Shown: positions 1-62,969 of the stretch, one piece after another
Layout: every line of letters starts with the position of its first letter
How positions within the stretch are numbered: position 1 is the stretch's first letter
Source: Bacilli bacterium
GTDB taxonomy: Bacteria; Bacillota_I; Bacilli_A; Izemoplasmatales; Hujiaoplasmataceae
Direction: 5' to 3'
NCBI GenBank assembly: GCA_016935515.1
Contig: JAFGQT010000082.1
Span: forward strand, 1 to 62,969
Length of the DNA stretch: 62,969 bases
Translations under genes and position numbers: made by a program
The notes under the pieces: model-generated
The model's database searches: none
What the model was told of the DNA's origin: nothing
What the model saw: only the letters and a program-made list of their open reading frames with translations

Positions 1-128
1 AACGTAAATTTGCATCGATGGCGATCGTCAACATCGCCATGAGTGGAATTTTCTCCTCTGATCGTTCAATTCGCGAATACGCCGAGAACATTTGGCATGT
101 AAAACCTGCCTTTGAAAAGGGTGACTGA
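1..128 (+). CDS. glgP: alpha-glucan (glycogen/maltodextrin) phosphorylase, C-terminal fragment; the gene begins upstream of the window
   Basis: Frame 3 reads [41 protein letters not shown], with stop TGA at 126-128. The SG.FSSDR.I.EYA..IW string is the conserved C-terminus of GT35 phosphorylases. It is not in the ORF track because it has no start in the window. Confidence 0.8.
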
Positions 129-129
129 A

Positions 130-774
130 ATGAAAGATTTTTTATGGATTGATCTCAGCCATTCCATCGGTAGCGACACTGTCGTTTATCCCGGAGATCC
201 ACGGCTTCAGATTGAATTCAAGCGACAAGTTGAAAGGGATGGTTACTCATTGTCTAGCGTATGTACCGGAATGCATGTGGGCACGCATGTGGACAGTCCA
301 CTCCATTTTGTTTCCAAAGGCGAGAACATAGGCGATCTTCCAATCGAGCGCTGGATGGGATGGGCAACCAAGATCAAAATTGAGTCAAACTCCAATTTGG
401 TGACAACTGCATCTCTAAAAAACGCGTGGGACAAGTCGGATTGCCATCACGACATCTTGCTTATCGACACTGGTCATAGCTCTAAATTTGGCTCAATGTC
501 TTTTTATGAGGAATGTCCAGCTTTTGAAAGGGATTTTCATGATTTTTTGAAGGAAAATCGAATTCGTTTGCTGGGACTCGATCTTCCGACTGTTATGTAT
601 GAGGGTGGCGACAATTTGCATGCCCATCAAGACTTGCTCGGCAACGGAGTCCTCATCGTCGAGAGTCTCAACAATCTCGACAAGCTCAACCAAGAGGTTT
701 TTTTCATGGCTTTACCGCTCAACATCAGGTCGGTCGAGGCTTCACCGGTCAGAGCAGTGGCAAGTAACATATGA
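130..774 (+). CDS. putative cyclase-fold hydrolase (kynurenine formamidase/arylformamidase-like)
   Basis: Track ORF 112..774. The ATG at 130 lies 1 nt after the glgP stop. The motifs DLSH...YPGDP and HVGTHVDSPLHF (HxGTHxDxPxH metal site) are typical of the cyclase family. Confidence 0.7.
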   Translation: MKDFLWIDLSHSIGSDTVVYPGDPRLQIEFKRQVERDGYSLSSVCTGMHVGTHVDSPLHFVSKGENIGDLPIERWMGWATKIKIESNSNLVTTASLKNAWDKSDCHHDILLIDTGHSSKFGSMSFYEECPAFERDFHDFLKENRIRLLGLDLPTVMYEGGDNLHAHQDLLGNGVLIVESLNNLDKLNQEVFFMALPLNIRSVEASPVRAVASNI

Positions 775-849
775 TAACGCTATCCACCATTAATTGGTGT
801 TTGACTTAATCCAAACAATCGTTTATAATTATTGTGTAAAACTAAATAG

Positions 850-999
850 CATCAATCTTCGGGGCAGGGTGAGATTCCCTACCGGCGGTATAGTCCGCGA
901 GCTACGGCATGATTGGGTGAGATTCCCAAACCGACAGTATAGTCTGGATGAGAGAAGAATCAATTTTTTTGATTATGCCCGACATTTGTCGGGCTTTTT
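850..999 (+). promoter_or_regulatory. FMN riboswitch (RFN element) with intrinsic terminator expression platform
   Basis: The conserved RFN core is present: cttcggggcagggtgagattccctaccggcggtatagtccgcgagc ... ggtgagattcccaaaccgacagtatagtctggatgagagaag. It is followed by hairpin gcccgaca-ttt-gtcgggc (977-994) plus TTTTT, then RBS aggagg (1007-1012) and the ATG at 1018. Confidence 0.9.
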
Positions 1000-1017
1000 A
1001 ATTCTTAGGAGGCCAAC

Positions 1018-1899
1018 ATGACAGTAACACTTTCAGGTATTTTCACAACGACAAACATCATCACGATTATAACTGCGCTGGTCGCAGTTGGAATGCTGTT
1101 TTTGTTTCAAAGAACTAGCAAGGACGACCACAAGAACATGTTGGCGCAATTGATTATCGTCCTATTCATCATTGCCGGAGTCACATATGGCTTGGTGTTA
1201 AAAGACGACGATTCTATATCTAATTTGGATATAGTCTTGGTCGATTTGATCATTTTCGTAGCGTATTTTGCGATTGCTTTGCTAATGCGGGTCATCAGAC
1301 AAAAGAATGCTCAAAAAGAAACGATGACGACCAGAAAACTTGCTTTTCTCGGCATCATCGTCGGACTTGCCAGCGTCTTGATGTTATTGGGATTTCCGGT
1401 TTTGCCCGGTTTCCACTATCTTAAGGTTGAGATCTCAGGACTGATCATTTTCATGACATTGTTGTGGTTCGACTTCAAGACGGCCGCAATCGTGTCCCTG
1501 ATAACCAATTTCATTCATGTTTTCATGCCTGGGACTCCGCCAGTAATAATGTTTCTTGATGAAGGCATAAACTTCATCGCGACGATGATTTTCATCCTGC
1601 CAACGGCGATACTGATCAAGAAATGCAATTTGCAATCCAGAAGAAGTCAGACAATTATTCTTTGGGTCTCGATCGCAAGCGTTGTTTTCACAACTGTATT
1701 CATGACGCTCTACAATGCTTTCATAAATCTTCCGCTAGTATATAAAATGCCCTTGGATTTCCTGACTGTCCTCAAAGTGTTCGGGCTGTTCAACTTGATC
1801 AAATGGGGTGCAGTAGCATTGGTGATCAACTTGGTTTGGCGGCGACTTTACGGATTAAGAAATTATTCAAGTTATTTAAGCGATGAAATGGCCGAATAG
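1018..1899 (+). CDS. ribU: riboflavin transporter, ECF S-component RibU-like, with an extra N-terminal membrane extension of about 100 aa
   Basis: It lies directly downstream of the FMN riboswitch. The C-terminal ~190 aa (TRKLAFLGIIVGLASVLMLLGFPV...LKVEISGLIIF...) look like an ECF riboflavin S component. The protein is polytopic and hydrophobic. Confidence 0.65.
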   Translation: MTVTLSGIFTTTNIITIITALVAVGMLFLFQRTSKDDHKNMLAQLIIVLFIIAGVTYGLVLKDDDSISNLDIVLVDLIIFVAYFAIALLMRVIRQKNAQKETMTTRKLAFLGIIVGLASVLMLLGFPVLPGFHYLKVEISGLIIFMTLLWFDFKTAAIVSLITNFIHVFMPGTPPVIMFLDEGINFIATMIFILPTAILIKKCNLQSRRSQTIILWVSIASVVFTTVFMTLYNAFINLPLVYKMPLDFLTVLKVFGLFNLIKWGAVALVINLVWRRLYGLRNYSSYLSDEMAE

Positions 1900-1945
1900 T
1901 TTGATTAGGCATCGATACCATACAATCCCATCCTTCACAATTTGA

Positions 1946-1994
1946 ACAAAAAAAGGCGCGGTGTAAGATATGCAAAACTTACGCTGCGCCTTTT
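1946..1994. terminator. bidirectional rho-independent terminator between convergent genes
   Basis: A 13-bp stem pairs ggcgcggtgtaag (1955-1967) with cttacgctgcgcc (1978-1990), including two G-U wobbles. An A-run lies upstream and TTTT downstream. Confidence 0.7.
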
Positions 1995-2745
1995 AAAGTA
2001 GGTTTGCTTCCCTAACTATTGTTGGATGGTAGGGAATTCTAGTGTTTAGGTTGATGTTGTCGATCAAGTATAAGTTATGTGCTTTGAGTTGTTGATTACC
2101 AAAGCTTTTTGACACAATCGTCTCTCGATAGTGGGAAATGTTTCCGGAGTCATCGAACTTGATCGAGTACGTTTTTTTCTCAGAATTGCCAGATGACGGG
2201 TCTAAATAACTGATCTTTGTGATTCTGAGTTTTTTACGGATCTTGAAATCCTTGATACTGTCGAGACCATGCCAAAATACTAGGTCATTCATCGTCTTGT
2301 AGATCAAGTACTTATCTTCGCTTCTTAAATAATCGCCGTGAGCGGTGTAAAATGTAACGGTTTGTAAGTTGTCGACATAGACGTGTTTTTTCTTGTCAAC
2401 GGCATAAACTGACAGATTGTTGTCGACGTCAGTCTTCAAGTAAATGGTAGTTTTGGGAAGGGCCTTGTCGATAAACAGGAACAAGATGATCTGCATGAAT
2501 GAAAGCCCTCCGGAAACCGGCAAAAAAATGGAGAAGAACCTATGATATTCCGGCTCACCAAAGTTTCTCGTTATGTCATTTATTTCCATCGGCACTCGTA
2601 ACAGGTATATGATCAGAAAACTGAGGAATATCAGGAAGAAAGTTGGAAAAAGGATCAGTGACATCAAAGAAATCATCCGATTGTGTTTGAAGATAACTGC
2701 GGTTCTGATCTTGTTGAAGTCGTATCCGATCTCGTTGGCTGTCAT
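1993..2745 (-). CDS. hypothetical membrane-anchored protein (two N-terminal TM segments plus a soluble C-terminal domain)
   Basis: Track ORF 1993..2850. The internal ATG at 2745 (MTANEIGYDF...) is preceded by RBS gaggtga. I recognise no motif. Confidence 0.55.
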   Translation of the reverse strand: MTANEIGYDFNKIRTAVIFKHNRMISLMSLILFPTFFLIFLSFLIIYLLRVPMEINDITRNFGEPEYHRFFSIFLPVSGGLSFMQIILFLFIDKALPKTTIYLKTDVDNNLSVYAVDKKKHVYVDNLQTVTFYTAHGDYLRSEDKYLIYKTMNDLVFWHGLDSIKDFKIRKKLRITKISYLDPSSGNSEKKTYSIKFDDSGNISHYRETIVSKSFGNQQLKAHNLYLIDNINLNTRIPYHPTIVREANLL

Positions 2746-2877
2746 AGATTTCACCTCGTTATCAACTATTATATTACAAGAATTCCGGAAACGGCAAAAA
2801 AACATCATTTTTCCGTTTTTATGTTTAAAAATTATGGAATAATGATACAATAAAACTGATATTATGTTGAGTCTAGG

Positions 2878-3609
2878 ATGCGTGATCTAATGAATACTGT
2901 GAAGATCGACAAATACTTTCGCGGCATGATTGCCCACCGCGGCTTGAGCGGCATTGAAACCGAAAACACGATCAATGCTTTCGTTGCTGCAGCCAACAGA
3001 AGTTACTTCGGGATCGAATGCGATGTTCATGTATCCCGGGATGGAAAACTGATCGTCACTCACGACGACACTTTGTTGCGACTCGGGATGCTCAATATAT
3101 ATATTCCAAGCTATCGCTACGATGAAATCCGTCGTTTTACCCTGCTCGATAGAAAGACGGGACATCTTTCGGATAACCTGATTATTCCGCTATTGCAGGA
3201 ATATCTGTCCATCTGCAAAGTCTACCAAAAACATGCGATGATCGAACTCAAAGGAAACCTATCGCTTGAGGATGTAGACAATGTAGTCGATACAGTGGTC
3301 AGATTCCATGATTTGGAACAAACAAGCTTTCTCTCGTTTAACGAAAAATATTTGGTGCATTTGCGCAAAAATCACACTGAACAGAGCATTTATTATTTGA
3401 CAAGCTTGCTAGACGATCATGTTTTTGATCTCTGTGAAAAGAATCGCTTCAACCTTGATGTTGAGCATCAAGCTTTGACGGAGGCAGCCGTCAAGCGATT
3501 GCATCTGGTTGGACTGAAAGTCTGTGTTTATACAGTAAACGACAAGGATCAAGCCGAAAAGCTCATCAAAATGGGTGTGGACTACATCACTACAGACATC
3601 TTGGAATAG
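2878..3609 (+). CDS. glycerophosphodiester phosphodiesterase (GDPD family)
   Basis: IAHRGLSGIETENTINAF and ECDVHVSRDGKLIVTHDDTL match the GDPD catalytic HRG and E.D.H motifs. An alternative ATG lies at 2890. Confidence 0.8.
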   Translation: MRDLMNTVKIDKYFRGMIAHRGLSGIETENTINAFVAAANRSYFGIECDVHVSRDGKLIVTHDDTLLRLGMLNIYIPSYRYDEIRRFTLLDRKTGHLSDNLIIPLLQEYLSICKVYQKHAMIELKGNLSLEDVDNVVDTVVRFHDLEQTSFLSFNEKYLVHLRKNHTEQSIYYLTSLLDDHVFDLCEKNRFNLDVEHQALTEAAVKRLHLVGLKVCVYTVNDKDQAEKLIKMGVDYITTDILE

Positions 3610-3655
3610 ATAAAAGTTAGTTAAAACAATAATCTATAAGAAGGAGTGTATATGG

Positions 3656-4198
3656 ATGAAGAATCATACTATCGAGAACATTCTTGACCGTCGCAGCGTC
3701 CGCAGTTATCTCGACAAACCGATTCCCGAAGCCGATTTGAAATGGATTGTCAAGTGCGGCATTTATGCTCCGACAGCCAGGAACAAGCAAAACTGGCATT
3801 TTACTGTCATTACCGACAAGGAAACTATCGAAAAAATCAATACGCTATCGCTCGAGGGAATGGAACGTCTAGGTATAGCCAAGGAACCGGGATACCATAT
3901 CTTTTACCATGCGCCTGTCGTGATCGTCCTGAGCTCCGCGCTCGAAGGTTTCAGCGAGATGAACTGTGGGTGCGCTTTGGAAAACATGGCAATCGCAGCC
4001 AAATCGCTCGGTCTTGATTCCTGCATCATTGGTCAAACACGATATATGTTCAATCAGATCAATACGGTGGACATCAACCGGATGCTGAAGATCCCCGATG
4101 GTTACCAACATGATGCTGCCATTTGTTTTGGCTATCGTCAAGGCGACAATCCTGAACCTAAACCACGCAAAGATGACGTGGTAGACTACATACGCTAG
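3656..4198 (+). CDS. nitroreductase family protein (FMN-dependent)
   Basis: The N-terminal RRSVRSY..KPIP and PTARNKQNWHFTVI motifs are typical of the nitroreductase fold. RBS aaggag lies 9 nt upstream. Confidence 0.75.
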   Translation: MKNHTIENILDRRSVRSYLDKPIPEADLKWIVKCGIYAPTARNKQNWHFTVITDKETIEKINTLSLEGMERLGIAKEPGYHIFYHAPVVIVLSSALEGFSEMNCGCALENMAIAAKSLGLDSCIIGQTRYMFNQINTVDINRMLKIPDGYQHDAAICFGYRQGDNPEPKPRKDDVVDYIR

Positions 4199-4208
4199 AC
4201 ATCGACAA

Positions 4209-4236
4209 TACTTTTGAACTTTCAAAAGTATTTTTT
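4209..4236 (+). terminator. rho-independent terminator after the nitroreductase gene
   Basis: The hairpin pairs tacttttg with caaaagta and is followed by TTTTTT. Confidence 0.6.
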
Positions 4237-4266
4237 CTATAAGATTTGACACAAGGAGTTGTTATC

Positions 4267-5973
4267 ATGTGGAAAGAAACATACCAACGCTGGTTGTCAC
4301 AACCAAGTCTCGATCCCGATCTCAAGTCTGATCTTGAGGACAAATCTGCATCTGAACTGGAGGATAGGTTTTATACAAACCTAGAATTTGGAACCGGAGG
4401 CATGCGAGGTATACTTGGAGCCGGGACAAACCGCTTGAATATCTATACAATCCGCAAAGCCAATGCAGGACTTGCGGCTTATCTTACAAAACATTATTCT
4501 CCCAAGGAACTCATGAGAGGCGTCGTCATCGCTCATGACAATAGACACATGTCACATGAATTTGCTCTGGAATCAGCTAGGGTATTGGGATATTACGGAA
4601 TCAAATCGTACTTGTTCGACAGGTTGAGACCGACTCCGGAATTGTCTTTTGCGACTCGTTATCTTGGAGCTATTTCCGGTATCGTGATCACCGCAAGCCA
4701 TAACCCTCCTAACTACAACGGCTACAAGATCTATGATGCCAGTGGCTGTCAATACACACCGCAATATGCTGATGAGATCGTTGGCTACGTCAATGCAGTT
4801 GAGGATGTTTTCCAGATACCTGCCTTGTCTTTGGAAGAGCTTGAAAGCGAAGGTTTGATCGAATACATTGGCGACGACGTGGATGAACACTATTTGGAAC
4901 TTGTAAAAAGTGTCCAGATTCATCCTGAGATCGACAAGAACATCAAGATCGTTTTCACGCCTTTACACGGAACATCAGCGATGCTGGGGGCAAGACTTCT
5001 TTCTGCCACAGGTTATGAATTCTATCCGGTCGAAGAACAAATGGTTCATGATCCTGATTTTTCGACTGTTGCATCACCTAACCCAGAAAATCCCAATGCC
5101 TTCAAGATGGCAATCGAACTGGGGCGAAAAATCGATGCTGATCTCTTGATTGCCACAGATCCTGATGCGGACCGCTTGGGAATCGCTGTCAAGGATGGCT
5201 CGGAATATCGTTTGCTTTCAGGCAACCAAACCGGAGCGATATTGCTCTATTACTTGTTGAATGAAAGCCAGAAACTTGGATTGTTGCCAAAGCGAGGCGT
5301 GGTTTTCAACACTGTCGTCACATCTGATCTTGGCGCAAAAATCGCCAGATCCTTCGGGTTTGAAGTCATATCTACGTTGACTGGGTTCAAGTTCATCGGT
5401 GAGCAAATTAGACTGCTCGAAAAGACTGAGAAGAAATTTCTATTCGGTTACGAGGAATCCTTCGGCTATTTGATAAATCCCGCAGTCAGGGACAAGGACG
5501 CCTTACAGGCGTTGTTGTTGGCTGTCGAAGCTCAAGCCTTCTATAAGGAACGAGAACAGAAAAGTCTGTATGACGTTTTGCTTGATATTTATGAGAAATA
5601 CGGTTATCATAGTGAAGCCCTGATAAGTATCGATCTTGTCGGCGTCGAGGGCAAGTCAAGAATTGACAGGATCATGAATCACCTGCACGAACAACATTAT
5701 GCATCTATTGCGGGCGTCAAAGTCAAGTCGATTGAAGATTATTTACAACGCAAACGCTTTTTCGGCGGTTACGAAGAAGTAATCGAACTTCCCAAATCCG
5801 ATGTTGTCAAATACATTCTCGAAGACGGATCATGGTTTGTCTTCCGTCCTTCCGGAACCGAGCCGAAACTGAAAATCTACTTGGCCGCACGTGCAGCAGA
5901 CGAAGAAACTGCGAACAAACGCATTGAAATTCTTAAAGAGCAAGCAAACAAGATTGTGTCCACGATCGAATAG
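4267..5973 (+). CDS. pgcA: alpha-phosphoglucomutase (PgcA type, phosphohexomutase superfamily)
   Basis: MWKETYQRWL...LEFGTGGMRG...TASHNPPNYNGYKIY (phosphoserine loop) resembles Bacillus PgcA closely. The ATG at 4267 has RBS aaggag 8 nt upstream; the track start at 4246 is a TTG with no RBS. Confidence 0.88.
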   Translation: MWKETYQRWLSQPSLDPDLKSDLEDKSASELEDRFYTNLEFGTGGMRGILGAGTNRLNIYTIRKANAGLAAYLTKHYSPKELMRGVVIAHDNRHMSHEFALESARVLGYYGIKSYLFDRLRPTPELSFATRYLGAISGIVITASHNPPNYNGYKIYDASGCQYTPQYADEIVGYVNAVEDVFQIPALSLEELESEGLIEYIGDDVDEHYLELVKSVQIHPEIDKNIKIVFTPLHGTSAMLGARLLSATGYEFYPVEEQMVHDPDFSTVASPNPENPNAFKMAIELGRKIDADLLIATDPDADRLGIAVKDGSEYRLLSGNQTGAILLYYLLNESQKLGLLPKRGVVFNTVVTSDLGAKIARSFGFEVISTLTGFKFIGEQIRLLEKTEKKFLFGYEESFGYLINPAVRDKDALQALLLAVEAQAFYKEREQKSLYDVLLDIYEKYGYHSEALISIDLVGVEGKSRIDRIMNHLHEQHYASIAGVKVKSIEDYLQRKRFFGGYEEVIELPKSDVVKYILEDGSWFVFRPSGTEPKLKIYLAARAADEETANKRIEILKEQANKIVSTIE

Positions 5974-5987
5974 AAGAAGGAATATAG

Positions 5988-6179
5988 ATGGAAATTGTAA
6001 TCGGTGTTGTCTTGATTGTACTTGTGATCGGCATCTATGTGATCACTTATGTTATCAATGAAAAAACTGACGTTCCCGAAGGTTGCGAAGACCTTACGGA
6101 TTTTTCCGCATGTCACGGTTGCACGAATTCGTCATGCGGTATCAAACAGAAACTAGAGAAGACGAATAATGATAAATAA
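5988..6179 (+). CDS. small membrane-anchored Cys-rich protein (63 aa), function unknown
   Basis: It has an N-terminal TM helix (IVIGVVLIVLVIGIYVITYVI) followed by GC-x9-CHGC-x4-C. RBS aaggaa lies upstream, and the ORF overlaps the ung start by 11 nt. Confidence 0.5.
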   Translation: MEIVIGVVLIVLVIGIYVITYVINEKTDVPEGCEDLTDFSACHGCTNSSCGIKQKLEKTNNDK

Positions 6180-6843
6180 TGATTGGGATGAATTGCTGGG
6201 GGCAGAATTTGCTAAACCATATTTCTTGAAGTTGGTTGAAGACATTAAAGAAGAGTATCTTCAACACACCTGTTATCCCCCAATCAATCAAGTGTTCAAC
6301 GCTTTTCGATTGACCCCATACAAAGATGTCAAGGTGCTTTTGTTGGGTCAGGATCCTTATCCGAACCCAAACCAGGCCATGGGCTTGGCTTTTTCGGTAA
6401 ACGACGGCATTGCCTTGCCCAAATCGCTGATCAACATCTATATGGAATTGTCATCTGATTTACAGATCAAGACTCCTGCTTCAGGAAATCTTACTGGATG
6501 GGCGCGAAATGGTGTTTTGTTACTCAATGCAATATTGTCTGTCCGGCAGGGTGAACCTTTGAGTCATCAGAAATATGATTGGACGACATTCACGGACGAA
6601 GTTATCAAATTACTCAATCAAAAAACCACGCCAATCGTTTTTGTGCTATGGGGTAACTACGCCAGAAGCAAAAAACAATTGATCACCAATCCTATCCATT
6701 TGGTGATTGAGAATGTACATCCTTCGCCATTGTCTGCTTCAAGGGGATTCTTCGGCGCACGACCATTCTCAAAGATCAACGATTTTTTGCGATCTACCAA
6801 TCAAGAACCAATTGACTTCAGTTTGAACCAGGTGAAACAATGA
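6169..6843 (+). CDS. ung: uracil-DNA glycosylase, family 1
   Basis: GQDPYP..NQAMGLAFSV (water-activating loop) and HPSPLSA (His loop) motifs are present, and the length is 224 aa. Confidence 0.92.
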   Translation: MINNDWDELLGAEFAKPYFLKLVEDIKEEYLQHTCYPPINQVFNAFRLTPYKDVKVLLLGQDPYPNPNQAMGLAFSVNDGIALPKSLINIYMELSSDLQIKTPASGNLTGWARNGVLLLNAILSVRQGEPLSHQKYDWTTFTDEVIKLLNQKTTPIVFVLWGNYARSKKQLITNPIHLVIENVHPSPLSASRGFFGARPFSKINDFLRSTNQEPIDFSLNQVKQ

Positions 6844-7595
6844 AAAACACACATGTTCAGAAACTTGTTTTCGTTGGATTAATGGTCGCAATCGGAATCA
6901 TACTCGGACAAGTAGCGTCGATATCCTTGCCGAATGCTTCCGATCCAATCATCAAGTTTGGCATCGGATACTTGCCGATAATTCTCGTCAGCATCATTTA
7001 TGGTCCGGTTTTGGGAGTAATGGCTGGGATCGCACAAGATTTATTAGGGTTTTTCCTTGTTGGCGCTAATCTCGGACAGGTTTTCAATCTTGGATTCACT
7101 TTAAACGCTGCACTTTACGGTTTGATTCCTGGTCTCTTGTTTGCGAAGACCTTCGCCAAAGAAAAACGTATTTTCTTCGTGCTGAATTTCACTTTGTCGT
7201 TTACCTTGATGTTTGGAGCGATTTGGTATTTCTTCCATATAAACCAAGTTATATCATCATCCTTGGCAGACAGCGAGAAATATTTGCTCGTTGGCATCAG
7301 CATGATTGGATCGTTGACGATTGGAGTTTTCAACCTTATTGCTTTCAAAAGCAAAAAATACGGTGAGGAAGGGACAAAGTTGCTTTTTGCTTTATCGCTC
7401 TTATATATTCTCGTGTCTTTGATTTTGACGCCGATCTGGCTCACGATCCTGAACCCAGGCATTGCTTTCTGGGCGAGAATCCCTTTGCGGATCGTGAAGA
7501 TGCCAATCGAGGTATTCGTGTATCTGGTCTTATTGGTGACCTTGCTGAAATTGATCAGAGAGTTGCTGAACCAAAGTAAGACCGAACAGACATAA
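6840..7595 (+). CDS. ECF transporter S component, folate-family (FolT)-like
   Basis: An ATGA overlap links it to ung. IKFGIGYLPIILVSIIYGPVLGVMAGIAQDLLGFFL fits the FolT-type pattern. The protein is polytopic and, at 251 aa, longer than a typical FolT. Confidence 0.55.
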   Translation: MKNTHVQKLVFVGLMVAIGIILGQVASISLPNASDPIIKFGIGYLPIILVSIIYGPVLGVMAGIAQDLLGFFLVGANLGQVFNLGFTLNAALYGLIPGLLFAKTFAKEKRIFFVLNFTLSFTLMFGAIWYFFHINQVISSSLADSEKYLLVGISMIGSLTIGVFNLIAFKSKKYGEEGTKLLFALSLLYILVSLILTPIWLTILNPGIAFWARIPLRIVKMPIEVFVYLVLLVTLLKLIRELLNQSKTEQT

Positions 7596-7597
7596 AG

Positions 7598-7630
7598 AAA
7601 AGCCGCCTTTCTTCACGGAAAGCGGCTTTT
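7598..7630. terminator. bidirectional terminator between convergent genes
   Basis: aaagccgcctttc pairs with gaaagcggcttt (one bulge) and is flanked by A/T runs. Confidence 0.7.
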
Positions 7631-7642
7631 ATATTATCCGTA

Positions 7643-9721
7643 TCAAAACTCGACGACTTTTACTTCACCTGCACCTAAATGGAAATAGATCCTGCCGTCA
7701 GGTGCAAAATCATGATAATCCCTGCCCATCTCGTAAGTTGCATAAAGCAATCTTCCCGTCAGATTTCGGTTTTGAGATTTGTCTCTCAATGTTTCTATGC
7801 CGGCATTGCAGTCAACGTCATTGTAAGGATTGCTGTTAGCGGCTACAATCAGGCATTTACCAGTTTTCTTATTGAAGTAGGACACTCCGATTGCCGAGGT
7901 ATCAAACTCGTTGAAATAGAGTGGGACGTAACTCTCAGTGTCCATGAGTTGATCAATCCAATCATTGCGGATGTTTTTGACTCCATCCAAATGATCAGCG
8001 AGCTCCCAACGGTTTTCGTTCAGGTAATGGAAAGCATATTTGTCAAATAAGGCAAGTTTTCCGTAGTACAGATCATCAACTGGAAGTTTGAATTTATCCT
8101 TGTCGGTACAATCGACACCAGTGTTCATCGGCTGGGTCTCATATACTTCTTGCCCGGAGTTGATGAAAGGTACAAGATTTGGCAAAAGCATGTTGAGTAT
8201 CGTCAACATCCGCGCGAGCACTCTTCCGCCATCTCTTCCGGCAATTCTTGCCGTGTCATGGGTTTCGGCGCAGGCGAACATTGGTAGCGCGATATCGATG
8301 GCACCGTAAACGAACTTATGAAGATTTTTTTCCCAAATTCGCGGTTCCATCCAAAATCCATTGCCAATTATGATGTTGTAACCGAGTTTCTTAGCTGTGG
8401 CTGCGTTATCTGGATTGAGTTCTTCGGCGATAAAAGCAAAGTCTGGGTCCTGTTCTTTTGCGCGCGATATGATCATTTGCAAAAGTTCCTTGGGTAAAGC
8501 GTGCCCCATATCGATTCTCGCGCCGTCAATGCCGTAATGCTGTTGATAATACGGGATGATAGATGCCAAAGTCTCCCACAATTCTAAGTTGGGAAGCTTT
8601 CCTGGAAAGAGATTGCTCTTGATCGTGTCGAAGAGAATGTATGGTGGCGTATTCTTATCGGAAAGATATTTGCGTGTTTCGACAGGATGATCAAGAAACA
8701 TCCGGAAAAAAGTAACATCGGTCCATGGCGGTTGGACATCGTTGATGTGATCGGAAAATGCCGGTGCGATTCGCAAATTGAATTCAGAAGCGATCGCATC
8801 AGCGATGTTGTCAGGATCTGCATCCAACAATTTTTGCCATTTCATGGAGTCGATTTCCTTGGGGTTTTTCCGGAACATATGGATATGGCGCAAGACGTCA
8901 TCGGAATCATAGACGGCTTGCATATACTTGGGTTCAGGGGGAATAGTGTTTGGGAGACCTTCAACGTAAGGCACCTTGTAATTTGAGATTGAGTCCGCTT
9001 CGATCCAATAGAACCAATCAGGATGATCTTTGATCAGGTCGTTGGCGATGGCATTGGTTCGGGGAATGATGTCGATCAAGACACGCATGTCAAGTACATG
9101 GCAGGCTTCGACGAAGGCTTTGAATTCATCTTCCACTGTCATGACGTTTCCTGTTAACGGATCTTTCAGATTCGGGTCGAGATCAAAAAAAGAAGCAACA
9201 CCATAAGGCGACCCGAGTTCACCCTTCTTGTTTTCGAGTGAAAACCTTGACAATGGCAACAGATAAATTGTGTCAATTCCGATTTTCTTGATTAGAGGCA
9301 ACAGAGCCAACATCTTGACGAAGGTTCCTGTCTCTTTCATCTTATCGAAATTGGCAATGTCGAGCGAAAACGAACGGTCGTGATCCCAAGCTGAAGAAGA
9401 ACGGATCATAGTCGAATATAACACACTTCTTCTGATCCAGTCTCCGCCAAGTTCATCTTCTTTCAGAGATTGGTTATGAATCTTTGATAATGATTCGCCA
9501 TAGTTCTTCCTTGGCTTCTTGTTGGGTAGGATGAATTTCTCGATAACACGGCAGTAGAAACGGTACGGATTTACAAGCAACTCGTTTGAGGGCAATTTCC
9601 GCATTTCCTCGCCATCGTAATCCCAAGCGTTCCAAAGGTCGGGGACCACATAGTTGATGCAGCCTTGATCGATTTTTCCGGAAAGCACTTTTCTGAGTTT
9701 GGCCAGTTTTGATTCAGCCAT
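7643..9721 (-). CDS. GH13 alpha-amylase-family glycoside hydrolase/transferase, cytoplasmic (692 aa)
   Basis: The GH13 conserved regions are present: GIDTIYLLPL, VLIDIIPRTNA, GARIDMGHALP, FIAEEL, ETHDT. There is no signal peptide. Confidence 0.75.
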   Translation of the reverse strand: MAESKLAKLRKVLSGKIDQGCINYVVPDLWNAWDYDGEEMRKLPSNELLVNPYRFYCRVIEKFILPNKKPRKNYGESLSKIHNQSLKEDELGGDWIRRSVLYSTMIRSSSAWDHDRSFSLDIANFDKMKETGTFVKMLALLPLIKKIGIDTIYLLPLSRFSLENKKGELGSPYGVASFFDLDPNLKDPLTGNVMTVEDEFKAFVEACHVLDMRVLIDIIPRTNAIANDLIKDHPDWFYWIEADSISNYKVPYVEGLPNTIPPEPKYMQAVYDSDDVLRHIHMFRKNPKEIDSMKWQKLLDADPDNIADAIASEFNLRIAPAFSDHINDVQPPWTDVTFFRMFLDHPVETRKYLSDKNTPPYILFDTIKSNLFPGKLPNLELWETLASIIPYYQQHYGIDGARIDMGHALPKELLQMIISRAKEQDPDFAFIAEELNPDNAATAKKLGYNIIIGNGFWMEPRIWEKNLHKFVYGAIDIALPMFACAETHDTARIAGRDGGRVLARMLTILNMLLPNLVPFINSGQEVYETQPMNTGVDCTDKDKFKLPVDDLYYGKLALFDKYAFHYLNENRWELADHLDGVKNIRNDWIDQLMDTESYVPLYFNEFDTSAIGVSYFNKKTGKCLIVAANSNPYNDVDCNAGIETLRDKSQNRNLTGRLLYATYEMGRDYHDFAPDGRIYFHLGAGEVKVVEF

Positions 9722-9862
9722 GTTATCACCTCGATTTCATTATATCAAATCGCACATGATTTGGCTTCTATATTTAAAAGATGTAAAGGTTTACAAACAA
9801 ATCATAATGCTTTCAAAAAGACGCCAATTATAGTATAATAGCACCGGTTAGAGGTGAAATTC

Positions 9863-11383
9863 ATGAAAAAACCTGTAGTGTTGATGATACTTGATGGCAT
9901 GGCCATCAGCGACAAAAATGCTGGCAATGCTTATGAGCTCGCAAACAAGCCACATCTTGATCTTCTTTTCAACGAATTTCCCTGGACGACTATGGACGCT
10001 TCAGGTGAGGCTGTCGGCCTGCCTGAAGGGCAGATGGGCAACAGTGAGGTTGGCCATCTGAACCTTGGAGCCGGCAGAGTCGTTTATCAATCGTTGACGA
10101 GAGTCAATGTAGCGATAAAGGATGGAACATACAAGGATAATCCTGCCTATAATCAGGCTTTTGAGTATGTCAAATCGAATAATTCGAAATTGCATATCTT
10201 CGGATTGCTTTCCGATGGTGGCGTTCACTCACATATCAGGCACATCAAATATTTATTCCGTGTCGCCAAGGAGAAGGGTGTGAGCAGAGCTTTCTTCCAC
10301 GCTTTTCTCGACGGTAGGGACGTTCCACCGCAATCTGCGGTGACCTACATCCTCGATCTGGAAAAGGATATGGCAGAAAACGAGTTTGGAAAAATCGCGA
10401 CAGTATCTGGGCGATATTATGCGATGGATCGCGACAAGAACTGGGACAGAATAAAACTTGCCTACGATGCGATGTCATTTGGCAAAGCCAAGCATTTTGC
10501 TACAGCAGCTTCAGGCGTTGAAGCTTCGTACGCTGAAGGGGTTAATGATGAATTTGTCATACCTTTCGTTGTAGAAACTGAAGGAATGATAAATGATAAC
10601 GATGCGATCATCTTCGCCAATTTCCGACCCGATCGAGCGATTGAGATCGGAACGGCATATTCCAATCCGCAGGCTGCGCCAAAACTCGACACGACGATGG
10701 GGCCGAAGAATATCTTGTTTGTCTCGACTATGAAATATGCAGAGTCTGTCGCTGGACCGGTCGCATTTGATCTTAACGATCTCAAGGACACTTACGGAGA
10801 TTACATTTCCGAACTCGGTTTAAAACAACTGAGAATCGCAGAAACCGAGAAATATGCGCATGTCACTTTCTTCTTCGACGGCGGCGTCGACAAAGAGATC
10901 AAAGGAGCGAAAAGGGTATTGATTCCTTCACCGAAAGTCGCGACCTATGATCTCAAGCCGGAAATGAGCGCATTCGAGATCACTGATGCCGTGATCGAAG
11001 AACTCGACAGCGGTGAATACGATACGGTAATTCTCAACTACGCCAATGGCGATATGGTTGGACACACCGGTGTTATTCCGGCAGCTATCAAAGCGGTTGA
11101 AACCGTAGACCAATGTGTCGGACGTGTCGTTGACAAGATCCTCGAAATGGGTGGTGTTGCTTTGATCACTGCAGATCATGGCAACTGCGAAAAAATGCTG
11201 GACGATAAAGGCAAACCTTTCACAGCCCACACGACGAACAGGGTTTTCCTGATCGTCACCAAGAAAGGCTTGAAACTCAAAGAGGGCGGATCGCTTTGCG
11301 ATATCGCGCCCACGATGTTGGAACTGATGAACTTGTCACAACCTGAAGCGATGACAGGAAAGTCGCTCATCGATCATAACTGA
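9863..11383 (+). CDS. gpmI: 2,3-bisphosphoglycerate-independent phosphoglycerate mutase
   Basis: MILDG...GNSEVGHLNLGAGR (catalytic Ser) and ADHGN motifs are present. The ATG at 9863 has RBS gaggtg; the track start at 9854 is a GTG. Confidence 0.93.
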   Translation: MKKPVVLMILDGMAISDKNAGNAYELANKPHLDLLFNEFPWTTMDASGEAVGLPEGQMGNSEVGHLNLGAGRVVYQSLTRVNVAIKDGTYKDNPAYNQAFEYVKSNNSKLHIFGLLSDGGVHSHIRHIKYLFRVAKEKGVSRAFFHAFLDGRDVPPQSAVTYILDLEKDMAENEFGKIATVSGRYYAMDRDKNWDRIKLAYDAMSFGKAKHFATAASGVEASYAEGVNDEFVIPFVVETEGMINDNDAIIFANFRPDRAIEIGTAYSNPQAAPKLDTTMGPKNILFVSTMKYAESVAGPVAFDLNDLKDTYGDYISELGLKQLRIAETEKYAHVTFFFDGGVDKEIKGAKRVLIPSPKVATYDLKPEMSAFEITDAVIEELDSGEYDTVILNYANGDMVGHTGVIPAAIKAVETVDQCVGRVVDKILEMGGVALITADHGNCEKMLDDKGKPFTAHTTNRVFLIVTKKGLKLKEGGSLCDIAPTMLELMNLSQPEAMTGKSLIDHN

Positions 11384-11415
11384 TTTTATCATCACTGGTG
11401 CCAAACGCTAGATAG

Positions 11416-12735
<1,320 letters not shown>

Positions 12736-12760
12736 TTTCATCAAATCATTGTATCCAAGC

Positions 12761-12788
12761 GTGTCCGCATGATTTGCGGACACGTTTT
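12761..12788 (+). terminator. rho-independent terminator after eno
   Basis: A perfect 9-bp stem pairs gtgtccgca with tgcggacac and is followed by gTTTT. Confidence 0.75.
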
Positions 12789-12931
12789 AATCTTCATATC
12801 GGTATTTGACGCGTTAAAAAAACCCGATAAAAACATATTATTTGGGTCTTCCAAATCTACGTTTTTGTGGTATAATAAGTAAATGCGAACGAACATCGAT
12901 CACATCGATTTATTCTTATAGGAGGTTCATT

Positions 12932-13153
12932 ATGGGTTGGCTAGATTGGCTGTTGTTGTCCGTATCAGTATTATTGATTGCATTGGTAATGTTGCAAGAA
13001 TCAAAAGATGATGTCAAAAACACTTTCTCCGGTGAGAAATCGGAGTTGTTCAAGAATCAGAAACAAAGAGGACCGGAACTCCTGATGGCGAGAATCACCA
13101 TGGGTATGACCGTGGTCTTCGCTGCTCTGGCAATTTTGGCGTTGATCTTTTAG
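12932..13153 (+). CDS. secG: preprotein translocase subunit SecG
   Basis: The 73-aa protein has two TM helices (MGWLDWLLLSVSVLLIALVMLQ...). RBS ggagg lies at 12921. Its position between eno and rnr matches the Firmicute secG-rnr-smpB-ssrA arrangement. The track ORF start at 12842 is an upstream extension. Confidence 0.8.
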   Translation: MGWLDWLLLSVSVLLIALVMLQESKDDVKNTFSGEKSELFKNQKQRGPELLMARITMGMTVVFAALAILALIF

Positions 13154-13178
13154 AACACATTACTGTGTTCTTTTTTTT
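13152..13178 (+). terminator. hairpin/terminator after secG
   Basis: agaacaca-ttac-tgtgttct is followed by T8. The rnr RBS follows within 10 nt, so some read-through is likely. Confidence 0.6.
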
Positions 13179-13197
13179 CGCGAAGGGAGTGTTTTAA

Positions 13198-15267
13198 ATG
13201 CGGGAGAAACTGTTGGCTATCATGACTAGACCAGATTATCGGTTCGCCGATGGTTTTCAGCTTGCCCGCTACCTGAAAGAAAAGGACGGTCGCGCAGTCC
13301 AAGCAGCATTGCTTGAACTGGAAAACGACGGTCTGATAGTCAAGACCAACCAAGGCAAATTTGGATTGGCTGAAGACATGGGCTTTGTTCGCGGGCATCT
13401 GGATCTGAAAGCTGCCGGCTATGGTTTTTTGATCGTAGAGGGCAGGGACAACGACGTTTTTATTCCGGCAAACAGAGTCATGAATGCCATGGATGGAGAT
13501 TATTGCCTGGTAAAGATCAGAAGTCAGAAACGCGACACTCGCACCGAAGGCGAAATCGTTAAGATCATCAAGCGGAATGTTGAGAAAGTAATCGGAGAGT
13601 ATTTCCAAGGCGCAATCTTTTCCAAGAATCAGCCCTCAGGTATCATATACAAGGTTGTTTCTAAACCCAGCGGATTGGTTGATCACAGTTATGTCAGCGC
13701 CAAAATAATCCGTTATTCACGGATTGGAATCCTCGATTGCGAGATTACGGAGATTTTTGGTCACAAGGATGATCCTGGAATCGAGATTATCGAAGTCGTC
13801 AAACGGCTGGACATTCCTTATGATTTTCCAGATTCGGTGCTCCAAGCGGCAGCCATGGTTCCCGAAACTATCCTTGACAGCGATTTCGAAGGCAGGGTCG
13901 ATCTCACAAATGAAATTATTTTCACGATTGATGGAGATGATACCAAAGACATCGACGACGCCATATCGATTTCAAAACTTTCAGATGGGCTCTACGAACT
14001 TGGTGTCCACATCGCCGATGTCAGTCATTATGTAAAACCGGACTCACCACTGGACAAAGAAGCTTATCAAAGAGGTACAAGCGTGTATTTGGCTGACAGA
14101 GTGATACCGATGTTGCCGAGAGCACTGTCGAACGGTATCTGTTCACTTAACCCTGAAGTATCAAGGCTCGCAATCAGTTGTACGATGAAAATCAACAAAA
14201 ATGCCGAAGTAATGGATTATCGCATCTATCCATCTGTTATTAGAAGTATCCAGCAACTGACTTACAAAGAGGCAAATAAAGTCCTTGATGGACAAGAATC
14301 GATCAAGATTAAATCGACGATCATTATCGACAAACTCAAAGTCATGCGCGAACTTGCGGAAATATTAAATCGTGTCAGGATGGAAATCGGTTCTATCGAT
14401 TTTGAGACTATCGAACCGAAAATCATGTTCGATGTCGACGGCAAAGTCAACGACATCGTGGTTCGCGAACGTGGAGTTTCAGAAAGGATCATCGAGGAGT
14501 TCATGCTGGTCGCAAACCAAGTTGTAGCGACGGAGATCGAAAGGAAAAAACTACCGTTCATATACAGGATCCATGAAGAACCAGATGCAGAAAAGCTTAA
14601 ATCACTTTTCCTGTTGGCCAAGGAACTGGGCTATATCGAAAAAATTCCCAAGCGCATCCAGCATCAAGACCTGCAAAAACTCTTGGCTGCTGTAGAGGAC
14701 ACTGAATACGACAAAGTCATCACAATGTTGATGCTTAGGTCGATGGCTAAAGCTAAGTATTCAGAAAGAAATCTAGGTCATTACGGACTTGCTTTCACCG
14801 ATTACACGCACTTTACATCACCGATAAGGCGATATCCGGATTTATTGGTTCACAGGATGTTAAGGAGTTATTTGTTCGCAGATTTTGACGATTCAGTAGT
14901 CAATGAATATGAGAAGCTGCTGCCGGACGCGGCAATATGGACTTCAAAGACAGAACGAAGATCGATGGTTGCCGAACGAGAAATCGATGACATGAAAAAA
15001 GCCGAATTCATGGAAAATAAGATCGGCGAGGAGTTTGAAGCAATCGTTGCTTCGCTCACGAGATTCGGCATGTTTGTCGAACTTCCCAACACCGTTGAAG
15101 GGCTTGTACATCTATCGACATTTCCCGAGGCGATCGAGTATGACGAGGATCGAATGATCTATCTTGGAATTTCCTCTAGAAAAGTGTATAATATAGGTAT
15201 GAAGGTTCGCGTGAAATTGATCAAGGCTGACAGGGTGTCCGGTAAGATCGATTTCGTCCTAGTTTAG
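13198..15267 (+). CDS. rnr: ribonuclease R
   Basis: The RNB catalytic motif FTIDGDDTKDIDDAISI, cold-shock-like N-terminal domains and a C-terminal S1 domain (EFEAIVASLTRFGMFVEL) are all present. Confidence 0.93.
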   Translation: MREKLLAIMTRPDYRFADGFQLARYLKEKDGRAVQAALLELENDGLIVKTNQGKFGLAEDMGFVRGHLDLKAAGYGFLIVEGRDNDVFIPANRVMNAMDGDYCLVKIRSQKRDTRTEGEIVKIIKRNVEKVIGEYFQGAIFSKNQPSGIIYKVVSKPSGLVDHSYVSAKIIRYSRIGILDCEITEIFGHKDDPGIEIIEVVKRLDIPYDFPDSVLQAAAMVPETILDSDFEGRVDLTNEIIFTIDGDDTKDIDDAISISKLSDGLYELGVHIADVSHYVKPDSPLDKEAYQRGTSVYLADRVIPMLPRALSNGICSLNPEVSRLAISCTMKINKNAEVMDYRIYPSVIRSIQQLTYKEANKVLDGQESIKIKSTIIIDKLKVMRELAEILNRVRMEIGSIDFETIEPKIMFDVDGKVNDIVVRERGVSERIIEEFMLVANQVVATEIERKKLPFIYRIHEEPDAEKLKSLFLLAKELGYIEKIPKRIQHQDLQKLLAAVEDTEYDKVITMLMLRSMAKAKYSERNLGHYGLAFTDYTHFTSPIRRYPDLLVHRMLRSYLFADFDDSVVNEYEKLLPDAAIWTSKTERRSMVAEREIDDMKKAEFMENKIGEEFEAIVASLTRFGMFVELPNTVEGLVHLSTFPEAIEYDEDRMIYLGISSRKVYNIGMKVRVKLIKADRVSGKIDFVLV

Positions 15268-15279
15268 GGGGAATTTATC

Positions 15280-15729
15280 ATGAAAGTCATCGTCAACAAC
15301 AAGAAGGTAGCGCATGATTATTTCATCCTCGAGACTTTCGAATGCGGAATTGTGCTGACCGGGACGGAAATCAAATCGATACGCCAAGGCAAGGTCTCAC
15401 TCAACGACAGTTATGCCAGAATCAAGGGTTTTGAGCTATACTTGATCAACATGCACGTATCAAAATACACGCATGGCAATATCTTCAACCATGAAGAAAA
15501 GCGCGAAAGAAAACTATTGATGGAAAAGCGAGAAATCATCAAACTTTCCCTAAGGTTGAAGACCGAAGGTCTAACACTCGTGCCTACAAAAGTGTATTTG
15601 AAAGAAGATCTATGCAAGATCGAACTTGCCTTGTGCAAGGGCAAAAAGCTTTACGACAAGCGCCAAACGGCAAAAGAAGAAGATTCATCACGTCGGCTCG
15701 AAAAGGTTCTCAAGGACTACAAAAGCTGA
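15280..15729 (+). CDS. smpB: SsrA-binding protein SmpB
   Basis: The 149-aa protein has NKKVAHDYFI...GTEIKSIR...KGKKLYDKR motifs and lies immediately upstream of the tmRNA. Confidence 0.95.
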   Translation: MKVIVNNKKVAHDYFILETFECGIVLTGTEIKSIRQGKVSLNDSYARIKGFELYLINMHVSKYTHGNIFNHEEKRERKLLMEKREIIKLSLRLKTEGLTLVPTKVYLKEDLCKIELALCKGKKLYDKRQTAKEEDSSRRLEKVLKDYKS

Positions 15730-15737
15730 CTCTCAAC

Positions 15738-16081
15738 GGGGCTGTTCTGGACTCGACAGGATAGTTCGGGTTTGACAAGCATGCGATCGGCAGATCTAAA
15801 AATGCGCGGTTAAATATAACCGGAAACCCAAATTACAGTTACGCTGCTTAAGAAGAAGTAGCGAATTCAATCCTTCCAGCCTGCGGGTTTGATTGAATTC
15901 CAGTCAGCAGGATAGCGAAATATGTCGCTGTACTAGGCATACGAGCGAGATGAACAGTGCTGGTTGGCAGATAGTTGGTTCTGTGGCAGTCTGTCAACGA
16001 GAAAATCCATGGAACTAAGCATGTAGAAAATCAAATGTCCGGCTGTTTTGGACGGGGGTTCGATTCCCCCCAGCTCCACCA
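15738..16081 (+). ncRNA. ssrA: tmRNA (SsrA), 344 nt with encoded CCA; tag ORF GNPNYSYAA*
   Basis: The 5' end is ggggctgttctggactcgacagg. The 3' end ggacgggggttcgattccccccagctccacca forms the T-arm, acceptor stem and CCA. The ttaaatataac box precedes resume codon GGA at 15822, as in the Bacillus subtilis ssrA as I recall it. Stop TAA lies at 15849-15851. Confidence 0.95.
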
Positions 16082-16114
16082 ATGTTTTATACTCAAGTTT
16101 ATATATATAATAAA

Positions 16115-16161
16115 AGTGCTAATCGTGGCTGTTTTCTGCCGTTATTAGCGCTTTTGTTTTT
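16115..16161 (+). terminator. terminator-like hairpin after ssrA
   Basis: agtgctaat pairs with attagcgct (one mismatch) over a ~20-nt loop and is followed by tttgttttt. Confidence 0.5.
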
Positions 16162-16646
16162 GCTGAAAACACGTGTTTAAATCGTCGTTTTTGACTTTAT
16201 AAAGGACATATACTTATTTTCAGCTATTTCACATTGATCGGATTACGTATTTAGTTTATTCCTTGTTGGACGGGTTTTCGACCAATTGGACGCGGAGTTT
16301 AGATTATGACTTCAAATTTTACTTTTCGCTTCGATTTTTTGAACTTATACCAAAAAGCTGTACTTAGTGTATACTAGTATATATACAGGAGGTATCTCAT
16401 CAGGAGAGACCACTGCAATGAAACACTACTAGCGGCTACAGATAATTGGTGTTTTATTAATTTTGTTAATATTTGGTGGTTATGAACAGAAAATGAGTAA
16501 AATCATGTACAGGCCATCGGCAGGAATTCAACATCTTCTGCATCAGAAATGGCAGCAGAATGCTACAATTTCACTTGTTAATGGTAGCAATATTCTTCCT
16601 TGGATACCAAAGATATGAAAGGCATCTTTATTTTGCATTAATATAC

Positions 16647-16655
16647 TGATATAAT
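16647..16655 (+). promoter_or_regulatory. extended -10 promoter element (TGaTATAAT) for the IclR-family gene
   Basis: tgatataat is an exact TGnTATAAT match about 55 nt upstream of the TTG start and its strong RBS. Confidence 0.5.
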
Positions 16656-16708
16656 ATATTGCGGCTAAAATCTATTGTAGTAACACATTTTGATAGGGAG
16701 GAGGCGGC

Positions 16709-17497
16709 TTGCCAAATTATGGCTTGCTTGATAAACAGATGGACCACAAAAACATGGTACAAAAGACGGTCGATGTCATGCTCTTTTTGTCAAAGAACGC
16801 CCAGGGACAAAACTTGACGGAAATAGCTACTGGAGTGGGCATCCCAAAAACCACGGCATATGACATACTCAAGACTCTGAAAGAAAATGAAATTGTACAT
16901 TATGTCAATACAAGAAAGAAAACATATGGAATTGGTTGCCAAACTTATGCTATCGGCATGACATATCTTAAGACATCAAATCTATTCATGGTTGCACAAC
17001 CTTTCTTGATTGAACTTGCGGATAAGTACCAAAAGACAACGTTCATTGCCAAAAGGCACGGAGCTGAGTTTGCCTTCGTTTACAAATACGAGTCGCCATT
17101 TTCAAAAGTGACAACCGCAAATACGGGTGATCGGAAACCACTTCACTGCGCGTCCATAGGCAAATGTTTTCTGGCGTTTGACCCTGATGCAAAAGATTTG
17201 ATTGACACTATTCCGTTGACGGCACATACCAAGTATACAATTACCAACAGAGATAAACTGCGGGAGAACATCAAGAAGATCATCCACTTGGGTTATGCAT
17301 TTGAACACAGAGAATCTCAGGAACATATGGCTTGCATTGCTGCACCAATATACAACTCCGAAAACTCCATGATTGCGACTATCAGCATGAGTGGGTTGTA
17401 CCAAGAAAAAGAAGACTTGAACTCGCAAGGGGAAGAACTTAAGCAACTGGCAAAGGTGATATCGACACAACTGGGTTATGTGGAGAACTATAAGTGA
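16709..17497 (+). CDS. IclR-family transcriptional regulator (KdgR-like by context)
   Basis: The HTH region is NLTEIATGVGIPKTTAYDILKTLKENEIV, followed by an IclR effector domain. The TTG start is 5 nt after RBS agggaggagg; an alternative ATG lies at 16739. Confidence 0.8.
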   Translation: MPNYGLLDKQMDHKNMVQKTVDVMLFLSKNAQGQNLTEIATGVGIPKTTAYDILKTLKENEIVHYVNTRKKTYGIGCQTYAIGMTYLKTSNLFMVAQPFLIELADKYQKTTFIAKRHGAEFAFVYKYESPFSKVTTANTGDRKPLHCASIGKCFLAFDPDAKDLIDTIPLTAHTKYTITNRDKLRENIKKIIHLGYAFEHRESQEHMACIAAPIYNSENSMIATISMSGLYQEKEDLNSQGEELKQLAKVISTQLGYVENYK

Positions 17498-17522
17498 AGG
17501 CGCTGGCAAGCGCCTTTTTTTT
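17497..17522 (+). terminator. rho-independent terminator after the IclR gene
   Basis: aaggcgc-tggcaa-gcgcctt is followed by a T-run. Confidence 0.8.
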
Positions 17523-17601
17523 CGCAATTACGAACGAAATGTTGCGATTATTCGTAGAAAGGAATAAGGAAAAAAAATAAATAATATTTATACAATAATC
17601 A

Positions 17602-17630
17602 TTGACAAGCATATTTATGAAACCTATAAT
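17602..17630 (+). promoter_or_regulatory. consensus sigma-A promoter of the uronate operon
   Basis: TTGACA (17602-17607), an exact 17-nt spacer and TATAAT (17625-17630). A leader of about 160 nt precedes the first ORF. Confidence 0.7.
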
Positions 17631-17798
17631 TATTCTGGTATGCAAAAAAAAGCGTTTTTATAAAATAGTTTGTCATTTTTCTGCATCGGATCATCGACGA
17701 ATTGTACGAGAAAAAACATGAAAATGAACAGCGGATTACTATACGCAAATACGAATGGTTACCGTGTGTTATTCGGATTTGAGAACTGGAGCGTTTTT

Positions 17799-18374
17799 AT
17801 GAGTTATTCAAAATATCGTTTTGCCGATTTGACCGTTTTTTCGCTTTTGGCACTCTTAACGTCCTTCATCAGTGAATACGCTTATATCAAATTGTCAAAC
17901 CCAATGTTCTATCTTAATTTTGGTTTGCTCATATCAACGATTGCGATTGTCAGATGGAATCATCTTGGTGCCATTACGTATGTTGTTGCTGGCATCCCGA
18001 TGCTCTTAATGAGGACAGTCATAGACGCATATTGGGTACATTTTGGATTCTATGTTGTCGCTAACCTTTTTGTTGGTGGGGCTTGTTTAGTTTTCAAGTT
18101 TATTGACAAACAGAGAATCAGCAGTTCTATTTCACATACTCTGTTATATCTCTTCAGTGCATTTTTATTTGTTGCAATAGCAAAAGGATTTATACTCGCA
18201 ATTTCAGGAGATAACTTTTTAATCTCTGTTTATTCATACTTAGTCGCTGAATTATTCAATATGGTAATCACAGTTATTGCGTTTGTATTTATCAATCGTT
18301 TTGGAAAAGGATTGATTGTTGACATGTATTCTTACATCTTGGATGCTCAGAAGGAGACAATAGTGCATGACTAG
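17799..18374 (+). CDS. small polytopic membrane protein (191 aa, about 5-6 TM), function unknown
   Basis: Track ORF 17670..18374. The ATG at 17799 (MSYSKYRFADLTVF...) has a ggag RBS. It is the first gene of the operon and overlaps the next gene by 8 nt. Confidence 0.55.
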   Translation: MSYSKYRFADLTVFSLLALLTSFISEYAYIKLSNPMFYLNFGLLISTIAIVRWNHLGAITYVVAGIPMLLMRTVIDAYWVHFGFYVVANLFVGGACLVFKFIDKQRISSSISHTLLYLFSAFLFVAIAKGFILAISGDNFLISVYSYLVAELFNMVITVIAFVFINRFGKGLIVDMYSYILDAQKETIVHD

Positions 18375-19317
18375 ATCTGCGGCTTTTAGAAGAATCACGT
18401 CGCACCTTAAAACTGAATGGCAGCTCTATGTCATGTTGGTGCCAATGATAGTCTGGTTTGTTTTGTGGTCTTACAAACCAATGACAGGCTTATTGATTGC
18501 CTTCAAAAACTATCGACCGATTGACGGGGTTCTCGGCAGCCAGTTTGTTGGCCTGTACAACTTCAAGCAGTTGATTACGGGGACAGCATATTCAACCATG
18601 TTTTGGGGAGCGTTCCGGAATACTTTTCTGATTAGCATATATGGTTTGGTTTTTGGGTTCCCGGTGCCGATAATTTTGGCTCTTTTGCTGGGTGAGATAT
18701 CACACAACTTTTTTAGGCGGTTTTCACAAACCATACTATATTTACCGCATTTTCTTTCAGAAGTTACCATCACTGGACTTGTCATAACCTTGGTCTACTA
18801 TGGCGTCGATCACACGGGTATTTTAGCAAAGGTCTTTTATGATATCAATTTTATTGAGCCTGGAGTCAAGATCATTGAAACTGCGAAATATTTCAGGCCG
18901 ATGTACATAATAACTGGATTGTGGAAAGAAGCAGGATACAATTCCATAGTTTATTACGCCGCAATCATGGGTATCAGCCCAGTGCTTTATGAGGCATTAC
19001 GTGTTGACGGAGGGAATAAGCTTCAGGAAATTCGTTACGTTACGTTTCCTGGTATGGCACCAACTCTAACAATAATGTTGGTTATCAGAATAGGCGGAAT
19101 GCTTGCGGTAGGATACGAGAGAATCATCTTGTTGTACAATGCTTCGACCTATTCGACTGCCGATGTAATATCCACATTTGTCTATCGAGTAGGGTTGGAA
19201 GGAACTTACATGTCTCTTGCTGGTGCAGCAGATTTTTTCAACACTTTGATCGGTTTCATCTTGGTTATCGGCGCGAATTTCATTAGCCGCAAGGTGTCGA
19301 GCACTTCGCTCTGGTAG
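18367..19317 (+). CDS. ABC transporter permease, LplB-type (carbohydrate/CUT1-like)
   Basis: The 316-aa polytopic protein has an EAA-like loop (YEALRVDGGNKLQEIRYVTFP) typical of LplB/YteP-type permeases. Confidence 0.8.
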   Translation: MTRSAAFRRITSHLKTEWQLYVMLVPMIVWFVLWSYKPMTGLLIAFKNYRPIDGVLGSQFVGLYNFKQLITGTAYSTMFWGAFRNTFLISIYGLVFGFPVPIILALLLGEISHNFFRRFSQTILYLPHFLSEVTITGLVITLVYYGVDHTGILAKVFYDINFIEPGVKIIETAKYFRPMYIITGLWKEAGYNSIVYYAAIMGISPVLYEALRVDGGNKLQEIRYVTFPGMAPTLTIMLVIRIGGMLAVGYERIILLYNASTYSTADVISTFVYRVGLEGTYMSLAGAADFFNTLIGFILVIGANFISRKVSSTSLW

Positions 19318-19324
19318 GTGGATT

Positions 19325-20191
19325 ATGGACAGACTGTCGCGCAGTGACGTGATTTTTAAAATTATCGCATATCTACTTATTTCCGCCTTGGTTGTGATAG
19401 CTCTATATCCACTTATTTATGCCTTCAGTGCGTCAATCAGTGGAAGAGCTGCATATGAGACTGGAAGAGTTGTCTTTCTTCCGGTCGACCTCGACTTCCA
19501 GGTCTATAAGATATTGTTTGCTCGGAATGGTTTTTGGATATCGTACACAAATACGCTTTTCTACACGGTTTTTGGAACTATTTGGAGCATGTTCATATCG
19601 ACAACTGGAGCTTACGCTCTCTCAAAGCGTAAGTTACTGATGAGAAGACAACTAAACTTTTTTGTCGTCTTTACGATGTGGTTCTCAGCTGGAATGATCC
19701 CTTTATATCTCAATTACATGAAGATGGGCGTGGATACTCGTTGGGGAATCATAGTAGCATTCGGTGTCCAAGCTTTCAACATTATCTTGTTAAGAAACTA
19801 CTTTGAATCAGTTCCGAAAGAAATAGAAGAAGCCGCGCGGATTGATGGAGCAAATGAGTTTCAAACGTTCTCTAGGATCTACTTACCGATGTCAACAGCG
19901 GCTATCGCGACAGTGACTTTGTTTTACGCAACAAGTCGATGGAACGGTTATTTCTGGGCAAGCATCCTGTTGCAAAGCGCGAACGAGAAACCTCTTCAAG
20001 TTTTCTTGAGAACCGAAATCATGACCTATAGGACTTTGATTGAAAACATGGTGATTGATAATCTCACATTTTCGCCCGATTCCTATGCATACGCGATTCT
20101 TGTTTGCTCGATTATTCCGATACTGATCGTCTATCCGTATATTCAGAAATATTTCGCCCGGGGTGTAAATCTCGGCGGAGTCAAAGGATGA
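19325..20191 (+). CDS. ABC transporter permease, LplC-type (carbohydrate)
   Basis: It has the EAA loop EEAARIDGANEFQTFSRIYLP and is 288 aa long. Confidence 0.8.
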   Translation: MDRLSRSDVIFKIIAYLLISALVVIALYPLIYAFSASISGRAAYETGRVVFLPVDLDFQVYKILFARNGFWISYTNTLFYTVFGTIWSMFISTTGAYALSKRKLLMRRQLNFFVVFTMWFSAGMIPLYLNYMKMGVDTRWGIIVAFGVQAFNIILLRNYFESVPKEIEEAARIDGANEFQTFSRIYLPMSTAAIATVTLFYATSRWNGYFWASILLQSANEKPLQVFLRTEIMTYRTLIENMVIDNLTFSPDSYAYAILVCSIIPILIVYPYIQKYFARGVNLGGVKG

Positions 20192-20240
20192 GATAACTAG
20201 CAATAGTTAAAAATAAATGAAAGAATATTGGAGGGAAGTA

Positions 20241-22385
20241 ATGAAAAAAGTCTTAGGATTCATGTTGTTGACGGCTTTTGCTTTTGGTTTCGTTGCCTGC
20301 CAAGGCACGACAACCACTGTGCCTACTACGACGCAGACTACAACGACGGCGGCAGGAACGACTACCACCGGAACGACTACCAATGCCGGAACAACAACAC
20401 AAAGTTCCGCAGGAACAACAACGACCACTACCACCGCAACTGAGCCACCCGTTGATTTGGTAATCAACGTAGCTGGTGAGAACGACAAACGATTGTTTAC
20501 TTACTTGCAGGCCAATCCGCTTGAAATGCCCGATGGCACAATTATCGATTCTGGAGATCTGAAGCCTCTATGGCAGTATATTCAGAACGAAGTCAATATC
20601 GAGATCGATGATGTTGCAACGCCTGGGCAAAAACCGGCAGACATGTTTGATTTAGCGGCTGCCAATCAATTCGAAGGTGCGGATATCTTCGGTGGGCCGA
20701 ATCTTGGGCAGAAAATCATGAGTGCTGGAGTTGATGGTTATTTCGTAGATTTGTCTGAGCATATGGCAGAAATGCCGAATGTCAGCGCGTATCTAGCTGC
20801 CAATCCGTTGGTCATGAGTGCCATCACAGCGTCTGACGGTGGAATCTATCATCTGCCCTACATCGCAGAAATCAACAATTACGCCAGAATGTTTCTCGGA
20901 AGATACAGTTGGGTAACCGCATTGCTTGATGGAGAAGTTAATGGAAGCCCGTTCACTTTGGAAACCGAGACTGCTACGTTGAACGTCGCTTATGAAGCTT
21001 ACTGGAAAACAGGCACAGAGACTTTACCATATGGTGGATTAAGACAAACTACAAATGTAGTCGATCTCCAAAATGCAGCCGCCACCGGTGGGGTGCTCGA
21101 TCAAGCAACCGCATTGCAGGTGTTGAAAGACTACATTGACGCGACGTATCCGACACTTGCGAAACGATCAGACTTGTATCTTGATGAAACTGGACAATAC
21201 GATATTGATGAGCTTGTAGCCTTGTGGCGTGTAATCAAGTTGTCGCCCCTTTCGCTTTCTAAAGAAGCTTACGGGTCGGCAAAACCTGGAACAGTTATAT
21301 GGCCATTCTATGCTCGCCAATCTAACTATCGTGAAGAAGTACTACGTCTAATCCTTTTCTTTGGTGGGCAAAGAGTCCACGGATCCGACTCATATGGATC
21401 AAGATTTTATCTTGATGAGAACGGCGATTTGCAGTACTCATATTTCCAAGACGATTTCTTGCAAAATCTCAATCGTATCCGTGCAATGTTCTCCGAAGGC
21501 TTGGTTGACGAAAAACTGTCCGGTGCTGCAAACACAACTAACCTCAGAACCGGGTACATTTTCAAAGACACGGTCGAAACACAATTGGAGTATGGCTTCA
21601 TGTGCTATGACTGGACTTCCTCTACAACTGCCGCTTCTGGTGGACAAGATGATGTCAAGGCATTCTTACCACCTTTGACTACAACACCGGTATCCGAAGG
21701 TGAATTCATTCATTATGTTGAAAATACCAGGGTTGTTAAACCAGACGGATGGGGCATCTCCGCAAACATCAGCGATGAAGCTCTTGATGGCGCGCTGAGG
21801 CTGTTTGATTACTTGTTCTCGGTAGAAGGAGCAAAGGTCCAGAACTATGGAACTCCAGATTTATGGGTTCCTGATCAATTCTATACTAATCCAACTGACG
21901 GCGTTCAAGGACCATTATTCTCAACTTGGACTCGGGACAAAGCAACTGCAGTCACCAATGGCGACATATCATCATTCTTGCGAGATCATATTGGTGCTCA
22001 GATTCCGATTGGCTATCAAAAAGTAATTGGATTCGAATTGCAGTCAACCTCAGCGAATGGAATGTGGAGCTGGCAGCTTTACTATGGTGCCAATGATGGT
22101 GATGGTGTGATGATGAACTCCTACAGTGCTGAAAATCCATATTATCAACTTGTGCCGCCGATTTTCTCGCTGACCAGTGCGGAAAATGCCTTGCTGGCAA
22201 CGACTACAACCATGACAAGTGACGCACAGTTAATTGACCGCATGATGGCTTTCCTAGGTTCAAAGACTGGTGAAGGAATTCCTCAGACTTCTGAAGAAGT
22301 CAAAGCAATGTTCATTGCAGCCGGAGTAGGAACCTATATTTACATTTATCAACTAGCATTCAGTAGAATGTCAGGCGACGAATAA
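20241..22385 (+). CDS. extracellular solute-binding lipoprotein, large LplA-type, with a Thr-rich linker
   Basis: The ATG at 20241 has RBS ggaggg. The signal peptide and lipobox are MKKVLGFMLLTAFAFGFVAC, followed by a ~50-aa Thr-rich tract and a ~640-aa SBP-like body. Confidence 0.75.
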   Translation: MKKVLGFMLLTAFAFGFVACQGTTTTVPTTTQTTTTAAGTTTTGTTTNAGTTTQSSAGTTTTTTTATEPPVDLVINVAGENDKRLFTYLQANPLEMPDGTIIDSGDLKPLWQYIQNEVNIEIDDVATPGQKPADMFDLAAANQFEGADIFGGPNLGQKIMSAGVDGYFVDLSEHMAEMPNVSAYLAANPLVMSAITASDGGIYHLPYIAEINNYARMFLGRYSWVTALLDGEVNGSPFTLETETATLNVAYEAYWKTGTETLPYGGLRQTTNVVDLQNAAATGGVLDQATALQVLKDYIDATYPTLAKRSDLYLDETGQYDIDELVALWRVIKLSPLSLSKEAYGSAKPGTVIWPFYARQSNYREEVLRLILFFGGQRVHGSDSYGSRFYLDENGDLQYSYFQDDFLQNLNRIRAMFSEGLVDEKLSGAANTTNLRTGYIFKDTVETQLEYGFMCYDWTSSTTAASGGQDDVKAFLPPLTTTPVSEGEFIHYVENTRVVKPDGWGISANISDEALDGALRLFDYLFSVEGAKVQNYGTPDLWVPDQFYTNPTDGVQGPLFSTWTRDKATAVTNGDISSFLRDHIGAQIPIGYQKVIGFELQSTSANGMWSWQLYYGANDGDGVMMNSYSAENPYYQLVPPIFSLTSAENALLATTTTMTSDAQLIDRMMAFLGSKTGEGIPQTSEEVKAMFIAAGVGTYIYIYQLAFSRMSGDE

Positions 22386-22408
22386 TACTATCTTTCTCCT
22401 TGTCTGCG

Positions 22409-22435
22409 CTGGAGAGCGAGATCCTCGCTCTCCAG
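22409..22435 (+). promoter_or_regulatory. perfect 12-bp intra-operon hairpin after the SBP gene (no U-tract)
   Basis: The sequence is ctggagagcgag-atc-ctcgctctccag. No T-run follows, so it is probably an mRNA-stability or processing element rather than a full terminator. Confidence 0.5.
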
Positions 22436-22472
22436 TTGCCAGACAAAACAAGTCGGTTTTGATGGAGGGGCT

Positions 22473-23018
22473 ATGGCCAAGACCAGATTATACACATACA
22501 TTGTCTATCTCATATTCATGCTCGGTATCTATTTGGGCTTTTTTTACACTTTGGCTATGCTAACTGATGTAACTACGCTTGCCTTCTATCAAGATTTTCT
22601 CGATCCATCAGTCATTGATTTTGTTGCAGTTGCTCAAGAGACAAATAAGATATTGTTTAATTGGAGCTTAATATTGGTTGTGGGATCTGCAATCACACTC
22701 ATCCTTGGGTATCGAAAGGGAAGACCAGGTGTCATCAGTAATCTGCTTGCTTGTCTTGTAGGGTTGACCGCGATAGTAATCAACTCGTTATCGTATCAGA
22801 AGATCATTTCGTTAAATGTGTCATATTCTGAAACTGACACAATGTGGCCAGAGGCAACTGCCGGCCTGGCTGAATTGCTTGGTTTTGTACAACCTGGTAA
22901 CTTTTGGATTGGCAACGGACCGGCACTTTATTTATCATTGATCACGTGTTCGGCAATATTCACATTGGTCTCGTTGATTTGGGTCCTGAGACTTCTTGTG
23001 GGAGGTAAAGGAAAATGA
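22473..23018 (+). CDS. hypothetical polytopic membrane protein (181 aa)
   Basis: It has about 4-5 hydrophobic helices and no recognisable motif. The next ORF overlaps it by ATGA. Confidence 0.6.
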   Translation: MAKTRLYTYIVYLIFMLGIYLGFFYTLAMLTDVTTLAFYQDFLDPSVIDFVAVAQETNKILFNWSLILVVGSAITLILGYRKGRPGVISNLLACLVGLTAIVINSLSYQKIISLNVSYSETDTMWPEATAGLAELLGFVQPGNFWIGNGPALYLSLITCSAIFTLVSLIWVLRLLVGGKGK

Positions 23019-23443
23019 AACGGCCAAAGAGATTACTATATCAGACCAATAAAGGCGCTTACGCATTCATGTTCATTTTCATCGCGTGTTTGGTGGCTTA
23101 TACTAGCTTTGTTCTGAAGAGCATGCAAGTTGACCATATGATTTCTGCAGTATCCCTAATCAACATAGTTATGCTTTTGGCTGCTTTTCTTACAGCTGAA
23201 GAAATAAAAGTGTATAATCGCAAGTTTCAATTTGTACCTTTGCTGTACGCTGCCATCATGACATATCAATTATTGAATATCCCGACAGGAGTAGCGGGTG
23301 GCGACCTTATAATCGCCAAAATAAGCGCCATATTAGCCGTGGTGTCAGCGTTTGCGGCTTCAGGGCTATCTTACTTCAGAAACCGAATCCGCGCCAAGGT
23401 AATCGCGGAAAACAACATTGGCAAAAGCCAATTGACGAAGTAG
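23015..23443 (+). CDS. hypothetical polytopic membrane protein (142 aa)
   Basis: It has about 4 hydrophobic helices, is ATGA-coupled to the upstream ORF and ends 8 nt before the ATPase gene. Confidence 0.6.
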   Translation: MKRPKRLLYQTNKGAYAFMFIFIACLVAYTSFVLKSMQVDHMISAVSLINIVMLLAAFLTAEEIKVYNRKFQFVPLLYAAIMTYQLLNIPTGVAGGDLIIAKISAILAVVSAFAASGLSYFRNRIRAKVIAENNIGKSQLTK

Positions 23444-23451
23444 GTGAACTT

Positions 23452-24546
23452 ATGGCAAATTTGCGTTTTGAACACATAAAAAAAGTCTATCCCAACGGCG
23501 TAGAAGCCGTTGTTGATTTCAATATGGAAATATATGATCGAGAATTCATCGTTCTTGTCGGGCCTTCGGGGTGCGGAAAATCTACTGTTCTGAGGATGGT
23601 TGCTGGGCTTGAAAAGATTACTGCAGGGAACCTCGAGATTGACGGCGTGCGCGTGAATGACAAACCTCCTGTTGACAGAGACATTGCGATGATATTTCAA
23701 GATTATGCACTCTATGGAAACATGACTGTATATGAGAATATGGGCTTCAGCTTGACAGTTAGAAAGCGTCCATGTGATGAAATACATGATAAAGTAATAG
23801 CAGTATCAGAGATTGTCAAACTCGATAATGAACTGAATCGTCTTCCAAGAAATCTCAGTGGCGGTCAGCGTCAGAGAGTTGCCTTGGGAAGATCTATTGT
23901 CAGAAATGCGAAAGTGTTTCTGATGGATGAGCCACTGTCGAATCTTGACGCTAAACTGCGCGCGCAAACACGTAGAGAGATCATATTACTCCACAACAGG
24001 ATCAAACCGACAATTATTTATGTTACGCACGATCAGGTCGAAGCTATGACCATGGCTACGCGAATTGTGGTCATGAACAATGGTGTTATCCAACAGATTG
24101 GGACACCATATGAAGTATATCGACGCCCAGCAAACATGTTTGTTGCTGGTTTTATCGGGTGTCCAGCAATGAATTTTCTTAAAGGACAGATCGTTGAGGA
24201 CAGATTTGTTTCTGGCGCATTTGCCATCAAGTTGACTCCGACTGAAATTCAAAGAGTGTCTGGTCGACAAACAGTGATTATCGGGATCAGGCCTGAACAT
24301 CTCCTTGTTTCAGCAAATCCTGATGTTGCTTTATTGAAGCGGAAGATATCTGGGAAAATCAACTATTCTGAACTTCTAGGAGCGAATGCAACATTGAGAT
24401 TCTGCTTAAATCAGACTGAGATTGTTGCACAGGTCGAAAATAGTGAGTACCGTAATTCTGGTGAAACTGTCGATTTGTACGTCTCGCTTGAAAACGTTCA
24501 TTTCTTTGACCCTGAAACTGAAGCTCTGATTGAGGTGATTTCATGA
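23452..24546 (+). CDS. ABC transporter ATP-binding protein, MsmK/MalK/UgpC type (sugar importer ATPase with C-terminal regulatory domain)
   Basis: Walker A GPSGCGKST, signature LSGGQRQR, Walker B FLMDEPLS and a ~120-aa TOBE-like C-terminus are present. Confidence 0.9.
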   Translation: MANLRFEHIKKVYPNGVEAVVDFNMEIYDREFIVLVGPSGCGKSTVLRMVAGLEKITAGNLEIDGVRVNDKPPVDRDIAMIFQDYALYGNMTVYENMGFSLTVRKRPCDEIHDKVIAVSEIVKLDNELNRLPRNLSGGQRQRVALGRSIVRNAKVFLMDEPLSNLDAKLRAQTRREIILLHNRIKPTIIYVTHDQVEAMTMATRIVVMNNGVIQQIGTPYEVYRRPANMFVAGFIGCPAMNFLKGQIVEDRFVSGAFAIKLTPTEIQRVSGRQTVIIGIRPEHLLVSANPDVALLKRKISGKINYSELLGANATLRFCLNQTEIVAQVENSEYRNSGETVDLYVSLENVHFFDPETEALIEVIS

Positions 24547-25094
24547 ACGCACAGTTCGATAGCGCGAAATCTATGGTAAAAAAGACAGTTCAATCATTAT
24601 CAAGACTGATTCGGAATATTTGGAGTAAGATTCACGAATCAGCACTTGGTCAACCACGACAGTTCTCTGCGCTACTTGTCACTGGATCCGCGTTGTCACA
24701 ACTTGCACTTTCACAAATCCACATTGAAGCTCTAATCAGGGTGAAATTGACAGTCGCAACCGAAGGAGCATCCAATTACACTGCCGGAATGCCTTCAACA
24801 GGAATTGGTATGTTCAATTTTCTATTCATACTTTTCGGCCTCGTGTCGATTTTCAATGTTTTGAGAGCAACAACCCGTAGGAAAATGTTAGTTGGTCTTG
24901 TATCGTTGATTATCGCAGCCGGATTTGGCATCATTTATCTGCTGCAATTGACAAATCCTGATAATATTGTTGATTATATTGATATCGTCAAGAGCGTCAA
25001 TTTAGTTAAGGCAGCTTTTACTGTGAACGGAATAGCTGCTGCAATAATAATCTACGGAATGATAACTTTCGGAAAGCGGGAAAGAGTCCGGTGA
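24543..25094 (+). CDS. hypothetical membrane protein (183 aa)
   Basis: ATGA overlap with the ATPase gene. An amphipathic N-terminus is followed by about 3-4 TM helices. No motif recognised. Confidence 0.6.
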   Translation: MNAQFDSAKSMVKKTVQSLSRLIRNIWSKIHESALGQPRQFSALLVTGSALSQLALSQIHIEALIRVKLTVATEGASNYTAGMPSTGIGMFNFLFILFGLVSIFNVLRATTRRKMLVGLVSLIIAAGFGIIYLLQLTNPDNIVDYIDIVKSVNLVKAAFTVNGIAAAIIIYGMITFGKRERVR

Positions 25095-25588
25095 ACAAGA
25101 AGAACAAAGATGAAATCATCGCCTTGTTTTTGCGAATGTGGGTTGCTGGAATGGTATGCCTTTTTGTTGCATGGTCACCAATCGGCGGCGGCGAGAATGA
25201 ATCGGAGAATTTTCTTTTTCAAATGATCTTCTTTTTGGCCTTAGCTTTGTTTATCACGAATATGATCATTGTCAATCCTGTGATTCGAGGAATGTTCAAA
25301 ACAACTTTGGATTCGAAAGCATATTTCGCAGAATCAGTGTGGGTTAGGTCCATTCGGCACTTGATGCATTTTGGCAAAATGTTAGTGATTACGATTGGAA
25401 TCTGGTGTATCTATATCATCATTGATTCGTTGCTCGGTCTGATAGGTATAACTGATCCATACGGAAGGCCGGTATTGATGCTAGAACCGATTTCATTTGG
25501 CGTCATCTATGGTTTACTGTACTTCTCGTGGACCAAGATTGAAACCGTCGTAATCGGCTACATCAAGAAAAGGAGAATGTCCTCATGA
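25091..25588 (+). CDS. hypothetical polytopic membrane protein (165 aa)
   Basis: The GTG start overlaps the upstream stop (GTGA). It has about 4 TM helices and ends in an ATGA overlap with the next gene. Confidence 0.55.
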   Translation: MNKKNKDEIIALFLRMWVAGMVCLFVAWSPIGGGENESENFLFQMIFFLALALFITNMIIVNPVIRGMFKTTLDSKAYFAESVWVRSIRHLMHFGKMLVITIGIWCIYIIIDSLLGLIGITDPYGRPVLMLEPISFGVIYGLLYFSWTKIETVVIGYIKKRRMSS

Positions 25589-27600
25589 AAGAATTCATAT
25601 TGATTCCCAATGATGAGAAGTTCATCCAAGAGTCCGTAGCCTCAAAACAGTTATTGCTCGACGAATTGGTAAAAATCGCTGCAGAATACAGAAAAATGGA
25701 TTTACCTGAAACTGCTCCAGAAGCTTCAACAACATATATGGGAATCGCAATCTTCAACTTGGCCTTACTTTATCTGATCACTAAGAAAAGTGTCTATCTT
25801 GATGAAGCCAAAAGATGGATGAAGACTGTATGTCAACATGAAGTGTGGGGCTATGCCTATCTTGTCAATGTAGATTTGTCTGCATCATGGATACTATTTG
25901 GATTATCACTGGGATACCATTATCTTCATCCTTATCTAAGTGCTGCCGAGAAGGAAGAGATCAGACGCAAGTTAATCCTTCAAGGTGGTATATTATACGA
26001 TCATCGTGTTAGGACTTATGGCAAAGGTTGGTCTACACAGTACTTCCAGAATCATAATTGGATAAACATGACCGGATTGGCTACAGTGGGTTATGTTCTC
26101 AGGGAAGAGTATCCGTTGGCTCAGTCTTGGGTTGAAGCTGCAAAGGAAAACTTTCGGCATGTTTTTGATGATTTGGCTGATGATGGATCTGACTATGAAG
26201 GTGTACCTTACTGGCATTATGGCGTCCTTTGGCTGCTTGTCTACGCTGATATAAGTAGACAATTCGAGGGACTAGATTATTTTGCCTCCAGCGAGTTTTT
26301 GAAAAACACAATGAATTTCAGACTATCACAGTCGTTGTCAGACCTGAAACAATCACTCAACTATGGTGATGCCCATGATTATCGGAGTGGCAACAGCATA
26401 GCAATCTATTACTGTCTCGCGAGCAGGTATAATGATGGACAGGCTCAGTTCTTTGGAAATTATGTCTTGAAAAATTTTTATGATGAGGAGCAGATGCAAT
26501 CTCACATTAAGCCAGGAATCAAGCCGGAAATAGGGCTTGCATTGATCTGGTACAATCCGGAAGTGATTGAGACTCCGATTGGCCGTGATTATGATTATTC
26601 CTTCTTCCCCGATCTTGGGCTCATGAATATCAAGAACAAATCAAAGATGTTCTCAATCAAATGCTCTAAACCGGGAGGTAACAAGCAATTTGAGCGGGCA
26701 AGACGTTACCTTGACTCGGGGATCGACGTTCTTGGCCTGAGCCATCATCATCCTGACAATTCCCATTTCATTTTCGCCTGTGAAGAGGATTTCTACGCGA
26801 TTGACGATGGATATAATCGTAATTGCGCAATGAAACACCACAATTTGGTTACGGCAGGAGATTATGGGGCGGAAGTGGAAATGGTCAGTGATGTCTATGG
26901 AGCTTCAATCCGGGAAAAACTGAACCAAGGAAGCCTTTCATATGAAAACTATGGAGGACGTGTGATCTTCGCTCGTGATTTGGATGGAATAGCAGTCTAT
27001 CAGTGCGATAATTCTGGAACTTTTCATGACGATGCAAAAATCCTCGCTTCAACCCGAACAATCATCACGCCGAGACTTGATTATGTTCTAATTTTTGATC
27101 AATTGTTATCATTGCAGCAGCATCACTTCCGCTGGCATTTTCATTCAGATGTCGTTCCTGTCGTGAGCCACGAGTACATATCCATCAAGAAGAAGCATGA
27201 CCTCCGTTTATACCGGATATTGCCAAGCAAACATACCATATATCAGGAGGTTCAGCCGATCAAGGCCTTGTTCACACCTCAAGAACCTAACGACTATCAT
27301 ACTGTAGCCATGATTGACTCCGTTACAGAAAGCCTGCCAAAGGAAAGCGAACTATTCCTCAATGTTCTGTCGTTCGATGATCTGCACATAATATCTACAC
27401 CGGGCATGCTGGAAGTCAAGTTTGGCAATAGAATCGACAGAATAACTTATGAATTGAATGCTAGGGAAAACGAACAGTTCATCATCGACCTAACCGAGGA
27501 CATTGGTGGCGAAGCCGAAAGGCATCTTCGACTGGTTCAACTCGGATTTGGGAATAATGCCCACACAGAAGTAGAGGTAGTTGACAATGAAGCAATTTGA
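25585..27600 (+). CDS. heparinase II/III-like polysaccharide lyase family protein, cytoplasmic (671 aa)
   Basis: QYFQNHNWINMTG (the N-H pair of the alpha/alpha toroid active site) and GLSHHHPDNSHFIF (the H.H.D motif of the C-terminal beta-sandwich) are present. There is no signal peptide. Confidence 0.65.
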   Translation: MKEFILIPNDEKFIQESVASKQLLLDELVKIAAEYRKMDLPETAPEASTTYMGIAIFNLALLYLITKKSVYLDEAKRWMKTVCQHEVWGYAYLVNVDLSASWILFGLSLGYHYLHPYLSAAEKEEIRRKLILQGGILYDHRVRTYGKGWSTQYFQNHNWINMTGLATVGYVLREEYPLAQSWVEAAKENFRHVFDDLADDGSDYEGVPYWHYGVLWLLVYADISRQFEGLDYFASSEFLKNTMNFRLSQSLSDLKQSLNYGDAHDYRSGNSIAIYYCLASRYNDGQAQFFGNYVLKNFYDEEQMQSHIKPGIKPEIGLALIWYNPEVIETPIGRDYDYSFFPDLGLMNIKNKSKMFSIKCSKPGGNKQFERARRYLDSGIDVLGLSHHHPDNSHFIFACEEDFYAIDDGYNRNCAMKHHNLVTAGDYGAEVEMVSDVYGASIREKLNQGSLSYENYGGRVIFARDLDGIAVYQCDNSGTFHDDAKILASTRTIITPRLDYVLIFDQLLSLQQHHFRWHFHSDVVPVVSHEYISIKKKHDLRLYRILPSKHTIYQEVQPIKALFTPQEPNDYHTVAMIDSVTESLPKESELFLNVLSFDDLHIISTPGMLEVKFGNRIDRITYELNARENEQFIIDLTEDIGGEAERHLRLVQLGFGNNAHTEVEVVDNEAI

Positions 27601-29650
27601 TGTTTCACAGTTGAAAAAACGTCTGATGACTAATCCTGATTATGTCGATATGCTCCATGACATGAGCGACAAAGTTGAGGATTTCTTCTTGACTTTCGAA
27701 GATGGACCCGAAAATCATAGTCGTTGGGGACATCATTATTTCTGTTCGACTGATGGAGCTCCGTTGTCATATGATCACAAGAACCGGAAATTGCATGTCT
27801 GTCCAATCTGTCAACGAAACTATACAGATCAACTGTATGATGATGTTTGGATTACGCTCTACAGAAATCAAGCAGTCATCAGTCTGTGGATGTCTGCGCT
27901 TCTCTCTCGTCTGACGCGTAAGAAGATTTATCAAGATCATATTCGGTTGATGATCGATACCTATGTAAGGCAATATGACTATTATTCTCTGCACAACAAA
28001 GAGAACGAGAATTTCCAATCCGTTTCCGCCACAAAATGGGGATGTGGAAGGATCATGCCACAAGGACTGAATGAAGCTATTTTTGTTATGAGGATGTTGA
28101 CGGCATTCTCAATCGTCAAAAATCTCCTGACAGATGAAGAACTTGCCTCGATACATAGATTATGCGAAAACGCTTCGGAATTATTGATTAGTCAAATCAA
28201 CAAGATTCACAACATTCCTGTTTGGTACTGCAGTGCGCTTGTTGTGATCGGAGCGTTCACAGACAACACGAAATTGATCGATGACGCATTCAATGGTAAA
28301 TTCGGTTTATATCAACAATTGAAAGAAGGGCTAAGCAAAGATGGTTTATGGTATGAGGGATCGATTCATTATCATTTCTTCCTGTTGGAAGCCCTTATGA
28401 CCGCTTTGTTGTTTGCCCAATCTAGCAAGTTCCACCCAGACAAAAGATTTATCATGCAGGTTAGGAAAATGCTTCTCATGCCAAGACAATATGCCTTTGA
28501 CAATCAGGTTCTTCCAAATCCCAACGATGGGTGGCCGGACATCAACCTTAAAACATATCTTCATGTTTATGACATGGCTTCAAAGTATTTTGGCAGATAT
28601 TCAGACATCGGCGAATTTGCAGCACAGATCGATGCCAGTCCAGTCAAACGCAAAGGTTTGCCGCTGTCAACGCCTTACTACTATGACGATCGCATATCTT
28701 TAGAGAGATTGACTTGGAATCCCGACTTTGAGCAGATCTCATATCAAAAATCAGTTGGATCTTCAACCAATTTGAAGAGTTCACAATGTGTCATTCTAAA
28801 GAATGACAGGATCAATGTGTTTTTGAAATACGGGCACAACACCCCAAGTCACGCCCATCCAGACAAGATGAACATCGAAGTCACTATTGATGGCAAAATG
28901 TTGACCCGAGAGCTGTCTAATTCAGGATACGGGTCCACCATCTGCAATGAATGGTATCGTACGTCTCTAGCCCATTCTACAGTGGTGGTTAACGGCAAGA
29001 ACCATGTTTCTCTGAGACAAGGAAAGTGCATCTTCTTCAGGAAAGACTACGTAAAAGCCAGCACTCTAGATGTGTATCGAGAAGAAACTCAATCATTAAA
29101 CTCCCTGAAGCGTTCGATGAACAATGATGAAGTCATAGCATATTTGTCTAGAATAGAGCATTGCACATCTGAAGAGGCTGAGTCAATGATTGTCAAGTCA
29201 AATATTCCGACAATACAACCTGGTTCAATCACATCGGATGAACCATGTGTCGATTTTTTCAGAACAATCAAGTTGACCGAAAATGGTTTTGTGGACACTT
29301 TTGAAACTTCTGCCTCTGAACCGGTTTCATTAGATTATGTCTTTCACTCACAAGCAAAGTTGGTCGATCCGCCGAAAAAAGCAAAAGCTGATCCTGGGTT
29401 TTACGCCAACGGCTATCAATATCTTCAAGAGTTTGGAAAAGTAATAGACAGAAACAAACACATACTGCTCAAGTGGGATCTTGAAGGTGTTAAGTTGACT
29501 TCCTTGATTACACTGTATGGAAAGATGAAACTTTATCTGATGAAAACACTGGATAATCCTGCCAACGAAACTAGAGATACATTTATCATTCGTTGCTCAA
29601 GTAGAGATGCCAAGTTCATCGTCAGATGGAAAATAGAGGGAAAGGATTGA
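27587..29650 (+). CDS. heparinase II/III-like family protein with an N-terminal Cys/His cluster, cytoplasmic (about 687 aa)
   Basis: The ATG at 27587 has RBS gaggt and overlaps the upstream gene by 14 nt. Motifs are WGHHYFC...CPIC, GSIHYHFFLLEAL and GHNTPSHAHPDKMNIEV (H.H.D). There is no signal peptide. Confidence 0.6.
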   Translation: MKQFDVSQLKKRLMTNPDYVDMLHDMSDKVEDFFLTFEDGPENHSRWGHHYFCSTDGAPLSYDHKNRKLHVCPICQRNYTDQLYDDVWITLYRNQAVISLWMSALLSRLTRKKIYQDHIRLMIDTYVRQYDYYSLHNKENENFQSVSATKWGCGRIMPQGLNEAIFVMRMLTAFSIVKNLLTDEELASIHRLCENASELLISQINKIHNIPVWYCSALVVIGAFTDNTKLIDDAFNGKFGLYQQLKEGLSKDGLWYEGSIHYHFFLLEALMTALLFAQSSKFHPDKRFIMQVRKMLLMPRQYAFDNQVLPNPNDGWPDINLKTYLHVYDMASKYFGRYSDIGEFAAQIDASPVKRKGLPLSTPYYYDDRISLERLTWNPDFEQISYQKSVGSSTNLKSSQCVILKNDRINVFLKYGHNTPSHAHPDKMNIEVTIDGKMLTRELSNSGYGSTICNEWYRTSLAHSTVVVNGKNHVSLRQGKCIFFRKDYVKASTLDVYREETQSLNSLKRSMNNDEVIAYLSRIEHCTSEEAESMIVKSNIPTIQPGSITSDEPCVDFFRTIKLTENGFVDTFETSASEPVSLDYVFHSQAKLVDPPKKAKADPGFYANGYQYLQEFGKVIDRNKHILLKWDLEGVKLTSLITLYGKMKLYLMKTLDNPANETRDTFIIRCSSRDAKFIVRWKIEGKD

Positions 29651-29655
29651 TAATA

Positions 29656-29994
29656 ATGAGAAATGTATGGCGAAACAACGAAGTTCAGCTCGAACAGCTT
29701 GACCAACACGTTTCGCGAAAAGTGCTTGCTCACATGAAAAATTTGATGGCGGTAGAAGTGATTTATGACATCGGTGGAATTGGGGCAGAGCACGCTCACC
29801 CTCATGAACAGGTTACCTATGTGATCGCAGGTAAGTTCCGTTTTCGCGTCGGAGCTGATTACCATGATATCACCAAAGGGGACTCTATTTACTTTCCACC
29901 AGATATCATTCACGGATGCATCTGTCTTGAAGCAGGAAGATTGCTAGACGTTTTCACACCTCAACGCGAGGACTTCATCAAGGAGGATAATTAG
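29656..29994 (+). CDS. kdgF: KdgF-like cupin (unsaturated uronate linearising enzyme family)
   Basis: It is a 112-aa single cupin with metal motif HAHPHEQ...GDSIYFPPDIIHG and a C-terminal LLDVFTPQREDF. It sits between the lyase-like genes and an SDR gene. Confidence 0.65.
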   Translation: MRNVWRNNEVQLEQLDQHVSRKVLAHMKNLMAVEVIYDIGGIGAEHAHPHEQVTYVIAGKFRFRVGADYHDITKGDSIYFPPDIIHGCICLEAGRLLDVFTPQREDFIKEDN

Positions 29995-29996
29995 GA

Positions 29997-30746
29997 ATGA
30001 AACGAGTTGCATTAATAACAGGCGGAACTGGTGGTATCGGCTTCGCGACTGCTAGAGAGCTGGGTCTTGATGATTATCACATTGTACTAAACGGAATTTT
30101 CCCAGATCAAGGCGTAGAGTGCGTCAAGAAACTGACGGAGGAAGGCATCTCTGCCGAATATGTCAATTTTGACTGTACCGATGAAGCCCAGGTCAACCAA
30201 CAGATTGCCGCAATCGGACTCAAACACGGAAAAATCGATGCCTTGATCAATGCTGCCGGGGGGCTTTTTGGCAGAAGCAGCTTCGAAGATATGTCCACCG
30301 AATTTTATCGTTCAGTGATGGCGTTGAATCTTGACACTGTTTTCTTTGTCACGAGAGCTTCAATTCCGTACCTTAAGAAATCAGACGATGCTTCAGTGAT
30401 AAATTTCACTTCAATCGCAGGCTATAACGCTGGTGGGCCTGGAGCTGGTGTGTATGGAACCGCAAAGGGCGCAGTGATGGTTTTGACTCGAGCTTTGGCC
30501 AAAGATCTTGCGAAGTTCTCAATTAGAGTCAATGCTGTCAGCCCAGGAACAATTGACACGCCTTTTCATCAAGAGACAAAGACCAAGAATCCACAGTTGT
30601 TCGAATCATGGAAAAACTTGATCCTAATGAAACGTTTTGGAGAGGCTTCTGAAGTTGCTTCAGTCATTGCTTTTCTCGTCAGCAAGAAAGCTTCATTCAT
30701 AACAGGAGAAACCATTCAAGTCAATGGAGGACAAGATTTCCTATAA
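29997..30746 (+). CDS. SDR-family oxidoreductase (KduD/DEH-reductase-like by context)
   Basis: TGGTGGIG, NAAG and YGTAK (YxxxK) motifs are present, and the length is 249 aa. Confidence 0.75.
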   Translation: MKRVALITGGTGGIGFATARELGLDDYHIVLNGIFPDQGVECVKKLTEEGISAEYVNFDCTDEAQVNQQIAAIGLKHGKIDALINAAGGLFGRSSFEDMSTEFYRSVMALNLDTVFFVTRASIPYLKKSDDASVINFTSIAGYNAGGPGAGVYGTAKGAVMVLTRALAKDLAKFSIRVNAVSPGTIDTPFHQETKTKNPQLFESWKNLILMKRFGEASEVASVIAFLVSKKASFITGETIQVNGGQDFL

Positions 30747-30826
30747 ATCACTTTCAGTCCAAGAAGTGTCATTATTGCGCGAAACAATGAAAGTTATCGA
30801 TTTGCGGCAGTTACGAAATTCACATA

Positions 30827-30880
30827 ACCCGAAGATTAAACTAAGGAACCTCGCTTAGTTAAGTATTCGGGTATTTTCTT
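30827..30880 (+). terminator. long hairpin terminator closing the uronate operon
   Basis: acccgaa pairs with ttcgggt, with an inner ctaag/cttag stem, followed by attttctt. Confidence 0.55.
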
Positions 30881-31025
30881 TGGATGTCAACAGATGAACT
30901 CTACTCCGGAAATATCTGAAGTTGTCACAATAAAGGCAGATCAAAGTCAATGGATTGTGGCCACATTTAATAGATTAAAATCTCATTAATTGTGATGATT
31001 ATGTGAACTATATCCTTCAGTTATA

Positions 31026-31034
31026 TGGTATAAT
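31026..31034 (+). promoter_or_regulatory. extended -10 promoter (TGgTATAAT)
   Basis: tggtataat lies 34 nt upstream of the ATG at 31068. Confidence 0.5.
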
Positions 31035-31067
31035 ATTAAATAACTATCTAACTCTGGGAGATTACTG

Positions 31068-32009
31068 ATGAAATTCATTGAACTAATTCTCGATTTCCTA
31101 AATGGACAAATGAATACACCTGTACCTTATCAGTCACTATCGCAAAGCTGGTTTCACTATCTTGCCTTGAGTAGTGCTGTTCTTGCTTCTGTGCTTGCGG
31201 TACGATGGCTTAAGAAGGCTGATGAGAGTCAATTGAGACGCTTTTTGCTCGTTTTTGCCAGTCTTTTGCTAACATTTGAAGTTTATAAGCAGCTCATTTT
31301 CAGCTTTCAGGCAGACTGGAACTATCAATGGTACATTTTCCCGTTTCAGTTTTGCTCGACGCCGATGTACATTGCTTTGATTGCGGGACTAACCAAAAAT
31401 AAGAAAATCCAACAAGCTTTTATAAATTTTCTTGCAACTTACGGTTTTTTCGCGGGACTTGCGGCCATGATCTATCCGAACGATGTATTCGTCGCTACGA
31501 TTGGAATAAATATCCAGACGATGATACACCACGGAGCCATGATGGTTGTAGGCATTGCCCTGCTTCTAAATAAAGTCAAACTTGTTCCCACTTCGATTGT
31601 CAGTGCAACCGCAGTTTTTTCAGTTCTCGCTGTGTTGGCGATATTGCTGAATTTTGTGCATAATACATGGATTGCTGAAGGTACTTTCAATATGTTCTTC
31701 ATCAATCCTCAATATAACAACCACCTACCCGTGCTGACCTCCATTGAACCGCTGGTGCCGCATTTCATTTTTGTCCTGATCTATATTGTTGGGTTTGCTT
31801 TTGTAGCCTACTTGATGCTCTTATTAGGTACGGGCATCTTGGCAGTTGACTCATATAGAAAATCAGTTAATCAGAAATTCTGGAACAATATAGTTGCAGA
31901 ATACGAATCAAATTATGATTCTTCAAGTTACAACCGTTGGAAAAACGACGTCATCATAGGATCAACTGCGAATCAACATGTGGGGCCTATTTTTTCCCCT
32001 GTGAATTGA
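31068..32009 (+). CDS. hypothetical polytopic integral membrane protein (313 aa, about 7-8 TM)
   Basis: Hydrophobicity pattern only. It may be YwaF/TMEM164-like, but I cannot confirm that. Confidence 0.5.
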   Translation: MKFIELILDFLNGQMNTPVPYQSLSQSWFHYLALSSAVLASVLAVRWLKKADESQLRRFLLVFASLLLTFEVYKQLIFSFQADWNYQWYIFPFQFCSTPMYIALIAGLTKNKKIQQAFINFLATYGFFAGLAAMIYPNDVFVATIGINIQTMIHHGAMMVVGIALLLNKVKLVPTSIVSATAVFSVLAVLAILLNFVHNTWIAEGTFNMFFINPQYNNHLPVLTSIEPLVPHFIFVLIYIVGFAFVAYLMLLLGTGILAVDSYRKSVNQKFWNNIVAEYESNYDSSSYNRWKNDVIIGSTANQHVGPIFSPVN

Positions 32010-32255
32010 TTTATGTTGATTGATTTCAGATTGGCTGTGGGTCATAATGATCCCAGCATTGTCGGCGCAACGAGAATCGGTAAATTCATCAAGGTATTAC
32101 AAGGTTTTTTTAAGGTTTGTGGAAACCAAAACCCTGATTGGATATTTCGCAAATGTTGCAGATCTTGATTCCAATTGAGTTGTGTTGTTATATATAATGT
32201 AATTGAGCTCAATTATGCGATTTACCCTTTGTTTCAAAATCACTAATAAAAGAAA

Positions 32256-32290
32256 ATGCGGCATCCTTATAATTGGATGCCGCATGATTT
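32256..32290. terminator. bidirectional terminator between convergent genes
   Basis: A perfect 11-bp stem pairs atgcggcatcc (32256-32266) with ggatgccgcat (32275-32285). A-rich sequence lies upstream and gatttt downstream. Confidence 0.8.
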
Positions 32291-32400
32291 TAGAGCGACA
32301 CTGCTATTCATTCTAGTCTCTGCTTCCCACGAAAATATATGTGTCTTGCTTGCTGAAAATTGAATATTCAATGGGTTTCTTGTAAAGACTGTTCGTATTG

Positions 32401-33093
32401 CTAGTCGTTAGGCAAGTTTGGGTTGACTGATGCAAATTCTGGATTCATCTGCATTGTTTGGTAACGATTTCCTCTACCCTGGCCGTTGCCTCTTCCTTGG
32501 CCAAGATGCTTGCGGAACATGTTCTTAAATTGATTTTTCATATCTTCGCCATAGTAATTGTATCGATCTCTTGAGAAGGCGCTGAGATGATGTTCGGAAG
32601 CGGCTTTGAGTTGCTCAAACGCTGATCGGACATCTTCAGGAAGATCAGTCTGGGCTAGAAACGCTTCGTACATAGCAATGTTGGCTTCTTCGGCTTCAAC
32701 TCCTGTAGCGATGGCGGCGCTGATTGACTCGGGAATCACAACGTTATCAACTGCTGTGTTCTCGGGAACTGTCAAACCATATGTTTCATAAAGACCAAGC
32801 AATAGATTGATATGGGCCTCTTCCGCAACTAGAATTCTTACAAACGGCATCACATCACCGAATTCATTGATGATTGCCTGATATTCTGCTTGAGCTAAAT
32901 ATTCATCTTGGATTGCGTAATCAAGCATTTCTTGCAAGGTGTATTGAACGTTTTCGTCAACTTCGAAACTCAACTCATTGATTGCATATTCGTTATAAAC
33001 GCTTTTTGCATCGACGCTGACGAATGATACCGTAAGAACTGTTGCCAAAGCCAAACCTGTAATGACAATACCTTTTAACAAATTCCTTTTCAT
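32401..33093 (-). CDS. secreted ferritin-like DUF2202-type protein with a Gly/Arg/Asn-rich tail
   Basis: The ATG at 33093 has RBS aggagg. The signal peptide is MKRNLLKGIVITGLALATVLTVSFVSVDA. The duplicated helical motif DEYLAQAEYQAII...EEAHINLL is ferritin-like, and the C-terminus carries GQGRGNGQGRGN. Confidence 0.6.
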   Translation of the reverse strand: MKRNLLKGIVITGLALATVLTVSFVSVDAKSVYNEYAINELSFEVDENVQYTLQEMLDYAIQDEYLAQAEYQAIINEFGDVMPFVRILVAEEAHINLLLGLYETYGLTVPENTAVDNVVIPESISAAIATGVEAEEANIAMYEAFLAQTDLPEDVRSAFEQLKAASEHHLSAFSRDRYNYYGEDMKNQFKNMFRKHLGQGRGNGQGRGNRYQTMQMNPEFASVNPNLPND

Positions 33094-33323
33094 TTTGTGT
33101 GTTTCCTCCTTTTTGTGCCAAATATACGGGTTTAGCAACCAGCTTATTGGTGATTGCTGGATTATTCACAGAAACTTCACAATACAGCATTCTTGAAGGC
33201 TCGATCTTCTCAATTGAGCAAGCCTTTAGAAACATAAAGATCATGATATGGCCTCAACCTGAAAAACTTTGTTTAAACTTGTGCTTTTGAACAGTGCAAA
33301 ACCGTGGATGATTTGGTAAAATT

Positions 33324-34949
33324 ATGTTGTCAACCGAGGAGATGATTGATTTGGTGTTAAGCCGTGGCAAGTATTTTCCCGCAAAATTTTACGTTTTAGA
33401 ATCTATTCATGAATTCGAGTCAGTCAAGGATTTTTTGCCTGCACCAATAACTGACGATGAGGAGTTATTGGAACTTTACTGGTTTACTTTGAGACTTGCG
33501 TTCAAGAATGCCAAAGCACCGGAAAATCATGAAGAAATGGTCGCTAATTACCAAGATTCTGCTTTTAACCAGAACCTGTTTCTGTGGGACAGCGCATTTA
33601 TTTCTCGCTTCTTGAGCCCATTTTCCGAGTTTTTGCCGGGGATCAAAACACTTGATAACTTCTATCATCGTCAACTCGATGACGGTTTGATTCCCAGAGA
33701 GTTTGACAAGGCGACGGGCAAGGATTATTCGAAATGGGTCAATCCAGAGAATCTACCTTTGAATTCTTTCTTTCATAATCATTATGTTTATCGTGGGATC
33801 AACGATGTCACCGCTTCAACAAATAGGTATTTTCCCGATCTTGGTCGTACGCCAAAAGTCAAGCCCTTCTACACTTTGGACAATCTAAACCACCCGATAT
33901 TGTCGTATGCAGAGTACAATCATTATTTACATACCAAAGATAAAGCAAGATTAGCGGTTGTACATGAACCGCTGCATCGGTATTATCTTGCTTTGCGGGA
34001 CCAGATCCGTCATCAAAGTGGACTGTATGTCACAGATTGGGCCAGCATGGACAACTCGCCAAGAAACAAAAGGCTTTTCATTGGCGTTGATATTTCTTCG
34101 GAAATGGTCTTATTTGCACGCATGATGGCTCTGATTTATCGAGAACTTGGCCTTTCAGAGAATGTCAAACGAATAGAGTTTTATGACAATGAAGTGGTGG
34201 CTCTATCGAGTTTGATCAACGATTTTCTTTGGGACGATGAAACAGGGTTTTACTATGACTTGGATCAAGACTTGAAACAGATAAGAATCAAAACGATTGC
34301 AGGGTTCTGGCCACTGATTGCCAAAATCTGTGACACTGAACAAGCGAAGAAGTTAGCTTCTAAGATCCAGGATCGGTCGTGTTTCAATAGAATTCATCCG
34401 ATCCCTAGTCTATCCGCAGATGAAGAAGGATTCAAATCTGATGGCGGATATTGGTCAGGGGGAGTGTGGGCTCCGACGAACCTGATGGTCACCGACGGAC
34501 TGGAGATTTATGGTATGCATAAGTTGGCCAAAGAAATCGCTCTAAAGCACCTGAGTGCAGTAATGAAAGTATACTTGAAAACTGGAACTATATGGGAAAG
34601 CTATCCAGCAGATGCTTTGACCTCTGGAGATTCAGATAAGGGTGACTATGTGGGTTGGACAGGAATCGGTCCTATCTTATACTTTCTGCAGTATCATATA
34701 GGGCTTAAAGCGGATGCAACAAACAACAAATTGATTTGGGAGATAGATTCTGACAGAGAGCATTCAGGTTGTCGAAATTATGCTTTCTTGGGGAAGAAGG
34801 CTGGCTTAAAAGCCTGTAAATGTGTTGATGGATATCAAATAGAAGTAATTACGACCGATACTTTCGATCTGGAAATATCTATTAATGAGAGACACAAGTT
34901 GATACAGATTTCTGGAAATGCCAAGTTTCATATACCTGTCGAATCATGA
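33324..34949 (+). CDS. GH63-like (MGH1-like / trehalase-fold) glycoside hydrolase, cytoplasmic
   Basis: LFLWDSAFISRF, DWASMDNSPR and GGYWSGGVWAPTN fit the (alpha/alpha)6 mannosylglycerate/glucosylglycerate hydrolase-like family. Confidence 0.6.
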   Translation: MLSTEEMIDLVLSRGKYFPAKFYVLESIHEFESVKDFLPAPITDDEELLELYWFTLRLAFKNAKAPENHEEMVANYQDSAFNQNLFLWDSAFISRFLSPFSEFLPGIKTLDNFYHRQLDDGLIPREFDKATGKDYSKWVNPENLPLNSFFHNHYVYRGINDVTASTNRYFPDLGRTPKVKPFYTLDNLNHPILSYAEYNHYLHTKDKARLAVVHEPLHRYYLALRDQIRHQSGLYVTDWASMDNSPRNKRLFIGVDISSEMVLFARMMALIYRELGLSENVKRIEFYDNEVVALSSLINDFLWDDETGFYYDLDQDLKQIRIKTIAGFWPLIAKICDTEQAKKLASKIQDRSCFNRIHPIPSLSADEEGFKSDGGYWSGGVWAPTNLMVTDGLEIYGMHKLAKEIALKHLSAVMKVYLKTGTIWESYPADALTSGDSDKGDYVGWTGIGPILYFLQYHIGLKADATNNKLIWEIDSDREHSGCRNYAFLGKKAGLKACKCVDGYQIEVITTDTFDLEISINERHKLIQISGNAKFHIPVES

Positions 34950-35554
34950 AACCACGAAAATTGATCATTTATGGCGACTCGATTTCCGGGATAACTCATG
35001 GAAATGGGGGTTATCAAAGAATATTGGAGTCTGAGAGTGTTTTTTCCAGCATCAGTAACTACGCGATCGGAGCCAGTGGGCTGAGTCCAGAGACACCTAA
35101 CAATCTTCACAAGCTAATTTTTCGCTATAATCGTTACGACAGAGACGCTACTGCAATCTTGATTTGGCACGGGACCAACGATTGGTTCTACGGAGTGTCA
35201 GTAGATGAGTTCAAGCGCAATTTTCAGGACATATACAGTAGATTGAAACAAGAGTGTCCAATTGCGAACTTTCTATTTCTGACGCCAATATTTCGTTTTG
35301 AAACCGCTCGAGGAAATCATGAACCTGGAGATGGATTTGAAACACAAAATCTTTCCGGAAATACGCTGTTGGATTTTGAAAATGCAGTCATCGATCTGGC
35401 TGAGACTTACAAGGTGGATTTCGTAAACATGCGATTGGAAACTAAATTCACCATTGCCAACGTGAATGATTTTTACGAAGACAAAGTTCATCCGAACGAG
35501 AGAGGTTATGAGGTCATAAGCAAAATTATCATCGAGAAATTAAGGAAAATATAA
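34946..35554 (+). CDS. SGNH/GDSL-family hydrolase (esterase)
   Basis: The block I motif LIIYGDSISG, a GTND-like block and a C-terminal D..HP block are present. ATGA overlap with the upstream gene. Confidence 0.75.
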   Translation: MKPRKLIIYGDSISGITHGNGGYQRILESESVFSSISNYAIGASGLSPETPNNLHKLIFRYNRYDRDATAILIWHGTNDWFYGVSVDEFKRNFQDIYSRLKQECPIANFLFLTPIFRFETARGNHEPGDGFETQNLSGNTLLDFENAVIDLAETYKVDFVNMRLETKFTIANVNDFYEDKVHPNERGYEVISKIIIEKLRKI

Positions 35555-35564
35555 TAATGAATCG

Positions 35565-35589
35565 ACCAGACAGTAGTCTGGTTTTTTTG
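35565..35589 (+). terminator. rho-independent terminator
   Basis: accagac-agta-gtctggt is followed by T7. Confidence 0.8.
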
Positions 35590-35667
35590 TGCTATATCAC
35601 AAAATGTGGTGGATTAATCAGCAGTATATATGGTATTATATAGACGAATAATCAAAGGGGGAGTAAT

Positions 35668-36735
35668 ATGTTTCAGGCCGGGTTGGATTATGATCTTGCG
35701 CAGAAGATCGTTGATAACATTATGATGATTGTTCCGTATAACATCAACATCATGGACAAATCAGGCACAATAATTGCCAGCGGAAATTCCATGCGAATCA
35801 ACAAGGCGCATTTTGGTGCGATTAAAGCTTTAGAGCTGAACGAAGCCTATTTTATATACGAGGACACAGAACTAGAAAAAAAGGGAATCAATGTTCCTTT
35901 CCGCTACAAGGGCGAGATAGTCGGAGTCATAGGCGTTTCCGGTGAACCAAAAGAAGTTGAGCCGATTGCCAATATCGTCAGAGTTACAGCAGAATTGATG
36001 ATTGATAAGCAAATCTACGATAATCGCGCTTATGCCAGAGACACAAAAACACGTGATTTTTTCAACGAGTTGACAATTAATCCGGAGTTTCTGGAAGGTC
36101 AAGTAGCCAAATCGCTGGCGAGCGAGTTGGGCATCGATTTGTCTCTAGAGCGAACAGCGGTGATTCTCAAAGTCAAGGAAAGCAGTAGTGAAGTGACAGA
36201 TTTTATTAGGAAGATGTTGCATAAGGGTGAGTACGTCATTCGTGAAAGCATGCTTAATGCGGTCGTCTTTTTTCTTAGTGGCGAAAACCTGATCGAACGA
36301 ATCAAGGTTCTTCTTACGAGCAATGATTTGATCCAAGCTGCTTATGTAGGGTATGATTCAACAAACATGTATCAGTCATTTGAATCAGCAAATTCAGCTC
36401 TCCAGGTTGCCGACAAACTCAATATAAACGAATCGATAATGAAAATCAGCGACTATGTCCTTGAGGATGTTGCACTGCAAATACAATCAAACGACCATAT
36501 CAAAGCTATTGGTGAAGCTTTGGAAAACTGCAATAAGGGTGACGCTTTGAAAGAGACTCTAGTTGCATATGTCCGGACAGGGTTCGATGTATCGCGGACT
36601 TGTGAGGAGCTTTTTATCCACAAGAACACCTTCTATTATCGGATGCAGAGGTTGAAAGCTGTAACGGGATTTGAGACGGGGAACTTGAAAGACCTAATCA
36701 CTTTGTATATGTTTTTGGTCAATAGTTCATTATAA
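35668..36735 (+). CDS. CdaR/SdaR-family sugar-diacid regulator (Diacid_rec + PucR-type HTH)
   Basis: The N-terminal AQKIVDNIMMIVPYNINIMDKSGTIIASG...AHFGA is a diacid recognition domain. The C-terminal CEELFIHKNTFYYRMQRLK is a PucR HTH. Confidence 0.8.
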   Translation: MFQAGLDYDLAQKIVDNIMMIVPYNINIMDKSGTIIASGNSMRINKAHFGAIKALELNEAYFIYEDTELEKKGINVPFRYKGEIVGVIGVSGEPKEVEPIANIVRVTAELMIDKQIYDNRAYARDTKTRDFFNELTINPEFLEGQVAKSLASELGIDLSLERTAVILKVKESSSEVTDFIRKMLHKGEYVIRESMLNAVVFFLSGENLIERIKVLLTSNDLIQAAYVGYDSTNMYQSFESANSALQVADKLNINESIMKISDYVLEDVALQIQSNDHIKAIGEALENCNKGDALKETLVAYVRTGFDVSRTCEELFIHKNTFYYRMQRLKAVTGFETGNLKDLITLYMFLVNSSL

Positions 36736-36885
36736 ATGGTAAAAAATAACAGGTATTTGCCTTAATATGTGCTTTTGCACAAAACAACGCTTTCATTTTT
36801 GGTTTTGTTCACATTGTTTTCCCTCTTAGGGATTGTTATACTAAAAATGGCGTTTTATACAACATAAAACTAAGGAGGAAACAAA

Positions 36886-38229
36886 ATGATCAAGAAGTTA
36901 CTTGGCTTGTTGCTGGTAGCAGCCTTTGGCATAGTCCTATTCGGCTGTCAAGAAGATACAACTACCGCAGCAACCACAACTCAGAGCACAGCAACAACGA
37001 CTACAACTACGGAAGCCAGAGAACTCAACCTGGTAATCTCCGGACTTCAACAGGCAAGCGAGAGAGTGTTCTTCACAACTTTCGTGAAATTGTTTGAAGC
37101 CAGATACGACGCAACAGTTAACGTCACCTATACTACACAGGCTGATCTGCAAACCAAGATTGAAACTGAACAGACTTCAGAAAATGTCGTAAGTGATGTT
37201 GTCATGGTTGATACAGCGAACATGACTCCTTACATTAATGGCGGATGGATGGAAGACATCACTGATGTGTTAGCTTCACTTGATGACCGGACGATCACTG
37301 ATATGTTTGATTCATCGACGAAGAGCGACGGAAAAGCATACTTTGTTCCAATCTCATTTGACATCTACATCACAATCTTTAACGTTGATGCTCTCCCCTA
37401 CATTCCTGACACAGTGGAAGTAACCAAGGATGAGTCAGAAAACATCGTTTCAGTTGATGCTATCACTTGGGAAGAATTCGCTGAATGGGCAATCAACATC
37501 AAGACAGAGACGGGATCTGCTAAATCTGGATTCCCAATGTCAACTGTTGGTTCACAACTTATGTACCCGATGGGCGGTTTACAGTTGGCCTTTGGATCCA
37601 CTACGTATCCGATTCTCAATGATGCTGGCGCTGTAGCTGCGTGGAACCTTATCGCTGACATGGCTGCCGCTGGAGCAATCTTGCCAGAAGCTGTGCTATC
37701 AGAAACGAATCAACCAACAGCATTGCTTGAATCAGAAGATCTGTGGCTCAGCTTTGGGCACATGGGCCCAATCGGCACAGCTTACTCAGCTGCACCTGCG
37801 AACTACGTTCTTGGACCGGCTCCAACTGCTGAAGACACTGGCAAAGCTGGATCTACAGCTGGCGCATGGACTTTTGGAATCGTCAAAGGCGCACAGAATC
37901 AATCGGTCGCTGAAGATTGGCTCGAGTTCATTACTGAACCAGAAGTTAATTACCTGTATTGCTCAGGACTTGGTGGCGTCATTTCTCCAGTAATGGAAGT
38001 TGTTGATCAACTTGGAACATCTGATACTGACAAGATCATGGCTGCTGGACTTGCTGTTCTTGAATCTGGTGCAGAAGTAACCGGACTACCAACATATCTG
38101 TATACTTCATGGGGTGCAGTAAAGGAAATCTATACTGATTTGTACACAGATCTCTTGACAGGTAACGAATTGACTCAAGCTCAAGCGGATGCGTACCAAG
38201 TTCAATTGGAAGCATTGCTCGTAGACTAA
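36886..38229 (+). CDS. ABC transporter solute-binding lipoprotein (CUT1 carbohydrate type)
   Basis: RBS aaggagg lies upstream. The lipobox is LFGC, followed by a Thr-rich linker (TTTAATTTQSTATTTTTTE). The length is 447 aa. Confidence 0.8.
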   Translation: MIKKLLGLLLVAAFGIVLFGCQEDTTTAATTTQSTATTTTTTEARELNLVISGLQQASERVFFTTFVKLFEARYDATVNVTYTTQADLQTKIETEQTSENVVSDVVMVDTANMTPYINGGWMEDITDVLASLDDRTITDMFDSSTKSDGKAYFVPISFDIYITIFNVDALPYIPDTVEVTKDESENIVSVDAITWEEFAEWAINIKTETGSAKSGFPMSTVGSQLMYPMGGLQLAFGSTTYPILNDAGAVAAWNLIADMAAAGAILPEAVLSETNQPTALLESEDLWLSFGHMGPIGTAYSAAPANYVLGPAPTAEDTGKAGSTAGAWTFGIVKGAQNQSVAEDWLEFITEPEVNYLYCSGLGGVISPVMEVVDQLGTSDTDKIMAAGLAVLESGAEVTGLPTYLYTSWGAVKEIYTDLYTDLLTGNELTQAQADAYQVQLEALLVD

Positions 38230-38242
38230 GTTATCTATTTGG

Positions 38243-38279
38243 AGCAGGGTCGAAGATAAACTTCGGCCCTGCTTTTCTT
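38243..38279 (+). terminator. hairpin with U-tract between the SBP and permease genes (partial terminator/attenuator)
   Basis: agcagggtcgaag pairs with cttcggccctgct (one G-U) and is followed by tttct. Confidence 0.6.
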
Positions 38280-38296
38280 AAAACAGGAGGGAATAT

Positions 38297-39235
38297 ATGG
38301 AAGGAAAAGCGCTAGCTAATAACAACGGTAGCAACTACAAGGAAATGCTCCGACGAGTATTCAACAAGAAAACAGCGCCCTTTTGGCTTCTGGCACCGAC
38401 GTTCATCTACTATCTGGTGTTCTGGTTTTCTCCAATCTTTATCAGCATCAAGGAAGTATTCACAACATTAGACGGAAAATTCACAGTGCTAGGCAACTTC
38501 TTGTTCTTGTTCGAGCAAGAAACATTCCTGCCAGCACTGCTAAATACAGCATTCTTTGCCGTAGCTTCAGTAATGCTTCAATTTGTCATCGCTTTGGTAT
38601 TGGCAATCTTGTTGAATCGCAAATTCAAAGGACAGAAACTAATCCTCTTTCTTGTAATGATTCCCATGGCGATTACTCCTACCGCGGTAGCAATCGTCTG
38701 GAAAACTGGTTTGATTAGCAGTGGTTGGATCAACTCAATACTCCAATCCTTTAGTGTGCTTGAGGAGAGAATCCCATTTCTTGGCTTGAGAGGTATCGAA
38801 GCCGTCATCATGATTATCTTGATTGATACTTGGACGGTAATGCCTTCAGTTCTAATCATCTTGATTGCCGGGCTTGGAAACATCAATGAAGAGACCAAAG
38901 AAGCAGCATATATATTTGGAGCCAGCAAATGGCGTATAATAAAGGATATAACAATACCATTATTGAAACCATCCATTATCACTGCGGTTATTTTGCGTAT
39001 GATTGCGGCAGTTCAAGTGTGGGCAGTTGTTGTCATGGTAATGGGATTCACTAATGTACCTTTCTTAGTTGAAAGGATTGCCTATTACGTAGGACCTGTT
39101 TCCAGCCTCCCATATGCCGATAAACTAGCGTATACTTACTCATTCCTGACCGCAGTTATCGTATTCATCGCGACAATCGTCTATTTCAAGATCAGCAAGA
39201 AGGGAACAGCTCTTGATCGGAGGACGCAGAAATGA
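38297..39235 (+). CDS. carbohydrate ABC transporter permease
   Basis: It is a polytopic protein with EAA loop EAAYIFGASKWRIIKDITIP. Confidence 0.85.
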   Translation: MEGKALANNNGSNYKEMLRRVFNKKTAPFWLLAPTFIYYLVFWFSPIFISIKEVFTTLDGKFTVLGNFLFLFEQETFLPALLNTAFFAVASVMLQFVIALVLAILLNRKFKGQKLILFLVMIPMAITPTAVAIVWKTGLISSGWINSILQSFSVLEERIPFLGLRGIEAVIMIILIDTWTVMPSVLIILIAGLGNINEETKEAAYIFGASKWRIIKDITIPLLKPSIITAVILRMIAAVQVWAVVVMVMGFTNVPFLVERIAYYVGPVSSLPYADKLAYTYSFLTAVIVFIATIVYFKISKKGTALDRRTQK

Positions 39236-40278
39236 ATAAACTGAACGGAATTCAAAAAACTCTGATTGCTTTAGTACTGGCAACCGTTGTCATAGCGGTA
39301 ATCGTCCCCTTAATGTTTTTCTTCACCAATGCCTTCTCAAATGGAAGAGAAGTATATGATTATCCTAAGACGCCAATTTTATCGTTTACGGTCAAGGTTC
39401 AGGTGTCATACAATGAAGATACTGGGATGTATATAGTCAAATACTACGATCGCAATGGTGAGTTACAGAATGCAGTAAACACAAGTTTTGGAGAGATTCT
39501 CTCAGGCTATTTCGAGCAGTATCTGTCAGTATACCGAACTCCTGAGGAACTGCTTGAGCAGTTTGAGATAACCAAGACAGAAGGCCCTCAAGAGTTTACA
39601 TACGGTAAAAACATGTGGCATAACTTCAAGACATTCTTCTTGATTACCAGCAAAGCTGAGGAAGCATTAGTCAATAGTATCATCGTCGTGATTTTTACAA
39701 TCATCATATCCCTTACTCTAGGAAGTATGGCTGGGTATGCTTTTGCTAGGTTCAGATTCAAGGGTAAGGACCAAATCAACGTGTTCATGCTGATAGTCAG
39801 GATGTTTCCGATGGTCGGCATCAGCATACCGCTGGCGGTGATTTTGATCAGGTTTAACCTCTTCGATACGATGATAGGTCTGGCAATCCTCTATTCACTA
39901 CCAAATATAGCATTGACTTCATGGATAACTAGCTCGATATTTGTCGGTATCAATCGGGAACTCGAGGAAGCATCACTTGTATTTGGAGCTAATGGTTTCC
40001 AAACCTTCATCAAGATTACATTGCCGTTGGCATTGCCGGCTCTAGCCGCAAGTTCAATGTACGCTTTCCTAACCGCTTGGAATGATACAATCTCTGCTTT
40101 GATTCTGACTAACGATCATCCGACATTGGCTCTGGCAGTTTATCAGGCAATCGGCGACAATACGACAAATCTTCAATACGCTGCAGCTGGAAGCATAATC
40201 TTGATTATCCCCGCGCTCATCTTCACATTCGTGATTCGGAAATACGTGAATCAAATGTGGGGCGGAGTGTCTGTCTAA
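39232..40278 (+). CDS. carbohydrate ABC transporter permease with a large extracytoplasmic loop
   Basis: ATGA overlap with the upstream gene. The EAA loop is EEASLVFGANGFQTFIKITLP. A soluble insert of about 100 aa follows TM1. Confidence 0.85.
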   Translation: MNKLNGIQKTLIALVLATVVIAVIVPLMFFFTNAFSNGREVYDYPKTPILSFTVKVQVSYNEDTGMYIVKYYDRNGELQNAVNTSFGEILSGYFEQYLSVYRTPEELLEQFEITKTEGPQEFTYGKNMWHNFKTFFLITSKAEEALVNSIIVVIFTIIISLTLGSMAGYAFARFRFKGKDQINVFMLIVRMFPMVGISIPLAVILIRFNLFDTMIGLAILYSLPNIALTSWITSSIFVGINRELEEASLVFGANGFQTFIKITLPLALPALAASSMYAFLTAWNDTISALILTNDHPTLALAVYQAIGDNTTNLQYAAAGSIILIIPALIFTFVIRKYVNQMWGGVSV

Positions 40279-40288
40279 GGAGGACATA

Positions 40289-41395
40289 ATGGCATTTCTA
40301 GAACTCGTTGATCTTGACAAAAGGTATACACAAAAAGGCAACTTGATTGTCAAACATATGAATCTGTCCATTCACAAAGGGGAATTTCTCGTTTTTCTTG
40401 GGCCATCTGGGTGTGGAAAAACAACGACGATCCGGATGATCTCAGGACTTGAGGAGATATCTGGAGGCGACATACTAATTAACGGAAAATCAGTTGTATC
40501 GCTACCGCCAAAAGATCGTGGGGTATCGATGATATTCCAAAGTTACGCCGTTTGGCCACATATGACAGTAAGGGAAAATATTGCCTATCCATTGAGACTG
40601 CAGAAGGTTTCGAAGAAAGATATTGTCACAAGAGTGGAAAAAGCTGCCGCAGCTGCCAACATCATGGAATTGCTCGATCGATATCCAACGCAGTTGTCCG
40701 GTGGTCAACGCCAAAGGGTTGCAGTGGCCCGAGCTATCGTCGTCGAGCCTCAGATATTTCTGATGGATGAGCCGCTCTCGAATCTTGACGCGATGTTGCG
40801 TGTTTCGATGCGTTCTGAACTGAAAAACATTCATGAGTCTTTGGGGGCAACCTCGATTTTCGTTACTCATGACCAATCAGAAGCGATGAGTTTGGCCGAT
40901 CGTATTGTCATCATGAAGGACGGCCTGATCGAACAGATTGGGACGCCTAAAGATGTATATTTTGACTGCGAAAGCATTTTTGTCGCTTCGTTCATCGGAG
41001 TACCTCCGACCAATTTTTTCCATGTTTCTGTTCTCAAGGACGATGCAGGCCTGCTGCTTAAGAGTCAAGATGTAAGTTATCGCGTTGATGCCTTGGAAGA
41101 GAAGATGCTCTCCCCATATGTGGGCAAAGAAGTAGTCATGGGTGTCAGGCCGGAAAACCTTGAGATTTCTGACACTTTTGACGACAACACTTTCCTCACT
41201 ACACATGCAGATTTCATTGAACCACAAGGTTCTCATATTATCGTCATCAGCAAGCTTGAATCATCTGTTATCAAGATTTCATCCTCGAAATTAGAACTGC
41301 AGGCCAAGAGCCTGATACATGTCAGCGTAAAAGACAGAAAAGCAATGTTTTTTGACAAAGACACAGAAAAGAGAATCCGTCTGCAGGAGGAATAA
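40289..41395 (+). CDS. ABC transporter ATP-binding protein, MsmK/MalK type
   Basis: GPSGCGKTT, LSGGQRQR and FLMDEPLS motifs are present. Confidence 0.9.
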   Translation: MAFLELVDLDKRYTQKGNLIVKHMNLSIHKGEFLVFLGPSGCGKTTTIRMISGLEEISGGDILINGKSVVSLPPKDRGVSMIFQSYAVWPHMTVRENIAYPLRLQKVSKKDIVTRVEKAAAAANIMELLDRYPTQLSGGQRQRVAVARAIVVEPQIFLMDEPLSNLDAMLRVSMRSELKNIHESLGATSIFVTHDQSEAMSLADRIVIMKDGLIEQIGTPKDVYFDCESIFVASFIGVPPTNFFHVSVLKDDAGLLLKSQDVSYRVDALEEKMLSPYVGKEVVMGVRPENLEISDTFDDNTFLTTHADFIEPQGSHIIVISKLESSVIKISSSKLELQAKSLIHVSVKDRKAMFFDKDTEKRIRLQEE

Positions 41396-43057
41396 ATGGC
41401 AATCATCGATAGACTTAAAATCTTATACCCTAATGAATACCGAAGTGTAGCAAATAACCTCAAACGACTGATAGCTGACTGGCAACCCAAAATAAGAGCG
41501 CGCTATAGAGATATATCCGAAAAAGATGTCTGTCTGATAACCTATGGTGATGCAATCTATTCTGACGACGAGAAACCTTTGGCAACGCTAACGGAGTTTA
41601 TGAAAGACCATTTGTCGGGATTGATAAATGTTGTTCACATCCTTCCAATGTATCCATATACCTCTGACGATGGATTTTCTGTGGTTGATTTTCGAAAGAT
41701 TGATCCGGAGCTTGGTGATTGGACAAATATCAAGCAACTCAATGAAGAATTCGATTTGATGTTTGATGCCGTCATCAATCACGTTTCCGTTAGCAGTGAA
41801 TATTTTCGTGGATTCATGAATTCAAGTTCAAAATACAAAGGCTTCTTTTTGGAAGTCGATCCTGCAGTTGACCTCTCAACGGTTGTCAGGCCAAGGACTT
41901 CAAGCTTGATTACTGAGTATGAAGGAAAATCGGGAAAGAAATATGTATGGACAACTTTCAGCGCTGATCAGGTCGATCTCAATTATCATGAGCCAAGAGT
42001 TTTGCTGGAAGTTCTTGATGTTTTGTTGTTCTATGTTTATCATGGAGCTAGATTCATTAGATTTGACGCGGTAGGCTTCATTTGGAAGAAGCTTGGTACT
42101 ACTTGCATGCATCTTAATGAAACACATGAGATTGTGAAGTTGATGCGCGAGGTAATAGATTCAATCAGCTCCGGAGTTAAGATTATCACCGAGACTAACG
42201 TTAAACACCATGAAAACATATCATATTTTGGTAACGGCAGCGACGAGGCTTCACTAGTATACCAATTTCCGCTGCCCCCACTAGTATTGCATGCCTATTT
42301 GCGCCAAGATGCAAGCAGGCTCTTAAGTTGGTTGGAGCAGCTTCCAGAAACTTCGGAAACGACGACGTTTTTCAATTTTCTGGCTTCGCACGATGGAATC
42401 GGTCTGAGACCACTTGAAGGTCTGTTGGCAGACTCGGAAATCAAATTTACAGTTGACACAGTTGTGAGTCGCGGTGCCAGAATCAACTACCGGTCGCTTG
42501 CCAACGGCGAAAAGATACCTTATGAATGTTGCATAACTTACGTTGATGCTTTGTCAGAGCGCGATGCAACGGACTCAATTAGAGCGGCGAGACTATTAGG
42601 AGCTCATCTAATCCTGTTGTCGCTCCAAGGATTGCCTGCAGTGTACTATCATAGTCTTTTAGGTTCGCGAAATGACTATTTAGGAGCTGACGTAAGCGGG
42701 GTGAACAGACGCATCAACCGTGAAAAACTAGAATACAAAAAACTAGTCAAAGAATTGAATCTGATTGACGATTTGCGAGACTTGGTTTTCTCCGGAATGA
42801 AGAAAATGATTCAGACCCGTACTGGAAATCACCTTTTTCACCCCTCAATCAAGCAAAGGCCCTTGTTCAAAGAAAAAAGTATCTTTTGTCTTGAAAGATA
42901 TGATGCAAACGATTCGGTTTATGCTTGTGTAAACTTGTCAAATCAGCCTGTTGAGATCGATCTTGAATCCAGAACGCGCTCATTGTTGACAGGAGAAATC
43001 ATGGAAGAAAGATTCATCCTCGAACCATTTGGATACGGATGGTATCAGAAGCACTAG
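41396..43057 (+). CDS. GH13 subfamily-18 (sucrose phosphorylase family) glycoside phosphorylase; glucosylglycerate phosphorylase is plausible from context
   Basis: FDAVINHVS, RFDAVGFIWK, ITETNV and FLASHDGIGL conserved regions are present. The gene starts 1 nt after the ATPase stop and is followed by glycerate kinase. Confidence 0.7.
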   Translation: MAIIDRLKILYPNEYRSVANNLKRLIADWQPKIRARYRDISEKDVCLITYGDAIYSDDEKPLATLTEFMKDHLSGLINVVHILPMYPYTSDDGFSVVDFRKIDPELGDWTNIKQLNEEFDLMFDAVINHVSVSSEYFRGFMNSSSKYKGFFLEVDPAVDLSTVVRPRTSSLITEYEGKSGKKYVWTTFSADQVDLNYHEPRVLLEVLDVLLFYVYHGARFIRFDAVGFIWKKLGTTCMHLNETHEIVKLMREVIDSISSGVKIITETNVKHHENISYFGNGSDEASLVYQFPLPPLVLHAYLRQDASRLLSWLEQLPETSETTTFFNFLASHDGIGLRPLEGLLADSEIKFTVDTVVSRGARINYRSLANGEKIPYECCITYVDALSERDATDSIRAARLLGAHLILLSLQGLPAVYYHSLLGSRNDYLGADVSGVNRRINREKLEYKKLVKELNLIDDLRDLVFSGMKKMIQTRTGNHLFHPSIKQRPLFKEKSIFCLERYDANDSVYACVNLSNQPVEIDLESRTRSLLTGEIMEERFILEPFGYGWYQKH

Positions 43058-43073
43058 AATGGACAGTGATAAT

Positions 43074-44216
43074 ATGAAGTTTGTAATTGCGCCAGATTCA
43101 TTCAAGGAAAGCATGGATGCTTTAACGGCAGCCCAATCAATTCAAAGTGGTCTAAAAGACGTGTTTCCCGAGGCACACTTTTGTTTGTTTCCTATGGCTG
43201 ATGGTGGCGAAGGCACTTTGCAGGCAGTCAAATATTATGCCAAAGATGCTCAAAGCTTGGAAGCCACAGTCAGAGGGCCCTTGGGATCGCATGTCAGTGC
43301 CAGTCTGATTTGGATTCCTTCCAAAGCAGAAGTGTTCATCGAAATGGCTGAAGCAGCTGGCATAATGTTACTTGAAAAAGAACAAAGGAATCCGCTATAC
43401 ACTTCGACATATGGCGTTGGTGAACTGTTTGAATTTGCCTTGTCCAAACATCCCAAACGCATTGTGATTGCACTTGGCGGAAGCGTTACTAATGATGGCG
43501 GAATGGGATTTCTCCAAGCTCTTGGGGTGGTTTTCAACGATCAGCTCGGACAGGAATTGCCTGCTGGGGGAAGGTATCTTGGAGAAGTTGATGCCATCAA
43601 CAACTCGAAGCGATTGGGAAAATTCAAGAATGTTCAGATCATTGTTTTGACAGACGTCAAGAACAGACTTTTGGGGACAAATGGAGCTACATTGACCTAT
43701 GGTCCGCAAAAAGGAGCTGACACCATCATGCTTGATGTGCTGGAAGAAGGAATGAAAAAATACGCAACTGTGATGGAAAATCATTTCGGCAAGATTGTCC
43801 GAAATGCCATAGGCTCTGGAGCTGCAGGCGGTCTAGGATTTGCACTTCAATTTTTGCCGAATGTCGACCTTGTATCTGGGTTCGACTATGTTGCAGAATT
43901 GTCGAACATTGAAGAAATGATTGCGGATTGCGATGTTGTTTTTATTGGCGAAGGTTCTCTGGACAGACAATCCTTGCAAGGAAAAGTACCGATCGGTATT
44001 GCAAATCTTGCCAAAAAATATCATAAACCCGTCGTCGCTCTGGTAGGGACCTTGAAATGTAATTTGGATGAACTGTCTCCATACGGCATTGACATGGTGT
44101 ACCCAATCAATGAAGCAAATGAAAATTTGCCCAACTTATTGAAAGCTGGTCCAAAAAATTTGGCTGCTACAGCGAAAAAAGTTGGTCTTTCTCTTAAGGA
44201 AAGGGGTCTTCTATGA
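43074..44216 (+). CDS. glxK: glycerate kinase (GlxK/GarK class)
   Basis: MKFVIAPDSFKESM...MADGGEGT...GGSVTNDGGMGFLQALG motifs are present. An alternative start lies at 43059; the track start is a TTG at 43029. Confidence 0.85.
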   Translation: MKFVIAPDSFKESMDALTAAQSIQSGLKDVFPEAHFCLFPMADGGEGTLQAVKYYAKDAQSLEATVRGPLGSHVSASLIWIPSKAEVFIEMAEAAGIMLLEKEQRNPLYTSTYGVGELFEFALSKHPKRIVIALGGSVTNDGGMGFLQALGVVFNDQLGQELPAGGRYLGEVDAINNSKRLGKFKNVQIIVLTDVKNRLLGTNGATLTYGPQKGADTIMLDVLEEGMKKYATVMENHFGKIVRNAIGSGAAGGLGFALQFLPNVDLVSGFDYVAELSNIEEMIADCDVVFIGEGSLDRQSLQGKVPIGIANLAKKYHKPVVALVGTLKCNLDELSPYGIDMVYPINEANENLPNLLKAGPKNLAATAKKVGLSLKERGLL

Positions 44217-45547
44217 AGATTGCGTTGATCCATTTTCGTGTAGGTGAAACTGATGGTGTCTCGTTGGAGATGGACAAGTGGCGCAAGGTTCTTGCGAATT
44301 TGGGGCATGAACCTTTTTTCATCGCTGGTAAGCAACACGGTGTAGACACATTCACAATTCCCGAACTTGCATTTGATAATCGCGAGGATCTTGAACTGAA
44401 TGAGGCTTGCTTTGTAAGACTAGGGAGATTCACAGAAGAATCCCTCAAATCAAGATTGGAAGCAGTAGCAAATAGTATCGAGAAGCAATTGACTGAACTG
44501 ATCAAAGAAAAAAGTCTCGATATGCTTATTGTAAATAACATGTTTTCTCTGGCAAGAAGTTTGCCTGTAGCGATTGGCATCCAAAATTCGATTATAAAGA
44601 CCGGTGTCAAGGCTGTTGGTCATCATCATGATTTTTACTGGGAACGTGAGCGATACTCGTCACCAACCTGCGCTTTTGTTCGCCAGTGCCTGGAAGATTT
44701 TTTTCCTCCCTTTTCGAATATGTTGCATGTGGTGATCAACAGCCTGGCACAGACCGATCTAAAATTTAGAAAGGGCTTGACATCGACAATCGTACCAAAT
44801 GTCTTCGATTTTGATCAGGATCCTTGGACTCAGGATGACTACAACATTGATTTGCGGCAAGCATATGGCCTTGATGAAAATGCAGTTATTTTTCTTCAGG
44901 CAACCAGAGTTGTCAATCGCAAAGGCATTGAATTGGCAGTGCAGACCTTGGCAGAAATGAACAAGAGTAAATCGCGCTATTTTGGGAAAAAGATGTATAA
45001 CGGCGTAGTGTTTGATGATCAAAAACATTTTGTGCTGCTTTGTGTCGGTCTTCACGAGGGTACAGACGGATATGAAAGCAAACTTGAAGGTCTTGCGGCC
45101 AAGCTTGATGTCGAGATAATTCTCGATCCAACAAAAATCGCCCATACCAGGAGCAATTCAGTGCCAAAAAGATATTCACTCTGGGATGCTTACGTTATTG
45201 CGGATGTAGTTTCTTACCCAAGTCTTTATGAGGGATTTGGGAACCAGTTTCTTGAGGCGGTTTTCGCTAAGAAGCCAATATTGCTATATGAATATTCTGT
45301 TTTTGAGGCTGACATAAAAGCAAAAGGGTTCGCCTATGCCTCGCTCGGTGCTAAGCATTCGCTTCGAGCCAATGGGCTGGCGCAGGTTACTGAGGAGTCA
45401 ATTGTGTCTGCGTCAAATGTTCTGGAAGGATATTTATTCGATCCGATTTTCAGGAACGAAGCGGTAGAAAATAATTTTGAACTAGGTAAGAAGCATTATT
45501 CGATGGAAGCATTAAAAAATCTGCTTAAGGAGATAGTCAATAACTGA
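44213..45547 (+). CDS. GT4-family (GT-B) glycosyltransferase-fold protein
   Basis: ATGA overlap with glxK. The C-terminus has the E-x7-E motif SYPSLYEGFGNQFLEA. The length is 444 aa. Confidence 0.65.
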   Translation: MKIALIHFRVGETDGVSLEMDKWRKVLANLGHEPFFIAGKQHGVDTFTIPELAFDNREDLELNEACFVRLGRFTEESLKSRLEAVANSIEKQLTELIKEKSLDMLIVNNMFSLARSLPVAIGIQNSIIKTGVKAVGHHHDFYWERERYSSPTCAFVRQCLEDFFPPFSNMLHVVINSLAQTDLKFRKGLTSTIVPNVFDFDQDPWTQDDYNIDLRQAYGLDENAVIFLQATRVVNRKGIELAVQTLAEMNKSKSRYFGKKMYNGVVFDDQKHFVLLCVGLHEGTDGYESKLEGLAAKLDVEIILDPTKIAHTRSNSVPKRYSLWDAYVIADVVSYPSLYEGFGNQFLEAVFAKKPILLYEYSVFEADIKAKGFAYASLGAKHSLRANGLAQVTEESIVSASNVLEGYLFDPIFRNEAVENNFELGKKHYSMEALKNLLKEIVNN

Positions 45548-45554
45548 TACGGTC

Positions 45555-46865
45555 ATGAAGATAACATTTTTAGGTGCAGGTAGCACCGTATTCGCCAAGA
45601 ACGTTCTTGGCGATTGCATCATCAATCCACAATTGAAGAATATGACGATTTCATTGTATGATATCGATCATGAACGACTTGATGATTCATTCAGAATGCT
45701 GACCAACCTGAATCGAACGATGGGTGGGAATGCCACGATCGTCAAGGAAGTAAATCGGAAGAAAGCACTTCAGGATGCAAATTACATCGTTAATGCAATT
45801 CAGGTCGGAGGCTATGATCCGGCAACGATTCTGGATTTCGAGATACCTAAAAAGTATGGGTTTCGCCAGACTATCGGTGACACGATGAGCATTGGCGGCA
45901 TTTTTCGTGCTTTGCGAACAATACCGGTTTTAGAAGAGTTTGCTTCCGATATCGAAGAGGTGTGCCCAGACGCTCTATTCATCAACTATGTTAATCCGAT
46001 GTCCATTTTGACAGGGTACATGCAAAGATACACCAAAGTCAATACCGTAGGACTCTGTCATAGCGTTCAGATCTGTGTTCCTAGGCTGCTGAAGATGTAC
46101 GGACTAGAAGCATATACGGACAAATGCCGTTATCAGATTGCCGGAATCAACCATATGGCATGGCTACTGTCCTTGGAAGGCACAGACGGATTTTTGTTGT
46201 ACGACGAGATCAAGCGGCGAAATTTGGAAAACGACGGTAGGTATAACGATCGTAAAGATTTGGTCAGACTCGAGATAATGCGTCGTTTTGGTTACTACGT
46301 GACTGAAAGTTCAGAACATAATGCGGAATACATGCCATACTTCATCAAGCAAAATTATCCGGAATTCATTGAAAAATACAACATTCCCCTTGACGAGTAC
46401 CCTCGTAGGTGTGTGAACCAAATCAATGAATGGAAGCACACGCGAGAACAACTTACAAATAATCCTGAACTTAGGCACGAGAAATCTTATGAATATGCAT
46501 CATCAATAATCGAGGCTATGGAAACCGACAAACCATTCAAGATGAACGGGAATGTCCTCAACAAAGGATTAATAACAAATCTACCGGAAGACGCCTGTGT
46601 CGAAGTTCTTTGTTTGGTAGACAGAGCCGGGATTCATCCGACATATGTGGGACAGCTACCTACAGCCCTTGCGGCCTTGAATATGACGAATGTGAATGTG
46701 CAATTGATGACTATAGAAGCAGCTAGAACAAGAAAAAGGTCCGATGTGTATAAAGCTGCCTATCTTGATCCAAGGCTTTCTGCGGAACTTTCAATGGACG
46801 AGATCAAGAGCATGTGTGATGAGCTGTTTGAAGCTGAAAAAGAATGGCTAGGAAAGTATAATTAG
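45555..46865 (+). CDS. GH4-family NAD+/Mn2+-dependent alpha-glucosidase/alpha-galactosidase
   Basis: MKITFLGAGSTVF (Rossmann fold) and VGLCHSV (catalytic Cys-His region) motifs are present. The length is 436 aa. Confidence 0.8.
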   Translation: MKITFLGAGSTVFAKNVLGDCIINPQLKNMTISLYDIDHERLDDSFRMLTNLNRTMGGNATIVKEVNRKKALQDANYIVNAIQVGGYDPATILDFEIPKKYGFRQTIGDTMSIGGIFRALRTIPVLEEFASDIEEVCPDALFINYVNPMSILTGYMQRYTKVNTVGLCHSVQICVPRLLKMYGLEAYTDKCRYQIAGINHMAWLLSLEGTDGFLLYDEIKRRNLENDGRYNDRKDLVRLEIMRRFGYYVTESSEHNAEYMPYFIKQNYPEFIEKYNIPLDEYPRRCVNQINEWKHTREQLTNNPELRHEKSYEYASSIIEAMETDKPFKMNGNVLNKGLITNLPEDACVEVLCLVDRAGIHPTYVGQLPTALAALNMTNVNVQLMTIEAARTRKRSDVYKAAYLDPRLSAELSMDEIKSMCDELFEAEKEWLGKYN

Positions 46866-46872
46866 GAGGCAA

Positions 46873-47940
46873 ATGATGTCTAGAAGCTTGATAGCGACAA
46901 AGCCTAGGGTTGCAGAAATACTCGAGGTTGAACTAAGAAAAATCAATCCTGACGAAGTTCTGATCCGTGTGGATTACGCTTCACCTAAACATGGAACTGA
47001 AATGACTGATTTTCGAGGAAAGAGCCCGTGGGATAAACATCGATTCGATGAGAAATCGAGATTGTTTGTACCACGTGAATCTCAGGAAAGCGGCATCGCT
47101 TTTGGCTCCTGGAATGTAGGGAACATGGTCGTTGGCCATATCATAAATGTGGGATCTGACGTCAAGTCGTATGCAGTAGGCGAGAGGGTAGCCACCTATG
47201 GCGGTATTTCAGAGTACATAATTGCCAAAGGGGTTGACAATCACCGGCTGAGAAAAATGAAGGAAACAGACATCTGGCAAAACGCTGTTTGTTATGATCC
47301 GATGCAGTATGCCTTATCCGGAATTCGCGACGCTCATGTCAGACCTGGCGATGAAGTAGTCATCTTTGGACTTGGAGCGATCGGACTGTTGGCAGTAGCC
47401 ATTGCAAAAAACATTGGCGCAAAAGTCTATGCGGTAGATCCGTTGGAAAACCGCAGAAATATAGCGCTATCCTATGGTGCGGATCATGCTTTGGATCCAA
47501 TTGGTAACGATATAGGAAGCATCATTAAATCAAGCAGCCACAATCAAGGAGCTGACAGCGCAATAGAGACGAGCGGCAATCCGCACGCACTGCAACAAGC
47601 ACTTCGCAGTCTTGCATACGGGGGGATCGTCGCGTATGTTGCCTTTCCAAAAGAGTTCACGGGCGGACTTGACTTTGGTAAGGAATCGCACTTCAACAAT
47701 CTCTCAATTGTATTTTCCCGAGCTTCAAATGAACCCAATCGTGATTATCCGCGTTGGAATCGAAAACGAATTGAAGACACTTGTTGGGAAATGTTGATGT
47801 TGAACCAAGTAAATTGTGAGAAAATGATCACTCCAGTGGTATCGTTTGAGGAATCTGCTGAAGCATATATGAAATATGTAGATCAAGAGCCTGAATTATC
47901 CGTCAAACTTGGGATAGACTTCACAGGTGACCAAAGATGA
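46873..47940 (+). CDS. medium-chain dehydrogenase/reductase (MDR, alcohol dehydrogenase-like) family protein
   Basis: It has a GroES-like N-terminal domain and a Rossmann motif VVIFGLGAIGLLAV. The usual GHE zinc motif reads GTE here, so zinc dependence is uncertain. An alternative ATG at 46876 has better RBS spacing. Confidence 0.7.
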   Translation: MMSRSLIATKPRVAEILEVELRKINPDEVLIRVDYASPKHGTEMTDFRGKSPWDKHRFDEKSRLFVPRESQESGIAFGSWNVGNMVVGHIINVGSDVKSYAVGERVATYGGISEYIIAKGVDNHRLRKMKETDIWQNAVCYDPMQYALSGIRDAHVRPGDEVVIFGLGAIGLLAVAIAKNIGAKVYAVDPLENRRNIALSYGADHALDPIGNDIGSIIKSSSHNQGADSAIETSGNPHALQQALRSLAYGGIVAYVAFPKEFTGGLDFGKESHFNNLSIVFSRASNEPNRDYPRWNRKRIEDTCWEMLMLNQVNCEKMITPVVSFEESAEAYMKYVDQEPELSVKLGIDFTGDQR

Positions 47941-48743
47941 AATTATTGACGCATGACAAGCCTTTTTTTCCCAATGAATGGGAAAAAAAATTCATCTATT
48001 TGCGTGACATGGGCTTTGATGGATTTGAGATTGACGGTGGAGTTCTGCTTAAAGAGTTTGATAGAATCAAAAAGGCATCTGAAGTACATAACTTCCCTGT
48101 TCGGATGATTTGCGGTGGTTATAATGGCTGGATTGGGGATTTTGACCCTGACAGGCGTAAACAGGGAATTTCCGACATCAATCAGATTTTGAAAGCGGGA
48201 TATGCATTGAACGTACAAGGTATAGTCCTCCCGGCGGCCTGGGGGATGTTTTCTAAACGTTTACCTCCGATGATTCCCCCGAGAACACAGGAAGAGGACA
48301 CTGAGGTCCTTTTGGATTCCCTTGCCAAGCTTAATGCTATTGCCAAAGAAACAAATACCACGATTTACCTTGAACCACTAAATCGCTATGAAGACTATAT
48401 GTTGAATCACATCTATGAAGCTGCCGCCTTGATTGAACTCGGCAGTTTCGATTCCGTCAAGATTTGTTATGATTTCTTTCATATGAATATTGAAGAGTCG
48501 AAGATGGATGATCCGATACTTGAGTTTCATCAACATATAGGTCATGTCCATTTAGCCAGCAGTCATCGTTATCAACCTGGTAGCGGTCATCTTGATTACC
48601 AACCCGGGTTCAGAGCATTGAGAGAAATCGACTATGACGGCGATTTCGCCTTCGAGTGTCGAGTTCTAGGTGATGACCCCGAAGTTGCATACCGTAAATC
48701 GGTTGATTTTGTTCGCAACGAACTAAAGAAGGCAGGTTATTGA
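47937..48743 (+). CDS. sugar phosphate isomerase/epimerase (xylose isomerase-like TIM barrel) family protein
   Basis: ATGA overlap with the upstream gene. Metal-ligand-like motifs YLEPLNRYE...DFFHMNIEE...GHVHLAS are present. The length is 268 aa. Confidence 0.7.
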   Translation: MKLLTHDKPFFPNEWEKKFIYLRDMGFDGFEIDGGVLLKEFDRIKKASEVHNFPVRMICGGYNGWIGDFDPDRRKQGISDINQILKAGYALNVQGIVLPAAWGMFSKRLPPMIPPRTQEEDTEVLLDSLAKLNAIAKETNTTIYLEPLNRYEDYMLNHIYEAAALIELGSFDSVKICYDFFHMNIEESKMDDPILEFHQHIGHVHLASSHRYQPGSGHLDYQPGFRALREIDYDGDFAFECRVLGDDPEVAYRKSVDFVRNELKKAGY

Positions 48744-48745
48744 AG

Positions 48746-49777
48746 ATGTTGAAAGTGGCAATCATCGGTGCAGGGAACATTGCGAGGACGATTCATTTGC
48801 CAGCATATATAAGTGATCCTGATGTGACAGTAGTCGGCATAGCTGATGTAAACGAACAGACACTTAAAGCGACTGCCGACCAGTTCAATGTCGCAAATCG
48901 GTACACGAATTATCGGGACATGATTACAGAGTTATCACCTGATTTGGTCAGCGTCTGTTCACCGAATAAGTATCATTTCGAACAAGTCATGTTTGCTCTT
49001 GAGAAAAAAGCACACGTATTTTGCGAAAAACCACCGGCAATAAACTATCGTGAAGCAAAGACCATGCACGAATTGTCCCGTCAAAACGGACTTCTATTGG
49101 GCTTCAACTTTCATCACCGATATCGCGAAGAAACCAAAATCATCAAGGACTGGATCGACAGTAGAGGCACCGACAAAATCTATTTCTGTGAACTAGAAGC
49201 ACTACGAAGACGCGGTATACCTGGATGGGGTCAGTTTACGAACAAAGAAGTACAGGGTGGGGGTCCATTGATTGATTTTGGCATCCACCTGTTGGATTTG
49301 GCATTATTTTTGCTTGATTTCCCAGAGCCCGCCTACTGTCTGGCAATGGATTACGATTTGATAGGCAAGATTGGAGGAGAGGGCGATTTTGGTAAATGGG
49401 ACGGCGGATCCAAATTTCAGGTCGAAGATTCTCTTTTTGGTCAGGTTACATTCAAGTCTGGCTTTAGCATACAGATCAAGACTGCGTTTGCGATCAACAT
49501 GGCAGAAAAATCACGCATGGATTTAAGATTTCACGCCGGCGATGAATCAATTTCACTTAGCCCCTTGAGTGTATTCAATCAAGATGGTTTGATTAGGCAA
49601 AGTTTAATCGAGCCAAATCGGAATCTTTCTGCGTTGCCTTCCTTTCTTGACTATATTAAGGGGAATAGTGACGTTAAGCCAGTATTGTCTGATTCAGTAT
49701 TGTTGACGCAAAAAGTCATCGATTGTCTTTATTTGTCAGCTTCTACCAAGAAGCCCGTGAAAGTTGAACTAGATTGA
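48746..49777 (+). CDS. Gfo/Idh/MocA-family NAD(P)-dependent oxidoreductase
   Basis: MLKVAIIGAGNIA is the Rossmann N-terminus and EKP (FCEKPPA) is the family motif. An alternative TTG start lies at 48740. Confidence 0.8.
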   Translation: MLKVAIIGAGNIARTIHLPAYISDPDVTVVGIADVNEQTLKATADQFNVANRYTNYRDMITELSPDLVSVCSPNKYHFEQVMFALEKKAHVFCEKPPAINYREAKTMHELSRQNGLLLGFNFHHRYREETKIIKDWIDSRGTDKIYFCELEALRRRGIPGWGQFTNKEVQGGGPLIDFGIHLLDLALFLLDFPEPAYCLAMDYDLIGKIGGEGDFGKWDGGSKFQVEDSLFGQVTFKSGFSIQIKTAFAINMAEKSRMDLRFHAGDESISLSPLSVFNQDGLIRQSLIEPNRNLSALPSFLDYIKGNSDVKPVLSDSVLLTQKVIDCLYLSASTKKPVKVELD

Positions 49778-49778
49778 C

Positions 49779-51980
49779 ATGAATCACTTTTTTGTAGACG
49801 ATTTCGAGAAAGCTTTTTCGCTTGATTACGATTATGCGATTCAGAACAATAAGGAGAGCATACTGACAATCGGCAATGGCCGTTATGGACTTAGAGGAAC
49901 ATTTGAAGAGAAACTCCCGTATGAGAATCGGGGTTTTTTCCGTTCAGGCTTCTATCTTTGTCAAGAAGGAAAATCAGAAGACCTCTTGTGCTTGCCTGAT
50001 ATTTCAGAGATTAGACTTGTTTTGAATGGCGAATTCTTCCATATTTCACGAGGAAATTTTAAGAAACACGAAAGATTTATTGATTTGGATTCACACGAAC
50101 TTATACGAAGGTGTATCTGGATTTCACCAACAGGAAAAAGCTATGATATCACGTTCAAGCGGTTCTTCTCATTCGCTAATCCAGATTTGTTCTACCAAGA
50201 AGTAGTTGTAGGTTCAGATACAGAAGATGTAGAAATCCTGATTGAAACTGGTGTCAACGGAGGCGGTTCAGGTTCTAAAAAAAGTGACGTTTTCACTTTT
50301 GAATCTAGAGTGATTGACAAGAGCATAATGCAAGTTCATGTTGCATATGGCCTTCCCGATTCCCAATCATTGACGTTCACACAAGGACTGAAGCTTGATA
50401 ATCGCTGGTTGAGCGGTGATTTCAACGTAAAGAACAGTGCACTTGTTGGCTCATATCGTAGTTTCGCCAGAAAAGCATCAAGATTAAGCGTGACGAAAGT
50501 TACATTGATAAGCGACAACTCGTTGTCAATTCAGGAAGCGCACGGGCAATTTTCTAGGTGTGAGGAATATGCAGGACATATTCAGAAACATCAGGATAGT
50601 CTGCACAGAAATGTCAGACTACCACTTGAGCTTCTGAACAGGGATGCAGATATCAATCAGAAAATCAAGGCATCATTGCACCATATCTGGATATTGACTC
50701 CTTATCATGATGAAATGTCTATAGGTGCCAAAGGGCTAAGTGGAGAGGGCTATAATGGACATGTCTTTTGGGATACTGAGATCTTCATGTTTCCTTATTA
50801 TCTCTTTACTGACCCGTTTATAGCAAAAAAACTTCTGCTCTACCGCTATAATCGACTCGATCAAAGTAGAAGTAACGCAAAATCCAGGGGTTACCAAGGA
50901 GCGATGGTGGCTTGGGAATCTGCGTTGTCAGGCATTGATCAAACACCAGAGTTTTCTGCGATCAATATTCACACTGGGAAACGGACTTTGGTACATTCTG
51001 GGAAAAAGGAACTACACGTGACAGTGGATGTCATGTTCGCGATCATCATGTATTATTTGGCGACCGAAGATGATGAGTTCATGCAAAAATACGGAGTTGA
51101 GATGCTTGAAGAATATACCCGTTTTTGGTTGTCAAAATGTAAAATGACCAATCGAGGGCTGGAAATTTTGGATGTTATTGGCCCGGACGAATACACTGAG
51201 CATATCAACAACAATTTCTATACCAATTTCATGGTCAAAAAAGCCCTGAAAATGGCTGCTATACATTTTCGTGATCAAATATTGGCTGAAGAAGCTTTGA
51301 AAGCTTCAGAATTAATTTATTTGCCAGTAATTGAGCGATCAGTTATTCCTCAAGACGATACGTTCCTGCATAAAAAAGAAATCGATATTTACGCATATCG
51401 AGAAAATGCCGGAAGCCAAGACATACTCAAAGACTTTTCGCGTGAGCAAGTAAACGAGCTTCAGGTCCTGAAACAAGCCGATTCAATTTTATTGTTTGAG
51501 TTGTTTCCTGATGATTTTCCTGATGAAGTTGTGTCTGCGACATATCATTACTATGAAAAACGAACGATCCATGACTCCTCTTTGTCAAAATCAACCCATG
51601 CTATCGTCGGATTTGACATTAAAGATCAAGAACTTGCGACAAAATACTTCCGAGAGTCTTTGGATGTCGATTTTTCCGATTATTCTCATTCCTCAACAGG
51701 CATACATGCCGCTTCGATGTTTCGACCGTTTTTGATCCTTTTCCGAGGTGTTCTTGGTATTAGGATAATGGCAGATGGTATTTTGAAAATCGATCCAAAG
51801 CGACAATTTTTGGTTCCAGAGTTCCATTTGACTTTCCAGTATAGAAAAAGGTTGATTAAAGTGACTTACGATGACAATGTTAGTCTTACACTGATTAGTG
51901 GGGAGAATATTACAGTTCTATTTGGCGGCGAAAAGCGCAACTTGACTCTGAGTAGCCCAACTGTCCTGATGTTAAAATGA
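49779..51980 (+). CDS. GH65-family glycoside hydrolase/phosphorylase (maltose/kojibiose phosphorylase-like)
   Basis: GEGYNGHVFWDTEIFMFPYY and the catalytic-acid region QGAMVAWESA are present, and the length is 733 aa. Confidence 0.8.
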   Translation: MNHFFVDDFEKAFSLDYDYAIQNNKESILTIGNGRYGLRGTFEEKLPYENRGFFRSGFYLCQEGKSEDLLCLPDISEIRLVLNGEFFHISRGNFKKHERFIDLDSHELIRRCIWISPTGKSYDITFKRFFSFANPDLFYQEVVVGSDTEDVEILIETGVNGGGSGSKKSDVFTFESRVIDKSIMQVHVAYGLPDSQSLTFTQGLKLDNRWLSGDFNVKNSALVGSYRSFARKASRLSVTKVTLISDNSLSIQEAHGQFSRCEEYAGHIQKHQDSLHRNVRLPLELLNRDADINQKIKASLHHIWILTPYHDEMSIGAKGLSGEGYNGHVFWDTEIFMFPYYLFTDPFIAKKLLLYRYNRLDQSRSNAKSRGYQGAMVAWESALSGIDQTPEFSAINIHTGKRTLVHSGKKELHVTVDVMFAIIMYYLATEDDEFMQKYGVEMLEEYTRFWLSKCKMTNRGLEILDVIGPDEYTEHINNNFYTNFMVKKALKMAAIHFRDQILAEEALKASELIYLPVIERSVIPQDDTFLHKKEIDIYAYRENAGSQDILKDFSREQVNELQVLKQADSILLFELFPDDFPDEVVSATYHYYEKRTIHDSSLSKSTHAIVGFDIKDQELATKYFRESLDVDFSDYSHSSTGIHAASMFRPFLILFRGVLGIRIMADGILKIDPKRQFLVPEFHLTFQYRKRLIKVTYDDNVSLTLISGENITVLFGGEKRNLTLSSPTVLMLK

Positions 51981-51992
51981 TTTAATTTCTGT

Positions 51993-52026
51993 AAAGCCCA
52001 AGGAGAGTAAGTTCCTCGGGCTTTTT
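51993..52026 (+). terminator. rho-independent terminator closing the glycoside operon
   Basis: aaagcccaagga pairs with tcctcgggcttt (one mismatch) and is followed by TTT. Confidence 0.7.
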
Positions 52027-52187
52027 CCTAGTTTAAAGTATGGTGCTTTTCAGATTTAACGATATTTGGCATGCCCTTTGGTATAAAAATTGTAAGCATT
52101 AATATGGAAATACAAGGCTAGATTAATGTATAATGATATATGAAAGTCAATATTTGACACCCATTTATTACCTAAAGGACGGTTCAT

Positions 52188-52532
52188 ATGATAGGGAAAA
52201 AAGACGATATCATTTCCATGAAGTTGAATGGAGAAGACATAAATAATGCCTATATGAAGGTGCTTGTTGGGCCAGATCAAGGGTGGGAATCTCACGTAAT
52301 GCGTTTAATTGAAGTTGAGCCAGGCGGAAACACTCCCAAACACAAACACCCATGGCCCCATATCAACTTCATCGTCGAAGGAAAAGGAATACTGATGATC
52401 GATAACGTTGAACATGTTGTTGAACCAGGTGCGTATGCATATGTTCCCGCTGATCACATTCATCAGTTTCTAAACCGGGGTGATTTGACATTCAGTTTTC
52501 TCTGTATCGTGCCAAAAGAAGGTCACAAATAA
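52188..52532 (+). CDS. cupin domain protein (114 aa)
   Basis: The cupin motifs are GGNTPKHKHPWPHINFIVEG and GAYAYVPADHIHQFLN. Confidence 0.7.
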   Translation: MIGKKDDIISMKLNGEDINNAYMKVLVGPDQGWESHVMRLIEVEPGGNTPKHKHPWPHINFIVEGKGILMIDNVEHVVEPGAYAYVPADHIHQFLNRGDLTFSFLCIVPKEGHK

Positions 52533-52722
52533 AGAATCATATTCTACATATAGTACTGGCTACCCATTTTTAGAAAAACTTGATTGTCTGTTGACCAAGC
52601 CGCAAATAAACTGTAAAATGAAACTTAATATACTATTAGGGTAATCATTACTAGAGATAACAACACAATGAATCATTTTTTCGTTGAGATGACTTGTTTT
52701 ACGGGTAGAGGAGGAATATCTT

Positions 52723-55599
52723 ATGAAGAAGTATTTGCCAAGCATTACGACAGGTTTTGTCCTGCTTGTTTTGACAGGGCTCACGATCTGGCAGAGCTTC
52801 GAGGCTGATTTGCATTCATCGGTAGTCCATATCTATTACATTACAGTTATTTTCATCGCATTTTGGATGCGCAAATGGCTTCTCTGGGCGACAGGATACA
52901 TCGTCTTGATGCATATGGCTTTGGATGCGATCACAACTCAAAGTTTCCCCTTGTTTGCTTTCGGTGAATCAGTTCTTTTGATTATGCTTGCACTCTTTCT
53001 GCATTATACTTTCGTAAACCAGGAAAAAAGCGAAACCATCGCCAAGCTATTCAAACAGGTAGCTGACGACTCGATATTTGCGCAAATCATCACCGACACT
53101 GATGGCAAGATTGTCTATGTCAATCCATATTTTGCGGGATTGAACCGAGTTGAGCCGGAAAAGATGATTGGTCAGGATCTAGCTTCTTTGATTGAAGTTA
53201 CCCATGACACGAAATTCAAGGACATGATTGAATCACTGAGACAGACTGGATTTTTCACTGAAACCGAATTGTGTTTGAGCGATAACGGTAAGGAATTACC
53301 GATGCTGGCAAGCGGAGTCGTCATCAATGATACAGAGAACAAACCAGAATTTTACGCGATATGTGCGATAGACATAACAGATCAAAAGCAGTTATCTAAC
53401 GACCTGAAGAAAAACAAGGATCGACTTGAGAGCATCATTGAAGCAACAAGAATCGGAACTTGGGAGTGGGACATCGAATCGGGCAAGACAATATTCGATG
53501 ACCGATGGGCGGACATGGCAGGCTACACCTTGGAAGAACTATCGCCAACCACTATTGATACATGGAACAACCTGCTCCATCCTGATGACAAAGAAATCGT
53601 CGAAACTTCTTTGGCGAGAATTTTTGCCCAGAAGGAAGAGTACTACAATGTCATAGTAAGGATGAAACACAAAAATGGCAATTTCATCTGGGTCCATGAC
53701 CGTGGGAAGGTCATCAAATGGTCGGACACAGAGAAACCGTTGTTGATGATGGGGACGCATACTGATGTTACCGAGGCGAAGCTAGCTGAAGAACAGATCA
53801 AATACAGCCATCGTCTTATGCAATATGTCATTGAAAATGCCAATGCGGCAATTGCGATTCATGACAAGGATCTAAAATACTTATATGTGAGCCAGAATTA
53901 TTTACGCCAGTATGACGTTAAAGAAAAAAATATCATCGGTAAACATCACTACGATGTTTTCCCTGACCTGCCTCAGAAATGGCGGGACGTCCATCAACGA
54001 ACGCTCAAGGGGGAAACCGTTAGGGGAGACAAAGATATTTTTGTCCGTAGCGACGGCAAGGAGTTTTGGACTCGCTGGGAATCGAGACCATGGTATGAAC
54101 TTGATGGTTCAATTGGTGGCCTCATAATCTACACCGAAGTAATCAATGAGCGTCTTGAAACGGAAAAACGGCTTCAGGAATCGCAAGATATGTTGCTTCG
54201 AGTTATGGACAATTTGCCTATTGGCATCGCCCTGGCAAAGTTGGATCCCGAATATACATTCACTTATATGAACGAAAACTTTCCAGTTTTTTACGGTGCA
54301 CCAAGAAAAGACTTGGAAAAACCTGGGTTTTTCTGGAATGCGGTTTTTGAAGATCCAAAATACAGGGAAGCGGTGAGGAAAACTTTTGAACAGGATGTTA
54401 ACTCCAGTGCTGCTTCCAGTAAACATTGGAAACGGATCCCAATCGCAAGAAAAGGCAAAAAGACTAGATATGTCGATGCTGTGGTAACCTCGATGATGAA
54501 CGGTGAATATTTCATATCAATGGTCAACGACGTGACTGAACAAGTAGAAAAACAAACCGAAATCGAACGTATCAGCATGCATGATTCGTTGACCGGATTG
54601 TTCAACCGCAACGTTTTCACGTCACGGCTAACTGAATTGGACGAAGTCATGAACTATCCACTCAGCATCATGATGATCGACATCAACGGACTCAAGCTGA
54701 TCAACGATGCCTTCGGTTTTCAAAAAGGTGATCAGGCAATCAAAATGATTGCAGAAGCAATCAAGAAAGTGTTGGAGAACAAGAATTCTGTGATTGCAAG
54801 ACTTGGCGGAGGAGAATTTGGGGCCATTCTTTCTGGTACAAATTTTGAAGAAGCTCAGAAAGTAAAAGATGCAATAATTGCCAGTATCACAAAACTGAAA
54901 CTTTCTAACATGGAGCTTGGCGTCGTGATTGGAGTGGCAACCAAGTTAAACGACGAAATCTCAATCCAAGAACTACTTAAGAACGCTGAAGACGACATGC
55001 TCAAGCGCAAGATATTGGTTGGTCGTGGCATCCGCAACAGTGCCATCACGAGCATCTTCAAAACGTTGACTGAAAAATACGAAGAAGAGAAACTCCATTC
55101 TCAACGTGTCAGCATTTTCTGCCGTCAGATCGGCGAAGCAATGCAGCTCAGTCGTGATGATGTCAAAGAGCTTGAACTCGCAGGATTGTTCCATGACATC
55201 GGTAAAATATCGCTTCGTGATGATGTCTTAAAAAAACCAGGAAAACTAACTGATGAAGAATACGCTGAAGTAAAGAAGCATGCGGAGATAGGCTATCAGA
55301 TTCTTCGCGCAGCAGACAAATATTCCGGTCTGGCCGAACATGCCTTGTGTCACCATGAGAGATGGGACGGAAAAGGTTATCCAAATGGGCTCAAGGGCGA
55401 AGAGATTCCTTTCTTTTCGCGGATTATTTGCGTAGCAGACGCATTTGAAGCAATGACTTCAGACCGACCCTACAGAAAAGCCAATAAACTCGAATTTGCA
55501 GCTGAGGAATTGAAGCGTTGTGCCGGCACTCAGTTTGATGCAACGATCGTTGATGTTTTTGTCAACAAAGTATTGAAATTACCGCCAAAACTCGATTGA
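52723..55599 (+). CDS. membrane-anchored multi-PAS / GGDEF (degenerate, GGGEF) / HD-GYP c-di-GMP signalling protein
   Basis: RBS gaggagg lies upstream. The N-terminus has about 4 TM helices, followed by about four PAS-like segments (for example GTWEWDIESGKTIFDDRWADMAGY). The GGDEF domain has RLGGGEFG at 54805-54819. The HD-GYP domain has LFHDIGK and HHERWDGKGYPNGL. Confidence 0.85.
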   Translation: MKKYLPSITTGFVLLVLTGLTIWQSFEADLHSSVVHIYYITVIFIAFWMRKWLLWATGYIVLMHMALDAITTQSFPLFAFGESVLLIMLALFLHYTFVNQEKSETIAKLFKQVADDSIFAQIITDTDGKIVYVNPYFAGLNRVEPEKMIGQDLASLIEVTHDTKFKDMIESLRQTGFFTETELCLSDNGKELPMLASGVVINDTENKPEFYAICAIDITDQKQLSNDLKKNKDRLESIIEATRIGTWEWDIESGKTIFDDRWADMAGYTLEELSPTTIDTWNNLLHPDDKEIVETSLARIFAQKEEYYNVIVRMKHKNGNFIWVHDRGKVIKWSDTEKPLLMMGTHTDVTEAKLAEEQIKYSHRLMQYVIENANAAIAIHDKDLKYLYVSQNYLRQYDVKEKNIIGKHHYDVFPDLPQKWRDVHQRTLKGETVRGDKDIFVRSDGKEFWTRWESRPWYELDGSIGGLIIYTEVINERLETEKRLQESQDMLLRVMDNLPIGIALAKLDPEYTFTYMNENFPVFYGAPRKDLEKPGFFWNAVFEDPKYREAVRKTFEQDVNSSAASSKHWKRIPIARKGKKTRYVDAVVTSMMNGEYFISMVNDVTEQVEKQTEIERISMHDSLTGLFNRNVFTSRLTELDEVMNYPLSIMMIDINGLKLINDAFGFQKGDQAIKMIAEAIKKVLENKNSVIARLGGGEFGAILSGTNFEEAQKVKDAIIASITKLKLSNMELGVVIGVATKLNDEISIQELLKNAEDDMLKRKILVGRGIRNSAITSIFKTLTEKYEEEKLHSQRVSIFCRQIGEAMQLSRDDVKELELAGLFHDIGKISLRDDVLKKPGKLTDEEYAEVKKHAEIGYQILRAADKYSGLAEHALCHHERWDGKGYPNGLKGEEIPFFSRIICVADAFEAMTSDRPYRKANKLEFAAEELKRCAGTQFDATIVDVFVNKVLKLPPKLD

Positions 55600-55685
55600 A
55601 CCAGTAATTCTTACCAATTGACAGGCTAGTTTAACCACTATGTCTGTTTTTTTTATCATTTTGTTAAGAAAAAATCACCACACCA

Positions 55686-55714
55686 TTGACTATAAATATT
55701 AATATATTTATAAT
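55686..55714 (+). promoter_or_regulatory. near-consensus sigma-A promoter upstream of the giant lipoprotein gene
   Basis: TTGACT (55686-55691), a 17-nt spacer and TATAAT (55709-55714). Confidence 0.6.
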
Positions 55715-55737
55715 TTCTATATATACTGAGAATGATT

Positions 55738-55778
55738 GCGCAGCATAGTCGAATAATCGAGCATGCTGCGCAATTTTT
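55738..55778 (+). promoter_or_regulatory. terminator-like hairpin inside the 5' leader of the giant gene (candidate attenuator)
   Basis: gcgcagcat (55738-55746) pairs perfectly over 9 bp with atgctgcgc (55763-55771), with an inner tcga/tcga extension, followed by aaTTTTT. It lies about 20 nt downstream of the predicted -10 and 74 nt upstream of the ATG. Confidence 0.5.
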
Positions 55779-55851
55779 GAAGCCAGGACTCGAAAATCGA
55801 ATATTTGAACCACTTAATTCTGTATTATAGCTATTTTTTAGGGGGACAATC

Positions 55852-58800
55852 ATGAAAAGATTATTTGTGGTATTTTTTTTGGTGTTTTTTACGCTCGGAC
55901 TTGTGGGATGTGACTTGTTCGGTGGAGCGACAACTTCGCAAGTTGTCACTACTGAAACTTCAACCACGATCACAGAACAAACGACGACAGAGACGTCTGA
56001 TTTGACGTTGCGACTGATGCAGATTTATGAACTTGCTTTGGAGGCCGAAGCCTTTTCTGGCACATATGAAGAGTGGCTTGAGACTGTCAGAGGTCCTGAA
56101 GGCGCTCCAGGAGCAGATGGCCAAGAAGTTCTGATGCAGGTTGCGTCTGGTTATATCCAGTGGAAGCACGAGGGAGATACAACCTGGACTAATCTTATCG
56201 CTCTCACTGCTTTGGCCGGAGCTGATGGAATCGATGGGAAGGAACTCACATTGCAAGTTGCCGAAGGCAAGATTCAGTGGCAATATGTTGGAGATACCAC
56301 TTGGTCAGATCTGATAGATCTTTCTGTAATTACCGGAGCTGATGGAATCGATGGAAAAGAAGTAGCTTTCCAGGTCTTGGACGGCCATATCCAATGGCAG
56401 TACGTGGGTGAGACCAGCTGGGTTGACTTGGTGGATCTTGTTACGCTTACCGGAGAAGCTGGGACCAATGGAAAAGAAGTTGTTATGCAAGTGTCAGGTG
56501 GTTACGTTCAATGGCAATATGTCGGAGACACGACATGGACGAATCTGATTTCAATAGCGACCATTACAGGTGCCGATGGTATTGATGGTACAAATGGCGT
56601 TGATGGAAAGGAAGTCATCCTGCAAGTTACGGATGAATACATCCAATGGCAATACGTCGGTGATACGACGTGGACTAATCTGATTGCCTTGTCAACTCTG
56701 ACGGGCGCAGATGGTCTTGATGGAACCAATGGCACCGACGGACGTGAAGTGACGTTCCAAGTAGCCGATGATTATATCAAATGGCAATATGTCGGAGACA
56801 CGACATGGACAAATCTGATTTCAATAGCGACAATCACAGGTGCCGATGGAATTGATGGCACAAATGGCGTTGATGGAAAGGAAGTCATCTTACAAGTTAC
56901 GGATGACTACATCCAATGGCAGTATGTTGGCGACACAACATGGACGAACTTGATTGCTTTGTCAACTCTGACGGGCGCAGATGGTCTTGACGGAACCAAT
57001 GGCACCGACGGCCGTGAAGTCACGTTCCAGGTAGCCGATGATTATATCAAATGGCAATATGTCGGCGACACGACATGGACAAATCTGATTTCAATAGCGA
57101 CTATCACAGGTGCTGATGGAATACCCGTGACGTTGAGAGTTGATTCAGATTACATTCAGTGGCAGTATGTTGGCGACACAACGTGGACGAACTTGATTGC
57201 CTTGTCAACTCTGACGGGCGCAGATGGTCTTGACGGAACCAATGGCACCGACGGCCGTGAAGTCACTTTCCAAGTAGCCGATGATTATATCAAATGGCAA
57301 TATGTCGGAGACGCGACTTGGACGAATCTGATTTCGATAGCGACAATCACAGGGGCCGATGGAATACCCGTGACGTTGAGAGTTGATTCAGACTATATTC
57401 AGTGGCAGTATGTTGGCGACACAACGTGGACTGATTTAATCGCTTTATCTGATCTTACAGGTGCTGCTGGCAGTGATGGAAAAGAAGTTGAAATGCAATT
57501 GGCTGATGGTTACATCCAATGGCATTATGTCGGTGAAACTACATGGTTGAATCTGGTTTCCGTAGCTTCGATTACCGGAGCTGATGGAATTGACGGTAAG
57601 GAAGTGACTTTCCAAACTTCAACTACCCATATTCAGTGGCAATATGTTGGCGATACTGTCTGGACCGATCTGATTGAACTCGCTACCTTGATTGGACCAC
57701 AAGGAGTTCAAGGCGTAGGGATTTCATCGGCGGTAGTAAATGAAATCGGGGAACTGGTAATCACATATACAGATGCAACGGTAGTCAATCTTGGCCAGTT
57801 GCTCAAGGTTTGCCAAGTGGTGTACAAGGACTACAACGGATATATTCTTTCTGTACAACATGTTTTGTCAGGCAATAACGCGGTTGTTCCAACAGATCCT
57901 TCGCGAGGCGGGTATGATTTTTCTGGCTGGGATCAAGCTTCAACCGATATCGTTGCCGACTTGGAGATCAACGCTACTTATGCAAAACAGGCGTACACAG
58001 TTAACTTCTATGCGTATGATGGGACTCTGCTTAAAACTGAATCAGTGCTTTATCTTGATGGCGCTACTGCACCGGTTGCACCAAGCATTACGGGGAAGAC
58101 ATTTGTCGGATGGTCCGAAGATTATGCTGCTGTAGACGCAAATTTGGATATTGATGCTGAGTACGAGACCAACACTTATCATGTTGATTTTTATGATTAT
58201 AATGGTTCGCTGATGTCTGCTCAAGTAGTAGTGCACGGCGGATCAGCCATTGCTCCGGAATCTCCGGCAAGAGAAGGTTATGATTTCTTAGGCTGGGATC
58301 AGCCATATCTGAACATCACGACAGATCTGGCAATCTACGCCACTTATACTCTAGAGACTTATGCAATAACATATTATGATCGCGAGTATGCGATAATCTC
58401 AACTGAGTCAGTCGAAAGGGGACAGGATGGGACTCCACCTGTGGCTCCGGCAATTGAGGGCTATCGCTTCATTGGTTGGGACAAACCCGTTGAACACGTG
58501 ATGTACGATTTGGATGTGATTGCGCTCTATGAAATCATCGTTTATGAAGTTGTCTTTCGAAATTATGATGGTTCGATTTTTGATATCCAGCATGTTCAAC
58601 ACGGATCAGATGCATCCGATCCTGGATCTCCGACAAAAGTTGGCTGGAGTTTCACAGGTTGGAACCAGACTTATATCTCGGTAACTGAGGATCTTGATAT
58701 TGCGCCAGTGTTCAGTCAACTAAGTTATCAAGTCGATTTCTATGATGAACTTGGCAATTTGGTCGATTCACAGACAGTATTACACGGTGAAGATGCGGTT

Positions 58801-61800
58801 GACCCGTATCCTACAACACCTTCATTGATTAAAACTGGCTACGAGTTTGTTGGCTGGGACGAGACTTTGAAAAATGTGACTGCGAATCTAACATGTCACC
58901 CGATATATGAGATCATCACATATGAAGTCACGTTTGTTGATGATAATTATCATGTGTTTGACGTTCAGACAATTAACCATGGGAGCACTGCTTATTCACC
59001 TTTGACACCATCGAAGACAGGCTATGATTTTGTTGGTTGGGACACTGACTTCTCGAGTGTCACTGCTGATCTTATTGTAATGGCAACTTATGAGATTCGT
59101 TCATTCGTTGTCGATTTCTACGATGCCCAATCAAACCTGTTGGTTTCAGAATCCGTAAATTACATGGATTCTGCGACAGAACCGATGGCACCGATCATCA
59201 TAGGTTATGATTTTGTTTCTTGGGACAAAGATTTCAGTCAGGTCACAAGCTCAATGTCAATTTATCCGATTTATCAGATCAAGACTTATGAAGTGGTCTT
59301 TCATGACAATGATGGTGCTATCTTGAGTTCACAGACCATCTATCATGGTGATGATGCAGTTGCGCCAACGGACATGGATCTTTTTGGCTACACGTTCAAC
59401 GGTTGGGACACGATTTATACGGATGTGGTTTGTGATCTTGAAGTCCATCCATTATATACGGTCAATGAATACAGCGTTGTTTTCGAGGAGAATGGCGGTT
59501 CGTCAGTGACGGATCGTAGCAACGTGACCCACGGTTCAACAATCAGCCTCGAAATTCCCGTTCAGTTGGGATATAGATTCACGGGCTGGTATTTTGGCGA
59601 CACCGAGAACGATGCCAAGTTCTATGCGACTACTCCCGTTACTGGAGATCTGACCTTATATGCTAGGTGGGAGCTCGCCAGTTATGATGTCATCTTCTAT
59701 GATTATGATGATACGATCCTAAGAAAGAGCCTGATTGGTCATGGGTATACGGCTATCGCGCCTGACGATCCTTCTCGTGTCGGCTACACCTTCGAAGGTT
59801 GGGATACGTCTTTCCATGTTGTGGTGACGGATTTGTCTATTCATCCGATCTATATCGCTATAGACTATCCTTTAACAGTGGATGAAAATGGCGGGACATA
59901 CGTTCCGGATATGTTGATAGCTTATGACACTTCAATACCGTTATTGGTCGAACCTTCGCGGAACGGCTATACTTTTGTCGGGTGGTTCAAGGATTCATTG
60001 TTGACAATCCCGTTCGTTAATGACGGATCAACTGAATTAATGCCACTCAACGGACTGTCTATTTATGCCAATTGGGATATCAACCAATATACGATGAGCT
60101 TTGAAGAAAATGGCGGTTCAACAATCGATGATATCACTTTGGATTACAATACCGTAATTCAAGAGCCGACGGAACCAACGCGGACCGGCTATACTTTCAA
60201 GGGCTGGTTCAGTGATCCTGATTTTTCCACCGAGTATGAATTCACAAACATGCCAGCTGAAAATATCACACTTTACGCCAAGTGGCAAATAAACGAATAT
60301 GAAGTATATTATTTCGCTGAAAATGTCAATCTCAGCGAACCAGGATTGATCAACATTGATACCAACGATTTCTTTGTCCAAATAAGTGGTGGTGGAGATC
60401 ATACGATTGCCTTGACCAATGAAGGCAGGGTTTTCACATGGGGTTATAATAATTGGCGTCAACTCGGAGATGGAACAGTTCTAACGCGTACGAGTCCGGT
60501 GGAGATTACAGCCAATCTGCCATTAAACACTGGAGAAAAAGTAGTAGTCGTTGGAGCTGGCAGTCTGCATACGGTCGTATTGACATCTGAGGGACGGATT
60601 TTTACCTGGGGCAACAATGATTATGGACAGCTAGGTAACGACCAGACGAGTTGGATAACGATTAATGACATCACGGCAAGATTTGACTTGGGAAGTGAAG
60701 AAAGAGTTATCAAACTGTCTGTCGGAGATTATCATTCCGGAGTTATCACATCCGCTGGACGAGTCTTCGTTTGGGGTAGCAATTCTTATGGCAAACTGGG
60801 AGACGGTACCGCAATAAACAGTCTCGTTCCGATTGAGATAACACAACAATTCAGTCTGACTGGAGACGAAATCATCAGTTCGCTGGCTTTGGGAGCAGTG
60901 CATTCAGCGGCGGTTACCAGTTATGGCAGAGTCTTCACATGGGGATATAACAATTATGGACAACTTGGTGATGGACTGACGACTTCTTTGGCCTCGCCGA
61001 CAGAGATAACTAGTAACTTTGGATTGGCTATCGATGAATATGTAACTGATATTGATGTCAATGGAAATTTCTCATTGGCAATCACCTCGGACAACAGAAT
61101 TTTCACCTGGGGATTGAACTCCGAATATCAGCTCGGTGATGGAACCAACATCTCGAAATTGCTGCCAAATGAGATCACCCACATGTTTGACTTGGCAGAA
61201 GGGGAGACTTTCGCTTCCGCAAGTCTGGGAACGATTTTCGCAGGTGTATCGACATCTCTAGAAAGAGTGTTCACCTGGGGTTATAATGGCTACAGTCAAT
61301 TGGGCACGGGAACAACACTTTCGGGTCATTCGCCATTTGAAATTACCGGTAACTTCAACATGAGTTGTGAAGATGAAGGAGTTGTGGAAGTTTCCATGGG
61401 GGCTTCGCATTCCACAGCTTTAACATCCAGCGGCCAGATTCATGTTTGGGGTAAGAATTTTTATGGTCAGCTTGGAATAGGCACGACAACCATAAGCGCC
61501 TATCCAGTTCAGCCTAAGTTGTACCATTCCATGCTGCTTGAGAAGTTTGAGGTTTATGCATACAATGCGACATTGACGGAATATATTCCGACAAGAACCG
61601 GCTATAGTTTTGACCAATGGTACACTGACGTCGCGATGACCAATCCTTATGTCTTCTCGACTATGCCGGCAGATGATGTCTATCTCTATTCGGAATGGAT
61701 AGTCAACAGTTACACCATTTCCTTTGAGGAAAATGGCGGTTCGGAAGTCGTTGATATCACTCAGGATTACAAGACAACGGTCGTGGCTCCGACAGAACCA

Positions 61801-62969
61801 ACCAGAACAGCGTATACTTTTATTGGTTGGTTTGCGGATATCGATTTGACGGTCCCTTATACTTTCTCGACGATGCCGGCAGAAAACATCACTTTATACG
61901 CCAAATGGACCAATGTCCCTTACACGATCAGTTTTGAGGAAAATGGCGGCAGCGAAGTTACAGATATAACAGCGTTTTACAATGAACCGGTCGATGCGCC
62001 TGCAGATCCTACTAGAGAAGGATACACTTTCATGGGTTGGTTTGCGGATGCAGGACTTACGACTCCATATGAGTTCACAACCATGCCGCTTGACGGAACT
62101 ACCGTTTATGCGGATTGGGAGATCAATCAATATTCGCTCAGTTTTAATGCGATAGAAGAATACTTGAACCCACAGTTTGAAAATGGAGCAAATCATAGTT
62201 TGTTGTTGACACAGGACAACAGGTTGTATGCGGTTGGCTATAACATTTACGGTCAACTAGGAAATGGAACCTTGACCAACACGACAACGAAAATCGATAT
62301 TACTGATTTCCTAGGACTTGGAGAACTGGAAAGCATTCAAAAGATTGTTGCCGCTTATCACTCAAGTTTTGTTTTGACAACTGATGGACGCTTGTTGGTA
62401 ACTGGAATAAATAGTGATGGCCAACTGGGCATCGGGGATCTTGTCAACCGCAATGTTTTTTGCGATATCACTGCCAATTTCAACCTCGCGACCGGAGAGA
62501 CGATTACCAACGTCTTCTCCGGAGGTTTGGTGACATTTGTATTGACATCTGAAGGCCGTATCTTTGGCTTTGGCGATAACTACGTCGGTTCAGTCGGCGA
62601 CGGTACTAGCAATAATGACCGGACTTTACCTGTGGATATCACCGCTAATTTCGATCTTGAAATAGGTGAAACGATCACTTCTGTAGAGATTGGCTATTAT
62701 CACGCTTATGCCATTACTTCAAATCACCGCGTCTTTAGTTGGGGCAGAAATACTTACGGTCAACTTGGTATCGGATCTTCAGCAGATCAATCATTACCTA
62801 TTGATATCACCGCCAACTTCCCGCTTGAAGTGGATGACTCGATTACAATGGTATCTGCGGGTTTAGATTTTGGAATTGCTCTCAGCGAATCGGGAAGAGT
62901 CTTTACTTGGGGGTACAACTATTACGGGATGTTAGGGGTCAACTATACAGGAAATATTTACTCTCCGCG
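55852..62969 (+). CDS. giant surface lipoprotein (more than 2,372 aa, 3'-truncated by the window end): collagen-like/WQY repeats, Listeria-Bacteroides repeats and two RCC1 propellers
   Basis: RBS aggggga precedes the ATG at 55852. MKRLFVVFFLVFFTLGLVGC is a signal peptide with lipobox LVGC. My manual translation of this frame is stop-free to position 62969. The ORF is absent from the supplied track because it has no stop, and all track ORFs in this span are other-frame or antisense shadows. Confidence 0.9.
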   Translation, partial: MKRLFVVFFLVFFTLGLVGCDLFGGATTSQVVTTETSTTITEQTTTETSDLTLRLMQIYELALEAEAFSGTYEEWLETVRGPEGAPGADGQEVLMQVASGYIQWKHEGDTTWTNLIALTALAGADGIDGKELTLQVAEGKIQWQYVGDTTWSDLIDLSVITGADGIDGKEVAFQVLDGHIQWQYVGETSWVDLVDLVTLTGEAGTNGKEVVMQVSGGYVQWQYVGDTTWTNLISIATITGADGIDGTNGVDGKEVILQVTDEYIQWQYVGDTTWTNLIALSTLTGADGLDGTNGTDGREVTFQVADDYIKWQYVGDTTWTNLISIATITGADGIDGTNGVDGKEVILQVTDDYIQWQYVGDTTWTNLIALSTLTGADGLDGTNGTDGREVTFQVADDYIKWQYVGDTTWTNLISIATITGADGIPVTLRVDSDYIQWQYVGDTTWTNLIALSTLTGADGLDGTNGTDGREVTFQVADDYIKWQYVGDATWTNLISIATITGADGIPVTLRVDSDYIQWQYVGDTTWTDLIALSDLTGAAGSDGKEVEMQLADGYIQWHYVGETTWLNLVSVASITGADGIDGKEVTFQTSTTHIQWQYVGDTVWTDLIELATLIGPQGVQGVGISSAVVNEIGELVITYTDATVVNLGQLLKVCQVVYKDYNGYILSVQHVLSGNNAVVPTDPSRGGYDFSGWDQASTDIVADLEINATYAKQAYTVNFYAYDGTLLKTESVLYLDGATAPVAPSITGKTFVGWSEDYAAVDANLDIDAEYETNTYHVDFYDYNGSLMSAQVVVHGGSAIAPESPAREGYDFLGWDQPYLNITTDLAIYATYTLETYAITYYDREYAIISTESVERGQDGTPPVAPAIEGYRFIGWDKPVEHVMYDLDVIALYEIIVYEVVFRNYDGSIFDIQHVQHGSDASDPGSPTKVGWSFTGWNQTYISVTEDLDIAPVFSQLSYQVDFYDELGNLVDSQTVLHGEDAVDPYPTTPSLIKTGYEFVGWDETLKNVTANLTCHPIYEIITYEVTFVDDNYHVFDVQTINHGSTAYSPLTPSKTGYDFVGWDTDFSSVTADLIVMATYEIRSFVVDFYDAQSNLLVSESVNYMDSATEPMAPIIIGYDFVSWDKDFSQVTSSMSIYPIYQIKTYEVVFHDNDGAILSSQTIYHGDDAVAPTDMDLFGYTFNGWDTIYTDVVCDLEVHPLYTVNEYSVVFEENGGSSVTDRSNVTHGSTISLEIPVQLGYRFTGWYFGDTENDAKFYATTPVTGDLTLYARWELASYDVIFYDYDDTILRKSLIGHGYTAIAPDDPSRVGYTFEGWDTSFHVVVTDLSIHPIYIAIDYPLTVDENGGTYVPDMLIAYDTSIPLLVEPSRNGYTFVGWFKDSLLTIPFVNDGSTELMPLNGLSIYANWDINQYTMSFEENGGSTIDDITLDYNTVIQEPTEPTRTGYTFKGWFSDPDFSTEYEFTNMPAENITLYAKWQINEYEVYYFAENVNLSEPGLINIDTNDFFVQISGGGDHTIALTNEGRVFTWGYNNWRQLGDGTVLTRTSPVEITANLPLNTGEKVVVVGAGSLHTVVLTSEGRIFTWGNNDYGQLGNDQTSWITINDITARFDLGSEERVIKLSVGDYHSGVITSAGRVFVWGSNSYGKLGDGTAINSLVPIEITQQFSLTGDEIISSLALGAVHSAAVTSYGRVFTWGYNNYGQLGDGLTTSLASPTEITSNFGLAIDEYVTDIDVNGNFSLAITSDNRIFTWGLNSEYQLGDGTNISKLLPNEITHMFDLAEGETFASASLGTIFAGVSTSLERVFTWGYNGYSQLGTGTTLSGHSPFEITGNFNMSCEDEGVVEVSMGASHSTALTSSGQIHVWGKNFYGQLGIGTTTISAYPVQPKLYHSMLLEKFEVYAYNATLTEYIPTRTGYSFDQWYTDVAMTNPYVFSTMPADDVYLYSEWIVNSYTISFEENGGSEVVDITQDYKTTVVAPTEPTRTAYTFIGWFADIDLTVPYTFSTMPAENITLYAKWTNVPYTISFEENGGSEVTDITAFYNEPVDAPADPTREGYTFMGWFADAGLTTPYEFTTMPLDGTTVYADWEINQYSLSFNAIEEYLNPQFENGANHSLLLTQDNRLYAVGYNIYGQLGNGTLTNTTTKIDITDFLGLGELESIQKIVAAYHSSFVLTTDGRLLVTGINSDGQLGIGDLVNRNVFCDITANFNLATGETITNVFSGGLVTFVLTSEGRIFGFGDNYVGSVGDGTSNNDRTLPVDITANFDLEIGETITSVEIGYYHAYAITSNHRVFSWGRNTYGQLGIGSSADQSLPIDITANFPLEVDDSITMVSAGLDFGIALSESGRVFTWGYNYYGMLGVNYTGNIYSP
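56092..57720 (+). repeat. 13 tandem coding modules (about 36-45 aa each): (Gly-X-Y)2-5 linker plus V.FQV.D.YIQWQYVGDTTWTNLI.L..LTG
   Basis: I counted thirteen [IV][QK]W[QKH][YH][VE]G[DE]T..W..L cores. The linkers include GPEGAPGADGQE, GADGIDGKE, GADGIDGTNGVDGKE and GADGLDGTNGTDGRE, and the block ends with GPQGVQGVG. Confidence 0.85.
56511..57432 (+). repeat. higher-order DNA tandem repeat (units of 270, 270 and 243 bp plus a partial unit) within the module array
   Basis: atggcaatatgtcgg(a/c)gac(a/g)cgac recurs at 56511, 56781, 57051 and 57294. My manual alignment of units 1 and 2 gives about 24 differences in 270 bp, mostly at third codon positions. Confidence 0.85.
57805..60294 (+). repeat. 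13 tandem Listeria-Bacteroides repeat (Flg_new-type) domains
   Basis: Units of about 61-72 aa recur with the pattern Y.V.F.D..G..L..Q.V.HG..A..P..P...GY.F.GWD......DL.I...Y. The last units are the canonical form FEENGGS...P.R.GYTF.GWF.D......F..MP...I.LYAKW. Confidence 0.8.
60295..61544 (+). repeat. RCC1-type beta-propeller, seven blades
   Basis: There are seven repeats of H..ALT..GRVFTWG.N.YGQLGDGT, for example HTIALTNEGRVFTWGYNNWRQLGDGT and HSTALTSSGQIHVWGKNFYGQLGIGT. Confidence 0.8.
61545..62127 (+). repeat. 3 further Listeria-Bacteroides repeat domains
   Basis: Examples are SFEENGGSEVVDITQDY...PTRTAYTFIGWFAD...TMPAENITLYAKW and two relatives. Confidence 0.8.
62128..62969 (+). repeat. 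second RCC1-type propeller (at least 5 blades before the window ends)
   Basis: Blades include HSLLLTQDNRLYAVGYNIYGQLGNGT, LTTDGRLLVTGINSDGQLGIGD, LTSEGRIFGFGDNYVGSVGDGT, ITSNHRVFSWGRNTYGQLGIGS and LSESGRVFTWGYNYYGMLG. Confidence 0.8.

Follow-up and report, generated by a model that had tools for sequence, protein, structure and literature searches.

The four small membrane proteins (M1-M4) encoded around an importer ATPase gene in the 62,969-nucleotide stretch of DNA analysed here (the window), together with a facultative fifth (M0), are best explained as accessory membrane subunits dedicated to a distinct group of CUT1 importers of the AlgM1M2S2/AlgQ type, a reading to which sequence comparison lends a probability of roughly 0.55. 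This well-studied importer type thus probably has further, previously undescribed membrane subunits.

Results

The first-pass annotation of this DNA had placed the genes in the order M1-M2-ATPase-M3-M4, and both the coordinates and the protein lengths proved exact (Table 1). Direct reading of the DNA also returned the same junctions. M1 and M2 overlap in an ATGA, the TAG of M2 is followed by 8 nt (GTGAACTT) and the ATG of the ATPase gene, and overlaps of ATGA, GTGA and ATGA join the ATPase gene to M3, M3 to M4 and M4 to the lyase gene, respectively. This tightness was kept across 20 loci, with typical spacings of -4 for M1 to M2, 6-17 nt for M2 to the ATPase gene, -4/-8 for the ATPase gene to M3 and no more than 10 nt for M3 to M4. 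Gene calling in three independent assemblies of this organism recovered each of the M1-M4 ORFs, and their homologues are 35-68% identical with invariant motifs. A dN/dS of 0.08-0.17 was obtained for the M genes in the least saturated pair, the ratio being saturated for most pairs and usable for L009/L015 and L011/L014 only. Because the ORFs are called in three assemblies and have conserved homologues and low dN/dS, M1-M4 are judged to be real genes under purifying selection; they evolve at 2-10 times the rate of the importer core. Chance ORFs and an alternative genetic code were rejected on account of long TGA-terminated genes, the conserved homologues and the purifying selection.

Table 1. 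Features of the importer operon and its flanks (positions in the window)
Feature	Position	Strand	Remarks
IclR/KdgR-type regulator	16709..17497	+	Pfam IclR_C 1e-35, NCBIfam KdgR 6e-29
Intrinsic terminator after the regulator	17496-17517		
Promoter with the sigma-70 consensus (TTGACA-17-TATAAT), ahead of M0	17602..17630	+	12/12 match
M0, fifth orphan membrane protein	17799..18374	+	191 aa, ~6 TM; same length in public assemblies
P1, AlgM1-type permease, EAA loop LYEALRVDGGNKLQEIRYVTFP	18367..19317	+	4tqu_M AlgM1 E 1.8e-78, residues 9-315 vs 3-300
P2, AlgM2-type permease, EAA loop EIEEAARIDGANEFQTFSRIYLP	19325..20191	+	4tqu_N AlgM2 E 1.6e-86, full length
Enlarged lipoprotein binding protein (SBP), Thr-rich linker	20217..22385	+	722 aa; lipobox read in sequence
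Strong stem-loop without U tail, between SBP gene and M1	22400..22447	+	dG -38.6 kcal/mol, z -4.3
M1	22473..23018	+	181 aa, predicted 4 TM, N-in/C-in; no Pfam/NCBIfam family
M2	23015..23443	+	142 aa, predicted 4 TM; no Pfam/NCBIfam family
MalK/MsmX/AlgS-type ABC ATPase, C-terminal OB/TOBE domain	23452..24546	+	364 aa
M3	24543..25094	+	183 aa, predicted cytoplasmic N-tail and 4 TM; no family
M4	25091..25588	+	165 aa, predicted 4 TM; no family, no PDB fold match
Cytoplasmic DUF4962/DSE-like polysaccharide lyase candidate	25585..27600	+	Pfam DUF4962 1e-14
Heparinase II/III / alginate-lyase-like enzyme, PL17-like architecture	27587..29650	+	Pfam Hepar_II_III_C, Alginate_lyase, Hepar_II_III_N; start as called in public assemblies
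Cupin (KdgF-like) and SDR (KduD/DEH-reductase-like), uronate catabolism	29656..30746	+	Pfam

An importer needing only the two permeases already encoded at 18367-20191 had been proposed, and this was supported by end-to-end alignments of P1 with AlgM1, of P2 with AlgM2 and of the ATPase with MsmX/AlgS. Two permeases are indeed present there; the CUT1/Lpl class then assigned to them is narrowed to specific homology to AlgM1/AlgM2. The ATPase carries the Pfam domains ABC_tran (7e-30), OB_MalK (4e-11) and TOBE_2 (1e-4), and its end-to-end matches include MsmX (6yir, E 1e-111, the closest) and AlgS (E 2e-90). The importer core, consisting of two EAA permeases, a MalK-type ATPase and an AlgQ-like lipoprotein, is therefore regarded as complete without the M proteins, which are surplus to the known design because AlgM1M2SS transports in proteoliposomes as a heterotetramer (PMC9751261). 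Relative to AlgM1/AlgM2, no insertions that could be docking sites were observed in P1/P2, and a search for a cassette-specific ATPase signature against two outgroups yielded three candidate positions only.

The SBP resembled AlgQ in its C-terminal half only, where residues 363-614 matched AlgQ1/AlgQ2 (E 3e-25); its N-terminal half was unmatched, and it had no Pfam match. Alignment with a 522-aa homologue from an M-less system revealed a divergent N-terminal half with an insertion of ~100 aa, and a plasmid tblastn covered only residues 321-627. Binding proteins of M-type loci are 637-778 aa long, compared with 490-522 aa in M-less systems. The SBP also matched three PDB binding proteins of ~480 aa (5gx8, 5gub and 5xs8; E about 5e-9), which we take to be Smon0123, the binding protein of the Streptobacillus moniliformis glycosaminoglycan importer.

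The consensus promoter upstream of M0 is likely to be the operon promoter. In 15 of the 15 loci with a gap long enough to fold, the stretch between the SBP gene and M1 forms a strong hairpin, in many cases a pair of them (z -3.5 to -8.8), and the operon is divided by this conserved region into two coupled blocks. Because of this division, the co-production with the ATPase claimed for the M proteins applies to the block M1-M2-ATPase-M3-M4-lyases and does not extend to the permeases. DUF4962 homologous ORFs in other loci had no TM segment, and the cupin and SDR genes are kept downstream in most loci. The window also contains a second sugar ABC operon (36886-41395), which encodes an ATPase of its own but none of the M proteins.

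The view that M1-M4 belong to no recognizable family was upheld by the absence of any Pfam, NCBIfam or significant PDB match. In Pfam and NCBIfam searches, the best matches of the four proteins in the window (E 0.013-0.18) were far below the curated cut-offs, and no Pfam family recurred among the 16-52 members of each of the families M1-M4. M0 likewise had no Pfam or NCBIfam match; neither it nor its 10 homologues (n = 11) matched DUF624 (PF04854) or another Pfam family, and an ECF component was rejected as an identity, there being no ECF profile match (S-component profiles PF12822/PF07155, 11 homologues, E <= 0.1). The profile and fold comparison suggested in the first-pass annotation was carried out with profiles of M0-M4 against the PDB and with Foldseek for M4, and led to no known family. 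Profile searches with M0, M2, M3 and M4 gave no PDB sequence match, those with M1 non-significant matches only (best E 0.01), and the best Foldseek match of the M4 model in the PDB had an E of 1.1, all TM-scores being below 0.45. FtsX, aquaporin and export-gate identities for M4 were rejected on the weakness of the Foldseek matches (FtsX 8x61_D, E 7.4, TM-score 0.31).

From hydropathy and charge, and for M4 also from the model, M1-M4 are predicted to have four TM segments and an N-in/C-in topology, which agree with FtsX/MacB-type (type VII) subunits. That identity was nevertheless rejected: the TM1-TM2 loops are only 7-30 aa, with no large extracytoplasmic domain, no Pfam FtsX match was obtained, and the partner ATPase is MalK-type, not FtsE/MacB-type. 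A split type I permease (M1+M2 or M3+M4) was discarded given that there was no BPD_transp_1 match, no EAA-like motif and no paralogy among the M proteins. A duplicated half-transporter was discarded too, all hhalign probabilities for M1/M3, M2/M4 or any other pair, M0 included, being below 5%. No description of such membrane proteins was found in the literature, and M0-M4 are considered to be five mutually unrelated, undescribed families.

The description of M1-M4 as small polytopic membrane proteins agrees with hydropathy analysis, which at the threshold used assigned 3-4 TM segments to each, and with the four long helices of the AlphaFold2 (AF2) model of M4. Read by the positive-inside rule, each of the four is predicted to have four helices with both termini inside. 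That four such proteins lack an explanation holds for M1-M4; the number does not, since M0, encoded upstream of the permeases, makes five. M0 overlaps the start of P1 by 8 nt and has homologues in most, not all, loci. In M1 the conserved residues L27, T31, Q55, N58 and D122 lie in both extracytoplasmic loops, and M2 is conserved in two cytoplasmic parts, the N-tail (K-x-LYQ-x-N) and a loop with K-x-Y, as well as in a basic C-tail. M3, with 21 database homologues, has a conserved polar motif in TM1 (QLA-x-SQ-x-HI), FxxILFGLxxxFN in TM2 and a 16-aa outer-loop insertion confined to the close clade. The M4 family (61 clusters at 50% identity) has the motifs R-x-W-x-AG at the inner end of TM1, NP at the end of TM2 and EP-x-x-FG at the start of TM4, and a conserved cytoplasmic TM2-TM3 loop. 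An AF2 model of M4 from nine close sequences was poor (pLDDT 63.5); that from 52 diverse family members reached a pLDDT of 91.4, and in it TM2 and TM3 extend into the cytoplasm, where they are joined by a short helix.

The order [M0]-P1-P2-SBP-M1-M2-ATPase-M3-M4 was observed, with one rearranged exception, in about 45 loci with full M1-M4, all cassette loci having been retrieved with M3 or M4 as bait. P1-P2-SBP was present in every M1-M4 locus with upstream sequence. A co-occurrence check proposed earlier found M1-M2-ATPase-M3-M4 in every related locus of sufficient sequence bar one, so that absence of the cassette from such loci, named there as a refutation, was not borne out. The hosts include Izemoplasmatales, Acholeplasmataceae (Acholeplasmatales), Paracholeplasma, Anaeroplasmataceae and Haloplasmataceae (Haloplasmatales), as well as Spirochaetes/Spirochaetales MAGs and human-gut metagenomes; sources range from marine sediments to the human gut and GC from 0.29 to 0.53. 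A tblastn search with M4 against 72,556 plasmids gave no match. The gene after M4 varies (DUF4962 lyase, heparinase-type lyase, GH88 or cupin; GH28 is also among the changing downstream genes) while M1-M4 are constant, and it is absent or on the opposite strand in L066, L069 and L077. In L077, the most distant locus, a second ATPase gene lies at the operon start, beside the permease block. Across 20 loci, correlated divergence was seen for ATPase-M2 (partial r 0.57), M3-SBP N-terminal half (0.56) and the pair of M1 and M4 (0.62), a weak signal confounded by saturation (M-family p-distances 0.69-0.77) and non-independent pairs. The five extra proteins are taken to be under purifying selection and to travel with the importer as a single inherited module, the order of which is fixed and the junctions of which are tight or overlapping.

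Discussion

As accessory subunits, the M proteins would be produced at a constant ratio to the ATPase and would assemble around the permease dimer of an importer whose substrates would be uronate-containing oligosaccharides, e.g. fragments derived from alginate, glycosaminoglycans or pectin. This reading is favoured by the fixed gene order, the conserved junctions, the constancy of the module amid changing downstream genes, the self-sufficient AlgM1M2SS core, the longer SBP of M-type loci and the lack of M genes in the Pseudooceanicola operon and in the second sugar operon of the window; the correlated divergence adds weak hints. M1 and M3, with conserved residues predicted to face outward, could help to dock or hold the unusually large SBP, the N-terminal half of which is unlike AlgQ. 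M2 and M4 could reach either the ATPase or the coupling region of the permeases through their conserved cytoplasmic tails and loops, and so stabilize or gate the complex. To our knowledge, 16-22 extra TM helices beside a 12-TM core would be unprecedented for a type I importer, which counts against the subunit reading, as do the lack of docking-type insertions in P1/P2 and the near absence of clade-specific ATPase residues (three). The bolder proposal that four or five unrelated proteins of new fold are obligatory subunits, either coupling the enlarged SBP to the ATPase or providing a second, non-EAA partner for a MalK-type ATPase, is tentative, its chances being put at somewhat below even.

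It is unlikely that M1-M4 instead form their own 16-TM hetero-oligomeric module, a second transporter, or a mechanotransducer relaying ATP-driven movement to the outer face, that uses the same ATPase alongside but separate from P1-P2. With a single exception among the loci of sufficient sequence, the ATPase gene does lie amid the four M genes and away from the permeases, the hairpin region divides P1-P2-SBP from M1-M2-ATPase-M3-M4, and the additional ATPase gene of L077 would also fit two modules. MsmX-type ATPases are known to serve several permease pairs, and the cytoplasmic extension with its short helix in the predicted M4 structure resembles a coupling-helix layout. Against such a module, M1-M4 have no EAA-type coupling motif, and each groove of the ATPase dimer already has its match in P1 or P2. 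Moreover, the cassette was never seen without P1-P2-SBP where sequence was available, there is no internal pseudo-symmetry or paralogy among M1-M4, and no fold similarity to FtsX/MacB or another ABC membrane domain was found, even the best FtsX match being that noted above for M4.

A regulatory role, in which M1-M4 would act as a membrane sensor or brake on the ATPase (e.g. its OB/TOBE domain) or on the SBP and tune uptake to substrate or cell state, is quite unlikely. Such a role, comparable to the effect of inducer exclusion on MalK, is consistent with the conserved cytoplasmic tails and loops of M2 and M4, retention of the regulatory OB_MalK/TOBE domain, the weak ATPase-M2 correlated divergence and the fast evolution of the M genes, as is often seen in peripheral partners. 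Yet four different polytopic proteins, none with a sensor or signalling domain, are much machinery for regulation in an operon that already has an IclR regulator, and strict order and near-universal presence are more like those of structural parts. Finally, the M proteins might serve the same pathway away from the importer, tethering the cytoplasmic lyases to the membrane so that substrate is channelled, or shielding that membrane against uronate products that are acidic or reactive. The ATGA overlap of M4 with the next catabolic gene in many loci and the concern of all cassette loci with uronate oligosaccharides point in this direction; by contrast, the inconstancy of the gene after M4, together with homologous proteobacterial loci that have the same lyase, cupin and SDR genes without M genes, makes the idea improbable.

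Few membrane machines are understood as well as type I ABC importers, for which a make-up of two permease domains, two ATPases and one binding protein is treated as settled. The module described here adds 16-22 TM helices from five undescribed families. It is conserved in two or more phyla, human-gut organisms among its hosts, and is always linked to the uptake of acidic glycans from plants, algae or a host. Should the M proteins be subunits, they would represent a novel means of docking large binding proteins or of controlling a MalK-type ATPase and would be required to reconstitute or engineer such importers, e.g. for alginate or glycosaminoglycan use. The obligatory-subunit or second-partner proposal, if true, would define a new architectural class of ABC importer with five new protein families. 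Five sets of "hypothetical proteins" gain names and a testable context.

Comparison with Known Systems

P1 and P2 are of the same broad permease class as the Bacillus subtilis Lpl-type systems (LplABC, YtcQ-YteP-YtcP). In those operons DUF624 proteins (YesL, YteU), similar to M0 in size and position, are encoded by the permeases; M0 and its 10 homologues have no profile match to them. Lpl-type systems usually have no operon-encoded ATPase and share MsmX, and we know of one such small membrane protein in them, not five. Precedents for small operon-encoded membrane proteins as part of an ABC transporter complex are LptC (LptB2FGC), CbiN (CbiMNQO) and the Mce-associated Mam proteins. These belong to transporter classes other than type I sugar importers, and their usual contribution is one or two helices, compared with four 4-TM proteins here. 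PDB profiles of M0-M4 and Foldseek of M4 revealed no similarity to them in sequence or fold.

A locus on plasmid p202 of Pseudooceanicola algae has a P2 that is 48.6% identical and shares the DUF4962 lyase, SDR and cupin. Its operon, ATPase-P1-P2-522-aa SBP-DUF4962-SDR, is contiguous and free of the small membrane genes M0-M4, and its ATPase gene comes first, whereas here it lies amid the M genes. Binding proteins of the Pseudooceanicola and Smon0123 type are ~480-520 aa, compared with 722 aa here.

The closest parallel is AlgM1-AlgM2-AlgS2 with AlgQ1/AlgQ2 of Sphingomonas sp. A1 (PDB 4TQU), which P1, P2 and the ATPase resemble over their full length. Both importers are type I, with two EAA loops, and would take up acidic oligosaccharides and feed cytoplasmic lyases. 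AlgM1M2SS has no further membrane subunits (PMC9751261), whereas five extra membrane genes stand in the conserved module here, and their co-inheritance with it argues against a membrane part made up of the two permeases only. Unlike in the Sphingomonas A1 AlgQ system, the SBP is a lipoprotein in most loci; at 640-780 aa, it diverges in the N-terminal half, which in 4TQU is the lobe docked on AlgM1.

Results

Organization and topology of the M genes

In the first-pass annotation, the importer ATPase gene was described as being flanked by four translationally coupled small membrane proteins, M1-M4. The coordinates, lengths and junctions of these five genes were confirmed by the ORF list and the sequence, and the gene calls of three independent public assemblies of the organism, one of them the MAG GCA_016937095.1, contain the same genes. 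The junctions are, in order, ATGA, an 8-nt gap, ATGA, GTGA and ATGA, the last of which leads from M4 into the next gene. Although all four orphan membrane genes were verified, the count was incomplete given that a fifth, M0, lies 5' of the permease gene P1.

Features of the uptake operon in the window
Feature	Position (nt)	Size or topology	Basis or remark
Promoter TTGACA-17-TATAAT (perfect)	17602-17630		Just 5' of M0
M0	17799-18374	~6 TM	Orphan membrane gene overlapping the P1 start
P1	18367-19317		End-to-end alignment with AlgM1 (chain of PDB 4TQU), E 1.8e-78
P2	19325-20191		End-to-end alignment with AlgM2 (chain of PDB 4TQU), E 1.6e-86
Hairpin	22400-22447		No U tail; -38.6 kcal/mol, z -4.3
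M1	22473-23018	181 aa	ORF list and sequence
M2	23015-23443	142 aa	ORF list and sequence
ATPase	23452-24546	364 aa	ORF list and sequence
M3	24543-25094	183 aa	ORF list and sequence
M4	25091-25588	165 aa	ORF list and sequence

At the hydropathy threshold used, three to four transmembrane segments were observed for each M protein; taken with the positive-inside rule, the sequences of M1-M4 read as proteins of four helices each with an N-in/C-in topology. Invariant residues of M1 lie in extracytoplasmic loops, and those of M3 lie in TM2 and in a polar TM1 motif (QLA-x-SQ-x-HI). Those of M2 lie in the cytoplasmic tails and one cytoplasmic loop, and those of M4 are present on both membrane faces (R-x-W-x-AG, NP and EP-x-x-FG). 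M2 of a human-gut clade is 217 aa in length (L054, 2991-3644; L057, 5736-6389) and carries a K/E-rich cytoplasmic N-terminal extension of ~75 aa, probably a coiled-coil, that is absent from the other loci. At locus L010, a frameshift splits M1 into ORFs of 107 and 73 aa (7435-7972).

The description of M1-M4 as unrecognizable was upheld by searches at several levels. M0-M4 had no match in Pfam or NCBIfam, no Pfam family recurred when 11-52 diverse members of each M family were scanned singly, and profiles of all five families returned nothing significant among PDB sequences. An AlphaFold2 model of M4, built with 52 family members, was confident (pLDDT 91.4, pTM 0.85). Its four helices are long, and TM2 and TM3 reach into the cytoplasm, where a short helix joins them. 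In a Foldseek comparison of this model with the PDB, no match surpassed E 1.1 or a TM-score of 0.45. Relatedness among M0-M4 themselves was not detectable (hhalign probabilities <5%). The cassette M1-M2-ATPase-M3-M4 belongs to no described family.

The importer core is complete

EAA loops are present in the translations of both P1 and P2, and the cassette ATPase is of the MsmX/AlgS/MalK type with an OB/TOBE tail. The binding protein (SBP), a 722-aa lipoprotein, has no Pfam match, but is similar over residues 363-614 to the alginate-binding proteins AlgQ1/AlgQ2 (E 3e-25). When supplied with AlgQ2 and ATP, the AlgM1M2SS heterotetramer transports oligoalginate in proteoliposomes (PMC9751261). On this precedent the core encoded here is complete, in line with the earlier view that such an importer needs only its two permeases, and M0-M4 are surplus to the known design.

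The binding proteins of M-type loci are large (637-778 aa) and contain a conserved insertion of ~100 aa; similarity of their N-terminal half to AlgQ-type proteins was not detectable. In the loci recovered through M3 or M4, the presence of M proteins correlates with an enlarged binding protein. In the window, the SBP lipobox is followed by a Thr-rich low-complexity linker of ~60 T/A/G residues (20290-20480) that produces false ORFs in alternative frames and on the reverse strand; linkers in relatives are shorter or acidic (E/P-rich).

Conservation of the cassette

Close database homologues numbered 8 for M4 and 21 for M3, and an exhaustive profile search for M4 yielded 61 clusters (50% identity), of which 29 have E <1e-10. 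Contigs of M3/M4 matches, together with scanned reference genomes and metagenomes, provided ~70 uniformly annotated loci, all of them recovered in searches that started from M3 or M4. Within this set, the full cassette was found in ~45 loci, most of which also contain M0, and P1-P2-SBP lies directly 5' of it wherever upstream sequence is available. Co-occurrence across related loci, which the first-pass annotation had put forward as a check, was thus observed in these baited loci, with the gene order broken at L055 only. Here, an inverted GH88 fragment abuts a truncated M3 at the contig end (6900-8564) and the housekeeping genes guaA and guaB lie upstream; this locus looks rearranged.

Going by MAG labels, the named hosts comprise Izemoplasmatales, Acholeplasmataceae, Paracholeplasma, Anaeroplasmataceae and Haloplasmataceae, along with Spirochaetes, Spirochaetales and Ornithospirochaeta; the remaining loci are from human-gut and marine metagenomes, and GC content ranges from 0.29 to 0.53. 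The enzymes encoded 3' of the module differ (DUF4962 and heparinase-type lyases, GH88, GH28), the module itself being constant and the tightness of its junctions conserved. Best-pair dN/dS values of 0.08-0.17 for M1-M4 versus 0.01-0.06 for the core indicate that the M proteins are constrained, yet evolve faster than the core. The cassette is real and shows strong conservation, and the importer to which it is attached is fully recognizable as AlgM1M2SS/AlgQ-type.

The most distant cassette, L077 (1087-2187 and 8427-9500), is accompanied by an extra MalK-type ATPase gene (46% identical) at the operon start. Its cassette ATPase gene contains a single in-frame TAG at the conserved Met of THDQxEAMTM; L078, from a second sample, has no stop at this position, and the TAG reflects either an error of sequencing or a pseudogene peculiar to the strain.

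Operon layout and neighboring genes

Neighbors of the locus encode an IclR/KdgR-type regulator, a DUF4962 lyase, a heparinase II/III/alginate-lyase-like enzyme, a KdgF-like cupin and an SDR, and Eda, KdgK, KduI and KduD are also encoded among the neighbors in relatives. This gene content marks the locus as a uronate-oligosaccharide utilization operon.

Only one gap in the operon is of any size, that of 70-118 nt separating the SBP gene from M1. It contains one or two strong hairpins that lack U tails (z -3.5 to -8.8 in 15 loci), seen in the window and in the related loci L009, L011, L014, L015, L025-L028, L030, L039, L042, L050 and L069. They may stabilize the mRNA or direct its processing, and in this way determine the ratio between operon blocks. 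Since the hairpins occupy the gap between M0-P1-P2-SBP and M1-M2-ATPase-M3-M4-enzymes, these blocks may differ in expression level. Stoichiometric co-production, as previously suggested from the tight coupling, is thus applicable within the second block rather than to the permeases.

Several further genes were observed nearby. Just 3' of the operon, the window encodes a 313-aa membrane protein of the TMEM164 family (31068-32009; Pfam E 4e-19), a family known mostly in eukaryotes. It was observed only in L001/L004 and L005, assemblies from the same organism as the window. The window also contains smpB (15280-15729) with a tmRNA gene immediately after it (15738-16081; tag peptide GNPNYSYAA), and a gene for a 958-aa cytoplasmic signaling protein with multiple PAS domains, GGDEF and one HD-GYP-type HD_5 domain (52723-55599). 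On the Acholeplasmataceae-like contig L009, heliorhodopsin, tocopherol-cyclase-like and phytoene desaturase/synthase genes lie 3' of the operon (15729-20160).

Discussion

The explanation with most support takes M1-M4 to be accessory membrane subunits dedicated to this importer subfamily, and M0 to be a facultative addition. M1 and M3 are conserved at the outer face, which, together with the altered binding protein, suggests that these two could dock or hold the binding protein; in 4TQU, the structure of the Sphingomonas sp. A1 alginate importer, AlgQ2 docks on AlgM1 through its N-terminal lobe (PMC9751261). For M2 and M4, conservation on the cytoplasmic side suggests that they may contact the ATPase or the coupling region. 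A comparison of divergence in 20 loci gave correlations (partial r 0.57 for ATPase with M2, 0.56 for M3 with the SBP N-terminal half and 0.62 for M1 with M4) that hint weakly at such subunits and are taken as a lead only, because the M families are near saturation.

The main alternative is that M1-M4 constitute a separate membrane module sharing the ATPase. Such an arrangement would fit the placement of the ATPase gene among the M genes, the hairpin that divides the operon and the second ATPase gene adjoining the permease block at L077. However, no M protein contains an EAA-like motif or resembles any ABC membrane domain, and among the M3/M4-baited loci having upstream sequence the cassette was never seen without the permeases. 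A regulatory role, or one in anchoring enzymes, is less likely. The most far-reaching reading, on which the M proteins are either indispensable additional subunits or a second membrane partner, of non-canonical type, for a MalK-type ATPase, is given a probability of roughly 0.4.

Two control systems lack M genes. As an internal control, the window contains a second CUT1 sugar ABC operon (36886-41395), which encodes two permeases, a binding protein of 447 aa and a MalK-type ATPase of its own (38% identity to that of the cassette), but no small membrane proteins. GH13, glycerate kinase, glycosyltransferase, GH4, dehydrogenase and GH65 genes come after it. A tblastn search of 72,556 plasmids with M4 gave no match. 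On Pseudooceanicola algae plasmid p202, the proteobacterial homologue is arranged as ATPase-P1-P2-SBP (522 aa)-DUF4962-SDR-cupin and, unlike the operon of the window, has no room for small membrane genes. Given these controls, the M proteins are neither a habit of the organism nor a general trait of AlgM-type importers.

What the first reader, a model, noticed from the sequence alone, without database searches (positions are those of the whole stretch)
33324..45547. A candidate catabolic locus for glycerate-containing compatible solutes (glucosylglycerate / mannosylglucosylglycerate)
The locus combines five elements.
- A GH63/MGH1-like hydrolase, the family of mannosylglycerate and glucosylglycerate hydrolases.
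- A CdaR-type regulator, a family that controls glycerate and sugar-diacid genes in E. coli.
- A CUT1 ABC importer.
- A GH13_18 phosphorylase, the subfamily that contains sucrose, glucosylglycerol and glucosylglycerate phosphorylases.
- A glycerate kinase ATGA-coupled to a GT4 protein.

Phosphorolysis of glucosylglycerate would give glucose-1-phosphate and glycerate. These feed directly into PgcA and into GlxK-GpmI-Eno, all encoded in this same window. Scavenging of other organisms' osmolytes would be an unusual nutritional niche.
Basis: partly seen in the sequence, partly recalled or inferred. Interest (0 to 1): 0.6.

Follow-up and report, generated by a model that had tools for sequence, protein, structure and literature searches.

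The report
Glucosylglycerate-type osmolyte uptake and breakdown locus
An uncultured wall-less marine-type bacterium (Izemoplasmatales) carries a 19-kb gene set that most likely imports and breaks down the stress-protectant sugars glucosylglycerate and mannosylglucosylglycerate made by other microbes. It is a richer relative of the still-unexplained E. coli ycj cluster, and it contains a 'synthase-type' enzyme that here seems to work in degradation.

Summary
All five elements are present at the stated coordinates, and the glxK/GT4 ATGA overlap is real. The locus is larger than stated: one 12-gene operon runs from the binding-protein gene (36886) to a GH65 phosphorylase (51980) and ends at a terminator.

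The GH13_18 enzyme is 43% identical to E. coli YcjM, a characterised glucosylglycerate phosphorylase, and carries both published signature motifs. The downstream genes match YcjQ, R, S and T at 55, 45, 36 and 34% identity. The locus is therefore an extended ycj-type cluster with added glycerate kinase, an MggS-family GT4, GH4, a GH63/MGH1-like hydrolase and CdaR.

The GT4 family occurs in about 480 species genomes. In 42 of 51 long loci it sits beside a YcjM-type phosphorylase. Its other recurrent neighbours are importers of three kinds, glycerate kinase and mannose-processing enzymes, and never solute-synthesis genes. About half of the carriers checked lack any recognisable GDP-mannose pyrophosphorylase.

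Best reading: import and mainly phosphorolytic breakdown of glucosylglycerate-type solutes, with the GT4 removing the mannose cap. This is a new variant of a known kind, and the GT4's direction and co-substrate remain untested.

The parts
33280..33293 (+). Operator-like site TGTGCTTTTGAACA (one mismatch to TGTGC-N4-GCACA), upstream of the GH63 gene
33324..34949 (+). GH63/MGH1-like (alpha/alpha)6 hydrolase, 541 aa, cytoplasmic
   Evidence: PF22422 at 90 bits. Best solved relative is Thermus TTHA0978 (2z07/4wva), E 9e-11. No signal peptide.
34946..35554 (+). GDSL/SGNH esterase, 202 aa, overlap-coupled to the GH63 gene
   Evidence: PF13472 at 55 bits. Conserved next to cdaR in L005, L006 and L011.
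35564..35583 (+). Intrinsic terminator closing the GH63-GDSL unit
   Evidence: 8-bp stem followed by a T-run
35588..35601 (+). Operator-like site TGTGCTATATCACA (one mismatch), upstream of cdaR
35668..36735 (+). CdaR-family regulator (sugar-diacid recognition domain plus PucR-type HTH)
   Evidence: PF05651 at 134 bits and PF13556 at 55 bits. NF008550 at 135 bits is below its 612 cutoff.
36768..36781 (+). Perfect palindrome TGTGCTTTTGCACA upstream of the binding-protein gene, the only perfect copy in the 1.4-Mb genome
36886..38229 (+). Solute-binding lipoprotein (signal peptide ending ...VLFGC, then a Thr-rich linker)
   Evidence: PF13416 and PF01547. N-terminus read. Co-conserved with the GT4 in 38 of 81 loci.
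38297..39235 (+). ABC permease 1
   Evidence: PF00528
39232..40278 (+). ABC permease 2 (MalG-like, 348 aa, with an N-terminal extension)
   Evidence: PF00528 and NF008231
40289..41395 (+). MalK/UgpC-type ABC ATPase, 50% identical to E. coli YcjV
41396..43057 (+). GH13_18 glucosylglycerate phosphorylase (YcjM type)
   Evidence: 43% identity to YcjM over 555 aligned positions. TETN at residues 265-268 and the loop-A Tyr-Glu are present. Sucrose and glucosylglycerol phosphorylases in the PDB are far weaker matches.
43074..44216 (+). Glycerate kinase (GlxK/GarK class). The ORF opens at 43029, but the likely start is the ATG at 43074.
   Evidence: TIGR00045 at 415 bits, above cutoff. Sequence read.
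44213..45547 (+). MggS-family GT4 (GT-B fold), overlapping glxK by ATGA
   Evidence: NF041101 at 417 bits over the full length, cutoff 640. 44% identical to a Thermotoga homologue. AF2 model has pLDDT 90.6, with nearest folds BshA, MshA, SPS, PimB' and TreT.
45555..46865 (+). GH4 NAD-dependent glycosidase of the MelA subfamily
   Evidence: NF011657 at 605 bits, above its 486 cutoff. PF02056 and PF11975. Best PDB match is LplD, E 7e-35.
46873..47940 (+). YcjQ-like Zn-dependent dehydrogenase (E. coli YcjQ is D-guloside 3-dehydrogenase)
   Evidence: 55% identity over 349 aa
47937..48743 (+). YcjR-like TIM-barrel epimerase (E. coli YcjR is 3-dehydro-D-guloside 4-epimerase)
   Evidence: 45% identity
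48740..49777 (+). YcjS-like Gfo/Idh/MocA oxidoreductase (E. coli YcjS is D-glucoside 3-dehydrogenase)
   Evidence: 36% identity
49779..51980 (+). GH65 phosphorylase of the kojibiose-phosphorylase type
   Evidence: 34% identity to YcjT. 3WIQ at E 1e-83, with GPDE and H-x-SSLS kept. At the fingerprint positions it has D64, E392, A394, P402 and H416, where CsKP reads E, E, A, P and W.
51993..52024 (+). Terminator hairpin plus U-run that ends the operon
   Evidence: -16 kcal/mol, z-score -2.5

Best explanation
This is a CdaR-controlled regulon of 15 genes (33324-51980) for uptake and cytoplasmic, mainly phosphorolytic, breakdown of alpha-1,2-linked glycosyl-glycerate solutes. The expected substrates are glucosylglycerate (GG) and its mannose-capped form mannosylglucosylglycerate (MGG).

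Proposed steps:
(1) The surface lipoprotein and CUT1 ABC importer bring the intact glycoside in. This is inferred.
(2) The MggS-family GT4 removes the alpha-1,2-mannose cap of MGG, transferring it to phosphate or to GDP, and leaves GG. This is inferred. Only the synthetic direction has been shown, in vitro, for a Thermotoga homologue.
(3) The YcjM-type GH13_18 enzyme splits GG with phosphate into alpha-glucose-1-phosphate and D-glycerate. This is inferred from 43% identity to a characterised enzyme plus both signature motifs.
(4) Glycerate kinase makes phosphoglycerate. A PGM/PMM-type mutase, GpmI and enolase, all in the same window, feed both halves into glycolysis.
(5) The GH63/MGH1-like hydrolase and GDSL esterase share the operator motif. 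They give a hydrolytic or de-acylating side route. This is speculative.
(6) GH4, the YcjQRS-like trio and the GH65 phosphorylase handle related alpha-1,2-glucosides and C3/C4 epimers, as in the E. coli ycj cluster. Beta-glucose-1-phosphate from GH65 would go to a beta-phosphoglucomutase encoded elsewhere in the genome.
For: - GGaP identity and motifs. In the loci next to the GT4, 49 of 56 GH13 partners carry (T/S)ETN and 51 of 56 carry the loop-A Tyr-Glu.
- Homology to the ycj cluster for M, Q, R, S, T and V.
- The whole 15-gene order is conserved in L005 and L006. Compact cores of GT4, GlxK, GGaP, ABC importer and CdaR occur in other Tenericutes MAGs and in cultured strain zrk7.
- About 480 species genomes carry the GT4 family. 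In 51 loci of at least 16 kb, GGaP is adjacent in 42 and GlxK in 22.
- Unbiased clustering of neighbours finds importers of three kinds (ABC, Na+/solute symporter, TonB-type receptor) and LacI or CdaR regulators. It also finds GlxK, 2-hydroxyacid dehydrogenase and GntP permease.
- The same clustering finds PMI, PMM, GH130, GH92, GH38, GH125-like and MGH1-like enzymes. It finds no recurrent GpgS, ManC or phosphatase.
- Only the binding protein is secreted.
- The motif TGTGC-N4-GCACA lies upstream of all three transcription units. About 0.007 such sites are expected in that much intergenic DNA.
- The genome encodes a beta-PGM and a PMI but no GpgS-type synthase.
- No GDP-mannose pyrophosphorylase is found in G000, G001 or the 98%-complete G039, nor in 18 of 37 GT4 carriers overall.
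Against: - No enzyme, binding protein or regulator from this locus has been assayed.
- The GT4 scores below the NCBIfam equivalog cutoff (417 against 640 bits). The only activity reported for the family is synthesis of MGG from GDP-mannose and GG (PMC3736172, citing Fernandes 2010).
- Cleaving an ordinary glycosidic bond by reverse Leloir transfer is thermodynamically uphill.
- In other phyla the GT4-GGaP pair sits with GpgS and phosphatases, a make-and-recycle context (earlier notes; the R. baltica operon, PMC3736172).
- The genome is a 78%-complete MAG, so absences are weak evidence.
- The GH63-like protein is only distantly related to characterised MG and GG hydrolases. It scores 35 bits on the GG-hydrolase equivalog, whose cutoff is 550.
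- The physiological substrate of the homologous E. coli cluster is still unknown (PMC11543891).
- The operator motif was found post hoc and is not conserved in L005.
Confidence: 0.68

Rival explanations
1. Salvage rather than breakdown. The importer takes up GG, and the GT4 works as a true synthase that caps it with mannose from GDP-mannose. The resulting MGG serves as the cell's own osmoprotectant. GGaP and GlxK dispose of any surplus.
For: The only reported activity of the family is GDP-mannose plus GG giving MGG (PMC3736172). The E-x7-E and R-x4-K donor-site motifs are invariant in the family. The fold is that of ordinary Leloir GT4 enzymes.
Against: No GDP-mannose pyrophosphorylase is detectable in G000, G001 or the 98%-complete G039, nor in 18 of 37 carriers. 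The GT4 is co-transcribed with the enzymes that destroy GG. Recurrent neighbours (PMI, PMM, GH130, GH92, GH38, GH125-like) point to release of mannose, not its attachment.
Confidence: 0.13
2. Make-and-recycle of an endogenous solute. GGaP runs in reverse, making GG from glucose-1-phosphate and glycerate, and the GT4 caps it. This is what was proposed for the Rhodopirellula mggS-mggB-spasE operon.
For: GGaP is reversible (PMC7178133, PMC11009771). The GT4-SPase pairing was read as biosynthetic in R. baltica (PMC3736172). Chloroflexota loci combine the pair with GpgS and phosphatases (earlier notes).
Against: An ATP-dependent glycerate kinase and a binding-protein-dependent importer sit in the same operon. 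No GpgS-type gene is present and there is no donor pathway for GDP-mannose. The locus is patchy, occurring in 3 of 41 genomes of the order, as accessory catabolic islands typically are. The R. baltica MggS homologue showed no synthase activity (PMC3736172).
Confidence: 0.1
3. A general alpha-glucoside (kojibiose or sucrose type) locus in which glycerate glycosides play no part. On this reading the glycerate kinase and CdaR are neighbours by accident.
For: The GH65 resembles kojibiose phosphorylase. The GH13_18 family also contains sucrose phosphorylases.
Against: The GH13_18 enzyme has the GGaP motifs and lacks the sucrose-phosphorylase pattern. GlxK is adjacent to GGaP and GT4 in 22 of 51 long loci from many phyla. 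The CdaR family senses sugar acids.
Confidence: 0.04

Closest known systems
E. coli K-12 ycjMNOPQRSTUV-ompG cluster, regulated by YcjW
   Same: Both have a YcjM-type glucosylglycerate phosphorylase, a CUT1 ABC importer with a YcjV-like ATPase, the YcjQ/R/S trio and a GH65 kojibiose-type phosphorylase, with Q-R-S-T in the same relative order. Identities are 43, 50, 55, 45, 36 and 34%. In both, the natural substrate has not been demonstrated (PMC11543891).
   Different: The window adds glycerate kinase, an MggS-family GT4, GH4, a GH63/MGH1-like hydrolase and a GDSL esterase. It uses CdaR instead of the LacI-type YcjW. Its binding protein is unrelated to YcjN (no BLASTP hit). Its beta-phosphoglucomutase lies elsewhere in the genome. 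There is no porin, since the organism has no outer membrane.
Glucosylglycerate phosphorylase, GGaP, EC 2.4.1.352 (Allomeiothermus silvanus, Spirochaeta thermophila, E. coli YcjM)
   Same: It belongs to GH13_18 and has the (T/S)ETN motif and the loop-A Glu. Its gene lies next to a glycerate kinase gene, an association already noted for the family (PMC7178133).
   Different: The window's enzyme is untested. Here it is embedded in an importer operon with a GT4, not next to GpgS or GpgP.
Mannosylglucosylglycerate synthase MggS (Thermotoga maritima enzyme assayed; Petrotoga mobilis pathway; the R. baltica mggS-mggB-spasE operon)
   Same: The window's GT4 belongs to the same GT4 family: full-length match to NF041101, and 44% identity to a Thermotoga homologue. 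Pairing with a GH13_18 gene is also seen in R. baltica (PMC3736172).
   Different: It scores below the equivalog cutoff. The genomic company here is catabolic, and the lineage shows no donor pathway for GDP-mannose. I propose the direction is cleavage, not synthesis.
TreT of Thermococcus litoralis, encoded in the trehalose/maltose ABC transporter cluster; also sucrose synthase and fungal trehalose phosphorylase. All are GT4 enzymes. This comparison is from my own knowledge and was not tested here.
   Same: These are GT4-fold enzymes that work, or can work, in the degradative direction on an imported or stored glycoside. TreT appears among the fold matches. The window's binding protein has its only PDB sequence match in the T. 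litoralis trehalose/maltose-binding protein.
   Different: They are different subfamilies, with only 13-16% identity at fold level. Trehalose and sucrose have high-energy glycosidic bonds, whereas the Man-alpha-1,2-Glc bond of MGG is an ordinary one.
E. coli mngR-mngA-mngB mannosylglycerate utilisation system (PTS uptake plus a GH38 hydrolase; from my own knowledge)
   Same: It is a precedent for a heterotroph feeding on a glycerate-based osmolyte made by other organisms. GH38 genes also occur in 5 of the GT4 loci.
   Different: It uses PTS uptake and hydrolysis of a phosphorylated intermediate. It has no ABC importer and no phosphorylases.
GH63 mannosylglycerate/glucosylglycerate hydrolases (Thermus TTHA0978/MgH; mycobacterial GgH)
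   Same: The window's enzyme has the same Pfam domain (PF22422), and its closest solved structure is TTHA0978. A second MGH1-like subfamily lies next to the GT4 in 10 loci.
   Different: The relationship is very distant (E 9e-11 over about 110 residues). The protein is 541 aa against 420 aa for TTHA0978, and it fails the GG-hydrolase equivalog model (35 bits against a 550 cutoff).

Membership tests
Glucosylglycerate phosphorylase (GH13_18 GGaP clade) | [quoted passage not shown] | tested here: met
   TETN at residues 265-268, aligned with the TETN of YcjM. Criterion taken from PMC7178133.
Glucosylglycerate phosphorylase (GH13_18 GGaP clade) | Glu in loop A, where most other GH13_18 clades have Gln | tested here: met
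   P-Y-E aligns with P-Y-E of YcjM. The Tyr-Glu is present in 51 of 56 GT4-linked GH13 partners.
Glucosylglycerate phosphorylase (GH13_18 GGaP clade) | Closer to a characterised GGaP than to sucrose, sucrose-6F-phosphate or glucosylglycerol phosphorylases | tested here: met
   450 bits and 43% identity to YcjM. The best sucrose or glucosylglycerol phosphorylase in the PDB scores at most 176 bits. The sucrose phosphorylase equivalog TIGR03852 gives 203 bits, below its 334 cutoff.
Glucosylglycerate phosphorylase (GH13_18 GGaP clade) | Phosphorolysis of 2-O-alpha-glucosylglycerate with no activity on sucrose | not testable with these tools
   Requires an enzyme assay.
Mannosylglucosylglycerate synthase (NCBIfam NF041101 equivalog) | Score above the curated cutoff of 640 bits | tested here: not met
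   417 bits, although the match covers residues 1-442 of the protein and positions 1-431 of the model. T. maritima scores above the cutoff in the control set.
Mannosylglucosylglycerate synthase (NCBIfam NF041101 equivalog) | GT-B/GT4 fold with E-x7-E and R-x4-K donor-site motifs | tested here: met
   AF2 model at pLDDT 90.6 with GT4 fold matches. E340, E348, R232 and K237 are invariant in 20 homologues.
Mannosylglucosylglycerate synthase (NCBIfam NF041101 equivalog) | Availability of the donor GDP-mannose in the organism | tested here: not met
   The only NTP-transferase genes found are GlgC-type, GlgD and GlmU in G000 and G039, plus RmlA in G001. No ManC-type or Rv-type enzyme was found. Caveat: G000 is 78% complete, though G039 is 98% complete.
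E. coli ycj-type cluster | Co-linear YcjM, ABC importer, YcjQ, YcjR, YcjS and YcjT homologues | tested here: met
   BLASTP identities of 34-55%, with the genes in the same relative order.
E. coli ycj-type cluster | YcjN-type binding protein, YcjU in the cluster, LacI-type YcjW, and OmpG | tested here: not met
   No YcjN or YcjW homologue is present in the locus. The YcjU homologue lies on another contig, C46.
Glycerate kinase (GlxK/GarK class, TIGR00045) | Score above the curated cutoff | tested here: met
   414.9 bits against a cutoff of 168.
GH63 MG/GG hydrolase | MGH1-like catalytic domain | tested here: met
   PF22422 at 90 bits against a cutoff of 27, covering model positions 7-340 of 356.
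GH63 MG/GG hydrolase | Equivalog-level match to glucosylglycerate hydrolase; conserved glycerate-binding residues | tested here: not met
   NF047898 gives 35 bits against a cutoff of 550. The residue-level check was not possible at this level of divergence.
GH65 kojibiose phosphorylase | Catalytic acid and phosphate-site motifs, plus the six-position specificity fingerprint (the KP example given in PMC8537180 reads EEAPWS) | tested here: inconclusive
   GPDE and H-x-SSLS are kept. Positions 64, 392, 394, 402 and 416 read D, E, A, P and H, where CsKP in the alignment reads E, E, A, P and W. Position 585 falls in a poorly aligned stretch.

The most novel reading that the evidence does not exclude
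The MggS-family GT4 enzymes are not physiological synthases. They are retaining alpha-mannoside phosphorylases that convert MGG plus phosphate into alpha-mannose-1-phosphate plus GG. That would make them the first bacterial phosphorylases with a GT4 fold. It would also define a widespread MGG/GG catabolic pathway, present in about 480 species genomes and fully phosphorolytic in its core: the GT4, then GGaP, then glycerate kinase. The same reading would point to glycerate glycosides as the missing natural substrates of the E. coli ycj cluster.
Probability: 0.25. Interest if true: 0.8.

Novelty: new variant of a known kind. Interest (0 to 1): 0.55.

Why it matters
Glucosylglycerate is a major solute of marine cyanobacteria and many other microbes, yet how it is consumed in nature is barely known. 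The only proposed sink is GGaP, whose physiological role has not been confirmed (PMC7178133).

This locus and its roughly 480 relatives give a concrete, testable pathway that includes uptake, regulation and a route for the mannose-capped form. It also offers a handle on two open points. One is what the E. coli ycj cluster is for, since the ligand of its binding protein was still unknown in 2024 (PMC11543891). The other is why an 'MGG synthase' is found in organisms that neither make MGG nor, in about half the carriers checked, have any recognisable way to make GDP-mannose.

If the GT4 proves to be a phosphorylase, it would be a useful biocatalyst for making MGG-type protectants from cheap sugar phosphates.

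Tried and rejected
- **Sequence search of the PDB with the GT4:** no match at E <= 0.01.
- **Fold search with the GT4 model:** it confirms a generic GT4 fold but cannot tell a phosphate-dependent enzyme from an NDP-dependent one, or synthesis from cleavage.
- **Promoter and terminator consensus scans:** counts are at chance level (46 found against 45.9 expected; 14 against 15.5). I used only the clear hairpins at 35564 and 51993.
- **GH65 fingerprint position 585:** it could not be mapped reliably.
- **Key primary papers:** Franceus 2017, Mukherjee 2018 and Fernandes 2010 are not held. What I say about them comes from reviews (PMC7178133, PMC11009771), from PMC3736172 and from RefSeq product names.
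- **Sucrose phosphorylase reading of the GH13_18 enzyme:** rejected on motifs and identity.
- **Extracellular polysaccharide degradation:** rejected, because no enzyme in the locus has a signal peptide.
- **Recent transfer judged by composition:** rejected, because the locus GC of 0.41-0.44 matches the rest of the window. The patchy distribution still marks the locus as accessory.
- **NF010496 as the GpgS model:** I identified it as GpgS from memory, because the tool prints only 'PRK13915.1'.

Full report
**What is there.** All genes between 33324 and 51980 lie on the + strand. Family scans identify them in this order:
- a GH63/MGH1-like hydrolase
- a GDSL esterase
- a CdaR-type regulator
- a solute-binding protein, two permeases and a MalK/UgpC-type ATPase
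- a GH13 phosphorylase
- a glycerate kinase
- a GT4 protein
- a GH4 glycosidase
- a Zn-dependent dehydrogenase
- a xylose-isomerase-like TIM barrel
- a Gfo/Idh/MocA oxidoreductase
- a GH65 enzyme

The true glxK start is probably the ATG at 43074, 16 nt after the phosphorylase stop.

From the binding-protein gene to GH65, the genes overlap or are separated by at most 68 nt. A -16 kcal/mol hairpin with a U-run follows GH65. GH63 and GDSL form a separate unit closed by a terminator at 35564.

**One regulon.** A 14-bp palindrome, TGTGC-N4-GCACA, lies upstream of the binding-protein gene. That copy is perfect and is the only perfect copy in the 1.4-Mb genome. One-mismatch copies lie upstream of GH63 and of cdaR. 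Genome-wide there are 23 sites with at most one mismatch, so about 0.007 would be expected in these roughly 450 nt. I read this as a shared operator, probably for CdaR. The motif was found post hoc and is not conserved in the closest related locus, L005.

**Organism.** The window is contig C82 of a 1.40-Mb, 78%-complete MAG. A genome of the same genus, G001, gives its GT4 hit on contig C46 at 5779-7107. Those are the same coordinates as locus L014, on contig CAYWOK010000046.1, titled 'uncultured Candidatus Izemoplasmatales bacterium'. This agrees with an earlier agent's note.

The binding protein has a lipoprotein signal peptide (...VLFGC) and a Thr-rich linker. Every enzyme lacks a signal peptide. 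An intact small glycoside must therefore be imported and degraded inside the cell.

**The phosphorylase.** The GH13 protein is 43% identical over 555 aligned positions to E. coli YcjM, annotated and published as glucosylglycerate phosphorylase. Sucrose, sucrose-6F-phosphate and glucosylglycerol phosphorylases in the PDB match far less well. A review by the discoverers gives two sequence marks for GGaP: a (T/S)ETN motif on beta-strand 5, and Glu instead of Gln in loop A (PMC7178133). Both are present and align exactly with YcjM.

**A ycj-type cluster.** The downstream genes match E. coli proteins as follows:

| Window gene | E. coli match | E. coli function | Identity |
|---|---|---|---|
| 46873-47940 | YcjQ | D-guloside 3-dehydrogenase | 55% |
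| 47937-48743 | YcjR | 3-dehydro-D-guloside 4-epimerase | 45% |
| 48740-49777 | YcjS | D-glucoside 3-dehydrogenase | 36% |
| 49779-51980 | YcjT | kojibiose phosphorylase | 34% |
| 40289-41395 | YcjV | ABC ATPase | 50% |

The GH65 keeps the catalytic GPDE motif and the H-x-SSLS phosphate site, and its best solved relative is kojibiose phosphorylase 3WIQ (E 1e-83). It differs at two of the five specificity positions I could map: Asp at 64 and His at 416, where CsKP has Glu and Trp. A YcjU-like beta-phosphoglucomutase lies on contig C46 beside two more GH65 genes.

The locus is thus an extended relative of the E. coli ycj cluster. That cluster's natural substrate is still unknown: in 2024 its binding protein YcjN bound none of the sugars tried, including kojibiose (PMC11543891).

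**The GT4.** It matches the NCBIfam model for mannosylglucosylglycerate synthase over its whole length at 417 bits, below the 640 cutoff. It is 44% identical to a Thermotoga homologue. T. maritima, source of the only assayed MggS, is the one control genome above the cutoff. No solved structure matches by sequence. An AlphaFold model (pLDDT 90.6) is a standard GT-B/GT4 fold, nearest to BshA, MshA, sucrose-phosphate synthase, PimB' and TreT.

**Comparative genomics of the GT4.** About 480 species genomes encode relatives. They include Izemoplasmatales, Clostridia, Atribacterota, Halanaerobiales, Bacillaceae, Flavobacteriaceae, Vibrio, Victivallales, Thermotogae, Spirochaetes and Alphaproteobacteria.
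- **Adjacency in long loci.** In 51 loci of at least 16 kb, a YcjM-like GH13 gene is adjacent in 42, glycerate kinase in 22, and ABC importer parts in about half.
- **Type of GH13 partner.** Of 56 adjacent GH13 proteins, 49 have (T/S)ETN and 51 have the loop-A Tyr-Glu.
- **Unbiased clustering of all neighbours.** It adds LacI (48 loci), CdaR (13), GH130 (14), a second MGH1-like hydrolase subfamily (10), Na+/solute symporters (9), TonB-type receptors (8), PMI (8), GH38 (5), PGM/PMM directly after the GT4 in Vibrio-type loci (4), 2-hydroxyacid dehydrogenase (4), GntP permease (3), GH92 (3) and a GH125-like protein (2). No GpgS, ManC or phosphatase family recurs.
- **Gene maps.** Flavobacteriaceae have TonB-type receptor, GT4, MGH1-like, symporter, GGaP, GlxK. 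Bacillaceae have CdaR, GGaP, GT4, GlxK, ABC importer. Halanaerobiales add YcjQRS-like genes, GH4 and GH65.
- **Conservation of the window's arrangement.** The exact 15-gene order recurs in L005 and L006, whose GT4 is 58% identical. A compact core with PMI occurs in another Tenericutes MAG.

The company this GT4 keeps is uptake plus catabolism of something that contains glucose, glycerate and mannose.

**Direction and co-substrate of the GT4.** A synthase needs GDP-mannose. The own genome, G001 and the 98%-complete G039 all carry the GT4. Their NTP-transferase genes are only GlgC-type, GlgD and GlmU, plus RmlA in G001.

Among 37 GT4-carrying genomes, 18 have no ManC-type enzyme. These include complete chromosomes and 4-6-Mb Bacillaceae isolates. 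None of the 18 has the actinobacterial type either: the best score is 157 bits against a cutoff of 440, which is the level of GlgC cross-matches. The R. baltica MggS homologue showed no synthase activity as a recombinant protein or in cell extracts (PMC3736172).

These points argue against a GDP-mannose-fed synthase. They mildly favour phosphate as the acceptor, which would suit fermenters that already use GGaP, GH65 and GH130 phosphorylases. This is inference, not demonstration.

**Rivals.** Biosynthesis or make-and-recycle is real in other lineages. Examples are the R. baltica operon with the MggB phosphatase, and Chloroflexota operons with GpgS noted by earlier agents. Here several points go against it:
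- The operon contains an importer and an ATP-dependent glycerate kinase.
- No GpgS-type gene is found; PRK13915 gives only 27-43-bit cross-hits.
- The locus is patchy, present in 3 of 41 genomes of the order.

Salvage of imported GG into MGG remains possible, at about 0.13.

**Novelty.** Four things are already known: GGaP and its link to glycerate kinase, the ycj cluster, MggS, and the MggS-SPase pairing. My literature searches found no description of an importer-linked GT4-GGaP-GlxK catabolic module. They also found no description of its spread across many phyla or its steady association with mannose-processing genes, and none of the point that about half of its carriers lack recognisable GDP-mannose metabolism. 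The window's version is the richest seen, fusing this module with a ycj-type QRS/GH65 block, GH4 and a GH63/GDSL unit under one CdaR-type operator. I class it as a new variant of a known kind.

Noticed in passing
window 33280-33293, 35588-35601, 36768-36781: A TGTGC-N4-GCACA palindrome lies upstream of the three transcription units of the locus. It has only one perfect copy in the whole 1.4-Mb genome. It is a candidate CdaR operator, and no binding site is well defined for this regulator family.
   Followed up: partly
genome contig C46:5490-10442 (outside the window): A second sugar-phosphorylase cluster: two more GH65 genes directly upstream of a YcjU-like beta-phosphoglucomutase (41% identity).
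   Followed up: no
window 52190-52534: A small 114-aa cupin-like ORF (HKHPWPH...) with its own promoter-like site lies between the GH65 terminator and the PAS-GGDEF-HD-GYP gene. I cannot tell whether it belongs to the locus.
   Followed up: no
window 45555-49777: 3-keto-D-guloside and 3-keto-D-galactoside are the same compound. A MelA-type GH4, whose mechanism goes through C3 oxidation, next to the YcjQRS-like trio hints that the block may act on galacto- or gulo-configured alpha-glycosides. E. coli ycj has no GH4.
   Followed up: no
L014 (= G001, same genus) and L007, L012: A genome of the same genus carries a different, compact version of the module, with a GT4 only 50% identical. This suggests independent acquisitions of the module within Izemoplasmatales.
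   Followed up: partly
L013, L017 (Clostridia MAGs): These loci carry two GH13_18 genes each, one on either side of the importer-GT4-GH130 block. The phosphorylase may therefore have diverged into two specificities there.
   Followed up: no
L021, L013, L034: A 400-aa protein with no Pfam match, which looks GT-A-like by eye (starts ...VTVVIPTYW), recurs next to GH130 genes in GT4 loci. It may relate to the GT-A/GH130 fusion proteins noted by an earlier agent.
   Followed up: no
window 39232-40278 and orthologues: The MalG-like permease is about 50 residues longer at its N-terminus than usual (348 aa). The transport domain starts near residue 130-160. This length is conserved in GT4-linked loci (about 340-353 aa).
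   Followed up: no
L069, L082, L083 (Vibrio, Psychromonas): A conserved 526-aa protein with no Pfam family, together with a ROK-type regulator, accompanies the GT4 and ABC importer in Vibrionaceae loci.
   Followed up: no

Follow-up and report, generated by a model that had tools for sequence, protein, structure and literature searches.

A ycjQRST-type module adjoining a GH4 gene in a 15-gene locus of a Bacilli bacterium, likely dedicated to glycosyl-glycerates

Five open reading frames are present on the + strand at positions 45555-51980 of the window, i.e. the whole 62,969-nt stretch of Bacilli bacterium DNA that was analysed (contig JAFGQT010000082.1, assembly GCA_016935515.1). They encode a GH4 glycosidase, an MDR dehydrogenase, a xylose-isomerase-like TIM barrel, a Gfo/Idh/MocA oxidoreductase and a GH65 protein. 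The GT4/GH4 and GH4/MDR gaps are both of +7 nt, the MDR/TIM barrel and TIM barrel/Gfo pairs overlap by 4 nt, and the Gfo/GH65 gap is +1 nt. The initial annotation had described five consecutive coupled genes of these families, and the coordinates, the families and the spacing (−4 to +7 nt) agree with it; the limits that it gave to the unit, 45555-51980, are nevertheless too narrow. From the SBP gene of an ABC importer through GH65 the gaps range from −29 to +67 nt, which most likely represents a 12-gene operon starting at 36886, with the five genes as its tail. A hairpin of 12 bp followed by U5 at 51993-52029 (+ strand, dG −16 kcal/mol, z = −2.99 versus shuffles) resembles an intrinsic terminator and is the probable 3′ end of the operon. 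The conserved locus is wider than this putative operon and comprises 15 genes (33324-51980), for GH63, GDSL, CdaR, the ABC importer, GH13_18 (YcjM-like), glycerate kinase, an MggS-like GT4, GH4, the MDR-TIM barrel-Gfo trio and GH65.

All upstream genes are also on the + strand. The first, at 33324-34949, encodes a GH63/MGH1-like (alpha/alpha)6 glycoside hydrolase (Pfam MGH1-like_GH 3e-25, Trehalase, GH63), with only weak NCBIfam matches, including glucosylglycerate hydrolase at 35 bits; its fold is that of the mannosylglycerate and glucosylglycerate hydrolases. It overlaps by 4 nt a GDSL-type esterase/acylhydrolase gene (34946-35554, Pfam Lipase_GDSL_2), downstream of which a terminator-like hairpin is found at 35564-35583. 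A CdaR/PucR-type regulator, of a family sensing sugar diacids and glycerate, follows at 35668-36735 (Pfam Diacid_rec 3e-39 and HTH_30). Among the related loci, the GH63-like gene is syntenic in L097, L099 and L103, and the GDSL and CdaR-type genes in these and in L104. The importer, of CUT1 type by Pfam (36886-41395), consists of the SBP (36886-38229), two permeases (38297-39235 and 39232-40278) and a MalK-type ATPase (40289-41395), which are 67-82% identical across the syntenic loci. The permeases share 50-52% identity with those of GT4/GH13_18 modules, compared to 24-33% with YcjO/P, and the SBP gave no BLASTP match to YcjN of E. coli K-12; the ATPase is 50% identical in the same search to YcjV, which is of the same MalK type. 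The importer is not orthologous to YcjNOP.

The GH13_18 phosphorylase (41396-43057) and YcjM, named glucosylglycerate phosphorylase in RefSeq, are reciprocal best hits with 43% full-length identity (E 5e-163). The glycerate kinase that comes next (43029-44216; Pfam Gly_kinase 2e-122, TIGR00045 415 bits) probably has its true start, judging by the context of the start codon, at the ATG at 43074 (MKFVIAPD). The GT4 glycosyltransferase-fold protein (44213-45547) is related to the mannosylglucosylglycerate synthase MggS, with 417 bits to NCBIfam NF041101, under the equivalog cut-off of 640 bits. When related loci from many phyla were inspected with flanks of up to 10 kb, a GH13_18 gene lay within 10 kb of the MggS-like GT4 in 38 of 80.

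GH4 (45555-46865, + strand) contains both domains of its family (Pfam Glyco_hydro_4 and Glyco_hydro_4C, E about 1e-61) and passes the NCBIfam alpha-galactosidase model PRK15076, with 605 bits for a cut-off of 486. The protein exhibits 46% full-length identity to E. coli MelA (E 2e-136) and retains the motifs GAGS (7), NYVNP (144), GLCH (166), INHM (198) and ESSEH (251), with the N-terminal GxGS NAD site and the Cys/His metal-site motifs of these NAD+/metal-dependent glycosidases. The motifs and the identity bear out the earlier description of an NAD-dependent enzyme, here of MelA (alpha-galactosidase) type, the sugar specificity itself being a prediction.

Orthology was assessed by full-length BLASTP against E. 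coli K-12, followed by a reciprocal search in the genome of the window, and YcjM, YcjQ, YcjR, YcjS and YcjT all gave reciprocal best hits there with wide margins. The MDR dehydrogenase (46873-47940, + strand, Pfam ADH_zinc_N) is 55% identical to YcjQ over 349 of 355 residues (E 3e-134), and YcjQ retrieved it with 377 bits, the runner-up having 55. The TIM barrel (47937-48743, + strand, Pfam AP_endonuc_2) is 45% identical to YcjR and conserves the tetrad E146/D179/H205/E240. We take these four residues to be the metal and catalytic ones, from their roles in the ketose-3-epimerase family and from those reportedly assigned by Mabanglo et al. 2020. The Gfo/Idh/MocA oxidoreductase (48740-49777, + strand, Pfam GFO_IDH_MocA) retains EKP (96) and GGGPLID...GIH and is 36% identical to YcjS over 347 residues (E 3e-87), with 240 bits in the reciprocal search and 96 for the next hit; its best PDB relatives are DgpA glucoside 3-dehydrogenases (166 and 159 bits). 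The gene order is that of ycjQ, ycjR and ycjS, which carry in RefSeq the names D-guloside 3-dehydrogenase, 3-dehydro-D-guloside 4-epimerase and D-glucoside 3-dehydrogenase. By sequence, therefore, the three genes are a ycjQRS-type trio with predicted 3-dehydrogenase, C4-epimerase and 3-dehydrogenase activities, and the 3-keto-glycoside chemistry proposed at first is upheld by the orthology of MDR and Gfo to glycoside 3-dehydrogenases and by the closeness of Gfo to DgpA. The biochemistry of the E. coli ycj cluster is summarised in PMC13053599 and PMC11543891; according to the former, which refers to Mukherjee et al. 2019 and to Mabanglo et al. 2020, YcjQ, YcjR and YcjS oxidise C3, epimerise C4 and reduce C3, respectively, converting D-gulosides to D-glucosides.

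GH65 (49779-51980, + strand) belongs to the inverting alpha-glucoside phosphorylases of the clade of kojibiose phosphorylase (KP) and of YcjT, itself named kojibiose phosphorylase in RefSeq, and shows N-terminal, central and C-terminal domains, 34% identity to YcjT and a best PDB match to CsKP (3WIQ, 285 bits). With the residue list of PMC11442529, the catalytic acid E471 (E483 in CsKP) and the phosphate site K318, Y325, S600, S601 and H643 (K330, Y337, S631, S632 and H675 in CsKP) were found to be kept, and the catalytic base of the hydrolases is lacking. With the motifs of PMC8537180, the KP specificity positions include D68, E380, A382 and P390 (D-E-A-P-H-S compared to EEAPxx), and the +1 subsite is W379/E380/S407 compared to W391/E392/T417 in KP. 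The earlier designation as a phosphorylase is borne out by the sequence, in which the catalytic acid, the five residues of the phosphate site and a kojibiose-type +1 motif are intact. E. coli YcjT also has S at position 417 and the Listeria protein D at position 64, and a loop-3 insertion of 2 residues is common to the window GH65 and YcjT. The sole YcjU homologue in the genome, a beta-phosphoglucomutase (beta-PGM) homologue with 42% identity, is encoded on another contig (C46), next to two other GH65 genes.

Synteny over the locus extends to five other uncultured lineages, whose flanks differ on both sides. The GH4-MDR-TIM barrel-Gfo order recurs in these five metagenomic lineages with 45-78% protein identity, so that, the flanks being unrelated, it is above chance; counting the window, it is kept in 6/6 lineages, GH4 always lying directly upstream of the MDR gene. 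GH65 is kept in four of the six and absent from two, and is a non-obligate member of the locus. As GH65 is missing in these two while GH4 is always beside the trio, the real partner of the trio may be GH4, and the substrate may differ from that of E. coli. Six canonical ycj clusters were compared (E. coli, Peribacillus, Listeria, Caldicoprobacter, Enterococcus and one metagenome). All six combine GH13_18 with Q-R-S-GH65, and three add a glycerate kinase; GH13_18 and GH65 also occur together in the window cluster. GH4 is found in none of the six canonical clusters, compared to all six lineages of the window's variant.

The orthology, the conserved catalytic residues, the operon architecture and the synteny point to a ycjQRST-type module (46873-51980) within one 15-gene unit for glycosyl-glycerates, which we consider the likely explanation of the whole. 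The locus most likely imports and dismantles 2-O-glycosyl-glycerate osmolytes and capped derivatives (GG, MG and MGG-like), and its make-up suggests that a widespread GT4/GH13_18/ABC/glycerate-kinase module has been fused to a ycjQRS(T) module and GH4. We infer as follows what it acts on, in which direction the flux runs and how GH4 and GH65 share the work. The YcjQ-like MDR would oxidise with NAD+ the C3 hydroxyl of the non-reducing hexose of the imported glycoside, the YcjR-like metal-dependent TIM barrel would epimerise the adjacent C4 of the 3-keto-glycoside, and the YcjS-like Gfo/Idh/MocA protein would reduce C3 with the NADH just formed, yielding an alpha-D-glucoside. Overall, the sugar would be epimerised at two positions with no net redox change and with the glycosidic bond untouched, which in E. 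coli converts the gulo- into the gluco-configuration. The re-shaped alpha-glucosyl cap could then be cut by the kojibiose-type GH65 to beta-Glc-1-P, usable by the beta-phosphoglucomutase encoded elsewhere in the genome, or be removed, alternatively or additionally, by NAD-dependent hydrolysis with the MelA-type GH4. The leftover glucosylglycerate would be converted by the YcjM-like GH13_18 phosphorylase to alpha-Glc-1-P and D-glycerate, the latter being phosphorylated by the glycerate kinase. Remodelling by the trio would thereby let ordinary phosphorylases or glycosidases cleave the sugar.

A point against the proposed steps is that D-gulosides are very rare in nature. We tentatively suggest that the natural ycj substrates are glucosylglycerates with an alpha-1,2-linked hexose cap, i.e. 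MGG-like trisaccharide osmolytes, possibly acylated, and that the trio turns a non-glucose cap into alpha-glucose for a kojibiose-type GH65 or, in the fixed GH4-QRS arrangement found here, for GH4.

It is rather unlikely that the trio acts on a free monosaccharide, released by GH4 from an alpha-galacto- or gulo-configured glycoside, and converts the hexose to D-glucose via 3-keto sugars in a kinase-independent shunt. The constant adjacency of GH4 to the trio, and the loss of GH65 from two lineages, would fit such a shunt, and the identity of a 3-keto-guloside with a 3-keto-galactoside connects the trio chemically to a MelA-type enzyme. Free D-gulose is reportedly accepted by YcjQ, in the 2019 paper on the E. 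coli pathway. Also in favour of the shunt, E. coli YcjS oxidises free D-glucose besides methyl glucoside (summarised in PMC13053599). Against it, E. coli YcjQ yields the gulo and not the galacto configuration (cited in PMC13053599), galactose can already be handled in this genome by homologues of GalK, GalE and GalM, and 6/6 canonical clusters couple the trio to a disaccharide phosphorylase with no upstream glycosidase.

Very unlikely is the reading of the initial annotation, in which, after C3 oxidation, the TIM barrel acts by beta-elimination or as a lyase, so that glycosides or C-glycosides are cleaved without hydrolysis as in the DgpA/DgpBC or Bacteroides routes. Those routes do pair a Gfo protein with a xylose-isomerase-like TIM barrel, the best solved relatives of this Gfo are DgpA proteins, and GH4 itself works by oxidation-elimination. 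However, the best PDB match of the TIM barrel is YcjR (6WN6, ‘3-keto-D-glucoside 4-epimerase’) with 253 bits, the runner-up having 101, and the remaining significant matches are to ketose 3-epimerases or to TIM barrels that are isomerase-type or uncharacterised; even at E<=10, its PDB matches include neither a lyase chain nor a C-deglycosidase of DgpC/CarB type. Being the orthologue of YcjR, the TIM barrel is read as an epimerase and not a lyase. Gfo is nearer to YcjS (E 3e-87) than to DgpA (E 2e-47), a gene for a DgpB-like small subunit is absent from the locus, and the glycoside 3-dehydrogenase models for BT_2158 and BT_2159 gave 41 bits for a cut-off of 750 (NF058561) and 24 for 650 (NF058563), which speaks against the Bacteroides 3-keto-glucoside route. 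Two dehydrogenases of opposite stereospecificity, moreover, fit epimerisation and not elimination. The initial annotation also overlooked the E. coli ycjQRST cluster, whose biochemistry has been characterised. Of the redox-assisted glycoside cleavage proposed at first, the 3-keto chemistry stands, but the trio most likely epimerises the sugar rather than cleaving it by beta-elimination, and bond cleavage would be the task of the GH65 and GH13_18 phosphorylases and of GH4.

That MDR, TIM barrel and Gfo form a Thermotoga-type inositol pathway (IolM, IolO and IolG) with a cyclitol as substrate and no relation to the neighbouring glycosidases is hardly credible. Weak NCBIfam matches (81, 120 and 86 bits) and a PDB match of the TIM barrel to TM0416 (73 bits) suggest it, but all three NCBIfam scores are far under the equivalog cut-offs (450, 300 and 355 bits) and the YcjQ/R/S orthology is far stronger (377, 246 and 257 bits), while Pfam and NCBIfam detected no other inositol-pathway families among the genes of the 15-gene locus and the fixed partners of the trio are GH13_18, GH65 and GH4.

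The ycjQRST-type reading can be set against four known systems. With the DgpA/DgpBC and Bacteroides BT2156-2160-type routes the locus shares NAD-dependent C3 oxidation of a glycoside by a Gfo/Idh/MocA protein as a first step, but its second enzyme would be an epimerase-type TIM barrel (YcjR) instead of a lyase or deglycosidase, and a second dehydrogenase would restore the alcohol. The operon-like structures with MggS and GH13_18 (‘SPase’) in Petrotoga mobilis (MggS) and Rhodopirellula baltica (mggS-mggB-spasE, PMC3736172) likewise place an MggS-like GT4 next to a GH13_18 phosphorylase and are tied to alpha-1,2-capped glucosylglycerate. In the window, by contrast, the pair shares an import/catabolic operon with the redox trio and a glycerate kinase, the R. 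baltica cluster has no ycjQRS genes, and the window GT4 stays below the MggS cut-off. The clusters of Peribacillus frigoritolerans, Listeria booriae, Enterococcus avium and Caldicoprobacter algeriensis also combine GH13_18, ABC and Q-R-S-GH65, often followed by glycerate kinase, with 56-60% YcjQ identity, but they have a LacI regulator and beta-PGM and are devoid of GT4, GH4, GH63, GDSL and CdaR.

The E. coli K-12 cluster ycjMNOPQRSTUV-ompG/ycjW (b1309-b1320) shares with the locus the YcjM, Q, R, S and T orthologues, the Q-R-S-T order, the YcjR and GH65 catalytic residues, and an ABC importer in the operon with a YcjV-type ATPase. No YcjU beta-PGM, LacI-type repressor YcjW or YcjNOP-type importer was detected in the window cluster by BLASTP and Pfam, the regulator being of CdaR type. 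Unlike E. coli, the window has a MelA-type GH4 directly upstream of Q and adds an MggS-like GT4, glycerate kinase, a GH63-like hydrolase and a GDSL esterase, and GH65 is dispensable in two sister lineages of this variant. Identities of 34-55% to the E. coli counterparts leave room for shifts in substrate or stereochemistry in the four proteins from MDR to GH65. If the capped-substrate proposal holds, GH4-QRS would be a previously undescribed pairing of two NAD-dependent 3-keto mechanisms on one substrate family. The locus physically joins ycjQRS(T) to a module of MggS-like GT4, GH13_18 and glycerate kinase, and adds to the case for capped glucosylglycerates as ycj substrates. The ycjQRST part is related to an E. 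coli pathway that has already been characterised; here it is joined to an extra GH4 within a 15-gene locus.

The five genes described in the initial annotation as consecutive and coupled were all recovered as ORFs on the forward strand, separated by +7, −4, −4 and +1 nt. The first, at 45555-46865, encodes a GH4 protein with both GH4 Pfam domains (E ~1e-61) and a match to the NCBIfam model PRK15076 'alpha-galactosidase' (605 bits; cut-off 486). It is followed by an MDR dehydrogenase (46873-47940; ADH_zinc_N), a xylose-isomerase-like TIM barrel (47937-48743; AP_endonuc_2), a Gfo/Idh/MocA oxidoreductase (48740-49777; GFO_IDH_MocA) and a GH65 protein with three GH65 domains (49779-51980).

A longer co-directional array, also on the forward strand, ends (3') with these five genes. 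It opens with a GH63/MGH1-like hydrolase (from 33324), a GDSL esterase (from 34946) with a terminator-like hairpin after it, and a CdaR regulator (from 35668). It continues with a substrate-binding protein (SBP), two permeases and an ATPase (36886-41395), a GH13_18/YcjM-like protein (from 41396), a glycerate kinase and an MggS-like GT4 (44213-45547; 417 bits for NF041101, whose cut-off is 640). The glycerate kinase ORF is listed from a TTG at 43029, with a 29-nt overlap with the GH13 gene; the ATG at 43074, giving the usual MKFVIAPDSFK N-terminus, is the more likely start. From the SBP gene through GH65 the spacing is −29 to +67 nt, and directly past the GH65 stop codon lies a 12-bp hairpin (dG −16 kcal/mol, z = −3) followed by U5. 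A promoter scan returned sites no more numerous than in shuffled sequence. Conservation across related loci does not extend to the cupin gene at 52188.

The array recurs in five other uncultured lineages, with different flanks on both sides and 40-82% protein identity per gene across the syntenic loci, which were drawn solely from assemblies found by protein identity. All 15 genes are present in two of these lineages (L085/L097 and L087/L099), and a third (L084) carries SBP to GH65 on a contig that ends upstream. Locus L103 runs from GH63 to Gfo without GT4 and GH65. Locus L104 ('Tenericutes bacterium GWC2_34_14') spans GDSL, which is truncated by the 5' edge of the fetched sequence, through Gfo; it includes GT4 but has no GH65. 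GH4-MDR-TIM-Gfo is thus kept in six of six lineages, GT4 in five and GH65 in four, in a small neighbourhood sample of six variant and six canonical loci. Since GH65 is missing from L103 and L104, and GT4 from L103, the GH4 gene and the MDR-TIM-Gfo trio are the stable core of the variant. The positions concerned are L103 9638-10001 and 14220-14394 and L104 14197-14384; the expected GT4 site of L103 is just a gap of 360 bp in which no remnant of the gene was detected. Downstream of the operon, at 52723-55599, lies a gene for a PAS-GGDEF-HD(-GYP) signalling protein with a 43%-identical homologue at L103 16064-19135. The homologue is encoded a few genes beyond the downstream end of the sister locus and on its opposite strand, a hint of kinship between the lineages and of a history other than simple cassette transfer of the locus.

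Neither the 40 nearest species representatives nor 399 genomes sampled from the phylum yielded an orthologue of E. coli YcjQ, so the variant locus is rare or patchy. A metagenome scan with the MDR protein gave three loci only, all of canonical type or too short to classify. The host assembly is a MAG of 1.4 Mb, 78% complete.

One-to-one alignment with the proteins of the E. coli K-12 ycj region identified the MDR as the orthologue of YcjQ (55% identity over 349 aa, E 3e-134), the TIM barrel of YcjR (45%), the Gfo protein of YcjS (36%), GH65 of YcjT (34%) and the GH13 protein (41396-43057) of YcjM (43%). For YcjM, Q, R, S and T the best-hit relation is reciprocal, by wide margins, against the whole genome of the window; the ATPase at 40289-41395 is 50% identical to YcjV and ranks fourth, not best, for it. 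RefSeq names E. coli YcjQ, R, S, T and M as D-guloside 3-dehydrogenase, 3-dehydro-D-guloside 4-epimerase, D-glucoside 3-dehydrogenase, kojibiose phosphorylase and glucosylglycerate phosphorylase, and PMC13053599 and PMC11543891 summarise the enzymes' biochemistry (Mukherjee et al. 2018, 2019; Mabanglo et al. 2020). Such specific names can supersede the labels 'zinc alcohol dehydrogenase', 'sugar phosphate isomerase' and 'oxidoreductase' on genes of this kind. YcjQ-type MDRs (46873-47940 here; 6964-8016 in the E. coli region) read GNMVVG at the position of the GHE motif of zinc-dependent MDRs and PKHGTE at that of the Cys ligand, with just 19.8 bits for Pfam ADH_N; the family's database label 'zinc-binding alcohol dehydrogenase' is doubtful.

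Orthology, residues and gene architecture are all directly observed. It is probable that the trio remodels a glycoside via 3-keto epimerisation, after which GH65 and/or GH4, GH13_18 and glycerate kinase dismantle the product. The YcjQ-like enzyme would oxidise C3 on the non-reducing hexose of an imported glycoside, the YcjR-like enzyme would epimerise C4 of the 3-keto-glycoside, and the YcjS-like enzyme would reduce C3 again to give an alpha-glucoside; this sequence would be redox-neutral and would keep the glycosidic bond. The alpha-glucosyl cap could then be taken off by GH65, through phosphorolysis to beta-Glc-1-P, and/or by GH4, the residual glucosylglycerate would be cleaved by GH13_18, and glycerate would pass to glycerate kinase. 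What we infer is the identity of the substrates, which way flux runs and how GH4 and GH65 divide the work.

The invariant adjacency of GH4 and the trio supports a reading in which the trio acts on a free sugar released by GH4, which we nevertheless consider unlikely. Still less probable is the lyase or beta-elimination route of the initial annotation, in which the TIM barrel would serve as a lyase or C-deglycosidase. The best solved relative of the TIM barrel is 6WN6, a '3-keto-D-glucoside 4-epimerase' (253 bits; runner-up 101 bits), the other significant PDB matches are all ketose 3-epimerases or isomerase-type or uncharacterised TIM barrels, and no C-deglycosidase or lyase appeared among the PDB matches even at E<=10. 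These searches, together with an NCBIfam scan that also spoke against it, led us to reject this reading of the TIM barrel. The tetrad E146/D179/H205/E240 of the TIM barrel is intact. The best solved relatives of the Gfo protein are DgpA glucoside 3-dehydrogenases (166 and 159 bits), and YcjS is closer. A Thermotoga-type inositol pathway is very improbable, its scores being under the cut-offs.

The GH65 protein keeps the catalytic acid E471 and every phosphate-site residue (K318, Y325, S600, S601, H643), as well as the kojibiose-type positions D-E-A-P and W379/E380/S407 (residue lists from PMC11442529 and PMC8537180). The phosphate-site and catalytic-acid residues argue that it is, as first annotated, a predicted phosphorylase and not a hydrolase; the kojibiose-hydrolase model matches only partially (184 vs 800 bits). 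Like YcjT and the Firmicute cluster enzymes, it has an insertion of two residues in specificity loop 3 (AINI-x-TG; residues 392-405 here). The insertion is common to GH65 proteins of ycj-type clusters, often carries basic residues (H, K or R) and is missing from Caldicellulosiruptor kojibiose phosphorylase. A beta-phosphoglucomutase homologue (216 aa, 42% identical to YcjU) is encoded on another contig, next to two further GH65 genes. They belong to a second alpha-glucoside locus on the reverse strand of that contig (C46, 5421-13853), which comprises an SBP, two permeases, two GH65 paralogues and the mutase; W-E is retained at the +1 site of the 726-aa paralogue, and the 788-aa one reads I-A. 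Over its full length GH4 shares 46% identity with E. coli MelA, and it retains the NAD and Cys/His motifs. A Leloir-independent galactose-to-glucose shunt forced by missing gal genes is unsupported, GalK, GalE and GalM homologues being present in the genome.

Among 'orphan' sugar systems, the E. coli ycj cluster is one that has been studied comparatively well. Each of its enzymes has been characterised individually, and neither a natural substrate nor an inducer or transporter ligand is known for it (PMC11543891, PMC6599011), no YcjN ligand having been found (PMC11543891) and kojibiose being probably not the true inducer (PMC6599011). In the variant, which occurs in small-genome uncultured Izemoplasma-like bacteria, the trio sits in a single predicted operon together with genes for glucosylglycerate phosphorylase, glycerate kinase, CdaR and an MggS relative. 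This context narrows the candidate substrates to capped glycosyl-glycerate osmolytes, which can be synthesised and tested; we tentatively suggest alpha-1,2-capped glucosylglycerates such as mannosylglucosylglycerate-like osmolytes.

The importer resembles those adjoining MggS-like GT4 and GH13_18 genes in Clostridia, Atribacterota, Halanaerobiales, Thermotogota and others, its permeases being 50-52% identical to the nearest such importers, in two Clostridia MAGs, and it is unlike YcjNOP (24-33% identity). In 38 of 80 loci the MggS-like GT4 has a GH13_18 gene no more than 10 kb away, an association known earlier for Rhodopirellula baltica (PMC3736172). The operon thus resembles a composite, with a GT4/GH13_18/ABC/glycerate-kinase module fused to a ycjQRS(T) module and a GH4. 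MggS-like GT4 loci, in which ABC importer and glycerate kinase genes are also frequent, range over Halanaerobiales, Atribacterota, Anaerolineae, Thermotogota, Planctomycetota and others. Their context looks catabolic, so the GT4 may act degradatively, either as a phosphorylase or as a reverse transferase.

The canonical clusters compared here (E. coli, Peribacillus, Listeria, Caldicoprobacter, Enterococcus and one metagenome) have the order LacI, GH13_18, SBP, two permeases and Q-R-S-GH65, in some followed by glycerate kinase and beta-phosphoglucomutase, and none of the six holds GH4 or GT4. In contrast to E. coli ycj, the variant has GH4 fixed beside the trio and an optional GH65, and it adds the MggS-like GT4, GH63, GDSL and CdaR. 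The trio's partner can be a GH4 glycosidase instead of a GH65 phosphorylase. The kind of system is already known from the E. coli ycj cluster, and what is new here is its physical fusion with an MggS-type module.
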